Assembly (NCBI GenBank): GCA_035540755.1
Contig: DATLGD010000164.1
Location: forward strand, 12-64,011
DNA length: 64,000 bases
Direction: 5' to 3'
Source of the DNA: Mycobacteriales bacterium
GTDB lineage: Bacteria > Actinomycetota > Actinomycetes > Mycobacteriales > SCTD01
The first letter of the stretch is position 1. Each line of letters opens with the position of its first letter. Position numbers and translations under genes: made by a program. Shown here in pieces: positions 1-64,000 of the stretch. The notes beneath the pieces were generated by a model. The model was not told where the DNA came from and made no database searches. It saw nothing but the letters and a program-made list of their open reading frames with translations.

Positions 1-65
1 CACCCCGTCCCACCCCGCCCGACGGCGAGCACGTCGCCCGGCACGAGATCCTTCAGGAGGTCGCT

Positions 66-719
66 GTGACCGAGGAGCCCGGGCACGAAGGCGGCACCGG
101 CACCGGCACCACGGCGGCCGGCACCACGGCGCCGGACGGCTCGGCCGGCGGCACCCGGGCGCCGCTCGGGCTGCAGGGGACCCTGTTCGACGACCTGCCC
201 GAGGCCGAGCGTCCCGGCGCCGCCCCGGAGGACGTCGGCTACCGCGGCCCCACGGCCTGCAGCGCAGCCGGCATCACCTACCGCCAGCTCGACTACTGGG
301 CTCGCACCGGCCTGGTCGAGCCGGGCGTCCGCGAGGCCTCCGGCTCCGGCACGCAGCGGCTCTACTCCTTCCGCGACATCCTCGTGCTGAAGATCGTCAA
401 GAAGCTGCTCGACGCCGGAATCAGCCTGCAGAACATCCGCACCGCCATCTCCAGCCTGCGCGACCGGGGCGTCGCCGACCTCGCCGAGATCACGCTCATG
501 AGCGACGGCGCCACCGTGTACGAGTGCACCTCCACCGACGAGGTCGTCGACCTGCTGCAGGGCGGGCAGGCGGTCTTCGCCATCGCTGTGGGGCGGCACG
601 TCCGCGACGTCGAGGGCTCGCTCGCCTCGCTCCCGGGGGAGCGGGCCCGCGCGGACGCCCCAGCGTCCGCCGAGAGCGACGAGCTCGCGACGCGCCGCCG
701 GCGGCGCACGACCGCCTGA
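66..719 (+). CDS. MerR-family transcriptional regulator
   Basis: 217-aa ORF with a Gly/Thr/Ala-rich N-terminal tail followed by a MerR-type HTH (ITYRQLDYWARTGLVEP...RLYSFRDILVLKIVKKLLDAGISLQNIR). AGGAGG lies just upstream of the GTG start. Its position 5' of gcvP matches other actinobacteria. Confidence 0.8.
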   Translation: MTEEPGHEGGTGTGTTAAGTTAPDGSAGGTRAPLGLQGTLFDDLPEAERPGAAPEDVGYRGPTACSAAGITYRQLDYWARTGLVEPGVREASGSGTQRLYSFRDILVLKIVKKLLDAGISLQNIRTAISSLRDRGVADLAEITLMSDGATVYECTSTDEVVDLLQGGQAVFAIAVGRHVRDVEGSLASLPGERARADAPASAESDELATRRRRRTTA

Positions 720-817
720 CGTCCGGCGCCGCCACGCCGGGCCCGGCACCGATCCCGTCGTCGCGCCGCGACCGGACCGGACGCGCACGCGCTGTTACGC
801 TGGCGAGGCTGACGACC

Positions 818-1022
818 CCCCGCGGGAGAGTCTCCGGGCAGCCAGTCCGGGGCGCCGAAGGAGCAACTCCTCCCCACCGAACCTCTCAGGCCACCGGACC
901 GCGAGGGTCAGGCGACTCTGGAAAGCGGCGGTGCCCGGCTCCGGTCGGACACCGCCCACCGACGGTGAAAGCCGCCCGCCCGGGGCGGTGAAGCTCTCAG
1001 GTCCCAGGACAGAGCGGGGAGG
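818..1022 (+). promoter_or_regulatory. Tandem glycine riboswitch in the gcvP leader
   Basis: Aptamer 1 (~818-905): GGGAGAGTCTCCGG...GGCGCCGAAGGAGCAACTCC...CTCTCAGGCCACCGGACCG. Aptamer 2 (~911-1022): CTCTGGAAAGCGG...CACCGACGGTGAAAGCC...GCTCTCAGGTCCCAGGACAGAGCGGGG. Both carry the conserved 5' GGAGAG/CUCUGGA element, the CGAAGG/GACGG-UGAAAG core and the 3' CUCAGG...GGAC element. The element lies directly upstream of glycine dehydrogenase. Confidence 0.8.
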
Positions 1023-1076
1023 GCAGCGGCACGCGTCCGCGTCGTCGCGCCGGCACCCGAGCCTGGAGCCCTCCGC

Positions 1077-3959
<2,883 letters not shown>

Positions 3960-4017
3960 TTCCTTCCCGGCTCGAGGGCCAGGTCGGGCTCGACCGGCTT
4001 CCTGCCGGCCGGAGCGG

Positions 4018-4263
4018 TCAGGCGGCGGAGGTGGTCTCGACCCGGCTCTCCTGCAGGGGCACCCACCGGCGGCACGACGGCCGGTGCGGCGCGACGGTGC
4101 GGCCGTCCGGCAGGATCTCGCCGGTGTCGTCGAACACCACGACCCCGTTGCACAGCAGGCTCCACCCCTGCTCGGGATGAGCGCTCACCACGCGGGCGGC
4201 GTCGTGGTCGGGCGCCGTGGCACCGGGGCAGGCCGGGCGGTGCTGGCAGACGGACTGGCACAT
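4018..4263 (-). CDS. DUF5999-family small protein
   Basis: 81-aa ORF carrying the remembered family signature CQHRPACPG...AHPEQGWSLLCNGVVVFDDTGEILPDGR..APHRP. Codon third positions are GC-rich in this frame. Confidence 0.6.
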   Translation of the reverse strand: MCQSVCQHRPACPGATAPDHDAARVVSAHPEQGWSLLCNGVVVFDDTGEILPDGRTVAPHRPSCRRWVPLQESRVETTSAA

Positions 4264-4470
4264 CGTCGTGCTCCCTGCAGAGGGTCAGGCGGTACGGGGC
4301 CCGGGGGGCCGGGTCGAGGGTCCAGGTGTTCCATTCTGCTCTTCGGACGCCTCCACCGCCCCCTGAACACCCGATCGTGGACAACCGGTGTCGCGCCGGG
4401 GGAGCCGCGGTGAGCCGGCCGGCCGCGGCACAGGGGACCCCGGGACCGCCCGGCCGCCCTCGGCAGTGGC

Positions 4471-5619
4471 GTGGCCCCCTCCGCGAGCTCGAGCGGTGGG
4501 AGTGGCGGCGTGCCGACGCCGGCGATCCCGCGGCCGCGCTCCAATCCTTCCTCGGCGAGCACGGCCTGCCCGGCGAGCAGCACGACGGCGGTGCTGCCCG
4601 GTCCGGACCGCTTCTCCGCCCGGTGCTCGCCGGGCAGCACCGCCGTCGTGCTGCTCGCCGGCGCCGACGGGTGCGCCGCGCTGGGGGGGCTGCCGCTCGG
4701 GGCCGGAACACCGGTCCCGGCGGTGCCCGACATCGTCGCGGTGGCCGTCCGGCGCGGCGACCCGCCCGCTCCGCGGCGCCGGGGGACCGTCGTCGCTGCG
4801 GACGTGGCCCTCCCGCCCGATGCCTGGCGCACGACCTGGTCGGACACCGAGCACGCCGCCGCCGTGGAACAGGTGCGGGGCGCGATCGAGCGGGGGGAGG
4901 TCTACCAGGCCAACGTCGTCGGGCACCGGTCGGCGCCGCACGCCGCCGAGCCGCTCGCGGTCGCCGGCGCGGTGGCCGGCCTGCCGGGTGCCCGCTACGC
5001 CGGCGTGCTCGCCGGTGCCGGCTGGGCGGTCGGCAGCGCCTCGCCCGAGCAGCTGCTGGCGGTCCGCGGACGCCGGATCACGACGGTGCCGGTCAAGGGC
5101 ACGCGCCCGGTCCGGCCCGGCGCGCTCGAGGAGCTGCGGGCCAGTCCCAAGGAGCGCGCGGAGCACGTGATGATCGTCGACCTGGAGCGCAACGACCTGT
5201 CCCGGGTCGCCACGACCGGCAGCGTCGACGTCGAGCGGCTCTACGAGGTCACCGAGTGGTCGGGCCTGTGGCACGCCGGATCGCGCGTCGCGGCCCGGCT
5301 GCGCGAGGACGTCGGCGTGATCGACGTGCTGCGCGCCCTGCTGCCCGGCGGATCGGTGACCGGTGCCCCCAAGCGCGCGGCGTGCGCGCTGCTGGGTGCC
5401 CTGGAGCCGGTCGGGCGCGGACCGGCGATGGGCGCCTTCGGAATGCTGTGGCCAGGTGGCGCGGACCTCGGCCTGACCATCCGCACGGTCGCGGCCGACG
5501 CCGACCGGGTGCACCTGTGGGCCGGCGGGGGAGTGACGTGGGGCAGCGACCCGGACGAGGAGGTCGCCGAGGCCCATGCCAAGGCGGGCCCGCTGGTGCG
5601 CCGGCTGGCCGGGGGGTGA
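4471..5619 (+). CDS. Chorismate-binding enzyme (aminodeoxychorismate / anthranilate synthase component I-like)
   Basis: Chorismate-binding domain motifs are present: GEVYQANV, PEQLL..RGRRITTVPVKGTRP, ERAEHVMIVDLERNDLSRV, PGGSVTGAPKRAA, GGGVTWGSDPDEE. The N-terminus and start codon are uncertain. Confidence 0.7.
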   Translation: MAPSASSSGGSGGVPTPAIPRPRSNPSSASTACPASSTTAVLPGPDRFSARCSPGSTAVVLLAGADGCAALGGLPLGAGTPVPAVPDIVAVAVRRGDPPAPRRRGTVVAADVALPPDAWRTTWSDTEHAAAVEQVRGAIERGEVYQANVVGHRSAPHAAEPLAVAGAVAGLPGARYAGVLAGAGWAVGSASPEQLLAVRGRRITTVPVKGTRPVRPGALEELRASPKERAEHVMIVDLERNDLSRVATTGSVDVERLYEVTEWSGLWHAGSRVAARLREDVGVIDVLRALLPGGSVTGAPKRAACALLGALEPVGRGPAMGAFGMLWPGGADLGLTIRTVAADADRVHLWAGGGVTWGSDPDEEVAEAHAKAGPLVRRLAGG

Positions 5620-5623
5620 GGGC

Positions 5624-6139
5624 TCAGGTGCGGCCGTCGTCCTCCTGGGCGACCTGCAGGGAGAGCTGCTCGTCCGCGGCCGCGGCCATCCAGGTGGCCC
5701 GGAGCACCCGCCACCCGTCGCGCTCGTAGGCGTCGCAGACCTGCGCGTCGTCGTCGACGACCACCGCGACCGTCCTGCCTCGCGCGAGCCGGCGCAGCAG
5801 CTGCGGCTTGGCGATCCTCGCCGGCCGCCGGTCGCCGTGCGCGCGCATCGCCAGCGTGCCGTCCGGCAGCCCGTGGCGGCGGAACCAGTCGAGCGTGTCG
5901 GCACGGGACCGCTCCGGCCGTCCCGTGACGTAGACGACCTCGCAGTCCTCGGCGCTGGCGACGGCGAGCGCGACGCCCTCGCGCAGCGGCGGGTCGTCGA
6001 CCGCGGCGGCGAAGAAGCCGTCCCAGTCCTTGGGACGCCGCTCGACGTGGTGCAGCCGGTGCCGGACGTCGGCGAGCACGCCGTCGACGTCGAACACGGC
6101 GAGCGGCCGGAAGTCCCGGTCCGACGTGGGCGGTGTCAC
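5624..6139 (-). CDS. HAD-superfamily phosphatase-like protein
   Basis: 171-aa ORF with an N-terminal DxDxV motif (LAVFDVDGVLAD), then VVYVTGRPE and a C-terminal acidic motif (VVDDD). Confidence 0.65.
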   Translation of the reverse strand: MTPPTSDRDFRPLAVFDVDGVLADVRHRLHHVERRPKDWDGFFAAAVDDPPLREGVALAVASAEDCEVVYVTGRPERSRADTLDWFRRHGLPDGTLAMRAHGDRRPARIAKPQLLRRLARGRTVAVVVDDDAQVCDAYERDGWRVLRATWMAAAADEQLSLQVAQEDDGRT

Positions 6140-6216
6140 CCCGCGACCCTAGGGCGGCGGCGCGGCCGTCGACCGTAGGGTCGTGCCGGTCCGCACGACC
6201 GACGGTGAGGGGACCC

Positions 6217-6741
6217 GTGCACCTGCAGATCGAGCACCAGCCGGTGCTCGACGCCGCCCTGCGCGCCGAGCTGATCGGGATCTGGGTGGACGCCACCAAC
6301 GCCGGCGGGGCGCTCGGGCTGGTGGCGCCCACGAACCGGCAGGCGGCAGAAGCGCTGGCCGCGCCGACCTGGACGCGGGTCGAGGCGGGTCACGACGACC
6401 TGGTGCTGGGCCGCCGCGACGGGCGGGTGGTCGGCTGGTGCGTCCTCGAGAGCCGCGGCAACCCGCTGAGCCCGCACTGGCGCTCGCTCAAGCGCCTGCA
6501 GGTGCACCCCGACGTGCAGGGTCAGGGCCTGGGGCGGGCGCTGCTGGCCGGCGCCGAGGACGTGGCCCGCCGGCTCGGCCTGACGGCGGTGCACCTGACC
6601 GTCCGCGGCGGCACGGGCACCGAGTCGTTCTACACGGGGCTCGGGTACCGCGAGGTCGGCCGGCTGCCCGGGGCGCTGCGCCTGGCCGACGGTGACGACC
6701 GGGACGAGATCCACATGTGGCGCGACCTCGGCGCGGGCTGA
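6217..6741 (+). CDS. GNAT-family N-acetyltransferase
   Basis: Acetyl-CoA binding motif RLQVHPDVQGQGLGRALL and a C-terminal YTGLGYREVGR. A GTG start at 6217 preceded by GGTGAGGGGA was chosen to avoid overlap with the convergent HAD gene; the track ORF starts at 6133. Confidence 0.75.
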   Translation: MHLQIEHQPVLDAALRAELIGIWVDATNAGGALGLVAPTNRQAAEALAAPTWTRVEAGHDDLVLGRRDGRVVGWCVLESRGNPLSPHWRSLKRLQVHPDVQGQGLGRALLAGAEDVARRLGLTAVHLTVRGGTGTESFYTGLGYREVGRLPGALRLADGDDRDEIHMWRDLGAG

Positions 6742-6836
6742 CAGGCGCGGCTCCTCCGCCCGTCTGACATAATGTCGATTATCGGCGATACGGCCCGGGA
6801 GCGGGGAAGAGGCCGGAAGGCGGCGCCCCGCGCCGG

Positions 6837-7391
6837 TCACAACGCGCTGAGCAGCAGGAGCACGCCGAGGACCGCCAGCAGCGCCGCCGTGCCGCGGCGC
6901 ACGGCGGCCACGGGCAGCCGGCGGAACAGCCGGACGCCGACGAGCACCGCCAGCGCGTCGGCCGCCACGAACCCGGCCGTGCCGCCCAGCCAGACGAGCA
7001 CCGGCTGCTGCTTCGCCGCCAGAGCGGCCGTGGCGATCATGGTCTTGTCGCCGAGCTCCGCGGCCAGCAGGGTGACGAAGGCCAGCAGCACCGTCGAGCG
7101 CACCCGCCGGGGCGTCGAGACGTCCGAGTCGTCCGAGGACCGCAGGACCATGCCTGCCGCGAGGAGGAACCCCAGGCCCGCGACGACGGCCACGGCCGTG
7201 ACCGGGACCGCGGTCGCGACAGCGGCCCCCACGCCGGCGGACAGCCCCTGGAGCACCAGCGCGGCGAAGAACAGGCCGAGAAGCACCTTGCCGGCCGGGC
7301 GGCGGGCCGTGAGGCTCAGCGCGACGAGCTGGCTCTTGTCGCCCAGCTCGGCCAGGAAGACCACGCCGAAGGCGAGCGCGAGCGTCGACAT
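6837..7391 (-). CDS. TMEM165/GDT1 (UPF0016) family cation (Mn2+/Ca2+) transporter
   Basis: Two copies of the E-x-G-D-K-(S/T) signature (FLAELGDKSQL and LAAELGDKTMI) in a hydrophobic protein. The ATG at 7391 follows the riboswitch and a GGGAGAGG Shine-Dalgarno; the track ORF extends upstream to 7523. Confidence 0.85.
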   Translation of the reverse strand: MSTLALAFGVVFLAELGDKSQLVALSLTARRPAGKVLLGLFFAALVLQGLSAGVGAAVATAVPVTAVAVVAGLGFLLAAGMVLRSSDDSDVSTPRRVRSTVLLAFVTLLAAELGDKTMIATAALAAKQQPVLVWLGGTAGFVAADALAVLVGVRLFRRLPVAAVRRGTAALLAVLGVLLLLSAL

Positions 7392-7399
7392 GAGGACCT

Positions 7400-7560
7400 C
7401 TCCCGCACCGGGCGGAGGTCGGCGGACACCTCGGCCCGGTGCGTCGTGCACCGGCGCCGAAGGTCTCGCCCGCCCGCCTCGAGAGGCGGACCCGGCTGAC
7501 CGGGGGCCATCGGACCCCAGCATGTCGACCAGCCGATAGGGGGGCTACTCCCCTTCGTCG
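7400..7560 (-). promoter_or_regulatory. yybP-ykoY (Mn2+) riboswitch candidate
   Basis: The minus-strand leader reads ...GAAGGGGAGTAGCCCCCC...GTCGACATGCTGGGG...GGGCGAGACCTTCGGCGCC... It contains the conserved GGGGAGUAG 5' element, an ACAU(G/A) element and the 3' GAGACCUU element. A CCGGTGC-ACGAC-GCACCGG hairpin and the SD follow. The downstream gene is a GDT1 family member, a known partner of this riboswitch class. Confidence 0.65.
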
Positions 7561-7616
7561 AACGTCGAACAGGCTAGCCGACGGACCGACGGACCGACGG
7601 AGCCCGGGCGATCGGC

Positions 7617-8111
7617 TCAGCGGCGGTCCGCCAGCGCCGCGGTCTGCACCGCCGCGGCGGTGGTCGCCACGGCCGCCAGCCCGACGCCAGGGACGGCGTC
7701 GACCCGGCCGCGACCGAGGGCGCCCGCGACCGCGAGCGCGTCGACGGCGTCCGACAGCAGTCCCGCGGCCAGCCACAGTCGCGTCGCCCGGTCGTCACCG
7801 CGGCGCAGCGCGATCCACGCTCCGGCCCCCAGGGCCACCTCGCGCGCCCCGAGCATCTGCACCACCCAGCCGGTGCGCTCGGCCGAGAGCCGGTCGACCC
7901 CGAGCACGCGCGGCACGAGCGTGGGGCGCACGAGCATCGTCACCCCGACGCCGGTGCGCCCCTGCGCCAGCCGCAGCGGAGTCAGGTAGCGCCCGGCGCG
8001 CCGCCCCAGCCGCGTGGTCAGGCGGGCGCTCAAGGCGGCGGCCGAGCCGGCCGATGCCTGCAGGTGGTCCCCTGCTCGGTCGCGCGATGAGAGTCGGGTG
8101 AGCAACGTCAC
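7617..8111 (-). CDS. Hypothetical protein (hydrophobic C-terminal half)
   Basis: 164-aa reading frame starting at a GTG (VTLLTRLSS...) with high GC3. I recognise no family. The 5' part of the 309-aa track ORF overlaps rbpA antisense and was trimmed. Confidence 0.45.
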   Translation of the reverse strand: MTLLTRLSSRDRAGDHLQASAGSAAALSARLTTRLGRRAGRYLTPLRLAQGRTGVGVTMLVRPTLVPRVLGVDRLSAERTGWVVQMLGAREVALGAGAWIALRRGDDRATRLWLAAGLLSDAVDALAVAGALGRGRVDAVPGVGLAAVATTAAAVQTAALADRR

Positions 8112-8219
8112 GGCGGTGGGCTCCTTCCGGGCGCCGGGAGGGTGTCCCTCGCGGCATCGCGGGAATCCTTGCAGCAACTCGTCCGTTGGACTCGGCGACA
8201 CCTGACCCCGGAGGCATCC

Positions 8220-8618
8220 ATGAGCGACCGCGTCCTGCGAGGCACCCGCCTCGGAGCGGTGAGCTACGAGAGCGACCGGCACACCGAGTTCGCCCCTCGA
8301 CTGCGCACCGTGTACGACTGCCCCGAGGGGCACGAGACCGCCATGCCGTTCGCGGCCGAGGCCGACATCCCGCCCACCTGGGAGTGCAGGGTCTGCGGTG
8401 CGACAGCGCTGCAGCGCGACGGCGAGCAGCCCGAGCCGAAGAAGGGCAAGCCGGCCCGCACGCACTGGGACATGCTGCTCGAGCGGCGCTCGCCCGCCGA
8501 GCTCGAGGAGGTCCTGGCCGAGCGCCTGGCCGTCCTGCACGAGCACCAGGGCAAGGTCAAGGCGGCCCTCAAGGCCGACCGCGCCGCTGACCGGGCCGCG
8601 GGCAAGAAGAGCGCCTGA
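8220..8618 (+). CDS. rbpA: RNA polymerase-binding protein RbpA
   Basis: MSDRVLRGTRLGAVSYESDR...YDCPEGHE....PPTWECRVCG...KPARTHWDMLLERRS..ELEE.L.ERL closely matches the RbpA core. A GGAGG lies upstream of the ATG at 8220. Confidence 0.9.
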   Translation: MSDRVLRGTRLGAVSYESDRHTEFAPRLRTVYDCPEGHETAMPFAAEADIPPTWECRVCGATALQRDGEQPEPKKGKPARTHWDMLLERRSPAELEEVLAERLAVLHEHQGKVKAALKADRAADRAAGKKSA

Positions 8619-8635
8619 CGATCCCCCCGCATACG

Positions 8636-8666
8636 AGAGCCCCGTCCCCGCCGGACGGGGCTCTCG
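8636..8666. terminator. Bidirectional stem-loop between the convergent rbpA and fxsA genes
   Basis: Perfect 13-bp stem GAGAGCCCCGTCC / GGACGGGGCTCTC with a 5-nt loop (CCGCC), 18 nt after the rbpA stop. There is no U-tract, which is common in high-GC actinobacteria. Confidence 0.55.
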
Positions 8667-8732
8667 CGCGTTCGGGGCAGGGTGGTGCGTGGGCGCTCCC
8701 CAGCCGATGGCGGGTGATCCAGCGTCCGTCCC

Positions 8733-9275
8733 TCAGGTGTGTCGCGGCGGTTCGTCTCCGCGGCGCCGGTCCTCCGAGCCGTCGACCACCGAGCCGTCCA
8801 CCACCGAGCCGTCCACGACGGGCCCTGCCCGGTGCGCGGCGCTCCGCGCGCCGGCGCCGCGGCGGCGGGCCGCCAGCCGGTCGGCGGCGAAGGCGCCGGC
8901 CATGCCCGCCGGACCGAACCGGCGGACCGCGACGGCCATGAGCGCCTTGCGCACCACGGCGCGCGACCCCGGCAGCACGCAGGCCAGCCCGACGAGGTCG
9001 GTGGCGAAGCCGGGCGTGAGCAGCAGTGCTCCCCCGAAGATCACCAGGGCGCCGTCGGCGACCTCGGACGCCGGGACGGACCCCCGCCCCAGCGCGGCGC
9101 GGAAGGCCCGCCAGGTGCGGGTCCCCTCCCGCTTGAGCAGCACGCCGCCGAGCACGGACATGCCGACGAGCAGCGCCAGCGTGGGCAGGGTGCCGAGCCA
9201 CTGCCCCACCTGGATGAGCAGCGCGATCTCGACGAGCGGCACGACGACCAGCGCCGCGACGAGGACGGGGAGCAT
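8733..9275 (-). CDS. fxsA: FxsA-family membrane protein
   Basis: 180-aa protein: MLPVLVAALVVVPLVEIALLIQVGQWLG...GGALLLTPGFATDLVG. The C-terminal tail carries a VVDGS x3 repeat. The start codon shares one nucleotide with the ppm1 stop (TGATG). Confidence 0.85.
   Translation of the reverse strand: MLPVLVAALVVVPLVEIALLIQVGQWLGTLPTLALLVGMSVLGGVLLKREGTRTWRAFRAALGRGSVPASEVADGALVIFGGALLLTPGFATDLVGLACVLPGSRAVVRKALMAVAVRRFGPAGMAGAFAADRLAARRRGAGARSAAHRAGPVVDGSVVDGSVVDGSEDRRRGDEPPRHT
8776..8820 (-). repeat. 15-bp tandem repeat x3 inside the fxsA 3' end
   Basis: GAGCCGTCGACCACC / GAGCCGTCCACCACC / GAGCCGTCCACGACG on the plus strand, encoding (G)SVVDGSVVDGSVVDG. Confidence 0.8.
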
Positions 9276-10045
9276 CAGCGGCCTCCGGTGCTCGGACTGT
9301 CGATCGGGCGTGCCGCACGCCGGTGGGAGCGGCCGGTCGAGACGCCCCACCAGGTGACCCGCCAGAGCGCCTCGAGGACGATGGCGCGGCTCATCTTGGA
9401 CTCCCCGCGCACCCGCTCGACGAACGTGATCGGCACCTCGACGACGCGGCAGCCCGCGCGCCAGGCCTGCCAGGCGAGGTCGACCTGGAAGCAGTACCCC
9501 TGCGAGGCGACCTCGTCGAGCGGCAGGTGGTCGAGCACGGGGCGCCGGTAGGCGCGGTACCCGCCGGTGGCGTCGCGCAGCGGCAGCCCGAGCATGGTGC
9601 GCGTCCACCAGTTCCCACCCCGGGACAGGAGCTCGCGCGACCGCGGCCAGTTCACGACCCGTCCGCCGTCGACCCACCGGCTGCCGAGCACGACGTCGGC
9701 GTCGACGAGGGCGTCCAGCAGCCGCGGCAGCTCCTCCGGTGCGTGCGAGCCGTCGGCGTCCATCTCGACGACGACGTCGTAGCCGTGCTCGCGGGCCCAG
9801 CGGAACCCGGCGGTGTACGCGGCACCCAGACCGGCCTTCTCGGTGCGGTGCAGGACGTGGGCCCACTCGTGGGCGGCGGCCAGCCGGCCGGCGATCGCGC
9901 CGGTGCCGTCGGGGCTGCTGTCGTCGACGACGAGCAGGTCGGCGTCCGGTACGGCGGCGTGCAGCCGCTCGGCGATCGGCTCGACGTTCTCGGCCTCGTT
10001 GAAGGTGGGGACGACGACGAGAACGCGGCCCAGGGGCGCGCTCAT
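9275..10045 (-). CDS. ppm1: Polyprenol-phosphate mannosyltransferase (GT2, DPM1-like catalytic subunit)
   Basis: 256 aa with VVVPTFNEAENV, LLVVDDSSPDGT, VVVEMDADGSH, DATGGYRAYRR. An ATGA overlap joins it to the upstream lnt gene. The rbpA-fxsA-ppm1/lnt order resembles Mtb Rv2050-Rv2053c. Confidence 0.88.
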   Translation of the reverse strand: MSAPLGRVLVVVPTFNEAENVEPIAERLHAAVPDADLLVVDDSSPDGTGAIAGRLAAAHEWAHVLHRTEKAGLGAAYTAGFRWAREHGYDVVVEMDADGSHAPEELPRLLDALVDADVVLGSRWVDGGRVVNWPRSRELLSRGGNWWTRTMLGLPLRDATGGYRAYRRPVLDHLPLDEVASQGYCFQVDLAWQAWRAGCRVVEVPITFVERVRGESKMSRAIVLEALWRVTWWGVSTGRSHRRAARPIDSPSTGGR

Positions 10046-11640
10046 GCCCGGGTCCCCGCCCGGCGCCTGCCCAGGACCACGCCGGCGACGGCGAGCAGGA
10101 CGAGCAGGAGCTCGGGGACGACGCCGAGCCGGGTCGCCGGCGTCCGGGCGTCTCGCAGCGGCACCGACGTCACGGACACGTCCTGCGTGAACACCTGGGT
10201 CCGGTGGGACACGGTCCCGTCCGGCTGGATGACCGCGCTGACCCCGCTGGTGGCCGACACCACGACCGCGCGGCCGTGCTCGACCGCGCGCAGCCGGCTC
10301 ATGGCCAGCTGCTGCTCGGTCTGCGGGCTGCGCCCGAAGGTCGCGTTGTTGGTCTGCACGACCAGGAGCCGGCCGCCTTCGCGGACGGTGTCGCGCACCA
10401 GCGCGTCGTAGGCGACCTCGAAGCAGATGACGTCGCCGAGCCGGGCCGGCCCGACGTCGAGCACCCCCACGGTCTCCCCCGCGGCGAAGTCGCGGGGGAC
10501 GAGGTCGACCTGGCTGCTGACCCTGCGGGCCAGGGAGCGGAGCGGGATGTACTCGCCGAACGGCACCGGGTGGCGCTTGACGTACCGGTCCCCCGGGCCG
10601 GCCTCGGGGTCCCAGACGATGCCGGTGTTGCTGATCTTGTCGCCCGGCCCGTCGAGGACTGCGCCGACCAGCACGGGGACGCCGATGTCGCGCACCGCCG
10701 CGTCGATGGCAGCGAACGCGGTCGGGTCGGCGAAGGGGTCGATGTCGGAGCTGTTCTCCGGCCAGACGACCAGGTCGGGCTGCTCGGCCCGGCCGGCGCG
10801 GACGTCGGCGGCCAGCCCGCGGGTCGCCTCGACGTGGTTGGTGAGCACGGCGGCGCGCTGGGCGTTGAAGTCCAGGCCCAGCCGGGGCACGTTGCCCTGC
10901 ACGACGGCGACGGCCACCTGCTCGTCGTCGGCACCGCTGCGGACGGCGAGGGGGACGGCGGCCAGCGCCGGAAGCGCCACGGCGGCCGCGAGGCCGGCGG
11001 CCGTCAGCGCCGTGCGCCGGCTGCGGTCGAGCGCGACGAGGGCGAGCACGCCGCCGAGGGCCGCCACCCCCGCCGTGACCAGCGGGGCTCCCCCGAGCGC
11101 GGCCAGCGGGGTGAGCGGGGTGTCGGCCTGGCTGAAGGCCAGCCGCCCCCAGGGGAAGCCGCCGAACGGCAGTCGGGAGCGCAGCGCCTCCTGGGCCACC
11201 CACGCGCCGGCGACCCACAGCGGTGCCGCGGGCAGCCTGAGCAGGGTGGGCAGCGCGGCTCCGAGCGGCACGACGAACGCCGCCTGCGACAGCGCCAGCA
11301 GCAGCCACGGCACCGGCCCGACCTCGAGGCCCGACCAGCGCAGGAGCGGGACGAAGAAGGCGAGGCCGGCGAGCAGCCCGAGCAGCGCTCCTCGCCGCGC
11401 CGTGCCGCCGTGGCAGGCGACGGCCAGCAGGGCCACGCCGAGCGGGGCGACCGCCCACCACCCGAGCGGTGGGAACGCGGCGTAGAGCGACAGGCCGGCG
11501 GCGACCGCGAGCAGTGCCTGGCTCCAGGCCGAGCGGTCGCGGGCGCCCGCCGTCGGCGCGGGAGCGGCGCCGTCCGGAGCGGGCCCGCCGGCGCCGACGG
11601 CGACAGAGGTCGCTGAGCGCAGGGCGACGGGACGGTCCAC
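10042..11640 (-). CDS. lnt: Apolipoprotein N-acyltransferase
   Basis: 532 aa with a polytopic N-terminal region and a CN-hydrolase domain (VAVVQGNVP, VVWPENS, ICFEVAYD). It is translationally coupled to ppm1. Confidence 0.9.
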   Translation of the reverse strand: MDRPVALRSATSVAVGAGGPAPDGAAPAPTAGARDRSAWSQALLAVAAGLSLYAAFPPLGWWAVAPLGVALLAVACHGGTARRGALLGLLAGLAFFVPLLRWSGLEVGPVPWLLLALSQAAFVVPLGAALPTLLRLPAAPLWVAGAWVAQEALRSRLPFGGFPWGRLAFSQADTPLTPLAALGGAPLVTAGVAALGGVLALVALDRSRRTALTAAGLAAAVALPALAAVPLAVRSGADDEQVAVAVVQGNVPRLGLDFNAQRAAVLTNHVEATRGLAADVRAGRAEQPDLVVWPENSSDIDPFADPTAFAAIDAAVRDIGVPVLVGAVLDGPGDKISNTGIVWDPEAGPGDRYVKRHPVPFGEYIPLRSLARRVSSQVDLVPRDFAAGETVGVLDVGPARLGDVICFEVAYDALVRDTVREGGRLLVVQTNNATFGRSPQTEQQLAMSRLRAVEHGRAVVVSATSGVSAVIQPDGTVSHRTQVFTQDVSVTSVPLRDARTPATRLGVVPELLLVLLAVAGVVLGRRRAGTRA

Positions 11641-11973
11641 CCGTCCAGTGTGCCTGCTCCCGCGCTCGCCGCCCGCTGCAGACGGCTCGGCGAGGGCGGC
11701 GCCTGAAGGATGGCGCGGGGACAGGCGACCGGAGCCCTTCGGACCGACCCCGCGACGGATGGGTCCCGTCGCGCTGCCGTTGTCTACTGGACGCGGTCAC
11801 CTGTCCCGGCGCGCCACCTCGTTCAGGGAAGCGGTGCTCCGACGACCTCGCGGCGGCTCCGGTCCTGTCGCTGGCCTGCCGGTCCGGCGGAGGATGTCCG
11901 CCGGGCCGTCTCGCCAGGTCCGGAGCAGTGCGTCGACCGGGTCAGGTGGCCGTTCGTCGGTGGGACCGGCGCG

Positions 11974-12004
11974 AGGGTACTGCGGACCCTGCACGGCGTG
12001 TCAA
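11974..12004 (-). promoter_or_regulatory. Candidate sigma70-type promoter driving the lnt leader
   Basis: The minus strand reads TTGACA (12004-11999), a 19-nt spacer, then TACCCT (11979-11974, TAnnnT). The spacer is long. The call rests on sequence inspection alone. Confidence 0.3.
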
Positions 12005-12022
12005 CCGCCTGCACTCCTTGAC

Positions 12023-12062
12023 TTTCGGGCGATCAGCGGGACTTCTCGGCGATCAGCGGGGA
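12023..12062. repeat. Imperfect ~20-bp tandem duplication spanning the amidohydrolase stop codon
   Basis: TTCGGGCGATCAGCGGGAC / TTCTCGGCGATCAGCGGGGAC. The second copy contains the stop codon at 12053-12055. Confidence 0.7.
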
Positions 12063-13672
12063 CGCATCCGGTCGTCGAGCGCCACGTCGAGGCGGTCGGC
12101 GCCGTGCACGGCCCACCCCCTGACGACCGTGGCGAGGCAGACCGGGTCGTCGGCCGCCAGGTCCGGCAGCCCGGACACGCCGGCCCGGGGGTCGGTGGAC
12201 CAGCCGGCCACCCGGCCGTCGGGGACCTGCACCACGAGCTCGCCGGGAACCTCCCAGGCGGCGAAGGTGGCCGGAGCCCCCGGCACCAGGTCACCGGAGA
12301 CGTCGTCGCGGACGGCCCGCCAGCCGCCGCGGGTGTGCGCGGCGAAGGCGGCCCGCGCCGACAGCCCGCTGCCGGGTGTGCGGTGCAGCACGGCTGCCCG
12401 GACGCCGCCCCAGGGATCGAGCGGTGTCACCGGGGCGTCGGAGCCGAGCGCGAGCGGCACCCCGGCGGCAGCGAGTGCCGCGTACGGGTTCATCCGGGCG
12501 GCCCGCTCCGGTCCCAGGCGCTGCACGTACATGCCGTCCGGCCCGCCCCAGCGGGCGTCGAAGGCCGGCTGGACGCTCGCCACGGCACCGTGCGCGGCGA
12601 GGCCGGCGATGTGGGCGCCGGTGAGCAGCTCGGCGTGCTCGACGCGGTGGCGGGCCGCCCGGACGGCGTCGAGGCCCACGTCGCCCGCGGCTGCGGCCAG
12701 CCCGTCGACGACGGCCGTGAGCGCGGCATCGCCGATCGCGTGGAACCCGGCCTGCAGGCCGGCCCTGGTGCACGCTGCGACGTGCCGCCGTACCTGGTCG
12801 GACGACAGGTAGCCGACGCCGCAGGTGGCGGCGTCGGCGTACGGATCGGCCAGGCACGCGGTGTGGCTGCCGACGGCCCCGTCGGCGAACAGGTCGCCGC
12901 CGGCCCCCACGGCCCCGAGCTCACGGGCGCGCTCGACGCCGTCCAGCTCGCCCCAGTAGCCGAGGACGGCGGGGCCTGGCTCCTCCGCCGCCAGCGACAG
13001 CAGGGACCGGAAGTCGTCCTCGCCCCCGATCTCCGGGCCGCCGCACTCGTGCAGGCAGCCGATGCCGAGCTCGGCCGCGCGCTGCCGGGTGGCGCGCTGG
13101 GCGAGTCGGCGCTGGGCCGGTGACACCGCGGCGTACGCCGCGGTGCGGACGGCCAGGTGCGCCTGCTGCCGGACCAGGCCCTCCCCGACGAAGCCCGGCA
13201 GGTCCCGGGCGTGCGGCGTCGCGGCGAGCAGCGCGCTGGAGGCCACCGCGGAGTGCACGTCGGTACGGGCGAGGTAGACCACTCCCCCGTAGCTCGCCCG
13301 GTCCAGCTCAGCCGCCGTCGGGGGGCGCCGCTCGGGCCACGCGGTGTCGTCCCAGCCCGTGCCGAGCAGCACGCCGCCCCGCGCCACCCGGGCGGCCTGC
13401 GCCACCCGGTCCAGCGCTGCGGCGAGCGACGGCACGCCGGTGAGGTCCAGCCCGGCCAGCGCCAGCCCGGTCGACGTCGCGTGCACGTGTGCGTCGACGA
13501 AGGCCGGCGCCACCCACGCGTCCTCGAGGTCCACCACGCGGTCGGCCGCCAGGGCGTCGGCGGCCTGCTCGCCGCCGACCCAGGCGACCGTGCCGCCGTC
13601 GACGAGCAGGGCGGTGGCGAACGGGTCGGCCGACGACCGCACCCGGCCGCGGCGGAACAGCGTGGTCGGCAC
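12053..13672 (-). CDS. Amidohydrolase-family metallohydrolase (YtcJ-like, Amidohydro_3)
   Basis: 539 aa with an N-terminal metal motif (PAFVDAHVHAT), later HAIGD and RVEHAELL, and C-terminal LGSDAPVTPLDPW. Confidence 0.85.
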   Translation of the reverse strand: MPTTLFRRGRVRSSADPFATALLVDGGTVAWVGGEQAADALAADRVVDLEDAWVAPAFVDAHVHATSTGLALAGLDLTGVPSLAAALDRVAQAARVARGGVLLGTGWDDTAWPERRPPTAAELDRASYGGVVYLARTDVHSAVASSALLAATPHARDLPGFVGEGLVRQQAHLAVRTAAYAAVSPAQRRLAQRATRQRAAELGIGCLHECGGPEIGGEDDFRSLLSLAAEEPGPAVLGYWGELDGVERARELGAVGAGGDLFADGAVGSHTACLADPYADAATCGVGYLSSDQVRRHVAACTRAGLQAGFHAIGDAALTAVVDGLAAAAGDVGLDAVRAARHRVEHAELLTGAHIAGLAAHGAVASVQPAFDARWGGPDGMYVQRLGPERAARMNPYAALAAAGVPLALGSDAPVTPLDPWGGVRAAVLHRTPGSGLSARAAFAAHTRGGWRAVRDDVSGDLVPGAPATFAAWEVPGELVVQVPDGRVAGWSTDPRAGVSGLPDLAADDPVCLATVVRGWAVHGADRLDVALDDRMRPR

Positions 13673-13803
13673 CGCGCCAGGCTACGAGGGTGCGGGTTGA
13701 GGCCGGGACCGGCACCGGACCTCCCGTCACGCCCGTGACGAGCAGGAGAACGTCCCGCAACAGCCCTGGCGTGCAGGACGTCCTCCCGTCTACTCTCCGG
13801 ACC

Positions 13804-15135
13804 ATGACGGTCACCGCCAGCAGCAGCGCTCCGCCCGCCCCCGCCGAGGTCCACGAGACGCTCCGTCGGTCGATGCTCGTCGACGGCTTCGACCTGGTGC
13901 TCGACCTGGCCGCCTCGCGCGGCTCCACGCTGGTCGACGCGCGAGACGGCACCCGCTACCTGGACCTGTTCACCTTCTTCGCCTCGTCCGCGCTCGGGAT
14001 GAACGACCCGGCGCTGGCCGACGACCCGCTGTTCCGCGAGGAGCTGCTCGAGGCGGCGCTGAACAAGCCCAGCAACTCCGACGTCTACAGCGTGCCGATG
14101 GCGCGCTTCGTCGAGACCTTCGCCCGGGTGCTCGGCGACCCGGCGCTGCCGCACCTGTTCTTCGTCGAGGGGGGCGCGCTCGCCGTCGAGAACGCGCTCA
14201 AGGTCGCCTTCGACTGGAAGAGCCGGCGCAACGAGGCCGCCGGCCGCGACCCGGCCCTGGGCAGCCGGGTGCTCCACCTCGAGCACGCCTTCCACGGCCG
14301 CAGCGGCTACACGATGTCGCTCACCAACACCGACCCGAACAAGGTCGCCCGCTTCCCGACGTTCGACTGGCCGCGCATCCCGGCGCCCTACCTCAGCGAG
14401 GGGCGCGACGTCGCCGCCGCCGAGCGCACCGCCCTCGCCGCCGCTCGGGCCGCGTTCGAGCGCCACCCGCACGACATCGCCTGCTTCCTCATGGAGCCGG
14501 TGCAGGGCGAGGGCGGCGACCACCACTTCCGGCCGGAGTTCCTGCAGGCGATGCACGCGCTGTGCGTCGAGCACGACGCCCTGTTCGTGCTGGACGAGGT
14601 GCAGACCGGCTGCGGGCTCACCGGCACCGCCTGGGCCTACCAGCAGCTCGGCGTGCAGCCCGACGTCGTCGCGTTCGGCAAGAAGACGCAGGTGTGCGGG
14701 GTGATGGCCGGCGGGCGGGTCGACGACGTGGCCGAGAACGTCTTCGCCGTCGGCAGCCGCATCAACAGCACGTGGGGGGGCTCGCTGACCGACATGGTCC
14801 GGGCCCGCCGGATCCTCGAGGTGGTCGAGCGCGACGGGCTGATCGCCCGCGCCAGGGCGCTCGAGCCGGTGCTGCTCGGCCTCCTGCGGGACCTCGCCTC
14901 GCGCCACGCGTCCGTCACCGACGTGCGCGGCCGCGGCCTGATGTGCGCGCTGACCCTGCCCGAGCGCGCCGGACGGGACGCCGTCCTCGACCGGCTGCGC
15001 GACCACGAGCACGTCCTGCTGCTCGGCTGCGGGACGCGCAGCATCCGCTTCCGTCCCGCCCTGACGGTGACCGAGGACGAGCTCGCCGCCGGCGTCGCCG
15101 CGCTCGACCGGGCTCTGACGGCGTCGTCGCTCTGA
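13804..15135 (+). CDS. lat: L-lysine 6-transaminase (lysine epsilon-aminotransferase)
   Basis: 443 aa, near-colinear with the remembered Mtb Lat: RSMLVDGFDLVLDL, YLDLFTFFASSALGMN, NKPSNSDVYSVPMARFVETFARVLGDPALPHLFFVEGGALAVENALK, FDEVQTGCGLTGTAWAYQQL, FGKKTQVCG. The ATG at 13804 was chosen; the track ORF begins upstream at 13489. Confidence 0.92.
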   Translation: MTVTASSSAPPAPAEVHETLRRSMLVDGFDLVLDLAASRGSTLVDARDGTRYLDLFTFFASSALGMNDPALADDPLFREELLEAALNKPSNSDVYSVPMARFVETFARVLGDPALPHLFFVEGGALAVENALKVAFDWKSRRNEAAGRDPALGSRVLHLEHAFHGRSGYTMSLTNTDPNKVARFPTFDWPRIPAPYLSEGRDVAAAERTALAAARAAFERHPHDIACFLMEPVQGEGGDHHFRPEFLQAMHALCVEHDALFVLDEVQTGCGLTGTAWAYQQLGVQPDVVAFGKKTQVCGVMAGGRVDDVAENVFAVGSRINSTWGGSLTDMVRARRILEVVERDGLIARARALEPVLLGLLRDLASRHASVTDVRGRGLMCALTLPERAGRDAVLDRLRDHEHVLLLGCGTRSIRFRPALTVTEDELAAGVAALDRALTASSL

Positions 15136-15211
15136 GCCGTCCGGGTCGCGGCGCACCGCGGCCCCGGCTGGCAGTCTGACCTCCCCTCCCCTCGCTCCCC
15201 AGGAGACCCCG

Positions 15212-16783
15212 ATGACCTCGCGTGTGACTGCCTTCGTCGACGGCGCGTCCGTCGACGGCGCCGCCGGCACCGTCCGGACGACCAACCCCGCCCGGCTCGA
15301 CGACGTCGTCGCCGAGGTGGCTCTGTCGACGTCCGACCAGCTCGTCGAGGCGTTCCGCGCGGCGAAGGCCGCCCAGCCGGCCTGGGCGGCGACCCCTGCG
15401 CCGGTGCGCGGCAAGGTCATCGCCGCGGTGGGCAGGCTGGTCGAGGACAACCTGGAGGCGCTGGCGCAGCTGGTGACCCGGGAGGTCGGCAAGCCGATCG
15501 CCGAGGCGCGGGGCGAGGTCCAGGAGATCGTGGACACCTGCGACTTCTTCCTCGGCGAGGGCCGGCGCCTCTACGGCCAGACGGTGCCGAGCGAGATGCG
15601 CGACAAGCAGCTGTTCACCTTCCGGGTGCCGGTCGGCGTCGCGGGGATCATCACCGCGGGCAACTTCCCGGTCGCGGTGCCCTCCTGGTACCTCGTCCCG
15701 GCGCTGCTGTGCGGCAACGCCGTCGTCTGGAAGCCGGCCGAGTACAGCGCCGCGCTCGGCGACGCCCTCACCCGCCTGTTCGTGGCCGGAGGGGTCCCCA
15801 CCGGTGTGCTGAACACCGTGCACGCCGACGGCCCGACCACCTACGAGGGCCTGTCGCGCGCCCTCGAGCAGGGCCTGGTGAACAAGGTCGGCTTCACCGG
15901 CTCGTCCGAGGTCGGGGTCCGCATCGGCGAGCTCTGCGGCCGGCACCTGCAGAACCCCTGCCTGGAGCTCGGCGGCAAGAACCCGCTGGTCGTCATGCCC
16001 GACGCCGATCTCGACCTCGCCGCCGAGGGCGCGCTGTTCAGCGGCTTCGGCACGGCCGGCCAGCGGTGCACCTCGCTGGGTGTCGCGATCGTCCACGAGG
16101 ACGTCCACGACGAGTTCCTGCGCCGCCTGCTCGAGCGCCTGGCCGCGGCGAAGGTCGGCGACCCGACATCGGAGGAGGTGCTCTACGGGCCGATGCTGTC
16201 CGAGCGCTTCCTGCAGGGCTGGGAGAAGTGGCTCGGCGAGATCCAGCCGCACCACACCGCGCACGGCAAGCAGGGCCGCATCACCTCGTCGAATCCGCGC
16301 GACGGCTTCGTCGGCGACCCTGACGCCGGGGTGTTCGCGCACCCGGTCGTGGTCAGCGGCGTGCGACCCGACGACGCTCTCTACCGCAACGAGACCTTCG
16401 GCCCGCTGGTGTCGGTGATGCGCTTCTCGACCTTCGACGAAGCGGTGGAGCTGGCGAACGGGCACGGCTACGGGCTCTCCAGCGCCATCTACACCCGTGA
16501 CGCGCAGGCGGCGTTCCGGTTCCGCGAGCGGGTCAGCGCCGGGATGCTGTCGGTGAACAACTCGACGTCCGGGGCCGAGGCGCACCTGCCCTTCGGCGGC
16601 AACGGCAAGAGCGGCAACGGCTCGCGGCAGAGCGGCGTGTGGGTGCTCGACCAGTTCACCCGCTGGCAGTCGATGAACTGGGACTACGCCGGCAAGCTGC
16701 AGAAGGCCCAGATGGACACCGAGCAGCCGGCCGGAGGCAGCACGGTGGCCGATCCGCGCTTCCGGCTGCAGCAGACGCCCTGA
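15212..16783 (+). CDS. pcd: Aldehyde dehydrogenase, probable piperideine-6-carboxylate (alpha-aminoadipate semialdehyde) dehydrogenase
   Basis: 523-aa ALDH with LELGGKNP, FSGFGTAGQRCTS (catalytic Cys) and ETFGPL. It lies immediately downstream of lat. The specific substrate is inferred from that context. Confidence 0.8.
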   Translation: MTSRVTAFVDGASVDGAAGTVRTTNPARLDDVVAEVALSTSDQLVEAFRAAKAAQPAWAATPAPVRGKVIAAVGRLVEDNLEALAQLVTREVGKPIAEARGEVQEIVDTCDFFLGEGRRLYGQTVPSEMRDKQLFTFRVPVGVAGIITAGNFPVAVPSWYLVPALLCGNAVVWKPAEYSAALGDALTRLFVAGGVPTGVLNTVHADGPTTYEGLSRALEQGLVNKVGFTGSSEVGVRIGELCGRHLQNPCLELGGKNPLVVMPDADLDLAAEGALFSGFGTAGQRCTSLGVAIVHEDVHDEFLRRLLERLAAAKVGDPTSEEVLYGPMLSERFLQGWEKWLGEIQPHHTAHGKQGRITSSNPRDGFVGDPDAGVFAHPVVVSGVRPDDALYRNETFGPLVSVMRFSTFDEAVELANGHGYGLSSAIYTRDAQAAFRFRERVSAGMLSVNNSTSGAEAHLPFGGNGKSGNGSRQSGVWVLDQFTRWQSMNWDYAGKLQKAQMDTEQPAGGSTVADPRFRLQQTP

Positions 16784-16789
16784 GGCGCG

Positions 16790-17191
16790 TCAGCGCTGCT
16801 TGCGGTGGTTCACCCTCGTCGCGTCGACGAGGAAGGTGATCCGCTGCTCCCCCGGCTGCCGGAACGGGTAGCTGTCGGCGTCCAGGTACTTCTTGGCCAG
16901 CCGGTCGATGTGCGCGTCGGCCCCCTCGGTCGTGCCGCGGGCGGTGCCGCGCACCTCGACGTAGTCGTAGGGGTTGTCCTCGTCGTAGACGACGACGGTG
17001 ATGCGCGGGTCGCGCTCGAGGTTGCTCGGCCAGGTGCGCCCGACGGCGCTGTTCACCGCGAGCCGGCCGTCCTGCACGTCCACCCACACGACCGTGCTGT
17101 GCACCGAGCCGTCGCCGTTCACCGTCGACACGACGGCGTGGTTCCTCTTGTCCAGCAGCGCCTGGACACCGGGGTCGTCGATCGAGGCCAT
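16790..17191 (-). CDS. PPOX-class (pyridoxamine 5'-phosphate oxidase-like) probable F420-dependent enzyme
   Basis: 133 aa with the typical split-barrel pattern: NHAVVSTVNGDGSVHSTVVW.....GRLAVNS...R.W..NLERDPRITVVV. Confidence 0.75.
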   Translation of the reverse strand: MASIDDPGVQALLDKRNHAVVSTVNGDGSVHSTVVWVDVQDGRLAVNSAVGRTWPSNLERDPRITVVVYDEDNPYDYVEVRGTARGTTEGADAHIDRLAKKYLDADSYPFRQPGEQRITFLVDATRVNHRKQR

Positions 17192-17216
17192 CTGCGTGCA
17201 TCCTTCCGTTCGGGAG

Positions 17217-19028
17217 TCAGAACCAGGCGTCCTGCATGTCCAGGGTCGTGCGGTCGAGGCTGTTCAGCAGGTCGAGCTGCGGGCCGGTGCGCGGCAGCTC
17301 GAAGCCGAAGAAGTACCGCGCCGCCTGCCTCTTGCCCTCGTAGAAGTCGCCGGACGCGTCGCCCGCGGCGAGCAGCTGCTCGAGCCACAGCCAGGCGACG
17401 ACCACGTGCCCGACCGCCTCGAGGTAGACGCTCGCGTTGGCCAGTGCCACCTCGGGATCCATGCCGGCCCACAGCGCGGCGGTGACCTCGCCGACCCGCT
17501 GAACGACCGCGTCGAGCTCGTCGGCGTGCTCGGCCGCCTGACCGCCGGCGGCCCGCGCGCGAGCCGTCGTGGCGCCGATGGTCTCGACGAGCAGTGCGAG
17601 CCCCGCGCCGCCGTGCATGACCACCTTGCGGCCGAGCAGGTCGAGCGCCTGGATGCCGTGCGTGCCCTCGTGGATGGGGTTCAGCCGGTTGTCGCGGTAG
17701 TGCTGCTCGACGTCGTACTCGCGGGTGTAGCCGTAGCCGCCGAGCACCTGGATGGCGAGGCTGTTGGCCTCCAGGCACCACTGCGACGGCCAGCTCTTGG
17801 CGATCGGGGTGAGGGTGTCGAGAAGCAGGTGCGCCCGGTCGCGCTCCTCCTCTGTCTCGGCGGTCCTCTCGTCGTCGACCAGCCGGCCGCAGTACAGGAC
17901 CAGGGCCAGCGCTCCCTCGACGTAGGACTTCTGGGCCAGCAGCATCCGGCGCACGTCGGCGTGCTGCACGATCGGCACCTGGGGCGCGGACGGGTCCTTG
18001 GCGGCGATCGGCCGCCCCTGGGGCCGCTCGCGCGCGTACTGCAGCGACTTCAGGTAGCCGGTGTAGCCGAGCGCGGTGGCGCCCGAGCCGACGCCGATGC
18101 GCGCCTCGTTCATCATGTGGAACATGTAGGCCAGGCCGCGGTGCTGCTCGCCGACGAGGTACCCCACGGCCCCGGGCCGCCCGCCGGGGCGGTGCACCCC
18201 CTCCCCGAAGTTGAGCAGGGTGTTCGTGGTGCCGCGGTAGCCCATCTTGTGGTTGAGGCCGGCGAGCACCACGTCGTTGCGCTCGCCGAGCGCGCCGTCG
18301 TCGCCGACCAGCACCTTGGGCACGACGAACAGGCTGATGCCCTTCACCCCGGGCGGCGAGCCTGGGATCCGCGCCAGCACGAGGTGGACGATGTTCTCGG
18401 ACAGGTCGTGCTCGCCGGCGCTGATCCACATCTTGTTGCCGAACAGCCGGTAGGTGCCGTCGTCCTGCGGCTCGGCGCGGGTCGCGACGTCGGCCAGCGA
18501 GCTGCCGGCCTGCGGCTCCGACAGGCACATGGTGCCGAAGAAGCGGCCCTCGACCATGGCCGGCACGAACCGCTCGACCAGCTCGGGCGTGCCGTGCTCG
18601 AGCAGCAGGTTCGCGTTGCCGATGGTCAGGAACGGGTAGCTGCTGGTGCCGACGTTCGCGGCCTGGAACCAGCCGAAGCAGGCGCCCGACACCACGTGCG
18701 GCAGCTGCATGCCGCCGACGCTCTCGTCCATGCTGCTCGCAACCAGGCCGGTGCGCGCGAAGACGTCGAGGGCCGGCTTGACCTCGGGGATGACGGTGAC
18801 GCGCTCGCCGTCGAACACCGGCTCGTTCTCGTCGGCCTTCTTGTTGTGCGGCGCGAAGTGCTCGGTCGCGACCTCCTCGGCCAGCGACAGCACGGCGTCG
18901 AACGTCTCGCGGGAGTGCTCGGCGTAGCGCGGGCGCTTGGTGAGCAGCTCGACGTCGAGCCACTCGTACAGCAGGAAGTCGAGGTCGCGGCGCGACAGGA
19001 GCAGGCTCTTCAGCGGCGGGGTCGGCAC
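17217..19028 (-). CDS. Large acyl-CoA dehydrogenase (~600 aa, with extra N- and C-terminal domains)
   Basis: 603 aa starting at GTG 19028. ACAD core motifs are present (GTMCLSEPQAGSSL, NKMWISAGEHD, LNHKMGYRGTTN, GGYGYTREYDVEQHYRDNRLNPIHEGT). The start lies 4 nt after the stop of the upstream TPP enzyme. Confidence 0.88.
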   Translation of the reverse strand: MPTPPLKSLLLSRRDLDFLLYEWLDVELLTKRPRYAEHSRETFDAVLSLAEEVATEHFAPHNKKADENEPVFDGERVTVIPEVKPALDVFARTGLVASSMDESVGGMQLPHVVSGACFGWFQAANVGTSSYPFLTIGNANLLLEHGTPELVERFVPAMVEGRFFGTMCLSEPQAGSSLADVATRAEPQDDGTYRLFGNKMWISAGEHDLSENIVHLVLARIPGSPPGVKGISLFVVPKVLVGDDGALGERNDVVLAGLNHKMGYRGTTNTLLNFGEGVHRPGGRPGAVGYLVGEQHRGLAYMFHMMNEARIGVGSGATALGYTGYLKSLQYARERPQGRPIAAKDPSAPQVPIVQHADVRRMLLAQKSYVEGALALVLYCGRLVDDERTAETEEERDRAHLLLDTLTPIAKSWPSQWCLEANSLAIQVLGGYGYTREYDVEQHYRDNRLNPIHEGTHGIQALDLLGRKVVMHGGAGLALLVETIGATTARARAAGGQAAEHADELDAVVQRVGEVTAALWAGMDPEVALANASVYLEAVGHVVVAWLWLEQLLAAGDASGDFYEGKRQAARYFFGFELPRTGPQLDLLNSLDRTTLDMQDAWF

Positions 19029-19032
19029 CGGC

Positions 19033-20622
19033 TCACCGTACGGCCGCCCGGTACCAGCGCGGCGAGGTGTTCGGCGGTGGCACGAGGTCGGCCGGCACGA
19101 CCAGCAGCGACGGGCCGTCCGTGCGCATGTGCCGCTGCAGCGCGTCCGCCAGCTGCCCGATGCCGACCCGCTCGGCGGGCACCCGGAACGCCTCGGCCAG
19201 CGCGACGAAGTCGGGCGGCTCGAGGTCGCAGCCGACCGGCGTCTCGCCGTCCTTCTCGAAGTCGTAGGCGAGCATGCCGTAGCCGCCGTCGTCGACGAGG
19301 ACGACCGTGACCGGCAGGCGCTCCTGTGCCGCCGTCGCGAGGTCGCCGCAGGCGAACAGGAAGCCGCCGTCGCCGACCAGGGCGACTGTCGGGCGACCCG
19401 ACAGCGCGGCACCGAGCGAGGCCGGGAAGCCGAAGCCGAGCGTCCCCCAGCCGACCGGGTAGGCCAGGCCGCGGGCCGAGGCCACGCGGCCGTACCCGCC
19501 GTACCAGTAGCCGGCCTTGCACATGTCCGCGACGACCACGGCGTCCTCGGGCAGGGCCGCCTCGATCGCGTCGAGCAGCGCCGTCTCCTGACCGGCCAGG
19601 TGCGAGCGGTCGCCCGGCGGGCGCCACCACGGGCGGCGGCCGGGGTCGGGCAGCGCCTCTGCCAGGGCGCCGAGCGCCTGGCGGGCGTCGGCCCGCACCC
19701 ACAGGTCGGGCGGGTAGTTGACCGGCTGCACGAGGTCGACGGTGACCAGCCGGGGCGGGCGGGGCTGGCGGAAGCCCTGGGTGTTCATGGCGTCGAGGTC
19801 GCTGCCCACGCAGAGCACCAGGTCGGCGTCGTCCCAGAGCGCGCCGACGGCCGGCTCGTGCGGTGGCAGGGCGACCGAACAGGGGTGGTCGGGGGGCAGC
19901 GTGCCCCGGCCGCCGTAGGACGTCAGCACCGGTGCGCCGAGCAGTGCGGCGACCCGGCCGAGCGCCTCGCCGGCGTCGGACGCGGTGACACCGCCGCCGG
20001 CCCACAGCAGCGGGCGCCCGGCCGAGCCGAGCGCGGTGACGACGTCGTCGACGAGCAGCTCGACGTGCACCGCCGGTCGCAGGTCGGGCACCGGCTCTGG
20101 CACCGGCACCCGGGCGCTCAGCAGGTCGGTGGGGATCTCGACGTACACGGGACGCCGCGGCGCCTGCATCGCCAGTCGACCGGCGGCGACGACGTCGAAG
20201 TACAGGTCCTCGGCGCTCTCGACCCGGACCACGGCCTTGGTCACCGGCCGGAAGAACCCGGCCTGGTCGTTGGTCTCGTGGAGCACGCCGCGGTGGGCGC
20301 CGGGGCGGCGGACCGTGCTCGGGATGTCGGTGGCGATGACCAGCAGCGGCGAGTGGCACGCCCACGCCTCGCCGGTGGCGGCGACGACGTTCGCGGCGCC
20401 CGGACCGGTCGTCGTCAGGGCGACGCCGAGCCGGCCGGTGGCCCGCGCGTACCCGTCCGCGGCGTAGCCCGCCGTCTGCTCGTGCCGGACGCCGACCAGG
20501 CGCACGGCCGAGCCGGGGAAGGCCTTCCAGGCGGCCAGGTTGTGCACGCCCGGCAGCCCGAACGCCACCTCGACGTGCAGCGCCTCGAGCGCCTGCACGA
20601 GCACCTCACCGCCGGTGGGCAC
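19033..20622 (-). CDS. Thiamine-diphosphate-dependent enzyme (acetolactate synthase / oxalyl-CoA decarboxylase / 2-hydroxyacyl-CoA lyase superfamily)
   Basis: N-terminal PYR domain (FGLPGVHNL...RHEQTAGYAADGYAR..G..GVALTTTGPGAANV) and C-terminal TPP motif (LVGDGGFLF...LPVTVVLVDDGGYGML). The start is GTG at either 20622 or 20604. Confidence 0.85.
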   Translation of the reverse strand: MPTGGEVLVQALEALHVEVAFGLPGVHNLAAWKAFPGSAVRLVGVRHEQTAGYAADGYARATGRLGVALTTTGPGAANVVAATGEAWACHSPLLVIATDIPSTVRRPGAHRGVLHETNDQAGFFRPVTKAVVRVESAEDLYFDVVAAGRLAMQAPRRPVYVEIPTDLLSARVPVPEPVPDLRPAVHVELLVDDVVTALGSAGRPLLWAGGGVTASDAGEALGRVAALLGAPVLTSYGGRGTLPPDHPCSVALPPHEPAVGALWDDADLVLCVGSDLDAMNTQGFRQPRPPRLVTVDLVQPVNYPPDLWVRADARQALGALAEALPDPGRRPWWRPPGDRSHLAGQETALLDAIEAALPEDAVVVADMCKAGYWYGGYGRVASARGLAYPVGWGTLGFGFPASLGAALSGRPTVALVGDGGFLFACGDLATAAQERLPVTVVLVDDGGYGMLAYDFEKDGETPVGCDLEPPDFVALAEAFRVPAERVGIGQLADALQRHMRTDGPSLLVVPADLVPPPNTSPRWYRAAVR

Positions 20623-21841
20623 CGAGCACCTCCTCCACGAGGTCGTCGTCGAGGCCGAGGGCCGACAGCACCTCGGCGGTGTGCTGCCCGAGCAGCGGCG
20701 GCGCCCGGCGGACCCGGGGACGGACGCCGTCGAGCCGCATCGGTGACCCGACCACGCGCACGTCACCGGCGGGGTGCGCGACGCGCTGCACCAGCCCGGT
20801 GGCCACCACCTGCGGGTCGTCCTGCACCGCGGCGAGGTCCTGCACCGGCGCGCACGGCACGCCGGCGGCAGCGAGCAGCGGGACCCACTCGCGCGAAGTC
20901 CGCCGCCCCAGGGCCGCAGCCAGCGCGCGCGACAGCGCGGCGCGGTCGGCCACCCGGCCGGCGTTGGTCGCCCACTCGGGCCGGGGGGCCAGCGAGACCG
21001 CCCGGCACAGCGCGGCGAACTGCGCGTCGTTGCCGGCGCCGAGGACGAGGTCGGTGTCGGCGCACGGCACCGGCCCGTAGGGCGCGATGTTGGGGTGGTC
21101 GTTGCCGGTCGGTCCGGGGACGACGCCGCCGACCAGCGCGTTCGAGGCCTGGTTCACCAGCATCGACACCGCCGCCTCGAGCAGGCCGACCTCGACGCGC
21201 AGCCCAGGGCCGGGCCCCCTCCCCCGCGCGGCGAGGCCGGCGACGGCCCCGACGGCGGCGTAGAGGCCGCTGACGACGTCGGCGACCGCCACCCCCACCT
21301 TCGTCGGGCGGTCGGTTCCCGTGACGCTCATCAGCCCGCTGCGCGCCTGCGCCATGACGTCGTAGCCCGGCAGCTCGCTGTCGGGGCCGTCGCCGCCGGC
21401 GCCGCGCACCGAGACCCACACGGCCTCGCTGCGGCCGCGCAGCTCCTCGAGCCCGAGCGCGCGCAGGTGCCGCGGCAGGAAGTTCTCGACGACGACGTCG
21501 GCTCCCTCGACCAGGCTCGCCACGACAGCGCGCCCGGCGTCGGTCGTGAGGTCCAGCGCGACCGAGCGACGGTCCCGGTTGACGGCGAAGAAGTACGCGG
21601 CGTCGTCGCCGTGGAACGGCGGACCCCAATGCCGGGTGTCGTCACCGAGCCCCGGCCGCTCGACCTTGAGCACGTCGGCGCCGAGGTCGGCGAGCACCGT
21701 GCAGCAGAACGGACCGGCCAGCACGCGGGACAGGTCGAGGACGCGGACCCCGACGAGCGGCCCCTCCGGCGCCCCGGCGTCGTCCCGCAGCTCGGGCCAG
21801 CCCGGTCCGGCGGCGAGGGCGGCGGTGAGGGCGGAGGGCAC
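20606..21841 (-). CDS. CaiB/BaiF family III CoA-transferase
   Basis: 411 aa with GVRVLDLSRVLAGPFCCTVLADLGADVLKVERPG.GDDTR and, later, VENFLP. Confidence 0.9.
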   Translation of the reverse strand: MPSALTAALAAGPGWPELRDDAGAPEGPLVGVRVLDLSRVLAGPFCCTVLADLGADVLKVERPGLGDDTRHWGPPFHGDDAAYFFAVNRDRRSVALDLTTDAGRAVVASLVEGADVVVENFLPRHLRALGLEELRGRSEAVWVSVRGAGGDGPDSELPGYDVMAQARSGLMSVTGTDRPTKVGVAVADVVSGLYAAVGAVAGLAARGRGPGPGLRVEVGLLEAAVSMLVNQASNALVGGVVPGPTGNDHPNIAPYGPVPCADTDLVLGAGNDAQFAALCRAVSLAPRPEWATNAGRVADRAALSRALAAALGRRTSREWVPLLAAAGVPCAPVQDLAAVQDDPQVVATGLVQRVAHPAGDVRVVGSPMRLDGVRPRVRRAPPLLGQHTAEVLSALGLDDDLVEEVLGAHRR

Positions 21842-21952
21842 GACACGCGATCGTAGTGACCTTCGTCATGACATCGCGTGTGCGTCGGAGTAGAACGGGG
21901 CAGTTCCGGTCCGCCCCACACCGTCGTGGGGTGGAGCAGAGGTGGAGGGCGC

Positions 21953-23221
21953 ATGCGCTCGAGCACAGGGATCCTGGCGGCCGCACTCGTGCTGGCACCG
22001 CTGGCCGGGTGCGGTGGCGGCGAGGAGGTCGGCGCGGGCGGCGCTCCCGTCGTCAACTGGTACGTCGGCAACGAGTCGTGGCTGCCGGACGTCATCGAGG
22101 CCTGCAACGGCCAGGCCGACGGCGCCTTCGAGCTGCGCGCCGCGAGCCTGCCGACCAACCCCGACCAGCAGCGCGAGCAGCTGGTGCGCCGCCTCGCGGC
22201 GCGCGACTCCGCCATCGACCTGATCGGCATGGACGTCGTCTGGACCGGTGAGTTCAGCCAGGCCGGCTGGATCCAGCCGTTCGAGGAGGGCGAGCTCGCG
22301 AACGTCGGCAGCGAGGAGCAGGTGCTCGCCGGGCCGTACGAGAGCGCCCTCTACGACGGGCGGCAGTTCGGAGCGCCGCTGAACAGCAACACGCGGCTGC
22401 TCTGGTACCGCAAGTCCGTGCTCGGTGACACCCCTGTGCCTGAGACCTGGGACGAGCTCCTCGACACCGCCGACCAGCTCGGCACGCGGATCCAGGAGAC
22501 CGGCCGCCGCGCAGAGAGCCTGATGGTGTTCTTCAACGCCCTGGTCGAGAGCGCCGGCACCTCCATCGTCGAGACCGAGGACGGCGAGGCCCGGATCGGG
22601 CTGGAGAAGGAGCCCACTGTCCAAGCGCTCGAGATCATGGGCCGCTACGCGCAGTCCAGCGCCGCGCCCACGGCGCTGTCCACGTCCGGCGAGGACGACA
22701 ACCGGCTGGCCTTCCAGTCCGCCGACAGCGACAGCGCCTTCATGATCAACTGGCCGTACGTCTTCCCGAGCGTGCTCGAGGCCGATCCGGCCCTGGCCGA
22801 GGACTACGGCGTCGCGCCCTACCCGTCGGTCGAGAAGGGCACGCCGCCCGCAGCGCCGCTCGGCGGCTACAACCTCGGCATCTCCACCTACACCGAGAAC
22901 CGCGACGCGGCGCTGGCGGCCATCAACTGCCTGACCGAGCCCGAGCAGCAACGCACCATCAGCACCGTCGGCGGACAGCCCTCGGTGCTCCGCGAGCTCG
23001 CCGAGGACCCCGCCATCACCGAGGTCCTGCCGTTCCTGCCGATCATGACCGAGCAGCTCGAGAACGCCGCGCCGCGTCCGGTCACCCCGGCCTACAACGA
23101 CCTGTCCCTGGCGGTGCGGCAGGTCCTCCACCCGATGCGCGCGATCGACGACCCGGAGGCGACCTACGAGGAGCTCCGGAACCTGCTCGAGCGCGCTCTC
23201 AACAGCCAGGCGGTGCTCTGA
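21953..23221 (+). CDS. lpqY: ABC-transporter solute-binding lipoprotein (LpqY-like, probable trehalose/disaccharide binding)
   Basis: Signal peptide with a lipobox (ILAAALVLAPLAGCGG) and a family-1 sugar-binding protein. It is the first gene of a four-gene SBP, permease, permease, ATPase unit matching lpqY-sugABC. The substrate is inferred. Confidence 0.75.
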   Translation: MRSSTGILAAALVLAPLAGCGGGEEVGAGGAPVVNWYVGNESWLPDVIEACNGQADGAFELRAASLPTNPDQQREQLVRRLAARDSAIDLIGMDVVWTGEFSQAGWIQPFEEGELANVGSEEQVLAGPYESALYDGRQFGAPLNSNTRLLWYRKSVLGDTPVPETWDELLDTADQLGTRIQETGRRAESLMVFFNALVESAGTSIVETEDGEARIGLEKEPTVQALEIMGRYAQSSAAPTALSTSGEDDNRLAFQSADSDSAFMINWPYVFPSVLEADPALAEDYGVAPYPSVEKGTPPAAPLGGYNLGISTYTENRDAALAAINCLTEPEQQRTISTVGGQPSVLRELAEDPAITEVLPFLPIMTEQLENAAPRPVTPAYNDLSLAVRQVLHPMRAIDDPEATYEELRNLLERALNSQAVL

Positions 23222-23222
23222 C

Positions 23223-24164
23223 ATGGCGACGACGACACCCGGCCGCGCCCGACCGACGCAGCCCGGGCCCGATGGTGGGAACGGGAAGGGCAAGCCGGCG
23301 ATGACGGACCGGGCGCGGGCCGAGCGCGCCCTCGGGCTGAAGCTGGCGGCGCCGGCAGCGATCATCATGCTGCTGGTCACCGCGTACCCGATCCTCTACG
23401 CGTTCTACCTGAGCCTGTTCCGCTACGACCTGCGCACGCCCGAGATGAACGAGTTCGTCGGCCTGTCGAACTACGCGCTGATCCTCACCAGCGGCGTGTG
23501 GTGGCAGTCGGTGCTCGCCACGACGATCATCACGGTCGTCTCCGTGGCCCTCGAGCTCGTCATCGGGCTCGCCTTCGCCCTGGTGATGCACCGGGCGATC
23601 TTCGGCCGGCGCACGGTGCGCACCTCGATCCTCATCCCCTACGGGATCATCACCGTCATCGCGGCGTTCGCCTTCCGGTTCGCGGTCTCCCCCGACACCG
23701 GGTTCCTCCCCGGCGACCTGAACCCGCTCGGCAACAGCATCGGGTCGTTCGCCACGATCATCATCACCGAGGTCTGGAAGACCACGCCGTTCATGAGCCT
23801 GCTGCTCCTGGCTGGTCTGGCCACCGTGCCCGAGGAGATGCAGGAGGCGGCCAAGGTCGACGGGGCCACCGCCTGGCAGCGGCTGTGGAAGGTGACGCTG
23901 CCGAACATGAAGGCCGCGATCCTCGTCGCGCTGCTGTTCCGCACGCTGGACGCCTTCCGCATCTTCGACACCGTCTTCGTGCAGACCGCGGGAGCGAACA
24001 ACACCCAGACCATCAGCGGGGTCGGCTACAACACGCTGGTCAGCCGGGTGAACCTCGGCCTGGGCTCAGCGGTGTCGATGCTGCTCTTCCTGATGATCAT
24101 CCTCATCGCCTTCCTGTTCGTGAAGGGCTTCAAGACCAACCTCGGGACGGTGAAGGGCAAGTGA
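23223..24164 (+). CDS. sugA: ABC sugar transporter permease (SugA-like)
   Basis: Strong resemblance to the remembered Mtb SugA: [41 protein letters not shown]...[23 protein letters not shown]. The start could instead be the internal ATG at about 23301. Confidence 0.85.
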
Positions 24165-24219
24165 CCGCGTCGACGACCCCCCACGCTGCGCGCACCGCCG
24201 CCGGGCAGGGAGGCACCCC

Positions 24220-25140
24220 ATGAGCGTCGGGACCACCCTCGGCGGCGAGAAGACCGGGGCCGAGCGCCGTCGGCCGGGCGGGAAGAACAGGGACGACAGG
24301 CCCGCGGCCGACGCCAGCCGCACCAAGGGGCAGACCCTGTGGATCGTCGGGACGATCGTCATCGTCGCGTACGCCATGTTCCCGGTGCTGTGGATCGCGT
24401 CGCTGAGCTTCAAGCCGGCGGCCGACGTCGGCGACGGCCGGCTGATCCCGCAGACCTTCTCGCTGGACAACTACCGCGACATCTTCACCAGCGGCGAGTT
24501 CGTCCGGCCGCTCATCAACTCCATCGGCATCTCGCTCATCACGACCCTGATCGCGGTCGTGGTGGCCGCGTTCGCCGCCTACGCCATCGCCCGCCTGGAG
24601 TTCCCCGGCAAGACGATCCTGCTGTCGGGAGCCCTGGCCATCGCGATGTTCCCGCCGGTGTCGATCATCGGCCCGCTGTTCAACATCTGGCGCACGATCG
24701 GCCTGTACGACACCTGGCCCGGGCTGATCCTGCCGTACATGACCTTCGCCCTGCCGCTGGCGATCTGGACGCTGACGGCGTTCTTCCGGGAGATCCCCTA
24801 CGACCTCGAGGAGGCCGCGCAGGTCGACGGGGCCACGCCGTTCCAGGCGTTCCGGCAGGTCATCATGCCGCTGGCGCTGCCGGGCATCTTCACCGCCGCG
24901 ATCATCGTGTTCATCTTCTGCTGGAACGACTTCCTGTTCGCCATCTCGCTGACGTCGACCGACAACGCGCGCACCGTCCCGGCGGCCACCGCGTTCTTCA
25001 CGGCGAGCAGCAACTTCATCAACCCGACGGGGCAGATCGCCGCTGCCGCCATCGTCGTGACCGTCCCGATCATCATCATGGTGCTGGTCTTCCAGCGCCG
25101 CATCGTTGCCGGCCTCACCGCCGGCGCAGTGAAGGGCTGA
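24220..25140 (+). CDS. sugB: ABC sugar transporter permease (SugB-like)
   Basis: 306 aa with six predicted TM segments and the EAA loop ([27 protein letters not shown]). Confidence 0.88.
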
Positions 25141-25143
25141 CCC

Positions 25144-26349
25144 GTGGCTGAGATCTCCATGCGAGGCATCACCAAGCGCTACCCCGACGGGACGGCAGCG
25201 GTGAACGACGTCGACCTCGACATCGCCGACGGCGAGTTCGTCATCCTCGTCGGGCCCTCCGGCTGCGGGAAGTCGACGCTGCTGCGGATGATCGTCGGCC
25301 TCGAGGACATCAGCGAGGGCGAGATGCGCATCGGCGGCGAGGTGGTCAACGGCAAGGCCGCCAAGGACCGCAACCTGGCGATGGTGTTCCAGAACTACGC
25401 CCTGTACCCGCACCTGTCGGTGCGGGAGAACATGGCGTTCCCGCTGCGACTGGCCAAGGTCCCGGACGACGAGGTCAACCGTCGCGTCGAGGAGGCCGCG
25501 GCGGTCCTCGAGCTCACCGAGAACCTGGACCGGAAGCCGGCGAACCTGTCCGGTGGGCAGCGCCAGCGCGTCGCGATGGGGCGCGCGATCGTGCGCGACC
25601 CGAACGCCTTCCTGTTCGACGAGCCCCTGTCGAACCTCGACGCGAAGCTGCGCGTGCAGATGCGCACCGAGATCGCCCGGGTGCAGAAGAAGTACGGCAC
25701 CACCACCGTCTACGTCACCCACGACCAGACCGAGGCCATGACGCTCGGCGACCGGGTGGCGGTGCTCAAGAAGGGCGTCGTGCAGCAGGTCGACTCACCG
25801 CGGGAGCTGTACAACAACCCGGCCAACCTGTTCGTCGCCGGCTTCATCGGCTCACCGGCGATGAACCTGGTGCCGGCCACGCTCAAGGGCCGCTCGCTGA
25901 CACTGCCGTTCGGCACGTTCGACCTGCCCGACGAGCTGGCCTCGCTGCTCCCCCGCGGCGAAGGGGAGCGCCAGGTCATCGCCGGCGTGCGCCCCGAGCA
26001 CTTCGAGGACGCCTCGCTCGTGGCGGAGGCCGACCGTGGCAACGGCGGGGTCTTCCGCAGCCGGGTCGACGTCATCGAGTGGATGGGCTCGGAGCTCTAC
26101 GCCTACCTGCCGTACACCGCCACCGGCGACATGGCCAGCAAGCTCGACGCGCTCGCCGCCGACCTCGACATGGAGCAGCTGTCGACCGACGAGAGCCAGC
26201 TGGTGACCCGCCTCGACGCGCAGAGCCAGGTCAGCGCCGCCGGCGAGGCCGAGATCTGGGTCGACCTGCGCCGCCTGCACCTGTTCGACCCCGAGACCGG
26301 CGAGGCGCTCGCCCGCCGTCCGGCCGGCTCGGGAGCGGCCGCCGGCTGA
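25144..26349 (+). CDS. sugC: ABC sugar transporter ATP-binding protein (SugC/MsiK/MalK-like)
   Basis: Walker A (GPSGCGKST), Q-loop, signature (LSGGQRQRVAMGRA), Walker B (FLFDEPLSNLD) and a MalK-type C-terminal regulatory domain. Confidence 0.92.
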   Translation: MAEISMRGITKRYPDGTAAVNDVDLDIADGEFVILVGPSGCGKSTLLRMIVGLEDISEGEMRIGGEVVNGKAAKDRNLAMVFQNYALYPHLSVRENMAFPLRLAKVPDDEVNRRVEEAAAVLELTENLDRKPANLSGGQRQRVAMGRAIVRDPNAFLFDEPLSNLDAKLRVQMRTEIARVQKKYGTTTVYVTHDQTEAMTLGDRVAVLKKGVVQQVDSPRELYNNPANLFVAGFIGSPAMNLVPATLKGRSLTLPFGTFDLPDELASLLPRGEGERQVIAGVRPEHFEDASLVAEADRGNGGVFRSRVDVIEWMGSELYAYLPYTATGDMASKLDALAADLDMEQLSTDESQLVTRLDAQSQVSAAGEAEIWVDLRRLHLFDPETGEALARRPAGSGAAAG

Positions 26350-26356
26350 CGGGCGG

Positions 26357-27202
26357 TCACTTTCCGGCACGGAGGCGGAGCCGCTCCAGCACGTCGTCGT
26401 CCCAGCGGTGCGTGCGCAGCACGTGGTACCGCTCCCTGGCCAGCTGCAGGTAGACCTGCGCGTCGAGCGCGCCGTCGCCGGGGTGGAGTCCCGCCTCGCG
26501 CAGCAGTGACAGCACCGGCTCGTACTCCTCGGTGAACCAGGCGAGGGCGACGGCGGTGCGGTCGGCGTGCCGCCCCTGCTCCTGCATCCAGCGGAAGCCC
26601 CATGCCTCGACGCCCTCGGCGAGCTGGGCCCAGTCGTCGGGGGCGTGCAGCCGGACCCGGTCACGCAGGGCGGCCGGCAGCGGGACCCGCTCGCGGAACA
26701 GCCGCTCGTGCCCCTTCAGCGGCAGGTCGGCCAGCTTCAGGTCGGCGCCGGCCCCCAGAGCCGTCCGGACGAGCGTGACCCGGGCCGACACCAGCTCGCG
26801 GCCGAGGGCACGCAGCACCGCGACCCGGTGGTGCCCGTCGCGGACGAAGTGCACCTCGCCCACCCGGTAGAGGTCGACGGGCGGAAGGTCCTCGCCGCGC
26901 CGGACGGCGTTCGCGAGCCGCTCGAAGCGACGGCGGGAGATCTCGCTGGTCGGCCGGAACCGGCGGTCGAAGCCGGTGCGGCGGTCGACCGACCCGACGA
27001 TGCTGTCGAGGTCCACCTGCTGCAGCCCCAGGTTCTGCTCCCCCCGGTGGCCCAGTGCTCCCACCACCTCGTCGAAGGGCAGCAGCACGTCGACGTCACC
27101 GGCGCGCATGCGCAGCCTGGCCGCCATGCGGGACAGCACGGCGTTGCGCCGTGCCCGCGCGAAGTCGTCGCGGGAGTCAGCACTCGGGAACCCGGTGTCC
27201 AC
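26357..27202 (-). CDS. ParB/sulfiredoxin-fold (ParB N-terminal-like) domain protein
   Basis: 281 aa. A central ParB/Srx-like segment (LPPVDLYRVGEVHFVRDGHHRVAVLRALG) is followed by a helical C-terminal half of unknown function. No parA or HTH partner is nearby. Confidence 0.55.
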   Translation of the reverse strand: MDTGFPSADSRDDFARARRNAVLSRMAARLRMRAGDVDVLLPFDEVVGALGHRGEQNLGLQQVDLDSIVGSVDRRTGFDRRFRPTSEISRRRFERLANAVRRGEDLPPVDLYRVGEVHFVRDGHHRVAVLRALGRELVSARVTLVRTALGAGADLKLADLPLKGHERLFRERVPLPAALRDRVRLHAPDDWAQLAEGVEAWGFRWMQEQGRHADRTAVALAWFTEEYEPVLSLLREAGLHPGDGALDAQVYLQLARERYHVLRTHRWDDDVLERLRLRAGK

Positions 27203-27271
27203 GTCGCATCACTCCCCCACGGACGACCGTGCACGCCCGGCGCACGGCAGACGACGCCCTACCTTGTCACC

Positions 27272-27679
27272 GTGGCCTTCGACCCCGCCGCCCTGCCCGA
27301 CGCGGTGCGCTCCTTCCTCGAGGAGCGGCACCTCGCGACGCTGACCACGCTGCGGCCGGACGGCACACCGCACGTCGTCGCCGTCGGGTTCACGTGGGAC
27401 GACGAGGCGGGGCTCGCGCGGACCATCACGAACGGGTTCTCGACGAAGGCCCGCAACGTCGTGGCCGGCTCGCCCCGAGCCGTCGTGGCCCAGATCGAGG
27501 GTCGACGCTGGCTGTCGCTGGAGGGCGTGCCCGCCGTCAGCGCCGACCCGGAGCGGGTCGCTGAAGCCGTGCGTCGCTACGCGCTGCGCTACCGCCAGCC
27601 GTCGGAGAACCCGCAGCGCGTCGTCGTCGAGATCGCGGTCGACCGGGTGCTCGGGAGCGCCGGCCTCGCGGACGGCTGA
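27272..27679 (+). CDS. PPOX-class (PNPOx-like) probable F420-dependent protein
   Basis: 135 aa from a GTG start: FLEERHLATLTTLRPDGTPHVVAVGFTWD......R.ITNG.S.KARNV....RAVV. Confidence 0.7.
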   Translation: MAFDPAALPDAVRSFLEERHLATLTTLRPDGTPHVVAVGFTWDDEAGLARTITNGFSTKARNVVAGSPRAVVAQIEGRRWLSLEGVPAVSADPERVAEAVRRYALRYRQPSENPQRVVVEIAVDRVLGSAGLADG

Positions 27680-27714
27680 CCGGACAGGCGTCGGCGCGGT
27701 CGCGTCGCTGCTGC

Positions 27715-28173
27715 TCAGCCGCGGGGCGGCGCGGTCCGGTCCTGCCACGGCGTGCTGAGGACGACGGTCGTGCGCGTGGAGACGCCGGCGGCAGCGCGGA
27801 TGTCCTGCAGCAGCACCTCGAGCTCGGCCGGTCCGCCGACGCGCACCTGCAGGATGTAGCTCTCCTCGCCCGCGACGCTGTGGCAGGCCTCGACCGCGTC
27901 GAGGTCCCGCAGCCGCTCCGGGGCGTCGTCGGGGGCGGCCGGGTCGATGGGCTTGACGGACACGAACGCGGCCAGCGGCAGCCCGATCGCGTCCGGGCTG
28001 ATCTGCGCGCGGTAGCCGGTGATGACGCCGCGCGACTCGAGCCGACGCACCCGCTGGTGGGCGGCGCTGGTCGACAGCCCGGTCTCGCGGGCGAGGTCGG
28101 CGTAGCTGCGACGTCCGTCGGACAGCAGCAGCGCCAGCAGCTGCCGGTCGACCGCGTCGAGGTCGACGGTCAC
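27715..28173 (-). CDS. Lrp/AsnC-family transcriptional regulator
   Basis: 152 aa: DAVDRQLLALLLSDGRRSYADLARETGLSTSAAHQRVRRLESRGVITGY plus an ACT-like C-terminal domain. A GTGA overlap joins it to the upstream acyl-CoA dehydrogenase stop. Confidence 0.88.
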   Translation of the reverse strand: MTVDLDAVDRQLLALLLSDGRRSYADLARETGLSTSAAHQRVRRLESRGVITGYRAQISPDAIGLPLAAFVSVKPIDPAAPDDAPERLRDLDAVEACHSVAGEESYILQVRVGGPAELEVLLQDIRAAAGVSTRTTVVLSTPWQDRTAPPRG

Positions 28174-29318
28174 GGTCCGGTGAGGGAGCGGCCGATGACC
28201 AGCCGCTGCACCTGGTTGGTGCCTTCGACGATCTGCAGGATCTTGGCCTCGCGCAGGTAGCGCTCGGCCGGGAAGTCCTCGACGTAGCCGTAGCCGCCCA
28301 GCACCTGGACGGCGTCGGTGGCCACGCGCATGCCGGTGTCGGTGGCGAACAGCTTGGCCATCGCCGCCTGCGGCCCGTACGGCTGCCCGGCGTCGCGTCG
28401 GCGGGCAGCGGCCAGGTACAGCGACCGGGCGGCCTCGACCTGCGTCGCCATGTCGGCCAGCAGGAAGGACAGCCCCTGGAAGTCGGCGATGCGCCGACCG
28501 AACTGGGTGCGCTCCTTCGCGTAGTCGACGGCGAGGTCGAGCGCCGACTGGGCCAGACCGACCGCGCATGCGGCGATGCCGAGCCGCCCGCCGTCGAGGG
28601 CGCTCATGGCGATCCGGAAGCCGATGCCCTCCTCCCCCAGCAGCCGGTCCGCGGGAACGCGCGCGCCGTCGAGCCGGATGCTGGCCGTGGTGCTCGACCG
28701 CATGCCGGTCTTGCGCTCAGGCGCCGCCGCGGACAGCCCCGGCGTCGCCGCCGGGGCGAGCAGGCACGAGATCCCCTTCGGCCCGGGCCCGCCGGTGCGC
28801 ACCATGAGGTTGTAGAAGTCGGCCTCGCCGCCGTGCGTCACCCACGCCTTCGTCCCGTCGACGACGAACTCCTCGCCGTCACGCACCGCTCTGGTGGTGA
28901 GCGCTGCTGCATCGGAGCCGCTGCTCGGCTCGGACAGGCAGTACGCCCCCAGCAGCTCCCCGCCGAGCATGTCGGGCAGCCACTGCTCTCGCTGGCGGGT
29001 GCTGCCGAAGGCGGCCAGCGGGAAGCAGGACAGCGTGTGGACGCTGACACCGAGGCCCACGGCCAGCCAGCCGCGACTGAGCTCCTCGAGGACCTGCAGG
29101 TACACCTCGTAGGGCTGTGCGCCGCCGCCGTGCTCCTCGGGGTACGGCAGGCCGAGCAGGCCTGCCTTGCCGAGGGTCCGGAAGACCTCCCTGGGGAACT
29201 CCGACCGCTGCTCGAACGCCGCGGCACGCGGAGCCAGCTCCGCGTCGACCAGGTCGCGGGTGAGCTCCAGCAGGGCCTCGGCCTCGGGCGTCGGCAGGCT
29301 CCGGACGACGGACGGCAT
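28170..29318 (-). CDS. Acyl-CoA dehydrogenase (short/medium-chain type)
   Basis: About 382 aa from the ATG at 29318: GLLGLPYPEEHGG, GAYCLSEPSSGSDAAAL, DGTKAWVTHGG, QVLGGYGYVEDFPAERYLREAKILQIVEGTNQVQR. Confidence 0.9.
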   Translation of the reverse strand: MPSVVRSLPTPEAEALLELTRDLVDAELAPRAAAFEQRSEFPREVFRTLGKAGLLGLPYPEEHGGGAQPYEVYLQVLEELSRGWLAVGLGVSVHTLSCFPLAAFGSTRQREQWLPDMLGGELLGAYCLSEPSSGSDAAALTTRAVRDGEEFVVDGTKAWVTHGGEADFYNLMVRTGGPGPKGISCLLAPAATPGLSAAAPERKTGMRSSTTASIRLDGARVPADRLLGEEGIGFRIAMSALDGGRLGIAACAVGLAQSALDLAVDYAKERTQFGRRIADFQGLSFLLADMATQVEAARSLYLAAARRRDAGQPYGPQAAMAKLFATDTGMRVATDAVQVLGGYGYVEDFPAERYLREAKILQIVEGTNQVQRLVIGRSLTGP

Positions 29319-29518
29319 GCGGCACCCTCTCCACGGCGTGTGCGGACCGCCCACGCTATCGCCCACCACCGCGGCCTGCTCCTCACCGACGCTGCGCAAC
29401 TGCCCCGGCCCGGCGGGGCAGCTGCGCAGCCGCGGACGGCCGACGCCGCTTCCGACGCCTAGGCACAGCGCGGCCTCGCGCCGGATGCGCGGACGGCGAA
29501 CGGTGCACGGTCGGCACC

Positions 29519-29770
29519 ATGGACCCCGCTCACCTGCTCCGGACGGCCCGGCGCCAGGCCGGGCTCAGCCAGCGCCAGATGGCGGCGCGCTCCGGGGTCG
29601 CGGCCTCCACCGTCGCCGACGTGGAGCGGGGTGCGGTCCGCCCGTCCCTGCAGGTGCTCGACCGGTTGCTCGACGCGGCCGGTCTCGAGGTGACCCTCGA
29701 CCGCCGCCTTCCCGCGCCCTGCCCGCACCTCGTGCGCTACCTCCGGCTGCCGCTGGCGACCCGGCTCTAA
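29519..29770 (+). CDS. XRE-family helix-turn-helix protein, possibly the 5' fragment of a disrupted longer gene
   Basis: LLRTARRQAGLSQRQMAARSGVAASTVADVERGAVRPSLQVLDRLLDAAGLEV. The ORF ends at a TAA (29768-29770), after which the coding-like frame continues; see findings. Confidence 0.6.
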   Translation: MDPAHLLRTARRQAGLSQRQMAARSGVAASTVADVERGAVRPSLQVLDRLLDAAGLEVTLDRRLPAPCPHLVRYLRLPLATRL

Positions 29771-30267
29771 CTGACGTTCGGCGGCCGGACGGGGAGCCCC
29801 GGCGTCGACCGGTCCGTCCCGGCATGGACCAGCCTGTGGACGATGTCGACATGGGGGCGCGTCGACCTGGTGGAGGGGCTCGCGCTCGGCGTGTGGTGCC
29901 CGCAGCCGACGGTCGGCCCGCGGGTGGTGGTCCGGCCGCGGCGCCACGCGGGCGAGCGACCCCACCCGGGACTCGAGGTGGTGGTCGGGACCGGAGCGCC
30001 GCCGGTGGGCACCGTGCCGGTGGCGCTCGGCAGTCAGGCTGTGCACGTCCTGCCGCCGGAGGCGCTCGCTCTCGGGCACGTGACGCCGGGCGAGCGGCTC
30101 ATGCTGCGGGCGGCCGCGTCGGCGCTGCACGCGAGGTCCGGCACTGCCGTTGCCCGAGCGGCACGCCGGGCGGGGCTGGCAGCTGGAGGGGCCGGGCAGC
30201 CTCGCCCAGTGGCTGCGGGACCACGGCTACCCCACCTGAGCGCCGGACGGTGCGGCAGAGTGAGGAC

Positions 30268-31179
30268 GTGGCCGGACAGCTGACCCTCCTCGACGCCCCG
30301 TCGCTCTGGTACCGGGCGTTCCACGGCGTCCCGTCGTCGGTGGTGGCGCCCGACGGGTCGCCGGTCGCGGCCGTGCGGGGCTTCCTCGACGTCGTCGCGC
30401 GGATCGTGCGCGACACCCGGCCGGCCCGGCTGGTCGCCTGCCTGGACCTCGACTGGCGGCCTGCCTTCCGGGTGGCGGCGGTGCCGAGCTACAAGCTGCA
30501 CCGCACCGTCGAGGGCGGCGCGGAGGACGAGCCGCCGACGCTCGGACCGCAGGTCGACGCGATCCTGCAGGTGCTGGACGCGCTGGGCCTCGCGACCGCC
30601 GGGGCGAAGGGGTACGAAGCCGACGACGTCATCGGCACGCTCGCGACCCGCGCGGCCGGCGCCGTCGACGTGGTCACCGGCGACCGCGACCTGTTCCAGC
30701 TCGTGCGCGACGACGGGCCGGTCCGGGTGCTCTACACCGTCGAGAAGCTCCGGCCCTACGACGAGGCCGCGGTGGCCGCGAAGTACGGCATCCCTGGACG
30801 CGCCTACGCCGAGCTCGCAGTGCTGCGCGGTGACCCGAGCGACGGACTGCCGGGGGTCAAGGGCGTCGGTGAGAAGACGGCAGCCGCGCTCGTGAACCGG
30901 TTCGGCGACGTCGACGGGATCCTCGCCGCGCTCGACGCCGGCGGCGACGCCGGCTTCCCCGCCGGGGCGCGGGCCAGGCTCGAGGCGGCCCGCGACTACC
31001 TCGCCGTCGCGCCCGCCGTGACGAGGGTCGTGCGCGACCTGCCGCTTCCCGAGCTCGACGACGCCCTCCCCCGCGCGCCGCGGTCTCCCGAGCGGCTGGT
31101 CGAGCTCGCCGACCGGTGGGGGCTCGACAGCCCGCTCGAGCGGCTGCTCGCCGCGCTCGAGGTGGCGCACACCGGCTGA
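30268..31179 (+). CDS. 5'-3' exonuclease (FEN / Pol I N-terminal domain-like)
   Basis: 303 aa from a GTG start: LLDAPSLWYRAFHG, GYEADDVIGTLA, VVTGDRDLFQLV and the H3TH motif (LRGDPSDGLPGVKGVGEKTAAALV). Synteny with helY-tatCA-pafCBA matches Mtb Rv2090. Confidence 0.88.
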   Translation: MAGQLTLLDAPSLWYRAFHGVPSSVVAPDGSPVAAVRGFLDVVARIVRDTRPARLVACLDLDWRPAFRVAAVPSYKLHRTVEGGAEDEPPTLGPQVDAILQVLDALGLATAGAKGYEADDVIGTLATRAAGAVDVVTGDRDLFQLVRDDGPVRVLYTVEKLRPYDEAAVAAKYGIPGRAYAELAVLRGDPSDGLPGVKGVGEKTAAALVNRFGDVDGILAALDAGGDAGFPAGARARLEAARDYLAVAPAVTRVVRDLPLPELDDALPRAPRSPERLVELADRWGLDSPLERLLAALEVAHTG

Positions 31180-31193
31180 CGCCGCCGGCGGGA

Positions 31194-33932
31194 TCAGCCC
31201 GCCATGCCGTAGGCGACCACGCCGCGGCGGATCGCGGCGATCGCGGTGCGCGCCGTGGACCGCAGGGCAGGATCGTCGGAGGCGGCCGCGACGTCGGCGA
31301 CCTGGTCGAGCAGGTCGACGAGCTGCTTGCACCAGCGCACGAAGTCGCCCGCCGTCAGCTCGCTGTCGTCGAGCACTTCCTCCAGCCGCGCGCCGCCCAC
31401 CCACCGGTAGGCGGCCTCGGAGAAGCCGCGGTCGGGGCTGCGCAGGAACTGCACGTGCGCGTCCTGCTCGACCGACGCGAGCCGGCCCCAGAGCCGCTCC
31501 GTCTCGGCGAGCGTGGCCTCGACCCGGCCCGACGGCACGTGTCCGACCGGCTCGTCCGGGCGGCGGCTCTCGTAGACGAGCGCCGCCACGACGGCAGCCA
31601 GCTCCGCCGGGCCCAGCCCGTTCCACAGCCCGGCCCGCAGGCACTCCGCGACGAGCAGGTCGGACTCGCTGTAGACCCGGGCCAGCTGTCGCCCGGCATC
31701 GGTGACGCGCTCGCCGTCGAGGTAGTCGAGCCGCTCGAGCACCGCGCACACCCGGTCGAAGGTGCGCGCGACCGAGGAGGTCTTGCCCTGCACCCGCTTC
31801 TCGAGGGCGTCGGTGTCGGCGCGCAGCCGCGTCCAGCGCTCCGCCCAGCGCATGTGCGCCTCGCGCTCGTCGCACCCGTGCACCGGGTGCCGGCGCAGCT
31901 CGGCCCGCAGCCCGGTCAGGCGGTCGTCGTCGGCGGCGGACCGCCGCTTGCCCTTGCGGTCCTCCGGCGGGACGTCGAGGTTGCGGATCGACGCAGCCAG
32001 GTCGCGCCGCGACTGCGGTGAGCGGGTGTTGACCTGCTTGGGCAGCTTCAGCCGGCCGACGACGAGCACCGGGCCCGGGAAGTCGGCCACCGACAGCCGC
32101 CCGGCCCACCGGTCCTCGGTCACCACCAGCGGGTGGGTCTCGCCGCGCAGCCCGACCCCGGGGTCGACGACGACGGCGAGTCCCGAGCGCCGTCCGCCCG
32201 GCACGCGGACGACGTCGCCGGGCCGGAGCTGCTCGAGCGACTCGGCGGCCGCGGCCCGGCGCGAGGCCGAGCCCTGCTTGACCAGCTCCGTCTCGCGGCG
32301 CTTGAGGTCCGCGCGCAGCCGCGCGTACTCCTCGGCGTCGCCGAGGTGGCAGGTCATCGACTCGCGGTAGCCCTCGAGCGCCTCGAGGTTGCGCGCCACC
32401 TGCCGGGCCAGCCCCACGACCGAGCGGTCGGCCTGGAACTGCGCGAAGGACGACTCGAGCAGCGCGCGCGCCTGCTCCCGGCCGACCGCGCCGACCAGGT
32501 TGACCGTCATGTTGTAGCTCGGCCGGAAGCTCGACCGCAGTGGGTACGTGCGGGTGGACGCCAGGCCGGCCACCGCCCGGGGGTCGAAGCCGGGCTGCCA
32601 GAGGACGACGGCGTGTCCCTCGACGTCGATGCCCCGCCGGCCGGCCCGCCCGGTGAGCTGGGTGTACTCCCCCGGCGTCACGTCGGCGTGGGTCTGGCCG
32701 TTCCACTTGACGAGCTTCTCGAGCACCACGGAGCGGGCCGGCATGTTGATGCCGAGGGCGAGCGTCTCGGTGGCGAAGACCGCCTTGACGAGGCCGTCGA
32801 CGAACAGCTCCTCGACGACCTCCTTGAAGGCCGGCAGCATGCCGGCGTGGTGGGCGGCCAGGCCCCGCTGCAGCCCTTCGAGCCACTCCCAGTAGCCGAG
32901 CACCCGCAGGTCCTCGCGCGGCAGCGTGGCGGTGCGCGCCTCGACGACCCGGCGGACCCGCTCGGCCTCCTCGACGGTGTTGAGGCGCAGCCCCGAGCGC
33001 AGGCACTGCTCGACGGCGGCCTGGCAGCCGGCCCGGCTGAACACGAACGTGATCGCCGGCAGCAGTCCCTCGCGGTCGAGCCGCTCGAGCACGTCGGGGC
33101 GGTTCGCGACGCGGGTGCGTGGCCCGGACGAGCCGCGGCCGCGCTCGCGCGGGGTGAAGCGGCTGTCCTCTCGCGCGAGCCGGAGCAGCTGCGGGTTCAC
33201 CTCCGGCCCCTCGTCCTGCGGCGCGCCGCCCGCCGGCTCGACGAACAGGTCGTGCAGCCGGGTGCCGACCATCACGTGCTGCCAGAGCGGGACCGGCCGA
33301 TGCTCCTCGACGACGACCTCGGTCTGACCGCGCACCGTGACCAGCCACTCGCCGAACTCCTCGGCGTTGCTCACCGTGGCCGACAGGGACACGAGCACGA
33401 CGTCGTCCCGGAGGTGGATGATCACTTCCTCCCACACCGCGCCGCGGGACCGGTCGGCGAGGTAGTGCACCTCGTCCATGACCACGTGCGAGAGCCCTCG
33501 CAGCGCGTCGCTGCCCGCGTACAGCATGTTGCGCAGGACCTCGGTGGTCATGACGACGACGTCGGCGTCGCCGTTGATCGACGTGTCGCCGGTGAGCAGG
33601 CCCACCCGGTCCTCGCCGTGCCGCGCCTTCAGGTCGGCGAACTTCTGGTTCGACAGCGCCTTGATCGGGGTCGTGTAGAAGCACTTCCCGCCGGCCGCCA
33701 GCGCCAGGTGGACGGCGAACTCGCCGACGACGGTCTTGCCCGCACCCGTCGGGGCGGCGACGAGCACGCCGCGGCCGTCCTCCAGGGCTGCGCACGCGGT
33801 GCGCTGGAAGGCGTCGAGCCCGAACGGGTAGTGCGCCTCGAACTCGCTCAGCCTCGGACCGGCCTGACGGCGCCGGAAGGCGGCGTACCGCTCGGCCGGC
33901 GAGAGCGCGCCCTCGGACAGGGGGCTGGTCAC
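31194..33932 (-). CDS. helY: Ski2-like DEAD/DEAH-box RNA helicase HelY
   Basis: 912 aa with APTGAGKTVVGE, VMDEVHYL, SATVSN and QLTGRAGRRGID plus a long Ski2/DSHCT-like C-terminal region. It is adjacent to tatC as in mycobacteria. Confidence 0.93.
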   Translation of the reverse strand: MTSPLSEGALSPAERYAAFRRRQAGPRLSEFEAHYPFGLDAFQRTACAALEDGRGVLVAAPTGAGKTVVGEFAVHLALAAGGKCFYTTPIKALSNQKFADLKARHGEDRVGLLTGDTSINGDADVVVMTTEVLRNMLYAGSDALRGLSHVVMDEVHYLADRSRGAVWEEVIIHLRDDVVLVSLSATVSNAEEFGEWLVTVRGQTEVVVEEHRPVPLWQHVMVGTRLHDLFVEPAGGAPQDEGPEVNPQLLRLAREDSRFTPRERGRGSSGPRTRVANRPDVLERLDREGLLPAITFVFSRAGCQAAVEQCLRSGLRLNTVEEAERVRRVVEARTATLPREDLRVLGYWEWLEGLQRGLAAHHAGMLPAFKEVVEELFVDGLVKAVFATETLALGINMPARSVVLEKLVKWNGQTHADVTPGEYTQLTGRAGRRGIDVEGHAVVLWQPGFDPRAVAGLASTRTYPLRSSFRPSYNMTVNLVGAVGREQARALLESSFAQFQADRSVVGLARQVARNLEALEGYRESMTCHLGDAEEYARLRADLKRRETELVKQGSASRRAAAAESLEQLRPGDVVRVPGGRRSGLAVVVDPGVGLRGETHPLVVTEDRWAGRLSVADFPGPVLVVGRLKLPKQVNTRSPQSRRDLAASIRNLDVPPEDRKGKRRSAADDDRLTGLRAELRRHPVHGCDEREAHMRWAERWTRLRADTDALEKRVQGKTSSVARTFDRVCAVLERLDYLDGERVTDAGRQLARVYSESDLLVAECLRAGLWNGLGPAELAAVVAALVYESRRPDEPVGHVPSGRVEATLAETERLWGRLASVEQDAHVQFLRSPDRGFSEAAYRWVGGARLEEVLDDSELTAGDFVRWCKQLVDLLDQVADVAAASDDPALRSTARTAIAAIRRGVVAYGMAG

Positions 33933-33941
33933 CCCCGCAGG

Positions 33942-34841
33942 CTACGTGCCGCGCGGCCCGCCGGCGCCCGCGCCGCTGGGGACGTCCTCGTCGAGCGAGG
34001 AGGGCTGCGGGTCGAGCGTGGAGGTCTCGTCGTCGGCCAGGCCCGCCACCGGGTCGGTGGCGCGACGGCGGCGGGCGGCCCGCTCGCGCAGCCGGGCGAG
34101 CAGGATGCACAGCTCGTACAGCCCGCAGATCGGGATCGCCATGATCATGAAGGTGAACGGGTCCTGCGAGGGCGTGATGATCGCTGAGGCGATGAAGATC
34201 GCGAGGTACATGCCGCGCCGCCAGCGCTTCATGGTCGCGACCGGGAAGATCCCCACCATGTTGAGGAACGTGACCACCACCGGGAACTCGAACGCGAACC
34301 CGAACGCCAGCAGGCACAGGGTCACGAAGTTCAGGTAGGCGTGCACCGACGTGATCGTCGTGATGCCGTCGCCGCCGATGCGGAGCAGGAAGTCCAGGCC
34401 CTGCGAGATGGTCAGGTAGGCGAAGGTCGTCCCGATCGCGAACAGCACCAGCGAGGCGGCCAGGAACCCGGCCGCGTACTTCCTCTCCTGCCGGTGCAGG
34501 GCCGGGGTGATGAACGCCCCGACCTGGTACAGCCAGACAGGAGCGGCGAGGACGATCCCGCCGATGGCCGCGACCCGCAGCCGGACCCGGATCTGGTCGA
34601 AGACGCTGATCGCGAACAGCTCGCAGTCCGCCTCGGCACCCGCTCCGGTGTCGCAGTACGGCTGCTTGAGGAAGTCGAACAGCGGCACCCACAGGAACCA
34701 CACCACGACCATGCAGACCGCGATCGCGAGAGCGCTGATGCCGAGCCGGGTCCGCAGCTCGCGGATGTGGTCGACCAGGCTCATCCGCCCGTCGGGCTGG
34801 CGCGGACGCACCGGACGGCGCCGCCGTGGCAGTGCGGCCAC
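33942..34841 (-). CDS. tatC: Twin-arginine translocase subunit TatC
   Basis: 299 aa: MSLVDHIRELRTRL, six TM segments, typical FAFEFPVV and TPSQDP motifs. Confidence 0.93.
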   Translation of the reverse strand: MAALPRRRRPVRPRQPDGRMSLVDHIRELRTRLGISALAIAVCMVVVWFLWVPLFDFLKQPYCDTGAGAEADCELFAISVFDQIRVRLRVAAIGGIVLAAPVWLYQVGAFITPALHRQERKYAAGFLAASLVLFAIGTTFAYLTISQGLDFLLRIGGDGITTITSVHAYLNFVTLCLLAFGFAFEFPVVVTFLNMVGIFPVATMKRWRRGMYLAIFIASAIITPSQDPFTFMIMAIPICGLYELCILLARLRERAARRRRATDPVAGLADDETSTLDPQPSSLDEDVPSGAGAGGPRGT

Positions 34842-35192
34842 CTACGGGCGGGGCTGCTGCGCCTGGTCGCCGTGCGGCGTCCCACCGGCCGGCGGCGTGC
34901 CGTAGGACGGGTCCTGCGGAGCGGCCCCCGGCTGCGGCTGCCCGTACCCGTGCGGCGGCGGAGGCGTCACCGGCGGGAGCGGCTCGGCGGTCACCGTCGT
35001 GTCGGGACGTCCCGTGCGGCCGTGTCCGGCGACGTCGGTGTCGTCGTCGTCGCGCAGCCCCTTGGTCTCGGCCTTGAGGATCCGCATCGAGCGGCCGAGC
35101 GCCCGCGCGCTGTCCGGCAGGCGCTTGGCTCCGAACAGGAGCAGGACCACGACGAGGATGAGGACGAGCTCCCAGCCTCCGGGGGTTGTCAC
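34842..35192 (-). CDS. tatA: Twin-arginine translocase subunit TatA/E
   Basis: N-terminal TM plus hinge (WELVLILVVVLLLFGAKRLPDSARALGRSMRILK), followed by an acidic and Pro-rich tail. It lies directly upstream of tatC. Confidence 0.88.
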   Translation of the reverse strand: MTTPGGWELVLILVVVLLLFGAKRLPDSARALGRSMRILKAETKGLRDDDDTDVAGHGRTGRPDTTVTAEPLPPVTPPPPHGYGQPQPGAAPQDPSYGTPPAGGTPHGDQAQQPRP

Positions 35193-35261
35193 GATGCTCT
35201 CCTCACGAGGTGGTTCTCGCTCCGTGGCACGGGGCCGCGCCTGCAGGACACGGTACGCCGC

Positions 35262-35543
35262 TCAGTCCCGGGATGCGCGTCCCTCTCCGACCCGCGCGGC
35301 GAGCGAGGTCCCGTCCGCGCCCGGGCCGCGCGGGGAGGACGTGGCCGGCCGGCCCTGCGGCGCCCGCCGCTGCAGCTCCTCGAGCTGCCGGGTCAGGCCG
35401 GCCGAGGCCTGCTCGACCCGCTCCCCCACCAGGCCGACGAGCCGCCCCAGCGCCTTGCCCTGCCGGTAGGCGGACAGCCCGACCAGGCCGACCACGACGA
35501 TCGCGGCTCCGGCGACGAGCACGGCGAGCAGGTACCCCAGCAC
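35262..35543 (-). CDS. Hypothetical small membrane-anchored protein
   Basis: 93 aa with a single N-terminal TM (LGYLLAVLVAGAAIVVVGLVGL) and then a predicted helical segment. I recognise no family. Confidence 0.4.
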   Translation of the reverse strand: MLGYLLAVLVAGAAIVVVGLVGLSAYRQGKALGRLVGLVGERVEQASAGLTRQLEELQRRAPQGRPATSSPRGPGADGTSLAARVGEGRASRD

Positions 35544-35576
35544 GACGTCAGGCTAGCCGTCGGCGGAAGCCGAAGG

Positions 35577-35909
35577 TCAGGAGCGCACCCGGTCGGCGGC
35601 CGCAGGCGCCAGCAGGTCGGTGCTGGCCAGCTGCAGGCCGAGGTCGAGCAGGTCGTCGTAGGTCAGGGCCGGGCCGGTGCGCGGCTCGATCGCCTCGGCC
35701 GGCACGTCCCACACGGTGGCCGGGACGCCGCCGGAGACCAGCAGGCTCACGACGTGGTCGTCGGCGGGCTTCCTCACCTCGTCGGCGCAGCCGGGGCAGG
35801 TGAAGGCGTAGTACGAGAGGCGCGCGTGGCTGCAGACCATGAGCGAGACGTCGGCCGGGGTCAGCTCGACCTCGCCGCAGCCGGGGCAGGACGCCTTGAT
35901 CGTGGTCAT
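35577..35909 (-). CDS. Small zinc-ribbon-like protein (two CxxC pairs)
   Basis: 110 aa: MTTIKASCPGCGEVEL...FTCPGCADEV (CxxC-N26-CxxC) with an acidic C-terminal half. Good GC3. It sits immediately downstream of pafC. Confidence 0.55.
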   Translation of the reverse strand: MTTIKASCPGCGEVELTPADVSLMVCSHARLSYYAFTCPGCADEVRKPADDHVVSLLVSGGVPATVWDVPAEAIEPRTGPALTYDDLLDLGLQLASTDLLAPAAADRVRS

Positions 35910-36019
35910 GAGGGGCCAGTCCTCTCGGTCGACCGCAGTAGTGCGGCACTGACACCTTCGGCAGCGGTGGCGAGGGCCTTGAACCGAGGTCTTGACACGC
36001 AGACGTGGACGTGGTGGGG

Positions 36020-36985
36020 CTAGTCCATCCGGCCGTCGTCGCCGTACTCCGACAGGGCCAGGGCGGCCTCCCGGCGCACGTCTGCGGCGAGGTCGTCGGG
36101 GGCGAGCACCCGGCCGTGCGGCCCGAGCCGCAGCGCGAGCCGGCGCACCCAGCCGGCGTCGGCGACGCGCAGCGTGACGACCAGGCCGCCGTCGCTGCTC
36201 TCCTTCACCGACTCGCACGGGTGGTACTCGGCGACCCAGGCCGCGGCTGGGCGCAGCGCGAGGGTGACCAGCAGGGCGTCGGGCGAGGGGCGGAACAGCC
36301 CCTGCGAGACGTCGCGCGGCTCGGCGTGCGGTGGCGGCTCGGCGGGGAGGTCGAGCAGCTGCACGTCCTCGACCCGGTCGAGCCGGAACAGCCGGACTCC
36401 CTCGGTGCGGCGGCACCAGGCCTCGAGGTAGGTGCGCCCCTCGACGACGAGCACGCGCATCGGGTCGACGTCCCGGGCGGTGGTCTCGTCGCGGGCGGGC
36501 ACGTAGTAGGTCAGGTGCAGCCGGCGCCGGCTGTCGAGCGCCTGCTGCACGACCGGCAGAACCCGCTCCTCGCCCTCGACGATGACCTCGACCCGGTCGG
36601 CGGGCAGGGCCGAGGAGCCGGCGGCCTGCTCGACCTTCGCGAGCGCGCGGTCGACGGCGTCGCGCGAGGACAGCCCCGGGGTCTCGGCGAGCGCCCGCAG
36701 CGCCACGACGAGGGCGAGCGCCTCGTCGACGGTCAGCCGCAGCGGACGCTCGACGCCGGCGTCCTGCACGAGGGTGACGGTCTCGCCCTCGAAGGCGAAG
36801 TCGATGAGGTCGCCCGGGCCGTGCCCCGGCAGGCCGCACACCCAGAGCAGGTCCAGCTCCTTGCGCAGCCGCTGCTCGTTGATGCCGAACTCGCGGGCGA
36901 CGTCGGCGATCGCCGCGCCGGGGTGCGACTGCAGGTACGGCAGCAGGGCGAGCAGCCGCGAGAGCTGCGCCGAGGTGCCGCTCAC
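36020..36985 (-). CDS. pafC: Proteasome accessory factor C (HTH-WYL regulator)
   Basis: 321 aa from GTG 36985: SRLLALLPYLQSHPG..IADVAREFGI.E.QLRKEL.LLWVCGLPG and a WYL-type region (LHLTYYVPARDETTARDVDPMRV..VEGRTYLEAWC). A GTGA overlap joins it to pafB. Confidence 0.88.
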   Translation of the reverse strand: MSGTSAQLSRLLALLPYLQSHPGAAIADVAREFGINEQRLRKELDLLWVCGLPGHGPGDLIDFAFEGETVTLVQDAGVERPLRLTVDEALALVVALRALAETPGLSSRDAVDRALAKVEQAAGSSALPADRVEVIVEGEERVLPVVQQALDSRRRLHLTYYVPARDETTARDVDPMRVLVVEGRTYLEAWCRRTEGVRLFRLDRVEDVQLLDLPAEPPPHAEPRDVSQGLFRPSPDALLVTLALRPAAAWVAEYHPCESVKESSDGGLVVTLRVADAGWVRRLALRLGPHGRVLAPDDLAADVRREAALALSEYGDDGRMD

Positions 36986-37938
36986 GAGCGGGCCAGGGCG
37001 CTCAGCCGGCGCACGACGGCCTCGCGGGCCTGCGGTGGGCCGACGACCACGGCGTCCGCGCCGTAGCCGGCGACCCGGTCGGCCAGGCGCTCGGGGTCGG
37101 AGAACCCGATCTCGACGACGTCCCATCCCTCTCGCTCGTCCGGGCGGGAGGCGAGCGACTCGCGTCGCAGCTCCCAGCCGGCCCCCGCACGCAGGCAGAC
37201 GGTCGCCGTCTCGCGGGGCTCGTCCGCGGCCAGAGCGGCGACCGCGGCGACCGGGTCGAGGCCGCTGGGCGGCACGACGGCGCCGGGCTCGCCCTCGAGA
37301 GCGACCTCGCCCACCACGCGGGACAGCCGGAAGACGCGCTGCGCGCCACGGACGACGTCGTGGCCCACCAGGTACCAGCGACCCCGCCAGGACACGACGC
37401 TCCACGGCTCGACGTGCCGCGCCTCGGGTGCGGAACGCCCGCCGGCCCGGTAGGAGAAGCGCACGGCCCGGCCGTCGCGCACGGCCTCCCAGCAGCGCGA
37501 GAACGCCGGCTCGCTGGCGGCCACCCGGGGCTCGAGCAGGGCAGGAGCCGACGGAGCCTCCACGCCGGCGGCGCGGAGCTTCAGCAGCGCGCTGGCGGTG
37601 GCGTCGGCCAGGGGCGCGGACTGCCAGAGGCGCGCGGCAAGCCCCAGAGCGGCGGCCTCGTCCGGCTCCAGCGAGATCTCGGGGAGCTCGTAGTCGCGGC
37701 GGGCGATGCGGTAGCCCGGCTCGTCGTCGTGCGCCGCGCTGTTGGTGCCCGTCTCGAGCGGGATGCCGAGCTCACGCAGCTCGTCCTTGTCCCGCTCGAA
37801 CATGCGGCGGAAGGAGTCCTCGGTGTCCTGGTCGTAGCCCGGGACGGCCGCGCGGATCTGCTGCACGGTCAGGAACCGCCGGGTGGCGAGCAGGCAGATG
37901 ACCAGGTTGAGCAGTCGCTCGGTCTTCTTCGCCGACAC
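36982..37938 (-). CDS. pafB: Proteasome accessory factor B (HTH-WYL regulator)
   Basis: 318 aa from GTG 37938: KTERLLNLVICLLATRRFLTVQQIR..VPGY....E.SF.RMFERDKDELRELGIPLET and a WYL region (VRFSYRAGG....RHVEPWSVVSWRGRWYLVGHD). Confidence 0.88.
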   Translation of the reverse strand: MSAKKTERLLNLVICLLATRRFLTVQQIRAAVPGYDQDTEDSFRRMFERDKDELRELGIPLETGTNSAAHDDEPGYRIARRDYELPEISLEPDEAAALGLAARLWQSAPLADATASALLKLRAAGVEAPSAPALLEPRVAASEPAFSRCWEAVRDGRAVRFSYRAGGRSAPEARHVEPWSVVSWRGRWYLVGHDVVRGAQRVFRLSRVVGEVALEGEPGAVVPPSGLDPVAAVAALAADEPRETATVCLRAGAGWELRRESLASRPDEREGWDVVEIGFSDPERLADRVAGYGADAVVVGPPQAREAVVRRLSALARS

Positions 37939-38013
37939 GAGGCGGGACGCTAGTGCAGACCGGGCCGGGCGGGGGCCGGATGTGCACGGGCGGGTCGCGC
38001 GTACCCTCCCCCG

Positions 38014-39108
38014 GTGATCACCTGGCGCCGCGGCACGGTGCGCGAGGTGCGCCGGGCCTGGCGCGGCGCGGTGGAGCTGGTCGTGGCCCTGGAGGCCGAC
38101 GGACCGCCGGAGGTCGGACCGCCTGAGGTGCGCGCGCTGGCGCACCCGGACCTGGTCGGAACGCCGGAGCCGGGTGACGCCGTCCTGCTCAACACCACCG
38201 CCGTCGACCTCGGCCTCGGCACCGGCGGATACGCGCTGGTCGTGGCCCTCCCCGACCGGCTGCCGCCGGACCGGACCGGGCCGGGGCACCTGGTCAAGGC
38301 CCGGTACACCCCTCTGCAGGCCGTGGTCCTCGGCGCGGACGAGCCGGCGGCGCCCTCCCACGCGGTGCTGGCCGATGACCGGCCGCTGGCGGCGCCCGGA
38401 CTGCCGGTGGTGGTGGCCGACCTGCACTCGTCGCTGCCCGCGGTGCTCGCCGGGGTCCTCGACGCCCGTCCGGAGGCCCGGGTCGCCTACGTCATGACCG
38501 ACGGCGGCGCCCTGCCGCTCTGGTTCTCGCGCACGGTGGCCGCGCTCTGCAGCGGCGCGGCGCCCGGTCGCCTCGTCGGCACCGTGACGGTCGGGCAGGC
38601 CTTCGGCGGCGACCTCGAGACGGTCACGCTGCACTCCGGCCTGCTCGCCGCCGCCCGGGTGCTGCACGCCGACGTCGCCGTGGTGACCCAGGGCCCCGGC
38701 AACCTGGGCACCGGCACGGCCTGGGGCTTCTCCGGCGTCGCTGCCGGTGAGGCGGTCAACGCGGCCGCGGCCGTGGGAGCCCGCCCGGTGGCGGTGCTGC
38801 GCATGTCGGAGGCCGACCCTAGGCCCCGCCACCGGGGGGTCAGCCACCACAGCGTCACCGCCTACGGACGGGTGGCGCTCGCCCCTGCCGACGTCGTCGT
38901 GCCGTCGTCGTGGGCGGCACTGGTCGAGCCGGTGCGGCCGGCCCTGGGGCGGCACCGGCTGGTCGAGGTCGACGACGACGGCCTGCGCGCGGCGCTCGAG
39001 CCCTGGGCCGGCCTGCTCTCGACGATGGGCCGCGGTCTGGCCGAGGACCCGGTGGCCTTCGTCGCCGCGGCCGCTGCCGGACGGCACGCCACCGGGCTGC
39101 TGGCGTGA
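38014..39108 (+). CDS. DUF3866-family protein
   Basis: 364 aa with the remembered family pattern: NTTAVDLGLGTGGYALVV....GHLVKARYTPLQ...VTQGPGNLGTGT.WGFSG...RHRG.SHHS. Confidence 0.7.
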   Translation: MITWRRGTVREVRRAWRGAVELVVALEADGPPEVGPPEVRALAHPDLVGTPEPGDAVLLNTTAVDLGLGTGGYALVVALPDRLPPDRTGPGHLVKARYTPLQAVVLGADEPAAPSHAVLADDRPLAAPGLPVVVADLHSSLPAVLAGVLDARPEARVAYVMTDGGALPLWFSRTVAALCSGAAPGRLVGTVTVGQAFGGDLETVTLHSGLLAAARVLHADVAVVTQGPGNLGTGTAWGFSGVAAGEAVNAAAAVGARPVAVLRMSEADPRPRHRGVSHHSVTAYGRVALAPADVVVPSSWAALVEPVRPALGRHRLVEVDDDGLRAALEPWAGLLSTMGRGLAEDPVAFVAAAAAGRHATGLLA

Positions 39109-40595
39109 GGACCGCGCGGCTCGACGCCCGGCAGCGCCTCGCCCGGCGCTTCGCCGCGACGATGTCGCTGGCGATGATCGGCTCGAACACCATCGGCGCC
39201 GCAGTCGTGTTCACCTACCTGACCTTCGTCGTGCCCGACCGGCCCACCGACAGCCCGACCGCGACCCTGGTGAACACGATCGTCGCGGCCGCCTACCTGC
39301 TCCTCGCGCTCGTCGTGGGCACCATCGGCAGCTTCCTGCTGCAGCGCCGCCTGCTCCGCTGGCTGCGGCCGGGGCACGTCATCGGCCCGGAGGACCGCCG
39401 GACGACGCTGCGCCTGCCGGCCCGCCTCGTGCGCTTCTACGGCGCGCTGTGGGCGGTCGCCGTCGTCGTCTTCGCGGTGCTGAACCTGCCCCGGTCGCTC
39501 GCCGGAGGGCTCGACGTCGTCGCGACCATCGCCGCGGGCGGCGCGACGACCTGCGCGCTGTGCTACCTGCTGGCCGAGCGCATCGTCCGGCCGCTGGTCG
39601 CGGAGGTGATGGGCGACGGCTCCGACCCGCCGCCGGTCGTGCTCGGTGTGCGCCGCCGCGTGCTGCTCTCCTGGGCCCTCGGCACCGGGATCCCGCTGCT
39701 CGGCATCGCCCTGGCGGTGGTGCCCGACGGCCGTGAGGAGCCGGTCGGTGCCCTGCCGGTGCTGTTCCTGTGCGGGGTGGGCCTGGCCGTCGGACTGCTC
39801 GCGATGGACGTCGCCGCCCGCTCGGTCAGCGAGCCGGTGCAGACGATGACCGGCGCCCTCCGTGCGGTCGGCGAGGGCCGCCTCGACAGCGCCGTCCCGG
39901 TGGACGACGTGAGCGAGCTCGGGCAGCTGCAGGCCGGCTTCAACGCGATGGTGGCGGGGCTGCGCGAGCGCGAGCAGCTGCGCGACCTGTTCGGGCGCCA
40001 GGTCGGCACCGCGGCTGCCCGGCTCTCGCTCGAGCAGGGCGTGCAGCTCGGCGGCGAGCGCCGGGACGTCGCCGTGCTGTTCGTCGACGTCGTCGGGTCG
40101 ACGTCGCTGGCGGTCGAGGCGGAGCCGGAGGAGGTGGTGCGGCGGCTGAACGAGTTCTTCGCCGTCGTGGTCGACGTCGTGACCGCCCACCACGGCTGGG
40201 TGAACAAGTTCGAGGGCGACGCCGCGCTCTGCGTCTTCGGCGCGCCCGAGCGGCGGACCGACGCCGCCGCCTGCGCACTCGCGTGCGCCCGGGTCATGGC
40301 CGGGCGGCTGTCACCGCTGCCGCTGGACGCGGCGATCGGCGTCAGTGCCGGGCCGGTGGTCGCCGGGCACATCGGCACCGAGGAGCGCTTCGAGTACACC
40401 GTCATCGGCGACCCGGTGAACGCCGCCGCCCGGCTCACCGACCTGGCCAAGAAGGAGCCGCGGCGGGTGCTCGCCGACGCCGCCGTCGTGGCCGCCGCCG
40501 GACCGGAGTCCGCCGAGTGGGAGGAGTGCGGGCAGGCCGTGCTGCGCGGCCGGGCGAGGCCGACCGGGCTCTCCCGGCCGAGGGCCGGCCGCTAG
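39105..40595 (+). CDS. Membrane-anchored HAMP-domain class III adenylate/guanylate cyclase
   Basis: 496 aa from GTG 39105, which overlaps the DUF3866 stop as GTGA. N-terminal TM segments and a HAMP-like linker (SELGQLQAGFNAMVAGL) precede the cyclase core (VAVLFVDVVGSTSLA, NKFEGDAALCVFGAP, YTVIGDPVNAAARL). Confidence 0.85.
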   Translation: MRTARLDARQRLARRFAATMSLAMIGSNTIGAAVVFTYLTFVVPDRPTDSPTATLVNTIVAAAYLLLALVVGTIGSFLLQRRLLRWLRPGHVIGPEDRRTTLRLPARLVRFYGALWAVAVVVFAVLNLPRSLAGGLDVVATIAAGGATTCALCYLLAERIVRPLVAEVMGDGSDPPPVVLGVRRRVLLSWALGTGIPLLGIALAVVPDGREEPVGALPVLFLCGVGLAVGLLAMDVAARSVSEPVQTMTGALRAVGEGRLDSAVPVDDVSELGQLQAGFNAMVAGLREREQLRDLFGRQVGTAAARLSLEQGVQLGGERRDVAVLFVDVVGSTSLAVEAEPEEVVRRLNEFFAVVVDVVTAHHGWVNKFEGDAALCVFGAPERRTDAAACALACARVMAGRLSPLPLDAAIGVSAGPVVAGHIGTEERFEYTVIGDPVNAAARLTDLAKKEPRRVLADAAVVAAAGPESAEWEECGQAVLRGRARPTGLSRPRAGR

Positions 40596-40972
40596 GAGAC
40601 GCCCAGCAGGTCGACGACGAACACCAGCGTCTCGTTCGGGGCGATCACACCGCCGGCGCCGCGGGCGCCGTAGCCCAGGTGCGGCGGGATCGTCAGGCGG
40701 CGGCGCCCGCCGACCTTCATCCCGGCCACGCCCTGGTCCCAGCCGCCGATGACCCGGCCGGCCCCGAGCGGGAACGAGAACGGCTCCCCGCGGTCCCAGG
40801 ACGCGTCGAACTGCCGCCCGGTCGACCAGGAGTGCCCGACGTAGTGCATGGTGCAGGTGGTGCCCGGCACGGCCTCCCTCCCGTCGCCGACGGCGAGGTC
40901 CTCCATCTGCAGCTCCTGCGGCGGCGGGCCGGAAGGGATCTCGACGGTCGGCTTGCTGATCGGGGCGCTCAT
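40592..40972 (-). CDS. FKBP-type peptidyl-prolyl cis-trans isomerase (cytosolic type)
   Basis: 126 aa: HYVGHSWSTGRQFDASWDRGEPFSFPLGAGRVIGGWDQGVAGMKVGGRRRLTIPPHLGYG. It shares a CTAG stop overlap with the convergent cyclase gene. Confidence 0.88.
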   Translation of the reverse strand: MSAPISKPTVEIPSGPPPQELQMEDLAVGDGREAVPGTTCTMHYVGHSWSTGRQFDASWDRGEPFSFPLGAGRVIGGWDQGVAGMKVGGRRRLTIPPHLGYGARGAGGVIAPNETLVFVVDLLGVS

Positions 40973-40985
40973 GGCGCCCACGCTG

Positions 40986-42344
40986 TCACATGGACGCGAT
41001 GAGCTTGTCGACGCGGTCGTCGACGGAGCGGAACGGGTCCTTGCAGAGCACGGTGCGCTGCGCCTGGTCGTTGAGCTTGAGGTGCACCCAGTCGACGGTG
41101 AAGTCGCGCCGCTTGTCCTGGGCGTGCCGGATGAACTCACCGCGCAGCCGCGCCCGGGTGGTCTGCGGCGGCACCGACTTGGCCTCGAAGACCGCCAGGT
41201 CGGTGGTTGCCCGCGCGACCGCGCCCTTCTTCTCCAGCAGGTAGTACAGGCCCCGGTCCCGGTGCACGTCGTGGTAGGCGAGGTCGAGCTGGGCCACCCG
41301 CGGCGACGAGAGCGGCAGGTCGTGCTTGGCCCGGTAGCGCTCGATCAGCTGGTACTTGGTCACCCAGTCGATCTCGCGGTCGACCAGCGACAGGTCTCCG
41401 GTGTCGACCGCCTGCAGCGTGCGGCCCCACAGGTCGAGGACGCGGTCGACGGTGGCGTCGGACCCGCGCCGGGCGATGAAGTCGACCGCCTTGCCGTAGT
41501 ACTCCCGCTGGATCTCGAGGGCGCTGGCCTCCCGCCCGTTGACCAGCTTGACCTTGCGCCGGCCGGTGATGTCGTGGCTGATCTCGCGGATCGCCCGGAT
41601 CGGGTTCTCCAGGGTGAGGTCGCGCATGACGACCCCGGCCTCGATCATCCGCAGCACCAGGTCGGCGGTGCCCACCTTGAGCAGCGTCGTGACCTCGTTC
41701 ATGTTGCTGTCGCCGACGATGACGTGCAGCCGGCGGAACCGCTCGGCGTCGGCGTGCGGCTCGTCCCTGGTGTTGATGATCGGGCGCGAGCGGGTAGTCG
41801 CCGACGACACGCCCTCCCAGATGTGCTCGGCCCGCTGGCTCACGCAGTAGACGGCGCCGCGCGGCGTCTGCAGCACCTTGCCCGCGCCGGCGATGATCTG
41901 GCGCGACACCAGGAACGGGATGAGGACGTCCGCGAGCCGGCTGAACTCCCCGTGCCGCCCCACGAGGTAGTTCTCGTGGCAGCCGTAGGAGTTGCCGGCC
42001 GAGTCGGTGTTGTTCTTGAACAGGTAGATGTCGCCGGCGATGCCCTCCTCGCGCAGCCGCCGCTCGGCGTCCACGAGCAGGCCCTCGAGGATGCGCTCGC
42101 CGGCCTTGTCGTGCGTGACCAGGTCGACGGCGTCGTCGCACTCGGGCGTCGCGTACTCGGGATGGGAGCCGACGTCGAGGTACAGGCGGGCGCCGTTGCG
42201 CAGGAAGACGTTCGAGCTCCGGCCCCAGCTGACCACCCGGCGGAACAGGTAGCGCGCCACCTCGTCCGGCGAGAGCCGCCGCTGCCCGCGGAAGGTGCAG
42301 GTGACGCCGTACTCGTTCTCGATCCCGAAGATCCGACGCTCGAT
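40986..42344 (-). CDS. pafA: Pup--protein ligase PafA (non-canonical ATC start inferred)
   Basis: Colinear with the remembered Mtb PafA throughout: [16 protein letters not shown]...[48 protein letters not shown] ... [21 protein letters not shown]. The track ORF starts only at GTG 42260, but the conserved N-terminus continues in frame up to a TGA at 42351-42353. An ATC at 42344-42342 aligns with Met1 and gives 452 aa. Confidence 0.88.
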
Positions 42345-42432
42345 CTTGGCTCAGCTCCTGAATCACGTCGCGAACAGCTGCTCGTCCTCATCCTGACACG
42401 CTGTGGCGCCTTCAGGGCGGCTCCGTACTCCG

Positions 42433-43032
42433 TCAGCGGATCGGGGTGAGCAGGCGGAAGTAGATCGCCGAGCGCACCGTGCCGCCGAGGTTGAGCGTTC
42501 CGGTGTGACCGAGCTGCGGGTGCATGACCAGCGCGTCACCGGCCTCCAGCGGCACCGGCACAGGCTCGGTGTGCTCACCGCGGTGCGAGCGCGGCCACAC
42601 CCAGGCCACCCCGTCGTCAGGTCCCGCGGTGGTCAGCGCGACCCCGACGACGCCGCGGTAGCGCTTGTCCTGCGCCCACGGCGGAAGGGCGTCGACGTGC
42701 GGCTCGAGCGGCCAGTCCTGCGCCTCGTCGGGGAAGCGCAGCAGGATCTGCGGCTCGGCCCAGTCGTCGCCCTCCTGCCAGCCGAGCAGCTCGGCGGCCG
42801 GATCCGGCAGCACGCCCCACACCTCGGGTTCCCAGCGCAGGTGGGGGAAGAAGGTTCCTGGCTGCCACGCGCGGATCTGCTCGGCTGTCAGGCCCTGCCT
42901 GCGGATCTCGAGGTTCAGCAGCCGCAGCGCGGCGGCCACCCGGGAGGCAGAGACCACCTCGCGCAGGACGGTGTAGCCCTCCTGCTCCAGGTCGGTGCGG
43001 GCGGCCTGCAGAGCGGGGGCCGAGGTCGTCAC
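42433..43032 (-). CDS. Small Fe(II)/2-oxoglutarate dioxygenase-like protein (PhyH-type HxD...H)
   Basis: 199 aa from GTG 43032 with EGYTVLREVV, WPLEPHVDALPPW (HxD) and LVMHPQLGHTG. This is short for a PhyH protein. It is the last gene of the glycosyltransferase operon. Confidence 0.55.
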   Translation of the reverse strand: MTTSAPALQAARTDLEQEGYTVLREVVSASRVAAALRLLNLEIRRQGLTAEQIRAWQPGTFFPHLRWEPEVWGVLPDPAAELLGWQEGDDWAEPQILLRFPDEAQDWPLEPHVDALPPWAQDKRYRGVVGVALTTAGPDDGVAWVWPRSHRGEHTEPVPVPLEAGDALVMHPQLGHTGTLNLGGTVRSAIYFRLLTPIR

Positions 43033-43070
43033 GGGAGCGCTCCTTCGCGGCGGGGCTGTCCGCGTCGAAC

Positions 43071-44162
43071 CTAGCGACCGGCCGCGCGCACCTCGGCGAC
43101 GTGCGCCTCGAGCTCGTCGGCGCGGTGCTCGGCCGTGTGCTCGGCCAGCACCCTCCTGCGAGCCGCCTCCCCGATCCGTGCGCGCCGGTCGTCGTCGACC
43201 GCCCGCAGGTGCTCGACGACGTCTGCCGCCGACCGCGCGACGAGGATCTCCTCCCCCGGGGTGAAGAAGGCGTCCAGGCCCGCCCACACGTCCGAGACGA
43301 CGGGCACACCGCACGCCGCGGCCTCGAACAGGCGCACGCTGGGCGACCAGCCGGCGCGGACCATGTCGGCGCGGGTGACGTTCAGGGTCAGCCGCTGGGC
43401 GCTGTAGAAGCCGACGTGCTCGGCCGGCGGCAGGTGCTCGATGCGCTGCACGTTGGCCGGCCACGGGACGTCCGCCGGGTACTGCGGCCCGGCGACCACG
43501 AAACGCTCCTCCGGCAGGGCGCGGGCCGGGGCCGCGAGCAGCTCGTCCAGCACCGGCTGGCGGTCGGCGCTCCACGTGCCGAGGTAGCCCAGGGTCCAGT
43601 GCCGCTCGACCTCGACGGGGGCGTACGCGCTCTCGTCGACCAGGCAGTGGAAGGCCCGCGCCCGGGGCGAGCCGAGCGCCTGCTCGAGATGGTCGAGGGT
43701 CGGCCCGCCGGTGAACGACAGGTAGAGGTCGTAGCCCGGCACGAGCTCCGGGACGAGGTACTCGCACTCCCCCCGCCCGAGCGCCGCCAGCGTGACGGGA
43801 GTGTCGATGTCGTAGAAGGCGGTGACGCCGGTGGCGGTCTCCTGCACCCACCGCCCGACGTCCACCCCCTGCGGGACGTACGAGCCGACGACCACGAGGT
43901 CGGCGTCGCGCACGGCCGCGGCGTGCTCGTCGCGCAGCTGCTCCATCGAGGCGTACAGGGCGGTGCGGCCCCAGGGCGGCTCCGGCAGATCGCGGTGCTC
44001 GGCGTACCAGGGGACGTCGCGCTCGAGGAACAGCACGTCGTGCCCGCGCCCGTCCAGCGCCCGGACCAGGGCCCGGAAGTTCGTGGCGTGCCCGTTGCCC
44101 CACGAGGAGGTGATGGACAGCCCGAGGACGACGATGCACAGCCCCTCGGCGGACGGCCTCAT
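43071..44162 (-). CDS. CgeB-like / DUF3880-type glycosyltransferase, paralog 1
   Basis: 363 aa. N-terminal SSWGNGHATNFRALVRALDGRGHDV and C-terminal GT1-like region NVTRADMVRAGWSPSVRLFEAAACGVPVVSDVWAGLDAFFTPGEEILVA. A 4-nt overlap joins it to paralog 2. Confidence 0.72.
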   Translation of the reverse strand: MRPSAEGLCIVVLGLSITSSWGNGHATNFRALVRALDGRGHDVLFLERDVPWYAEHRDLPEPPWGRTALYASMEQLRDEHAAAVRDADLVVVGSYVPQGVDVGRWVQETATGVTAFYDIDTPVTLAALGRGECEYLVPELVPGYDLYLSFTGGPTLDHLEQALGSPRARAFHCLVDESAYAPVEVERHWTLGYLGTWSADRQPVLDELLAAPARALPEERFVVAGPQYPADVPWPANVQRIEHLPPAEHVGFYSAQRLTLNVTRADMVRAGWSPSVRLFEAAACGVPVVSDVWAGLDAFFTPGEEILVARSAADVVEHLRAVDDDRRARIGEAARRRVLAEHTAEHRADELEAHVAEVRAAGR

Positions 44163-45229
44163 CGCACCCGCTCGCGCAGGATCTCGTCGACCTGCACCGC
44201 CCGGTGCCCGTAGGTGTGCTCGGAGAGCACCCGCTCCAGCGCCGCCTTGCCGAGCAGCCGCGCCCGCTCGGGATCGAGGTCGCGCAGGTGATCGGCGACC
44301 TGCCGGCCGTCGTAGGCCACGAGCACCTCGCGGTCCGGCACGAGGAAGTCCTCGATACCCTGCCAGCCGTCGGTGATCTGGCAGGCCGCGGCCCCGGCGA
44401 CCTCGAAGACGCGGGTGGCGGGTGACCACCCGTTGGCGACCATGCTGTCGCGGGTGACGTTCGAGACCGCGAGCGGCGTGGAGTTGAACGCGTTGTGGTC
44501 GGCGGTGCCGACGTGACCGAGCAGGCGCACGTTCGGCGGCACCGGCTTGTCGCCCCAGCCGTTGCCGGCCAGCAGGAACGTGCGGTCCGGCAGCAGCGAG
44601 GCCGGCCGCAGGAAGAACTCCTCGACGCGCGCCTCGCGGTCCGGCAGCCGGTTCGCGAGCAGGGCCAGGTCGACGTCGAAGCGCGGGTCGGGGTCGGCCG
44701 GGTGGTGCGTCGTCGGGTCGAGCGCGTTGTAGACGACGATGCACTCGCGGGCGCCGAGAGCGGTGTAGCGCTGCACCACCGGGTCGCCGCCGCCGTAGGT
44801 CAGCACCAGGTCGTACGACGGCAGCAGGGCCCGGAAGGAGTCCGCCGGGTCGTCCTCCATCCGCGACAGCGTCGCGGGCGCGTCGACGTCCCAGAAGGCG
44901 GTGCAGGTGCCGAGCGAGAGCACGGCGTCCTCGAGCACGTCGTCGAAGACCCCGACGCCGCTGGTCTTCACGACCAGGTCGGCGCCGCGCGCCCGCTCCA
45001 CCGTCGCCCGCACCGCGGCCTCGTCCGGCGCCTCGTAGATGACGACCGTCGCCCAGTCCGGGTCGGGGATGTCGCGGTGCTCCTGCCGCTCGTAGGCGAC
45101 CGGCTCGTAGAACGTGACGCGGTGGCCGAGCTCGTGCAGGCCGCGGATGATGCCGCGGTAGTAGGTGCACGAGCCGTTCCACCACGAGGAGACCAGGCTC
45201 GATCCGAAGAAGGCGATGTCCAGGCTCAT
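44159..45229 (-). CDS. CgeB-like / DUF3880-type glycosyltransferase, paralog 2
   Basis: 356 aa with SSWWNGSCTYYRGIIRGLHELGHRV and NVTRDSMVANGWSPATRVFEVAGAAACQITDGWQGIEDFLVPDREVLVA. It has 4-nt overlaps on both sides. Confidence 0.72.
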   Translation of the reverse strand: MSLDIAFFGSSLVSSWWNGSCTYYRGIIRGLHELGHRVTFYEPVAYERQEHRDIPDPDWATVVIYEAPDEAAVRATVERARGADLVVKTSGVGVFDDVLEDAVLSLGTCTAFWDVDAPATLSRMEDDPADSFRALLPSYDLVLTYGGGDPVVQRYTALGARECIVVYNALDPTTHHPADPDPRFDVDLALLANRLPDREARVEEFFLRPASLLPDRTFLLAGNGWGDKPVPPNVRLLGHVGTADHNAFNSTPLAVSNVTRDSMVANGWSPATRVFEVAGAAACQITDGWQGIEDFLVPDREVLVAYDGRQVADHLRDLDPERARLLGKAALERVLSEHTYGHRAVQVDEILRERVR

Positions 45230-46344
45230 GCGGTGCTCCCTGCGGTCGGGACGGTGTGCAGGCCGAGCTCGGCCACGACCGCCAGCAGCTCGTCGACGCG
45301 GTGCGCGCAGGTGTGCCGCGCGCCGATGGTGCGCAGGCCGCTCTCCCGCAGCGACTGCGCCAGGTCCGGGTCGTGCAGGACGTCGCGCAGGTGCGCCTCC
45401 ATCTGCGCGCCGTCCGTCGCGACGAGGTAGTCGCTGCCGGGCGTGAACAGGCCCTCCGCGTCGTCCCACGGGGCGGTGACCAGCGGGATGCCGCAGGCCA
45501 GCGCCTCGAACGGCCGGATGGTCGGGATGCCCGGCAGCGCCTCGACGTACGGCCGCCGCGGCACGTGCACGGTGACGCCGTGCGCGGCGAAGGCCCGCGG
45601 GGCGAGGTGGTTGGCGATCCACCCGCCGTAGCGGATGCCCGCCTCCCTCAGCGCCTGCTTCGCGCCAACCGGGTAGCGCACCCCGTGCACCGTCGCCCGC
45701 AGCCCGAGCCGGTGCACCGGGGCGAGCAGGAACTCGTGCAGCTCGGCCGTGCGCTCGCCGTCGCCCCAGTTGCCGATCCAGACCAGGTCTCCCTCGCGCT
45801 GCACTCCGTCGACGGGGGTGAAGACGCGGGCGTCGGCGGCCTCGTGCCACGTCCAGGCGCGCCCGGTCCAGCCGCGGTCGAGGTAGATCCGCCGGATCAC
45901 CTCGCCGAAGGCGAGCACGCCGTCGTACTGCGAGAGGTCGTAGGCCGCCATGTCCTCAGGTGCGGTGGCAGCCCGGTGGTGGGTGTCGTGGAAGAGCAGC
46001 CGGTAGCCGCCCGCGGCCTTGTGCGCGCCGACCGCGGCGACCAGCGACGGCTCGTTCCACTCGTGCACCAGGACGAGGTCGGCGCCCTCGGTCATGGCGG
46101 GCACGTCGGGCTCGAGCGGGTCGTAGACCCGGCTGCGCAGCCGCGGGAACGCCCGGAGCACGTCGTCGACGGCGCCGCGGCCCTGGTCGACGACGAGGTT
46201 CGCGCGGCTCCAGGCGTCCAGCGGCTCGTGGACCCGGACGTCGTGGCCGCGGTCGAGCAGGTCGCGAACGACGCCACGCAGGAAGTGCGCGTTGCCGTGG
46301 TTCCAGTCGCTGACCAGCGAGTGGCAGAACACGACGATCCTCAT
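45226..46344 (-). CDS. CgeB-like / DUF3880-type glycosyltransferase, paralog 3 (more divergent)
   Basis: 372 aa with SDWNHGNAHFLRGVVRDLLDRGHDV and HVPRRPYVEALPGIPTIRPFEALACGIPLVTAPWDDAEGLFTPGSDYLVA. It has 4-nt overlaps on both sides. Confidence 0.72.
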   Translation of the reverse strand: MRIVVFCHSLVSDWNHGNAHFLRGVVRDLLDRGHDVRVHEPLDAWSRANLVVDQGRGAVDDVLRAFPRLRSRVYDPLEPDVPAMTEGADLVLVHEWNEPSLVAAVGAHKAAGGYRLLFHDTHHRAATAPEDMAAYDLSQYDGVLAFGEVIRRIYLDRGWTGRAWTWHEAADARVFTPVDGVQREGDLVWIGNWGDGERTAELHEFLLAPVHRLGLRATVHGVRYPVGAKQALREAGIRYGGWIANHLAPRAFAAHGVTVHVPRRPYVEALPGIPTIRPFEALACGIPLVTAPWDDAEGLFTPGSDYLVATDGAQMEAHLRDVLHDPDLAQSLRESGLRTIGARHTCAHRVDELLAVVAELGLHTVPTAGSTA

Positions 46345-47369
46345 CGCGCACCCACCGGCAGAGCGGCATAGGCGGCGAGGTAGCCGGCGGCGGTCCGCTC
46401 CGGGGTGTAGGTCAGCGCCCGGGCCCGGGCAGCGGCACCTCGCGACGGGTCCTGCAGCGCCTCCTCCAGCGCGTCCACGAGCGAGGCGTCGTCGTGCACG
46501 TAGGTGGCGGCCTCGCCCCACACCTCGCGCAGGCTCGGGAGGTCCCCCAGCACCAGCGCGCAGCCGGCGAGAGCGGCCTCGAGGATGCCGAGCCCGAACG
46601 GCTCGTAGCGCGCCGGGGCGGCGTAGACCGCTGCCCGGGCCAGGAGCGCAGCCAGCGCCGGGAAGGCTAAGGGGCCGAGCACGTCGACACCGGGCAGGTC
46701 GCCCGGTCCCTCCCCGGCCACCCGCACCGGTGCGGACAGCGACGGCGCGACGCGGCAGAGCGCGTCCACACCCTTGGCGTCGTCCCAGGTCCGGCCGGCG
46801 GCCAGCACGAGCGGCTCCTTGTCGGCCGGCGCGAGGAGCTCCCCCCGGCGGCAGTTCGGGACGACGGTCGCGCCCTCGAAGCCGTACGAGGCGCGCAGGT
46901 CGGCCGCGACGGCGGCCGTCGGCGCGACGACCCGCCCGGCGGCGCGCAGCCCCGCGGCCACCGCCGCCCGGTAGACGTCCCACTCGGCCGGCGCCTCAGT
47001 GCCCCGCACGGCGCGGAACCAGGAGACGACGTCGGAGTGCGCGACGACCAGCGGGCGCGTGCGCCAGGCCAGGGCGGCGTGCACGTAGCCGTTGAGGTGC
47101 ACGACGTCGGGCTGCAGCTCCTGCTCCAGCGAGAGCAGCCAGCCGCCGGCCTGCTCGACGCCCGGCCACGGGTCGTGCTGCCACTCGAGCGGGAAGGTCG
47201 AGACGTGCACCGAGGCGAAGGCGCCGGCCTCCTCCGCCTGCGCCGGCGACAGGCCGCGCCCCATGGTCGCCAGGTGCACCTCCACCCCGCAGGGGCGCAG
47301 TGCGTGCGCGAGCTCGACCGCGTAGGTCCAGACGCCGCCGACGGTGTCGGCCGTCATGAGCACCCTCAC
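46341..47369 (-). CDS. GT4-family (GT-B, retaining-type) glycosyltransferase
   Basis: About 342 aa: MTADTVGGVWTYAVELA and the E-x7-E region YEPFGLGILEAALAGCALVLGD. A GTG start at 47369 gives a GTGA overlap; the ATG at 47357 is the alternative start. Confidence 0.8.
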   Translation of the reverse strand: MRVLMTADTVGGVWTYAVELAHALRPCGVEVHLATMGRGLSPAQAEEAGAFASVHVSTFPLEWQHDPWPGVEQAGGWLLSLEQELQPDVVHLNGYVHAALAWRTRPLVVAHSDVVSWFRAVRGTEAPAEWDVYRAAVAAGLRAAGRVVAPTAAVAADLRASYGFEGATVVPNCRRGELLAPADKEPLVLAAGRTWDDAKGVDALCRVAPSLSAPVRVAGEGPGDLPGVDVLGPLAFPALAALLARAAVYAAPARYEPFGLGILEAALAGCALVLGDLPSLREVWGEAATYVHDDASLVDALEEALQDPSRGAAARARALTYTPERTAAGYLAAYAALPVGAR

Positions 47370-48340
47370 CGGCCGTACACCCGGTCGAGCACCGCAGCGG
47401 TGGTGACCAGCTCCTCGTTGGCCGGGTCGTACCGCTCGCCCGCGGCGAGCCGCCGGGTCCAGTCGACGGCGGCGCGGCCGCCCCAGGCGTCCGGCGGCTC
47501 GACCAGCACCGAGCGACTCGTCCCGGTGTGCCGGGTGGCGCGGAAGTCGTAGAAGGAGCCCCCGACGTTGGTGAGCGCGACGGCGCCGGAGGTGCCGTGG
47601 AAGGTCGCGGCGATGACCGCCTCCTGCCCGGCGTGCAGGTTCCACGAGCAGCCGAGCGTCAGGACCCGGCCACCGGTGAGGTCGATCCTCGCGGTGGCGA
47701 AGTCCTCGACGACGTCGGTGCGGCCGTCGAGCGGGCGGCCGCCGGCGAACAGCCGCGAGCAGACGCCCTCGACTCCGGCTCCGGGCAGCAGGTGCAGCGC
47801 GAGGTCGACCAGGTGGGTGCCGAGGTCGATGACGCAGCCGCCGCCGGACAGCTCCGGGTCCCGGAACCACGGCTTGTCCGGCCCGTAGGCGTTGTGGAAG
47901 ACGAGCTCCGCGGCGTAGACCTCGCCGAGCTCGCCGGACTCGAGCACCTTGCGCAGCGCCTCGGTGGCGGCCAGGTGGCGGTAGGACAGGTCGACCCCGA
48001 GCAGCCGGTCGGCGACGCGGGCGGCAGCCACCACCTCCGCGGTCTCGGCGGCGGTGCGGCCGAGCGGCTTCTGGCAGAAGACGGCGCTGCCGCCCCGCAG
48101 CGCCGCGAGCGTCTGCTCGGCGTGCAGCGCGCTCGGGGTGGCGATGACGACGCCGTCGAGGCCGGCTGCGAGCAGCTCCTCCGGACGGACGGCCTCGGCA
48201 CCCGCCTCGGCGGCGGCCTCCGCGGCGGCCTGGGGGGAGGCGTCCGCAACCAGCGTCGCCTCGGCCAGCCCGCTGGCGACGATCGCCCGCATCCGGTCCC
48301 GGCCGATCCACCCGACGCCGAGGAAGCCCAGCCGGGTCAT
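47366..48340 (-). CDS. Gfo/Idh/MocA-family NAD(P)-dependent oxidoreductase
   Basis: 324 aa with a Rossmann N-terminus (RLGFLGVGWIGRDR), the consensus EKP-like motif (FCQKPL) and a C-terminal alpha/beta domain. Confidence 0.85.
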   Translation of the reverse strand: MTRLGFLGVGWIGRDRMRAIVASGLAEATLVADASPQAAAEAAAEAGAEAVRPEELLAAGLDGVVIATPSALHAEQTLAALRGGSAVFCQKPLGRTAAETAEVVAAARVADRLLGVDLSYRHLAATEALRKVLESGELGEVYAAELVFHNAYGPDKPWFRDPELSGGGCVIDLGTHLVDLALHLLPGAGVEGVCSRLFAGGRPLDGRTDVVEDFATARIDLTGGRVLTLGCSWNLHAGQEAVIAATFHGTSGAVALTNVGGSFYDFRATRHTGTSRSVLVEPPDAWGGRAAVDWTRRLAAGERYDPANEELVTTAAVLDRVYGR

Positions 48341-49272
48341 GAGGTGACCAGGGCCTTGACGAAGCCCTCCGGCCGCTCGGCGGCGGCATCCATCGCCGCC
48401 TTCAGGTCCTCCAGCGGGAAGGCGTGCGTGTAGAGCGGCCGCGGGTCGAGCCGGCCGGACGCGACGGCGTCGACAGCTGCGCGGATCCCCCGCAGCTGCA
48501 CCTCGGGGTCGCGCTCGTGGGCGTTGACGACGTCGATCCCGCGCCAGTTCCACAGCTGGACGTTCACCGACCGCAGGCCGTCCTGGTGGAATCCGGCGAT
48601 GACCAGCCGGCCGCCGAAGCCGGTGAGCTCTCCGGACAGGTCGAGCGGCCAGGGCGCGCCGGTTCCCTCGACCACCCGCTCGCAGAACGTCCCTCCGGTC
48701 AGGCCGGCGACCTCGTCGATCACGCGCGCGTGGTCGTCCATGAGGACCGTCTCGGCGGCCCCCATCTGCCGGGCCACCTGCAGGGCCGACTCCTTCCGAG
48801 CGACCGCGACGACGCGGCAGCCGGCCGCCGCGGCCAGGGCCACGAGCAGCGCGCCGAGGAAGCCCACGCCGACCACCGCGACGGTCTGCCCCGGCTCGAA
48901 GCCGCTGCGCCGGGCGGCGTTGAACGCGCAGCCGATCGCCTCGCCGGGGAACGGCTGGCCGTCCAGCTCGGGCGGCAGCGGGACGAGCCGGTCCGCCGGC
49001 ACCACCAGCTCGTCGGTGAAGGCGTCCTCGGCCAGCAGCGCGACGCGCGTGCCTTCGCCGCGCCCCTCCACGACCCGACCCCAGGCCTCGTGGCCGGGGT
49101 TGCCCGGCCGCAGCGGGTAGTCGAACCACGGTCGCCCCTCCCAGGCGGGCAGGTTCGAGCCGCAAACGCCGCAGCCCTCGACCGCGACCCGGACGCTGCC
49201 GGGGACCAGCGGCGGTGAGGCGCCCTGCACCAGCTCGACGGACCCGGGGCTCGTCACCACCGCGCTGCGCAC
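48337..49272 (-). CDS. Zinc-type medium-chain alcohol/polyol dehydrogenase
   Basis: 311 aa with CGVCGSNL, GHEAWGRV and the NAD-binding motif VAVVGVGFLGALLV. Confidence 0.85.
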   Translation of the reverse strand: MRSAVVTSPGSVELVQGASPPLVPGSVRVAVEGCGVCGSNLPAWEGRPWFDYPLRPGNPGHEAWGRVVEGRGEGTRVALLAEDAFTDELVVPADRLVPLPPELDGQPFPGEAIGCAFNAARRSGFEPGQTVAVVGVGFLGALLVALAAAAGCRVVAVARKESALQVARQMGAAETVLMDDHARVIDEVAGLTGGTFCERVVEGTGAPWPLDLSGELTGFGGRLVIAGFHQDGLRSVNVQLWNWRGIDVVNAHERDPEVQLRGIRAAVDAVASGRLDPRPLYTHAFPLEDLKAAMDAAAERPEGFVKALVTS

Positions 49273-49280
49273 GACCGCGC

Positions 49281-50318
49281 TCAGCCCGCTCTCGACGCCG
49301 CGACCCGCGCGCCCGAGGACGCCAGCCAGTCGTGCAGCAGCTTCACGCCCTCCTCGGGCGAGGTCTTCGGCGCCCAGCCAGTGGCCTCGGCGAAGCGGCG
49401 GGTGTCGGAGACGTAGTAGCGCTGGTCACCGACGCGCCAGTCGCCGAAGCGGACCTCCGGAGCCGGGCCTAGCGTCCCGATGAGCTCCAGCAGCTCGAGC
49501 AGGCTGACCGTGCTCTGCGGGCCGCCACCCATGTTGAAGGCCTGTCCCCGGAGGTCGTCGGCGGCGCCGATCGCGAGCTCCATCGCGTCGAGCAGGTCGT
49601 CGACGTAGAGCACGTCGCGGACCTGCCGGCCGTCGCCGTACAGCGTGATCGGGGCGCGGTCGCGGGCCTGCAGGAGGAAGTGCGCGACCCAGCCCTGGTC
49701 CTCGTTGCCCTGCTGGTGCGGCCCGTAGATGCAGCTCATCCGGAAGACGACGTGCGGCATCCCGTAGGTCTGCGCGTAGTCCAGGACGTACTGGTCCGCC
49801 CCGCCCTTGGAGCAGCCGTACGGGCTGGCGAACTGCAGCGGCCAGTGCTCGCCGATGCCGTGCTCGCGCACCTGCTCGTCGACCGGCTCGTACCGCCCGC
49901 CCCGCTGCTCGACCCGCAACCCGGCGAGCTTGCCGTAGACCTTGTTGGTGGAGGTGAACAGCAGCGGCGGTGGGTCGCTGCGACGGCGCAGCTCCTCGAG
50001 CAGCGCGATCGTGCCGCCGAGGTTGACCGAGTAGTCGTGCACCGGCTCGGTCACCGACGTCGTCACCGCGACCTGCGCGGCGAAGTGGAAGACCCGGTCG
50101 GCCTTCCGGGCGGCGGTGCGGACGTCGTCGGCGCTGCGGACGTCGCCGCGCACGACCTCGAGGCGGTCGGGATGGGTGTGCTCCAGCCACTGCAGGTTGG
50201 TCCGGACACCGGGGCGCGACAGGTCGTCGAGCACGACCACCCGCTCCCCCGCCTGCAGCAGGCGGGCCGCGAGGTTGGTCCCGACGAAGCCGGCTCCTCC
50301 GGTGACGAGGGAGGTCAT
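49281..50318 (-). CDS. NAD-dependent SDR epimerase/dehydratase (CDP-paratose 2-epimerase / UDP-hexose 4-epimerase-like)
   Basis: 345 aa from the ATG at 50318: LVTGGAGFVGTNL, SPYGCSKGGADQY (YxxxK), QGWVAHF. Only the C-terminal third of the 1067-aa track ORF is real. Confidence 0.85.
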   Translation of the reverse strand: MTSLVTGGAGFVGTNLAARLLQAGERVVVLDDLSRPGVRTNLQWLEHTHPDRLEVVRGDVRSADDVRTAARKADRVFHFAAQVAVTTSVTEPVHDYSVNLGGTIALLEELRRRSDPPPLLFTSTNKVYGKLAGLRVEQRGGRYEPVDEQVREHGIGEHWPLQFASPYGCSKGGADQYVLDYAQTYGMPHVVFRMSCIYGPHQQGNEDQGWVAHFLLQARDRAPITLYGDGRQVRDVLYVDDLLDAMELAIGAADDLRGQAFNMGGGPQSTVSLLELLELIGTLGPAPEVRFGDWRVGDQRYYVSDTRRFAEATGWAPKTSPEEGVKLLHDWLASSGARVAASRAG

Positions 50319-51433
50319 ACGGCGAGCCCGCGCCGGGCCAGCTCGGCGGTCGCGGCATCGACGCCGTCCACCGCCACCTGCCCCTCGAGCCACTCGGCCA
50401 GCTCGGTCAGGCCCTTCTCCAGCGTCACCTGGGGCACGTACCCGAGCACCTGCCCGGCGCGCGAGACGTCGGCGAAGCAGTGCCGGATGTCGCCGACGCG
50501 GAACGTCCCGGTGGCCTCCGGGGTGATGTCGGTCCGGTCGAGGATCTGCGCCAGCGAGGTGGCGATCTCGTTGACCGTGATGCTCTGGCCGCTGCCGACG
50601 TTGAGCACCTCCCCGGCCGCCGCCTCGCCCGCGGACAGGGCGAGGGCGCAGGCCCGGGCCACGTCGTGCACGCTGACGAAGTCGCGCTGCTGCGCGCCGT
50701 CCTCGAAGATCAGCGGCGGGCGGCCGTTGAGCAGCCGCGAGGCGAAGATCGCCAGCACGCCGGTGTAGGGGTTCGACAGGGCCTGGTAGGGCCCGTAGGC
50801 GTTGAAGAAGCGCAGCGCGACGGTCGGGACCTTGTACGCCTCGCCGAACATCAGGCAGAGCCGCTCCTGGTCGTACTTGCCCAGGGCGTAGACGCTGGAC
50901 AGCGTCGGCGGCTTGTCCTCCGCGGTAGGCACCGGGGTCAGGGCCTGCCCCTGCGGCCCCACCGGCTCCCAGCGCCCGGCCTCGAGGTCGCTGCGCCGGC
51001 GCATCACGGCGGGCACCGGGTCGCCGACGGCGTCGACGTAGCGGCCCTCGCCGTACACGCTCATGCTGGACGCCACGAGCAGCTGCTCCACCGGCGTCTC
51101 GGCCAGCGCCTCGAGCAGCACGCCGGTGCCGACGCCGTTGACCGAGGTGTACTCGGCGATCTCGTACATGCTCTGGCCGACGCCGACCCGGGCCGCCAGG
51201 TGCGCCACCCGGTCCGCGCCCGCGAGGGCGCGGCGGACGGCCTCGGGGTCGCGGACGTCGCCGACCACCAGCTCGACGTCGTCCGGGAGGTAGCCCGGCC
51301 GCTCGCCGGAGGGGTGGACCTGAGGGTGGAGCACGTCGAGCACCCGGACCCGGTCCCCGGCCTCCAGCAGCTCGCGGGCGAGGTGAGCGCCGATGAAGCC
51401 GGCGCCGCCGGTGATGAGGACGGTGCGGGACAT
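50315..51433 (-). CDS. NAD-dependent SDR epimerase/dehydratase
   Basis: 372 aa: [25 protein letters not shown] (YxxxK), RFFNAYGP. It carries an insertion relative to GalE-type enzymes. It is the first gene of the minus-strand operon. Confidence 0.85.
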
Positions 51434-51554
51434 GCGTTCTCTCTTCGCTCGGCGAACGGCTGATCCTCAGATCTGGTCCATCTCCGGACAACCTAAACGA
51501 GATGCTGCTGATGCTGCTGACGTCGATCCGCGGCGCGTCGGCCATAGTGTGCCG

Positions 51555-52511
51555 ATGACGAAGAGGACCGTGGTGACGGGCGGCGCCGGCTTCCTGGGGT
51601 CGCACCTGTGCGAGCAGCTGCTGCAGCGGGACCACGAGGTGGTGGCCCTCGACAACTTCCTGACCGGCTCGGCGGCCAACGTCGAGCACCTGATGGAGGA
51701 CGACCGCTTCCGGCTGATCAAGGCCGACGTCACCGACTACGTGCACGTTCCGGGGCCGGTGGACGACGTCCTGCACTTCGCCAGCCCTGCCTCGCCGGTC
51801 GACTACCTCGAGCTGCCGATCGAGACGATGAAGGTCGGCTCGATCGGCACGCTGCACGCCCTCGGCCTGGCCAAGGAGAAGGGCGCCCGCTTCCTGCTCG
51901 CCTCCACCTCCGAGACCTACGGGGACCCGCAGGTCCACCCCCAGCCCGAGGACTACTGGGGGCACGTGAACCCGGTGGGCCCCCGAGGGGTGTACGACGA
52001 GGCGAAGCGGTTCGCCGAGGCCCTGACGATGGCCTACCGGCGCACCCACGACGTCGACACGGCGATCGTGCGGATCTTCAACACCTACGGCCCCCGGATG
52101 CGGCCCAACGACGGACGGGCCATCCCGACCTTTATCCGCCAGGCGCTGGCCGACGAGCCGATCACGGTCGCCGGCGACGGCACCCAGACCCGCAGCGTCT
52201 GCTACGTGGACGACCTGGTCACCGGCCTGCTGGCGCTGCTGGAGTCCGACCTGGCTGGGCCGGTCAACATCGGCAACCCGCAGGAGCTGTCGATGCTCGA
52301 GCTGGCGACGCGCATCGTCGACCTCACCGGCTCCTCGAGCCCGATCACCTTCGTCGAGCGGCCGGTCGACGACCCGAGCGTGCGCCGGCCCGACATCCGG
52401 CTGGCCCGGAACGCGCTGGGCTGGGAGCCGACCGTCGACCTCGACGCCGGCCTGCGGCAGACGATCGCCTGGTTCGAGCGGCACGAGGCGCTGCAGCGCG
52501 ACGTCGCCTGA
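51555..52511 (+). CDS. uxs: UDP-glucuronate decarboxylase (UDP-xylose synthase)
   Basis: 318 aa from the ATG at 51555: [90 protein letters not shown]. It is divergent from the glycosyltransferase operon. Confidence 0.88.
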
Positions 52512-52527
52512 GCCGGCCGGCCGGTGC

Positions 52528-53910
52528 TCAGCGCAGCTCGGTCCAGCCGGACCACGCCGTGCCGGCCCCGGTCGCCCGGTAGAGCTTGCCGTCGGTGCCG
52601 TGCACCACGACGTCGGCGCGGTCGCTGCCGGTCGTGGCCGCGACGCTGGGCGCCGACGACAGGGCGCCGCCGAGGGCCGTCCAGCCGGCGTCGCCGGTCG
52701 GTCGCATCCGCTGGACGTAGGTGCGGTCGTCCGGCCCGCGCACGGCCAGGACGGGCCCGCTCGCGGACGGAGCCAGCCCCACGTCGCCCTTGGCCGCGCC
52801 GCCCAGGCGCGACCACGGCGTCCAGGTGCTGCCGGCGCGGGTGCGCCGCCAGGGGCCGCCGTCGGTGCCGAGCACGACCACCTCGAGCACCTCGGGGCCG
52901 GAGCGCACCAGGCCGGGGCCGGATGCCTCGAGGACGCCGCCGCCGGCGCTCGCCCAGCCGCCCTGCTTCAGGCCGGCGTCGAAGGACGTCAGCCAGGTCC
53001 TGCCGTCGGCGCCGCGCACGGCGACGTCGAACCCGCCGGCGAGGTCGGAGGCCACGGCGGGTCGGGTCGACAGCAGACCGCCGCCGGGCAGCCAGCCGGT
53101 CCAGGCCTTGCCGGGCGGCCTGGTGTTCACCCAGAGCGCGTCGTCGGTGCCGCGGCCGGCCGCCACCAGCGTGCCGTCGGTGAGGACCGCGGTGCCGAGG
53201 CCGCCGACCACGGAGCCGCCCAGCCCGGTGGCCGTGCCGAACCCGCCGCCGGGGCGCCAGGTGCGCTGGGTGCCGGACCCGGCAGTGCTGCGCAGCACCA
53301 GGGAGAGCCCGTCGCCGTCGATCGCCAGCCCCGGCGTCGGTGCCGACGTGCGCAGCCACCAGCTGGTGCTCTGCCGGGCGCCGCTCCAGCTGAGCGAGAA
53401 GTGCACGTGGTCGACGTGCGGGTTGCTGCCCGTGTACGGGCTCCACCCGGGGTTGGTGCCGTAGGCCTTGAAGACCTGCTTGTTCCAGATGATGTACATG
53501 ATGCCGAGCCGGCGCGCCCTGGCGTGCGCGTTGCCGTTGTCGTCGGGCTCGGTGAGCCAGGCGAGCAGCTCGTCGGCCGCCGCCTTCTCCTCCGGCTTGT
53601 CCGCGTGGACCGGCCAGTCCCAGGCCCGGCCGTCCTTGTGCTCGCTGGTGCCGCCCGAGGCGCAGTCGCGCAGCAGGTACCCCTTGCGGAACGCCGGGTA
53701 GGCCGAGGTGACGAGCTCCTGCAGGGCGACGACGCCCGGGGTGGGCACGGCGGCGCAGCGGGTCTGGCCGTCGTAGCGGGCGTAGGGGTCGACGGTCGCG
53801 GTGCTGAAGGTGGGCGTGGCCGGCGGCGCGGCCAGCGCGGTCCCGCCGACGAGCAGGGCGGCGGCGAGGGCCACAGGCAGCAGGGCACGACGGGTGGAAC
53901 GGCGGGGCAT
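52528..53910 (-). CDS. Secreted LAS/M15-type metallopeptidase-like domain fused to a C-terminal Trp-rich beta-propeller repeat domain
   Basis: Signal peptide MPRRSTRRALLPVALAAALLVGGTALAAP. The N-domain has SEHKDGRAWDW (SxHxxGxAxD) and NPHVDHVHFS (HxH-containing), typical of VanY/M15 peptidases. The C-terminal ~280 aa carry 5-6 repeats of about 47 aa (WTGWLPGGG, WTPWSRLGG, GWTALGG ... VVVHGTDGKLY) and end in WSGWTELR. Confidence 0.7.
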   Translation of the reverse strand: MPRRSTRRALLPVALAAALLVGGTALAAPPATPTFSTATVDPYARYDGQTRCAAVPTPGVVALQELVTSAYPAFRKGYLLRDCASGGTSEHKDGRAWDWPVHADKPEEKAAADELLAWLTEPDDNGNAHARARRLGIMYIIWNKQVFKAYGTNPGWSPYTGSNPHVDHVHFSLSWSGARQSTSWWLRTSAPTPGLAIDGDGLSLVLRSTAGSGTQRTWRPGGGFGTATGLGGSVVGGLGTAVLTDGTLVAAGRGTDDALWVNTRPPGKAWTGWLPGGGLLSTRPAVASDLAGGFDVAVRGADGRTWLTSFDAGLKQGGWASAGGGVLEASGPGLVRSGPEVLEVVVLGTDGGPWRRTRAGSTWTPWSRLGGAAKGDVGLAPSASGPVLAVRGPDDRTYVQRMRPTGDAGWTALGGALSSAPSVAATTGSDRADVVVHGTDGKLYRATGAGTAWSGWTELR

Positions 53911-54023
53911 GGGATCTCTTCCACGTCAGGGCGCGTCCGGAGGCGGACGGCTCTCGGTGCGGCTCTGCGGGAGCCGGTCTGTCTCTGCAGGTCTCGACCA
54001 GGTCCGGCCGGCCCTGTAGGCCG

Positions 54024-56216
54024 TCAGCTCAGGCGTCTCCATCCGCTCCAGGGACCGGTCGTCCGGGAGGTGACGTAGAAGGCTCCGTCCAGGCCGACCG
54101 CGAAGGCGTCGACGCGACCGCCGCCGAGGGCCGCCGCAGCCGCGGGAGCGCCCAGCAGCTGTCCTCCGAGGGTGCTCCACGACGCGCTGTCGGTGCGGGT
54201 CCAGCCCGCGAGATCGGGCCCGCGGCCGGTGACGACCAGCTCACCACCGGGGCTCGCTGCGCCGACGCCGCCGGCGAGGCCGCCGCCCAGCGGCTGCCAC
54301 GCCTTCCAGCCGCCGTCGTAGGAGCGCCGCCAGGCGCGGTTGTCGGTGCCCTGGACGACGACGTCGAGCCGGCCGGCGCTGACCTGCGCCACCGCGGGGC
54401 CCGTGCCGTTCGCGGCGGTGCCGCCCAGGGCGTACCACCCCGACCAGACGCCCGGCCTCGGGGAGTGCCTGTGCCACAGCTGCCGGTCGGGTCCGACGAC
54501 GACCACGTGCATCCCGTCGCCGTACGCGGCCGCTGCGGGACGGCCGGCCAGCTTCCCGCCGAGCGGCTGCCAGCCGGTCCACGACGACGAGTCCGGCGCC
54601 CGGCGGTTGGTCCAGAGCTGGTCGTCGGTACCCCAGGCGAAGACCTCCCGCCAGCCGGACGTGCGGCCGGCGACGGCCGGGCCGCCCCGGGAGGCCCCGC
54701 CCAGCGAGGTCGTCGCGCTCACCGCGCTCCCCCCGGCCCACCTGCCGACCGCGACGCTGCCGTCCGGCCGGCGCCATGCCAGCTCGACGGCGCCGCCTGG
54801 AGCCGCCCAGGCTCCGGTCAGGTCGGTCTGCGGCGGCAGCCGCAGCGACCACCAGCTCGACCGGATGCCGTCGGACCGCCCGCTGCCGTAGGCGTAGGCG
54901 TTGCGGATGCCGTCGCCGGTGGTGCGCACCGACGTGGTGGCGCCGTTGGCGGCGGTGCCGCGCAGCTCGACGTCGAGCACCCGGCCGCCCCACTCGCCGT
55001 TGCCGTCGCGCCGGTGCACCACCACGGCGGTGAGCCGGCCGACCGCTGGGAAGGCCGACTGCAGCGCAGACACCGGCAGCCTGCCGCTCCAGCGGTGGTG
55101 CGGGTTGTTCCCGAGACCGTCCCAGCCGTCCTGCTGCGCCGGCAGCCACGACTGGCCCCCGGCGACCGTCCAGCCGCCGTTGCTCGAGCTGAACTCGGCC
55201 CGGATCGGCTCCCCGCCCGAGGTGCGGACCAGATGGGCAGTGCTGCGGATGGCCGCATCGGTGCTCGCGACCTCGACGGACGTCGTCGTGCCCCGGTCGG
55301 TGATGGTCATGCCCGCGTAGACCTGGCAGTAGGTGCTGTCGCAGATGTCCCATACCGAGCCGGCGGGCCGGCTCCGGCGGTAGTTCTCGGCGTAGGAGCG
55401 GGCCGCCACCGCCTGGGCCTCGAGCGCGGCCGGGCGCCAGCTGGTGATCGCCTCCCGGGGCACCACGGCGCGCAGGTACTCCTCGCGCGGCACGTGGTTG
55501 ATCCGGGCCATGGTCGTCGGGGAGGTGCGGACCGCGGCCAGGCTCCCCCGGTACTGGCGGTTGCTCCCGTCCTCGTACTGCACCCGCAGCACGGAGGCCG
55601 AAGGCCGCCACAGCTCGACCTGCGTCGCATGCACGTAGATGCCGCCGAGCGGGTACGCACGCCAGCGCAGTCCGGCCCAGGCCTCGAGGACCAGGCCCTC
55701 GGGGTCGTTGCGGACCCGCCAGCTCTCCACCCGGGCGCCCTCGACGGACTCGGGCAGGGCGGTGTCCGTCCCGGACCTCGAGCGCGCCCACAGGCCCGGC
55801 TGCACCAGCACCTCGAGCTCGCAGAACCGGGCGCCGCTGCTGTCGCACTCGTACCGCCGGTCGGTGCTCGCCGAGCCGCCGGGCAGCCGACCCTCCCTGC
55901 CCTCGCGGGTCAGCACGACCCGCACGGGCGCCCCCGACGGCCAGGCCGTCGAGGCGGTGCCGCGGTAGTAGGCGCTGAGGATCGTCGCCGACGACACGCC
56001 CTGCAGGGCGGCACCCTGCATGCCGTACTGCGACATGCCCCGGCCGTGGCCGAAGCCGCGGCCGTCGACCTCGAAGACGCCGCTGGACGGCACGGGGTAG
56101 ATCTCGGCGGCGACGGCAGACGGCGCGACGAGGGCGAGGCCGCTGGCGGCGACGACGGTCGCCAGCCCGGCGACGGACGCCCGCCGGAGCGCGGTGCGAA
56201 GAGCAGTGGTGGGCAT
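54024..56216 (-). CDS. Secreted SpoIID/LytB-domain protein fused to a C-terminal Trp-rich beta-propeller repeat domain
   Basis: 730 aa from the ATG at 56216, preceded by a GGAGGA SD. Signal peptide ...LATVVAASGLALVAPSAVAAE. SpoIID signature GRGFGHGRGMSQYGMQGAA and a later YCQVYAG. The C-terminal repeats include WTGWQPLGG, WSGWYALGG, WKAWQPLGG, WSTLGG and end in WSGWRRLS. Confidence 0.75.
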   Translation of the reverse strand: MPTTALRTALRRASVAGLATVVAASGLALVAPSAVAAEIYPVPSSGVFEVDGRGFGHGRGMSQYGMQGAALQGVSSATILSAYYRGTASTAWPSGAPVRVVLTREGREGRLPGGSASTDRRYECDSSGARFCELEVLVQPGLWARSRSGTDTALPESVEGARVESWRVRNDPEGLVLEAWAGLRWRAYPLGGIYVHATQVELWRPSASVLRVQYEDGSNRQYRGSLAAVRTSPTTMARINHVPREEYLRAVVPREAITSWRPAALEAQAVAARSYAENYRRSRPAGSVWDICDSTYCQVYAGMTITDRGTTTSVEVASTDAAIRSTAHLVRTSGGEPIRAEFSSSNGGWTVAGGQSWLPAQQDGWDGLGNNPHHRWSGRLPVSALQSAFPAVGRLTAVVVHRRDGNGEWGGRVLDVELRGTAANGATTSVRTTGDGIRNAYAYGSGRSDGIRSSWWSLRLPPQTDLTGAWAAPGGAVELAWRRPDGSVAVGRWAGGSAVSATTSLGGASRGGPAVAGRTSGWREVFAWGTDDQLWTNRRAPDSSSWTGWQPLGGKLAGRPAAAAYGDGMHVVVVGPDRQLWHRHSPRPGVWSGWYALGGTAANGTGPAVAQVSAGRLDVVVQGTDNRAWRRSYDGGWKAWQPLGGGLAGGVGAASPGGELVVTGRGPDLAGWTRTDSASWSTLGGQLLGAPAAAAALGGGRVDAFAVGLDGAFYVTSRTTGPWSGWRRLS

Positions 56217-56293
56217 CTGTGGTCCTCCGGTCGTGCGGACCGCAGGGGGTCCGGTTTGCGTCGGGCGGCACGTGGCCGCCGGGGGGTGGGCCG

Positions 56294-58426
56294 CTAGCCC
56301 AGGCGCTGCCAGCCGCTCCACGTGGAGCCGATGCGCACGGTGCGCCAGACGGCCTCGTCGGCACCGACCGCGGTGACCTCGACCCGGCCGGTGCCGGGGA
56401 CGGCGGTGACGGACGGGGCGCTGAGCAGCTTGCCGCCCAGGCTCCGCCACGTGCCGACGCCGGTCGCGCTCACGTCACGCACCCAGATGGCGCTGTCGGT
56501 GCCGCGGGCGGCGACCAGGACGTTGTCCGCCGAGGGCGACGCCGCCGAGACGTCGTCGAGCGTGCGCCCGCCGATCGCCTGCCAGGCGGACCAGCCCCTG
56601 GCCGCGGTCCAGGCCCGCCGGTGCAGCTGCCCGTCCAGGCCGACGACGACGACCTCGTAGCGCCCGGCGGGCGTCCACGTCGACGCGGGGCCCGTGCCGA
56701 CGAGCATGAGGCCCCCGAGCCGCTCCCAGCTGGACCACTGACCCGCCTTGTGCGAGAACCGGTAGGCCGCCGCGCCGTCGGTCTGGCGGACGAGCACGTT
56801 GAGGCTGCTGCCGCTCGCGGCGACCGACGGCCGCGACGTGACGCTGCCGCCGAGCGACGACCACCCGACCCAGCTGCTCGTGCCGGCCAGCTGTCCGTTG
56901 ACCCAGAGCTGGTCGTCGGTGCCGCGAGCGAAGACGTTGAGCACCGAGGTGCCGCGCCAGGCGGCCGTGGGGGCGCCGACCACGACGCCGCCGAGGGCGG
57001 TGGCGGGGCGCAGGGCGCCGTTCTCGATCCGACGGTGGGTCGCGGCGCCGGTCGACGAGCGCTGCACGAGATCGGTGCTCCCGGTGCTGCGCGCGGCCGT
57101 GGTGAGCGGACCCCAGCTCGGCCCGACGGCGGGAGCCGGAGCCGGCGCAGGGGCGGGTGCCGGAGCGGGTGCCGGAGAAGGCGACGGAGAAGGCGACGGT
57201 GAAGGCGCCGGCGCTGTGCTGCCGCCCTGCTGCGCCTCCCAGGCCTTCGTCCGCATGGCGGGCAGCGTGGCCATCCCGTTGTTGCCCGGGCAGTCGGTGG
57301 TGCTGACGTCCCGGTGGCCGTGGACGCGCGGCAGGGTCACGACCGTGCCCTTCTTGTAGCGGGTGCTGCCGCCGGAGGTCATCTGCACGGTGCTGCGGGG
57401 GTCCCGGCCGTACAGGCCCAGCTTCCAGCCGACCAGCTTGGCCACGGTGTCCTGCATGGCCGCGGGCGGCGTCACGCTGCTGTAGGTGCCGATCATCGAG
57501 ATGCCGACCGTGTTGGTGTTGAAGCCGCCGGCGTGCGCACCGATGACGGGCCGCTCCACGCCGCCGTGGCGGCCCTCCCAGGCGGTGCCGAACTTGTCGA
57601 CCAGGACGTTGTAGCCGATGTCGGACCACCCCAGGCTGTTGACGTGGTAGGCGTAGAAGCCGCGGATGATCCCCGGCACGTCGCTCGCCGTGTAGGAGTT
57701 CGAGCTGGCGGTGTGGTGGATGGTCGCCGCGCTGAGGGTCGAGGAGTAGGACGGGCTGCCCTTGCGGATCGACTCGTCGGCGCCCCACTGCGCACGGGTG
57801 CGGATCGCGGGCCTCGCGGCGGCGGCGTGAGCGGTCGACGCCGGGGCGCCGGTGCGCACGACCGCCGCGTCGGCCGGTGACTCGCCCGGGTCGATGAGCT
57901 CGAGCCGCACCTTGCGGGGAGCGGCTCCGGACACGACGTCGACCCGCGCCTGCACGCCGTCGGCCTCGCCGACCCACAGCGGAGAGGTGCCGGCGCGGCC
58001 GGTGGCCGCGTCGAGGTGCTGCAGGTCGGGCTCCTCGTCGGCGAGGCCGCCGATGTCCTCCCAGTCCGACCAGGTGCCGTCCGTGCGGGTGCGGACGAAC
58101 GCCTCGACCTCACCCACCTCCGGGCCGTGCTCCCAGGTGACGCCGACCATCTCGAACGGCTGCGTGCTGCGCTCTGCGGTGAGGGCGAGCGTGCGCCGGC
58201 TCCGGCCGGCGGCGGCGAGGTCGCTGCGCCGGGCAACGGCGGGCGCCCCGACCTCGGGCACCGCCGGTGCGCTCGCGGCGGCCACCGGCTCCACGGCGTC
58301 GAGGGCGACCGTGACGACCTCCGGCGCCACCGGCCGCGGGGCCGGCTCCGGTCGGTCGACCACCGGGAGCGCCAGCAGGACCGGGGTCAGGACGGACAGC
58401 AGGGCCAGGTCACGGGGCTTGCGCAC
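56294..58426 (-). CDS. Secreted N-acetylmuramoyl-L-alanine amidase (Amidase_2/PGRP type) fused to a C-terminal Trp-rich beta-propeller repeat domain
   Basis: 710 aa from GTG 58426, with GGAG 8 nt upstream. After the signal/TM segment comes the amidase core: RAQWGADES, ATIHHTAS, FYAYHVNSLGWSDIGYNVLVDKFG..WEGR, GAHAGGFNTNTVGISMIG. A (PS)n(PA)n linker follows, then repeats WVGWSSLGG, WSSWERLGG, WSAWQAIGG, WRSLGG, ending in WSGWQRLG. Confidence 0.8.
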   Translation of the reverse strand: MRKPRDLALLSVLTPVLLALPVVDRPEPAPRPVAPEVVTVALDAVEPVAAASAPAVPEVGAPAVARRSDLAAAGRSRRTLALTAERSTQPFEMVGVTWEHGPEVGEVEAFVRTRTDGTWSDWEDIGGLADEEPDLQHLDAATGRAGTSPLWVGEADGVQARVDVVSGAAPRKVRLELIDPGESPADAAVVRTGAPASTAHAAAARPAIRTRAQWGADESIRKGSPSYSSTLSAATIHHTASSNSYTASDVPGIIRGFYAYHVNSLGWSDIGYNVLVDKFGTAWEGRHGGVERPVIGAHAGGFNTNTVGISMIGTYSSVTPPAAMQDTVAKLVGWKLGLYGRDPRSTVQMTSGGSTRYKKGTVVTLPRVHGHRDVSTTDCPGNNGMATLPAMRTKAWEAQQGGSTAPAPSPSPSPSPSPAPAPAPAPAPAPAPAVGPSWGPLTTAARSTGSTDLVQRSSTGAATHRRIENGALRPATALGGVVVGAPTAAWRGTSVLNVFARGTDDQLWVNGQLAGTSSWVGWSSLGGSVTSRPSVAASGSSLNVLVRQTDGAAAYRFSHKAGQWSSWERLGGLMLVGTGPASTWTPAGRYEVVVVGLDGQLHRRAWTAARGWSAWQAIGGRTLDDVSAASPSADNVLVAARGTDSAIWVRDVSATGVGTWRSLGGKLLSAPSVTAVPGTGRVEVTAVGADEAVWRTVRIGSTWSGWQRLG
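57128..57210 (-). repeat. Low-complexity dinucleotide-codon repeat encoding a (Pro-Ser)n(Pro-Ala)n linker
   Basis: The region encodes APSPSPSPSPSPAPAPAPAPAPAPAPA, between the amidase domain and the propeller domain. Confidence 0.85.
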
Positions 58427-58754
58427 GCGAGGAGCTCCAAACGTCTCACCGGCGACACGGCACTGGACCGGGCGGCCTTCCGGGCCGCCGCGTCCGCGTC
58501 GACGAGGTCTTCCTGCTGTTCGACCGGTTCCCCCGCAGGCTTGACCCCGCAAGGAGCGCCGCTTGTCACAGCAGCCACAGGAGTCTCACCGGGATCGGAG
58601 CCGTTGACCAGGGGTTCGGGCCGCTTTTCCCGCTTCGGCCCGCCGACCGGTCACGTTCAGTAGCAGGTCGATGACAGTCACGCTCAAGGAAGTGACGCAG
58701 AGCGACGAGAGAACGGGGGTGCCCCTCTCTGCCAGCCGCCTGGAAGGTTCGACG

Positions 58755-60116
58755 ATGACAGACCGACGGAGCTCCCGTCCTCCGGACCGCCCGACGCCCA
58801 CGCAGCGACTGCTCGCCGTCGTCCTCGCGATCGTCGCCTCCCTGGCCGCCTTCGCGGTCGCCGCGTCACCGGCGTCGGCGGCGTCGGCCGACCCCGGCGC
58901 CGAGCTCGACATGCTCACCTCGCTGAACGCCGAGCGCAGCTCCCGCGGCCTGCACACCCTCCGCGCCACCGTCGACCTCGTCGACGTCGCCCGCCGGCAC
59001 GCCGGCTGGATGGCCGACAACGGCTCGCTCCAGCACAACGGCCGGCTGGCCACGGACGTGGCGGGCTGGACGATGCTGTCGGAGAACGTCGGCTACAGCG
59101 GCAACCCGACGACCCTGCACAACGCGCTCATGAACAGCACCGGCCACCGGGCCAACATCCTCGACGGCCGTCCCACCCAGGTCGGCGTCGGCGCGGCGCG
59201 CGACTCCCGCGGCGTCCTGTGGGTCACCCAGGTGTTCCGCCGTCCGGATGCCTCGACGGTCAACGCCCCCACCGCCGTGCTCGGCCTCGGTGCCGCCGGG
59301 ACGCCCGATGTGGCAGTGGCCTCGGTCGGCACCCTGTACACCGCCGAGCGCGGCTCCGACGGCACCACCGGCGTGCGCCTGATGACCGACTCCGGGTTCT
59401 CCGGCGGCGCGACGCCGCTGGGCGGAGCCAGCCTGGAGTCGCCGGCGATCGACGCCACACCGAAGGGGCAGATCAGCGTCGTCGCCCGCGGCACCGACAG
59501 GGCGCTGTGGCTGCGCAGCAAGGCCGACTCCGGGTCGGGCTGGCAGCCCTGGCTGCGGCTCGGCGGGAGCGGCACCTCCCGCCCTGCGGTGGCGTCGTGG
59601 GCCCAGGGCCGGCTCGACGTCGTCGTGCGCGGTGGCGACGGTGCCCTGTGGCACCGCAGCCAGACCTCCCCCGGCTCCTGGACCGGCTGGATGCCGCTCG
59701 GCGGCGCCATCGCCGAGGGGGCCGACGCCGACATCGTGTCGACCGGCTTCGGCAAGCTGACGGTCGCCGTGCAGGGCCGCGACTCCCAGATCTGGGCGCG
59801 CAGCTTCTCGCTCGGCTCCGGCTGGACCCCGTGGACGCCGCTGCGCGGGCACTCCAAGGGCGGCCCGACGCTGTCGTCCCCCGGCAGCGGCCGCGTCGTC
59901 GTCGCGATGAAGGGACTGGACGACGCCGGCTGGACGATGAACCTCGACGGCGGCCGGCTCGGGAGCTGGAACCGCCTGGGCGGTGTGCTGAAGACCGCAC
60001 CGACCTCCGCCGGCAGCGGCGGCCGCGTGGACGTGGTGACCGTCGGCACCGACGGCCTGCTCTACCGCGTCACGCAGGTCGACGGCCGCTGGTCCTCCTG
60101 GCGCCGCGTCAGCTGA
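58755..60116 (+). CDS. Secreted CAP/SCP (PR-1-like) domain protein fused to a C-terminal Trp-rich beta-propeller repeat domain
   Basis: 453 aa from the ATG at 58755; the track ORF starts at 58671. Signal peptide LLAVVLAIVASLAAFAVAASPASA. CAP domain: LNAERSSRGLHTL.....ARRHAGWMA..GSLQHN....NVGY......LHNALMNSTGHRANIL....QVGVG......LWVTQVF. Repeats include WQPWLRLGG, WTGWMPLGG, WTPWTPLRG, WNRLGG and end in WSSWRRVS. Confidence 0.75.
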   Translation: MTDRRSSRPPDRPTPTQRLLAVVLAIVASLAAFAVAASPASAASADPGAELDMLTSLNAERSSRGLHTLRATVDLVDVARRHAGWMADNGSLQHNGRLATDVAGWTMLSENVGYSGNPTTLHNALMNSTGHRANILDGRPTQVGVGAARDSRGVLWVTQVFRRPDASTVNAPTAVLGLGAAGTPDVAVASVGTLYTAERGSDGTTGVRLMTDSGFSGGATPLGGASLESPAIDATPKGQISVVARGTDRALWLRSKADSGSGWQPWLRLGGSGTSRPAVASWAQGRLDVVVRGGDGALWHRSQTSPGSWTGWMPLGGAIAEGADADIVSTGFGKLTVAVQGRDSQIWARSFSLGSGWTPWTPLRGHSKGGPTLSSPGSGRVVVAMKGLDDAGWTMNLDGGRLGSWNRLGGVLKTAPTSAGSGGRVDVVTVGTDGLLYRVTQVDGRWSSWRRVS

Positions 60117-60126
60117 CCTCGGCTGG

Positions 60127-62439
60127 CTACGCCTCCACGGCGGCCGGTCCCTCGGGGGCCGGCCGCCGTCGGCGTCCGCGGGGCCGGGCGGTCGACAGCG
60201 GCACCAGCACCGAACCGACCCCGAGTGCCACCAGCGAGGCGCCGGCCAGCACGGTGAGTCGCAGCACGCGGGGCGATCGATACGTCAGCTCGAGCCGGCC
60301 GGCGTCCCCGGGAGCGACGTCGACCGCGACGAGCAGGTCCCCGTGCCGCTGCACCTCGACCGGCTCCCCGTCGAGGGTGGCGGAGTACCCGGGGAACCAG
60401 AGCCGCGCGAACACCAGGCGGCCCTCCTCCGTCCCGCCCCGGACGTCCACGCACTCGTGGTTCGGACCGGCGCCGCACTCCTGTTCGGTGACCGCCGCCA
60501 CCGCCGTGCCGGGGGACACGTAGGACAGCAGGCCCGGCAGGTCGTAGGTCGGTCCGCGGTAGGTGGCGGTCCACTCCCCCTCGGACGTCCGGGTCCAGGG
60601 TGCACCGAGGACGTCCTCGAGCTCGTCGGCGCGGTCGCCGAGCAGCGCGATGACCTGGTCCACGCGGAGCAGCTCGAGCCAGGTCACGCCGGTCGCGGGG
60701 TCGAAGGCGGCGAAGCGCGCCGCTCCGCCGGCGCGGAAGTTGCCCTGGTCGTCCATCGGGAAGCGGTCCCGGAAGAAGCGGTTGCCCAGCGGGCTGTAGC
60801 CGTTGACCTGCCGGGTGCCGGCCATCAGGCCGGTCGAGGACGGGTGGTACTCCGCGTAGAACGAGCGCAGCTCCTCGGCGCTGGCGTCAGTGCGCGGATA
60901 GGTGCCGTAGAAGAGCGTGTAGTCCTCGAGGCTGAGCGGCTCGACGGTGCGCAGGTCGCTCGGGAAGCCGTAGTCGATGCCTCGCGGCTCAGGGTGCAGC
61001 ACCGCCAGCCAGCCCAGCAGCAGGACCGTGCCTGAGGCGATCACGGCGTCGGCGAGCGGGCCGCGCCAGCGGGCGGCGCGGGCATGCGATCGGCTCCCGA
61101 GCCACCAGGTCGCCGCGACGAGGGCGGCGAGCGCCAGGCACAGCGGCAGGATCCGGTCCCCGCCCAGCGGGTCGGCCTGCAGCGAGTTGAGCGTCAGCAG
61201 GGCCACCAGCCCGAGCAGCACCCCGAGCCTGCGGCGGGTGAAGGCGAAGCTGCCCCGGGCCACCAGGAGCGCCGCGGTCACCAGCAGGAAGAAGCCGAAG
61301 TACTGCAGGAAGCGGGTCGGGAAGCGGAACACGAGCACGCGCTCGGGACCGAGCGCTCCCAACGCGGCCAGGACCACGGCGGCGACCGCGGTCAGCAGCA
61401 GCGCCCGGGTGCGCGCCTCGAACGGCCCCCGTCGCCAGAGCACCAGCACCGGCAGCACGAACCAGGCGACGTAGAAGTGCGGCAGCTCCTGCCGGGCCAG
61501 CCCGCCGAAGTTGACGAACCAGCCCCAGTAGCTGGGGTCGGCGAAGTGCAGCAGGCCCTCCAGCGGCACCACGTTGAAGTTGGCGTTGTTGCGCATGCCG
61601 GCGCTGCGGGTGGCCAGCGCGAAGGACGCGACCAGGGGGTACAGGGCCACCAGCGACGCGATGACGCCGCCGGCGTACCAGGCGCCGAGCCATGCCGTGT
61701 CGCGGCGCGGCGCCCGCAGCGCCAGCCGCGCCAGCAGCAGCGTGGCCACGACGATGCCGAGGAACGGGATGGCCAGCGGCCACCCGCTCGTGCAGGCGCC
61801 GTAGGTGCCGAGCAGCACGGCCCAGCCGTACCGGCGGCGCGGCTGCTGGTGGAAGGCCATCGCCGCGGCGACGGCCACGACGAACCAGGTGAAGGACGTC
61901 ACCGCCTGGTACCAGCCCGCTCCCCACACCCACGTGTAGGGCTGGAAGCCCACCGACACGGCGAAGGCCACGGTCCAGCCCGCGGACAGCCCGAGCGTGC
62001 GGCCGAGCCAGGCCGCCGCCGCGGTGAGGACCACGGCGTGGACGAGGAAGTAGACGAACGAGCCGAACGCGACGTCGTCCACGCCGGCCAGGAACACGCT
62101 GAGCGCGACGTTGACCGGGTTGTAGATGGCGTTCTGGTACTCGATCGCGTGCCCGCTGCTCTCGACGAGGTCGGTGCTGAGCCACGGCCAGTGGCCCGAC
62201 CGGACGATGCGCCCGATGTCGATGAGCTTGGGGACGGCGTCGGCCTGCCGGTCGTCGACGAAGAAGAAGCGGGAGTTGCGCAGGTACAGCAGGGACACCA
62301 GGCCGGCCACCGCGAGCACCGACACGGCCCCCGACAGCGGGCCGCTCCAGGTGCGAGGGCGGGGGCGCTCCGCGACCGGCCAGGGGGCCCCCCGGACGTC
62401 CGGTGCGCTCAGGGTGTCCACCGGCGCGGCTGTGCGCAT
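60127..62439 (-). CDS. Large polytopic membrane protein with YfhO-like (GT-C glycosyltransferase-like) architecture
   Basis: 770 aa. About 12-14 TM segments fill the first ~480 aa, followed by a ~240-aa soluble (extracytoplasmic) domain and one C-terminal TM anchor (LAGASLVALGVGSVLVPL). A motif near the end, LWFPGYSATLDGEPV, resembles the YfhO C-terminal pattern. The call rests on architecture and is not verified. Confidence 0.55.
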   Translation of the reverse strand: MRTAAPVDTLSAPDVRGAPWPVAERPRPRTWSGPLSGAVSVLAVAGLVSLLYLRNSRFFFVDDRQADAVPKLIDIGRIVRSGHWPWLSTDLVESSGHAIEYQNAIYNPVNVALSVFLAGVDDVAFGSFVYFLVHAVVLTAAAAWLGRTLGLSAGWTVAFAVSVGFQPYTWVWGAGWYQAVTSFTWFVVAVAAAMAFHQQPRRRYGWAVLLGTYGACTSGWPLAIPFLGIVVATLLLARLALRAPRRDTAWLGAWYAGGVIASLVALYPLVASFALATRSAGMRNNANFNVVPLEGLLHFADPSYWGWFVNFGGLARQELPHFYVAWFVLPVLVLWRRGPFEARTRALLLTAVAAVVLAALGALGPERVLVFRFPTRFLQYFGFFLLVTAALLVARGSFAFTRRRLGVLLGLVALLTLNSLQADPLGGDRILPLCLALAALVAATWWLGSRSHARAARWRGPLADAVIASGTVLLLGWLAVLHPEPRGIDYGFPSDLRTVEPLSLEDYTLFYGTYPRTDASAEELRSFYAEYHPSSTGLMAGTRQVNGYSPLGNRFFRDRFPMDDQGNFRAGGAARFAAFDPATGVTWLELLRVDQVIALLGDRADELEDVLGAPWTRTSEGEWTATYRGPTYDLPGLLSYVSPGTAVAAVTEQECGAGPNHECVDVRGGTEEGRLVFARLWFPGYSATLDGEPVEVQRHGDLLVAVDVAPGDAGRLELTYRSPRVLRLTVLAGASLVALGVGSVLVPLSTARPRGRRRRPAPEGPAAVEA

Positions 62440-62570
62440 CGTTCCTTCACGTGTCGGCTCGGGCCTGGGCCGAGGACGGAACGCCCTCCGGCCGGTGCCG
62501 GCGGCGGCGCGCAGTGCGGCTCGCCGCTCCTGCCGGATCGGACCCTAGCCTGCGGCGCGGCCGTCGCGGA

Positions 62571-63140
62571 CTAGGACGCGGCCGCCGAGACGATGTCGAT
62601 GACGAAGACCAGGGTGCTGTTCGGCGGGATCGGTCCCTGACCCGTCGGTCCGTAGCCCAGCTCGCTCGGGATGACGATCTCCCGCCGTCCGCCCTCGCGC
62701 ATGCCGAGCACCCCCTGGTCGAAGCCGGGGATGAGGTTGCCGCCGCCGGCCTGGAACGGCAGCGTGCTCTCCGGCCCCCGCCGCCAGGAGGCGTCGAAGA
62801 CCTCCCCGGTCTCGTAGAAGGCGCCGACGTACCGGGCCTGGACCTGCACGCCCTCGACCACCTCGGCGCCCTCGCCGACGACGACGTCGCGGACCACCAG
62901 CCCGCAGGGCGGCAGCTCCTCGCTGGGCTCGACCACCGGCTGCACGGCCAGGTCGGTCGAGGTGCTCGGACGCGGCTCCTGCACCTCGGGCACGTCGTCG
63001 CACGGCGTCGCCGGCGCGGCGGCGGTCGGCGTGGCCTCGGTGGCCTGCACCGTCGGGTCGTCGCCGTCCCCGCCGCAGCCGGCGAGCAGGACGGCCGAGA
63101 CGAGGGCAGCGGCCGCCCAGCGGCCGGTGCGGGCGCTCAC
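62571..63140 (-). CDS. FKBP-type peptidyl-prolyl isomerase lipoprotein
   Basis: 189 aa with the lipobox AVLLAGCGG and an FKBP core ([58 protein letters not shown]). A 4-nt overlap joins it to prcA. Confidence 0.87.
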
Positions 63141-63841
63141 GACCCCGCCGGGTCGAGCAGGCGCGCGAGGCGGGTGCCCTGCAGGCGCGAGAACGCGCGG
63201 CGCGGTCGGGTCCGGTCGAGCACAGCGGCCTCCAGGGCCTCGGGGGCGATGGTGCGCCGTTCGCCGTCGGAACCGGCGGCGCCGAGCGCCTCGACCCCCA
63301 GACGTAGAGCGGCGTCGAGGGGCGCGGAAGGGTCGTGCTGGTCGCGCACGTGCGCGGCGATCGGGTCGGCGGCGCCGCCCATGACGACGAAGCCGTGCTC
63401 CTCGGCCACGGAGCCGTCGTAGGTGAGCCGGTAGATCTGGTCCTCGGCCTGCGAGCCGCCCACCTCCGCGACGACAAGCTCGACCTCGTACGGCTTGCCC
63501 GACTCGGTGAAGATCGTGCCGAGCGTCTGCGCGTAGGCGTTGGCCAGACCGCGGCTGGTGACGTCGCGCCGGTCGTACTGGTAGCCGCGCAGGTCGGCGT
63601 ACCGCACGCCGGCCAGGCGCAGGTTCTCGAACTCGTTGTACTTGCCGACGGCGGCGAAGGCGATCCGGTCGTAGATCTCGCTGATCTTGTGCAGCGCGCC
63701 GTTGGGGTTCTCCCCGACGAACAGGATGCCGTCGGCCCAGGTCAGCACGAGCACCGAGCGGCCGCGCGCGATGCCCTTGCGCGCGAAGTCGCTCTTGTCC
63801 TTCATGATCTGCTCGGGCGACACGTAGAACGGCATCGACAC
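63137..63841 (-). CDS. prcA: 20S proteasome alpha subunit
   Basis: 234 aa: [30 protein letters not shown]...[49 protein letters not shown]. Confidence 0.92.
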
Positions 63842-63902
63842 GGCGGTCGGTCTCCTCGGGGCTGCGTTGCTGCGGAGTGCGGGAGGGCGTGGCGGGCGGG
63901 CG

Positions 63903-64000
63903 TCAGCCGCCGGGCTGGGTCATCCGGTCGTCGACGACGGCCTGCACCACCGCGCCGATCTCGTCGTCGGCGAGCGTGCGCACGCCCTCGTCGGTGGCCG
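63903..64000 (-). CDS. prcB: 20S proteasome beta subunit, C-terminal fragment (gene continues beyond the window)
   Basis: The minus-strand frame ending at the TGA (63905-63903) reads ...[31 protein letters not shown]. The position immediately upstream of prcA supports the call, but too little sequence is present for a firm family assignment. Confidence 0.55.

Follow-up and report, generated by a model that had tools for sequence, protein, structure and literature searches.

Sets of wall hydrolases that share one domain binding a secondary wall polymer are classic. They include the pneumococcal choline-binding proteins, the CWB2 proteins of C. difficile with PSII, the SLH proteins with pyruvylated SCWP and the LGFP proteins of Corynebacteriales. 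The pneumococcal set comprises, among others, LytA, LytB, LytC, CbpD and Pce, and its repeat module binds non-covalently to a secondary wall polymer decoration that is made by dedicated genes. In C. difficile, many cwp genes adjoin the polysaccharide synthesis locus. LGFP repeats (Pfam PF08310; PMC2447325) are found in surface proteins of Corynebacteriales/Mycobacteriales. Further, UmbA of Streptomyces comprises six-bladed propeller lectins, which bind the wall teichuronic acid of actinobacteria (10.1101/2025.04.24.650519). The PLL/PHL lectins of the insect pathogen Photorhabdus are defined by seven blades and stand alone.

Here we describe four adjacent genes (A–D) whose products end in the same PLL-type propeller. 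As originally predicted, one module is common to four kinds of protein: peptide cutter, glycan-strand enzyme, amidase and CAP protein. The accompanying claim that no such system had been described was too strong, because the targeting strategy is already known, though with other targeting domains than a PLL-type propeller. As in pneumococcus, varied wall hydrolases and non-enzymatic proteins carry one repeat module. However, the choline-binding solenoid and the propeller are unrelated folds, the pneumococcal ligand is phosphocholine on teichoic acid whereas the link of A–D to a polymer is a presumed one, and the choline-binding genes are dispersed whereas A–D form one cluster. The CWB2 and SLH systems are similar in that one wall-polysaccharide-binding module recurs on many secreted proteins, amidases and other hydrolases among them, but they differ in binding fold, in their Firmicutes hosts and in their known ligands, that of A–D being only presumed. 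In the enzyme families of A and C, LGFP is found where A and C have the propeller (P0010 and L093, below), although the repeat is unrelated to the propeller; the LGFP ligand is poorly defined too. UmbA, by its description, resembles A–D as an actinobacterial six-bladed propeller lectin that is fused to another domain and reads wall glycopolymers in inter-blade pockets, but it targets competitors, diversifies rapidly and belongs to a toxin particle. In contrast to the PLL lectins, the modules of A–D are C-terminal parts of signal-peptide-bearing secreted enzymes of an actinobacterium, with a presumed ligand on the bacterial envelope.

Organization of the Four-Gene Cluster

The window, i.e., the whole stretch of 64,000 nucleotides analyzed, contains the cluster between prcA and pafA, in core chromosome of uniform GC content. 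The host is an uncultured soil actinobacterium. Gene A (52528–53910, minus strand; 460 aa; GC3 0.98) encodes a signal peptide, a VldE-type LAS/clan MD zinc L,D-endopeptidase domain and a six-bladed PLL-type propeller (precomputed assignments PF26571 and PF26607); NCBI lists its product as hypothetical, from a Mycobacteriales MAG. Gene B (54024–56216, minus strand; 730 aa) encodes a signal peptide, a SpoIID/LytB domain and a six-bladed propeller. Gene C (56294–58426, minus strand; 710 aa) encodes a hydrophobic N-terminus, an Rv3811_N-like region, an Amidase_2/PGRP domain, a Pro/Ala/Ser linker and a six-bladed propeller. Gene D (58755–60116, plus strand; 453 aa) is divergent from C and encodes a signal peptide, a CAP/SCP (YkwD-like) domain and a six-bladed propeller.

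Codon statistics (GC3 of 0.95–0.98 in these frames and strands) indicate that A–D are real genes and, together with gene calls, bear out the originally predicted coordinates of all four. The ORFs that overlap them on the opposite strand are shadows of the high GC content. An alternative call for D takes an upstream ATG at 58671 (481 aa), but we prefer 58755 because the ortholog is 454 aa long. Direct reading of the sequences of A, B and D revealed a hydrophobic core that follows a basic n-region and precedes an AxA-type site (ALA/AP, AVA/AE and ASA/AS, respectively). Signal peptides, predicted originally for all four proteins, were recognized in these three; C likewise has a basic n-region, followed by a hydrophobic core of 17 residues, but direct reading found no clear cleavage site, so that its N-terminus may be a signal anchor.

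N-Terminal Domains

The four N-terminal domain identities proposed originally were all correct according to Pfam, NCBIfam and PDB matches, and "M15/LAS-like" was narrowed to VldE-type, clan MD, in A. The VldE-like domain of A (aa 29–192; 53335–53826, minus strand) had no match in our local copy of Pfam, its precomputed assignment being PF26571 "VldE". When a profile built from 24 sequences (A2) was run against PDB, it matched the catalytic domain of S. pneumoniae VldE (Spr1875; PDB 9FLH; E = 8.4e-8) with every zinc ligand aligned (sEHkdGRAlDw with GDHGKGLAIDF, and HtdHvHfS with HYDHVHVS). The candidate zinc ligands of A are H91, D98 and H170, the last within the HxH motif (H168-x-H170), and with H165 and D167 these putative zinc-site residues are invariant across 24 homologs. 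In S. pneumoniae VldE, roles have been assigned to H301/D308/H375, H373, H370 and D372 (PMC11667670). These homologous domains have the H/D/H ligands and the extended H-x-D-H-x-H motif in common. However, they are only about 25% identical, E368 of the VldE zinc-zipper loop is replaced by Asn in A, and the invariant C52 and C83 of the A domain are missing in VldE. As accessory module, A has a propeller at its C-terminus, whereas VldE has a wall-binding module at its N-terminus (LysM, according to the PDB chain name).

The SpoIID/LytB region of B (aa 37–460; 54837–56108, minus strand) matched Pfam SpoIID (E = 3e-20), B. anthracis SpoIID (PDB 4RWR; E = 1.8e-15) and TIGR02669, the last at 131.9 bits (cutoff, 83.3). 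The motif GHGRGMSQYG lies at aa 56–65, and the Glu in VVPREAITSW (aa 251–260) aligns to that of GVVASEM in 4RWR. Because aa 235–356 pair with residues 60–183 of the 4RWR chain and aa 49–86 with residues 278–315, the segment order of B is swapped relative to Bacillus SpoIID.

The Amidase_2 domain of C (aa 232–382; 57281–57733, minus strand) matched Pfam (E = 6e-15) and PGRP structures (E = 5e-15). Its motifs, read directly, are IHHTAS (aa 236–241), HGHRDV (369–374) and TDCPG (377–381), in which we take the candidate zinc ligands to lie, following the known Amidase_2/T7-lysozyme pattern. Orthologs of C in two other metagenome contigs (L005 and L006) carry the precomputed assignments PF27503 (Rv3811_N), PF01510 and PF26607. 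The domain of D matched Pfam CAP (E = 4.5e-12) and TIGR02909 YkwD (E = 5.8e-16, below the model cutoff). To our knowledge, CAP has no established role as a wall enzyme, which counts against the own-wall targeting proposed below. CAP+PLL fusions were also found in other metagenomes and in one Candidatus Dormibacter MAG.

Six-Bladed PLL-Type Propellers

The C-terminal module is present in all four proteins, at 265–272 aa rather than the approximately 270–300 aa originally given, and has a Trp content of 4.4–6.7%. It occupies aa 195–460 in A (52531–53328, minus strand; phmmer match to PLL4, PDB 8Q82, E = 2.5e-32), aa 466–730 in B (54027–54821, minus strand; 8Q82, E = 2.7e-69), aa 439–710 in C (56297–57112, minus strand; PHL, PDB 5MXE, E = 6.4e-37) and aa 184–453 in D (59304–60113, plus strand; PLL2, PDB 6RFZ, E = 3.6e-70). 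Among the four, the D copy was nearest to the PLL lectins in the phmmer searches against PDB. The repeats, predicted as five to seven of about 47 aa, number exactly six per protein (six blade matches in B and in C, for example) and are 38–48 aa long; all 24 blades in the window, searched in all frames, belong to A–D.

An AF2 model of A (pLDDT 93.1, pTM 0.89) confirmed a propeller of six blades, with 24 strands by DSSP (6 x 4). The best 22 Foldseek matches of this model were all PHL/PLL (E = 1e-20 to 1e-17, TM about 0.65), followed by the six-bladed fucose lectins AAL, AFL and AofleA, all of which bind sugars. The resemblance to DUF346/PLL that the original prediction pointed out is thus true homology by both sequence (phmmer E of 1e-32 to 1e-70) and fold. 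A–D share with Photorhabdus PLL/PHL the blade motif PAV / GRLDVVxRGTD / xLW / WxxWxxLGG, but possess six blades instead of seven. The C-terminal strings WSGWTELR, WSGWRRLS, WSGWQRLG and WSSWRRVS are present as reported. In the register of the PLL structures (beta1 PAV.., beta2 LDVVVRG, beta3 xLW, beta4 WxxWxxLGG), however, the last residue of all four proteins is also the last of beta4 in blade 6. What was called a "half-repeat" and read as fitting velcro closure therefore stems from the chosen phase and is no evidence for such closure.

Site 3F of PHL consists of T194, W199 and W214 (PMC5584973), which map onto GTD..xLW..WxxW of the A–D blades. In 18 of the 24 blades (five each in A, B and D, three in C), both aromatics of the fucose/methyl-sugar pocket were kept, and in nine the full T/S + W/Y + W triad. 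Like PLL/PHL, A–D thus keep in most blades the two-Trp pocket for the methyl group of L-Fuc, L-Rha and O-methyl sugars; structures of PLL2 and PHL with 3-O-methyl-glucose, the O-methylated PGL-1 disaccharide and L-rhamnose were among the structure matches. Unlike PLL/PHL, A–D have the signature of the hydrophobic (H) site alone: that of the polar (P/Gal) site (R-x-E + Trp of HIWQ) was not found in them, and each of the four has a degenerate blade 1. Across the four paralogs and their orthologs, W(beta3) and WxxW, which supply the pocket aromatics, are kept; the invariant Trp residues in the family of A are W270, W273, W319, W366, W410, W453 and W456.

An exhaustive search with the D propeller yielded 9,939 representatives at 50% identity with E <= 1e-3, and 4,826 with E <= 1e-10. 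Dozens of partner domains occur in this family, on many types of secreted enzyme, including peroxiredoxins, proteases, galactose or glyoxal oxidases, astacin, GH18, GH25 and CHAP. Fusion to enzymes without a wall role indicates that the propeller is a general module of extracellular proteins and does not mark wall hydrolases in particular. Conversely, VldE homologs (43–58% domain identity) bear LGFP, PG_binding_1/3, CW_binding_2 or FG-GAP in place of the propeller; P0010 is such a VldE+LGFP protein. In L093, an Rv3811_N + Amidase_2 protein encoded beside an orthologous GT-C gene (see below) ends in LGFP-like repeats. This amidase was likened to C by domain composition and neighborhood.

Conservation of the Cluster

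The propellers of A–D are 34–44% identical to one another and 56–63% identical to their L005 orthologs, and their blades are most alike at matching positions. This pattern points to an old duplication of the whole six-blade unit, older than the split from L005, and not to the recent paralogy that had been considered. In L005, the GT-C, CAP-PLL, Ami-PLL, SpoIID-PLL and VldE-PLL genes have the same order and orientation as in the window, and L006 and L096 have part of this arrangement. The cluster order with the GT-C gene is thus shared with three other metagenome contigs (55–62% identity), the four contigs coming from four different samples, and constitutes a conserved unit. The catalytic domains are 64–70% identical to those of L005; the propellers diverge only slightly faster and exhibit no sign of arms-race diversification.

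Proposed Function

The propeller is probably a shared wall-glycan targeting module on secreted proteins that would remodel the peptidoglycan of the producer's own wall. By homology, A would be a zinc L,D-endopeptidase of the VldE type, which in the characterized VldE cuts cross-linked stem peptides; C would be a MurNAc-L-Ala amidase of the Ami3/Rv3811 type that removes stem peptides; B would act on glycan strands as a SpoIID/LytB-type enzyme; and D is a CAP/SCP protein. In the Bacillus SpoIID/SpoIIP paradigm, the amidase denudes glycan strands, which SpoIID then cleaves. The propeller may be a multivalent lectin that gathers all four proteins on a non-peptidoglycan envelope sugar polymer, and would then stand in for the LGFP, PG_binding, CW_binding_2, SLH or choline-binding repeats of related enzymes. 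The retention of the full H-site triad in only nine blades, the absent P signature, the degenerate blade 1 and the fusions to enzymes without a wall role speak against this reading.

Alternatively, the proteins might constitute an outward-directed lytic cocktail, in which the propellers recognize a surface glycopolymer of a competitor, prey or host and the enzymes attack foreign walls for antagonism or nutrients. The only characterized PLL-family proteins indeed act on the glycans of other organisms (PMC12203525, PMC5584973), and Streptomyces umbrella toxins pick competitor wall glycopolymers by six-bladed propeller lectins (10.1101/2025.04.24.650519); the orthologous propellers of A–D, however, are almost as conserved as the catalytic domains, unlike diversifying targeting lectins. 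The partners GH18, GH25, proteases and CHAP are typical secreted lytic exoenzymes, and A–D are all secreted with no obvious covalent anchor, but relatives of VldE, SpoIID/LytB and Ami3/Rv3811 are housekeeping autolysins (PMC11667670, PMC3987819). The core location between prcA and pafA, the position beside envelope-glycan genes of the producer itself, seen in four contigs, the lack of an evident immunity gene and the Ami3-like L093 amidase (likened by domain composition), which in the same neighborhood bears LGFP, a self-wall anchor, also make an outward role unlikely.

The residues kept in paralogs and orthologs are precisely the pocket aromatics, the nearest structural neighbors after PLL are all six-bladed sugar-binding lectins, and known wall-binding modules fill the same position in homologs. 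On these grounds, it is improbable that the propeller has lost its lectin function and acts as a scaffold between proteins, as a stabilizing or autoinhibitory domain or as a direct binder of peptidoglycan, so as to assemble the four proteins or to retain them in the wall by another route. The missing seventh blade, the lost P sites and the degenerate blade 1 would suit it, as would the fusions to non-wall enzymes, which fit a generic extracellular module. Further, beta-propellers are often interaction platforms, and since PLL lectins oligomerize via blade loops, hetero-oligomers joining the four proteins in a complex are conceivable. It is very improbable that A–D lack a common function and adjoin only through local duplication and shuffling of a promiscuous module: the family is very large, with dozens of partners, and adjacent PLL gene pairs occur in Streptomyces, Actinomadura and Spirillospora, but content, order and orientation with GT-C are kept in L005 and partly in L006/L096 at an identity of only 55–62%, the paralogs diverged before the window/L005 split, and the three enzyme activities complement one another as steps in breaking down peptidoglycan.

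Neighboring Glycan Genes

The original prediction linked the cluster to a sugar operon at 43–52 kb. By Pfam and NCBIfam, this region (42433–52511) holds ten sugar-metabolism genes (PhyH, three tandem Glyco_trans_1_2, GT4, GFO/IDH/MocA, Zn-ADH and three of the NDP-sugar dehydratase/epimerase family) and no methyltransferase gene. The operon is absent beside the closest orthologous cluster, that of L005, where a GlfT2-like gene follows instead. Further, among 80 VldE-domain loci from genomes (L007–L086; 28 with a propeller), the 10 kb flanks contained at most an isolated weak match (28–34% identity) to any operon gene. The link thus fails, and the conserved neighbor is the GT-C gene.

This gene (60127–62439, minus strand), convergent with D and adjoining PLL genes also in L005, L006 and L096, encodes a 770-aa polytopic membrane protein without any Pfam or NCBIfam match. 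Its AF2 model (pLDDT 84.9, pTM 0.89) matched STT3, AftD, DPY19, EmbA/B/C and ALG9 in Foldseek (E from 2e-4, TM 0.4–0.49), indicating a GT-C fold, and comparison of orthologs revealed an invariant D63 and a nearly invariant D62 in the first loop. More speculatively, this glycosyltransferase might install the sugar read by the propeller, GT-C being found elsewhere in galactofuranan-type loci with sugar O-methyltransferases. Most GT-C orthologs examined (L087–L091, L094 and L095) have no PLL neighbor, which, with the lack of a methyltransferase gene in the window operon, argues against own-wall targeting. The orthologous loci encode GT2, GtrA-like, GlfT2, Glf, Wzm/Wzt and TylF-type methyltransferases, and one such locus (L092) also encodes a GSDH+PLL protein.

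Gene calls and layout of the cluster

The window covers nearly the entire 64-kb metagenome contig (ENA ERZ27256763, k141_309188), the source of which NCBI classes as a Mycobacteriales MAG. Because the GC content was approximately 75% throughout the window, genes were called by third-position GC (GC3). The four genes of the original prediction were recovered in the proposed frames with a GC3 of 0.95-0.98, and the numerous ORFs that overlap them were antisense shadows. These are gene A (52528-53910, minus strand, 460 aa; annotated by NCBI as a hypothetical protein), gene B (54024-56216, minus, 730 aa), gene C (56294-58426, minus, 710 aa) and gene D (58755-60116, plus, 453 aa). C, B and A follow one another in tandem, with gaps of 77 bp (C-B) and 113 bp (B-A), and D diverges from C, with 328 bp between them. 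At the ends of the cluster, A converges with a gene of the sugar-nucleotide dehydratase family and D with the gene for a 770-aa membrane protein (60127-62439, minus). For gene D, one public gene call chose an alternative upstream ATG at 58671 (481 aa). The start at 58755 is favoured by GC3, by where the signal peptide lies and by the orthologue, which is 454 aa long.

The four proteins share a six-bladed PLL-type propeller

The C-terminal modules had been likened, from the sequence alone, to DUF346/PLL-type lectin propellers, and sequence and fold searches bore this out. In phmmer searches of the PDB, the modules matched the PLL, PLL2-5 and PHL lectins of Photorhabdus (E = 2.5e-32 for A, 2.7e-69 for B, 6.4e-37 for C and 3.6e-70 for D), and precomputed annotations placed PF26607 (Beta-prop_PLL) on A, B and D. 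The AF2 model of A (pLDDT 93.1, pTM 0.89) showed 24 strands beyond residue 194, which form four-stranded W-motif blades. The best 22 Foldseek matches of this model were all PHL/PLL (E = 1e-20 to 1e-17), followed by the six-bladed fucose lectins AAL, AFL and AofleA and then by CV39L and RSL. In local Pfam and NCBIfam scans, even at E<=10, the propellers gave no match except a weak one to CV39L for D. Note that the local Pfam copy lacks PF26607, PF26571 and PF27503 (Rv3811_N), all three of which are present in the precomputed annotations; the results without a family there are therefore a database artefact and not evidence of novelty. The DUF346 repeat model of the local copy misses the divergent blades of the window, yet matches 37 of 71 relatives. 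The propellers were assigned to their family through the PDB searches and the precomputed annotations.

The modules, 265-272 aa in length, consist of six blades each, and a blade HMM detected 24 blades in the window, none of them outside genes A-D. Seven blades are the rule in the PLL/PHL family (PropLec7A), and A, B, C and D each depart from it. More distant relatives (the homologous proteins P0009 and P0124) have extra C-terminal repeat sequence past the end of the window proteins. A seven-bladed propeller was rejected: six complete four-strand blades were counted by the HMM, by eye and in the AF2 model. The common terminal half-repeat, which had been read as a sign of velcro closure, arises from the phase in which the repeats were divided; in the PLL blade register, all four proteins stop exactly after beta4 of blade 6.

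The normalised blade score was 0.30 between blades at the same position in different proteins, 0.17 between different positions and 0.18 within one protein. Blades are thus most alike at the same position across proteins, and therefore one six-blade unit was probably duplicated whole. The propellers of the four paralogues are 34-44% identical, whereas those of orthologues in another contig (L005, a metagenome contig with a related cluster) are 56-63% identical to them. By these identities the duplication that gave rise to the four propellers is evidently old, and the recent paralogy raised in the original prediction does not apply.

N-terminal domains of genes A-D

The N-terminal domain of A had been called M15/LAS-like, which was correct and can be refined to VldE-type. 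VldE (Spr1875), an L,D-endopeptidase of pneumococci that was characterised recently, has the LAS fold (clan MD) and cleaves within cross-linked stem peptides. Its Zn-1 ligands are H301, D308 and H375, and H370 and D372 extend its HxH motif (PMC11667670). The domain of A gave no match in local Pfam (the copy without PF26571) or NCBIfam, and the precomputed annotation assigned it to PF26571 ('VldE'). A profile built from 24 homologues of the domain matched the VldE structure 9FLH with E = 8.4e-8 over profile positions 20-137. Further, H91, D98, H168 and H170 of A, which are invariant in the 24 homologues, aligned with VldE H301, D308, H373 and H375. H165 and D167, at the zinc-zipper positions H370 and D372, are also invariant in the family of A, and the position of E368 is occupied by Asn in A. 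Gene A is thus a predicted VldE-type L,D-endopeptidase. Two cysteines of A, C52 and C83 (window 53335-53826), are invariant in actinobacterial VldE-domain homologues and missing from pneumococcal VldE, which suggests a disulfide particular to the actinobacterial branch.

The domain calls for B, C and D also held. Gene B matched SpoIID/LytB models (PF08486, 72.9 bits, cutoff 23; TIGR02669, 131.9 bits, cutoff 83.3). When B was aligned with Bacillus SpoIID (4RWR), VVPRE (within aa 251-260) paired with VVASE, and GFGHGRGMSQYG with GFGHGVGMSQYG. Both the Glu of VVASEM, which from SpoIID structures we take to be the catalytic residue, and the GHGxGMSQ motif are conserved in B. The canonical order of the segments is reversed: the GHGxGMSQ segment at aa 49-86 (4RWR 278-315) precedes the segment at aa 235-356 (4RWR 60-183). 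The two are approximately 150 residues apart in B (window 54837-56108), in which the GFGHGxGMSQYG segment comes first; in 4RWR it is C-terminal. The swapped order could be a circular permutation or the usual layout of actinobacterial LytB-type proteins.

Gene C matched Amidase_2 (PF01510, 56.1 bits, cutoff 26) and PGRP structures (E = 5e-15), and the motifs IHHT, HGHRD and TDCPG contain candidates for the H, H and C zinc ligands of catalytic PGRP. PF27503 (Rv3811_N) is annotated on the orthologues of C in L005 and L006 (a contig from a further sample), the N-terminal regions of which are 56-73% identical to that of C by tblastn; for L005, global alignment gave 70%. Through these orthologues, gene C appears to carry the Rv3811_N region of mycobacterial Ami3. 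At the amidase-propeller junction of C, there is a Pro/Ala/Ser linker of 29 residues (APAPSPSPSPSPSPAPAPAPAPAPAPAPA; aa 405-433, window 57128-57214), which gave spurious PDB matches to low-complexity regions of transporters and receptors.

Gene D matched CAP/SCP (PF00188, 47.3 bits, cutoff 21.1), and the YkwD subfamily model scored 58.6, under its cutoff of 171. A connection of the CAP domain of D to the divisome lipoprotein DalA was discarded; its sole support was a sub-threshold NCBIfam match (E = 0.0075), and the DalA paper makes no mention of CAP.

Predicted sugar-site residues

In PLL3, C6 of fucose is held by a Ser/Thr of turn T2 and two Trp residues (PMC12203525, PMC5584973), and site 3F of PHL consists of T194, W199 and W214 (PMC5584973). 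The polar sites of PLL/PHL comprise R-x-E, one Gln and further Trp residues (PMC12203525, PMC5584973). We mapped these sites by aligning all 24 window blades with the blades of PLL2. The hydrophobic (H/Fuc) site corresponds to the T/S of GTD, the beta3 Trp and the second Trp of WxxW. Its aromatic pair is present in 18 of the 24 blades, a count that admits Tyr at beta3, the residue at this position in PLL2 blades W5 and W6, which are occupied by ligand; the full triad is present in nine. In each of the four proteins, blade 1 is degenerate and lacks the aromatic pair. The polar (P/Gal) site, composed of R-x-E in beta2 and the HIWQ Trp, was absent from the window blades: practically all of them have T, R or S where this Trp would be, and the E is frequently D or another residue. 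Further, the residues of the propeller of A that are invariant among its orthologues are the pocket Trp residues. We infer that the pattern fits a lectin in which up to five predicted hydrophobic pockets would accept a 6-deoxy or methylated sugar. Ligands in PLL2/PHL structures include O-methyl sugars, the PGL-1 disaccharide and L-rhamnose.

Distribution of the propeller

An exhaustive search returned 9,939 cluster representatives (50% identity) at E<=1e-3. Fusions of a VldE domain with the propeller occur in many Streptomyces (S. rimosus included), Actinomadura, Spirillospora and one Chloroflexota MAG, often with a second propeller gene adjoining. Other partners of the propeller are CAP, peroxiredoxin, YkuD, GH18, GH25, M23, M43, C1, C39-like, C70, CHAP, polysaccharide deacetylase, NAGPA, Rv2525c-like, astacin and oxidase domains. 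Fusions with the propeller are therefore widespread and already covered by Pfam, and such proteins are still hypothetical at NCBI. Conversely, homologues of the VldE domain carry LGFP, PG_binding_1/3, CW_binding_2, FG-GAP or Ig-like modules at the place where A has the propeller. Our search of the literature found no paper on the propeller as an enzyme-targeting module.

In Actinomadura and Streptomyces, S. rimosus included, a second propeller protein is encoded after the VldE-propeller gene (8947-9840 in L014, 12034-12969 in L028 and 11997-12788 in L033, all VldE-domain loci). The N-terminal domain of this protein, approximately 150 aa with the motifs GWVESHMNN and GVFQQRPSQGWG, had no Pfam match and may be an undescribed wall-hydrolase domain. 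In the Spirillospora locus L012, the two proteins are seemingly fused in a single ORF of 1028 aa.

Conservation of the cluster and its GT-C neighbour

The order and orientation of the genes recur in the JGI contig L005, with the 770-aa protein (represented by its C-terminus), CAP-PLL, Rv3811_N-Amidase_2-PLL, SpoIID-PLL and VldE-PLL (59-62% identity). L006 and L096, each of which comes from another sample, carry whatever part of the cluster fits on them. After VldE-PLL, L005 continues with a GlfT2-like gene, in place of the dehydratase-family gene of the window. A scan of cultured and GTDB species genomes did not find the four-gene cluster; it found many VldE-propeller fusions (Streptomyces, Actinomadura, Spirillospora and a Limnocylindrales MAG) and some propeller genes that lie next to each other in pairs.

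The proposed link to the operon of ten sugar genes (42433-52511) is not conserved. When every operon gene was compared by tblastn with 86 loci, contigs identical to the window being left out, there were at best isolated weak matches (28-34% identity) near other propeller loci. This operon contains three tandem paralogous Glyco_trans_1_2 (PF13524) glycosyltransferase genes (43071-46344, minus), flanked on one side by a PhyH-type dioxygenase gene and on the other by genes for a GT4, a GFO/IDH/MocA oxidoreductase, a Zn-dependent dehydrogenase and several NDP-sugar dehydratases/epimerases. The operon had no match to an NCBIfam equivalog.

The 770-aa protein had no match in Pfam or NCBIfam. Its model (pLDDT 84.9) matched only GT-C glycosyltransferases in Foldseek, namely STT3, AftD, DPY19, EmbA/B/C and ALG9 (E = 2e-4 to 4e-2, TM 0.4-0.49), and the first extracytoplasmic loop of this polytopic protein contains a conserved acidic DD motif (D62/D63). 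We are confident of the fold and regard the protein as a predicted GT-C glycosyltransferase. It has more than 60 orthologue clusters, Blastococcus and Geodermatophilus included, nearly all of them unannotated, and PF09586 (YfhO) is present in a few homologues.

In Blastococcus, Geodermatophilus and several metagenomes, the GT-C orthologues adjoin genes for GT2, a GtrA-like or small transporter, GlfT2, Glf, Wzm/Wzt and TylF-type methyltransferases. Judged by gene content, these loci have the make-up of a locus for synthesis and decoration of a wall polysaccharide. Most of the GT-C orthologue loci examined lack a propeller gene. In the contig L092 (ERZ27252406, an ENA accession similar to that of the window), a fusion of glucose/sorbosone dehydrogenase (GSDH) with PLL and a second short propeller ORF (12181-14172 and 16123-16631) adjoin the GT-C orthologue within a GlfT2/Glf/Wzm-Wzt/methyltransferase locus. 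In L093, an Rv3811_N-Amidase_2 protein (6800-8677, minus) next to the GT-C orthologue ends in LGFP-like repeats and not in a PLL propeller, apparently a naturally occurring exchange of modules within the same neighbourhood.

The propeller as a proposed wall-targeting module

The attachment of one secondary-wall-polymer-binding module to several autolysins is an established principle, known from the choline-binding proteins of pneumococci, CWB2/PSII of C. difficile, SLH/SCWP and LGFP. In the window, one type of module is likewise common to four different proteins. The propeller stands where members of these enzyme families, also in the same genomic neighbourhood, otherwise have LGFP or another wall-binding module. 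The exchange with LGFP, PG_binding and CW_binding_2 modules and the surrounding glycan genes point indirectly to putative binding of a secondary wall polymer of the producer. In the best-supported interpretation, the propeller is a predicted lectin-type targeting module that would keep a complementary peptidoglycan-remodelling set bound to a secondary glycan in the envelope of the producer. Propellers could instead be diversifying lectins directed against competitors, as are those of the Streptomyces umbrella toxins (10.1101/2025.04.24.650519), but orthologous propellers of the cluster are only slightly less conserved than the catalytic domains, and we consider this alternative unlikely.

The idea that the GT-C neighbour makes the ligand of the propeller, based only on adjacency in four contigs, is attractive because of the sugars bound by PLL2/PHL and the TylF-type methyltransferases of GT-C loci. 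A more elaborate proposal, which we put forward only tentatively and regard as rather doubtful, is a unit that both writes and reads a glycan mark. The GT-C enzyme would decorate a galactan-type wall polymer with one particular 6-deoxy or O-methylated sugar, six-bladed PLL-type propellers would read this mark, and the resulting glycan code would govern the placement of the endopeptidase, the amidase, the SpoIID-type enzyme and the CAP protein. If true, such a unit would do in actinobacteria what the choline system does in pneumococci, and its readers would have a lectin fold that has hitherto been known only in free lectins associated with virulence.

The PLL family has been studied solely as free seven-bladed lectins of an insect pathogen, in contrast to the six-bladed, enzyme-fused derivative in the window. 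New here are the module itself and, judging from the related contigs, the packaging of the propeller genes with the GT-C gene as a conserved five-gene unit. The natural role of PLL/DUF346 propellers (approximately 10,000 clusters at 50% identity) is unstudied beyond Photorhabdus, and autolysin positioning is poorly known in actinobacteria other than the well-studied mycobacteria. The five-gene unit offers a compact test case, with four cargo domains, one targeting module and an adjoining candidate ligand-making enzyme. If the propeller is a wall-glycan anchor, a new fold would be added to the short list of bacterial wall-targeting modules, 6-deoxy or O-methyl sugar ligands would be suggested for thousands of unannotated actinobacterial proteins, and lysins against mycolata-like envelopes could be engineered with new modules. 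Otherwise, what remains is a correct but ordinary domain annotation.

Genomic surroundings

A horizontally acquired island was rejected, since the GC content (0.745-0.763) and GC3 of the cluster equal those of its flanks. No mobility genes were seen among the genes annotated at 36-64 kb, and scans for promoter and terminator consensus sequences, which are uninformative at 75% GC, gave no match. The cluster and the sugar operon sit within an actinobacterial Pup-proteasome neighbourhood (window 31194-42260 and 62571-63841). On one side are a prcA-like gene (63137-63841) and an FKBP gene (62571-63140). The other side contains pafA (40986-42260), together with a second FKBP gene and genes for a PafC-like regulator, tatA/tatC-like proteins and a DEAD/DSHCT helicase. 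The interval from prcA to pafA spans 20 kb.
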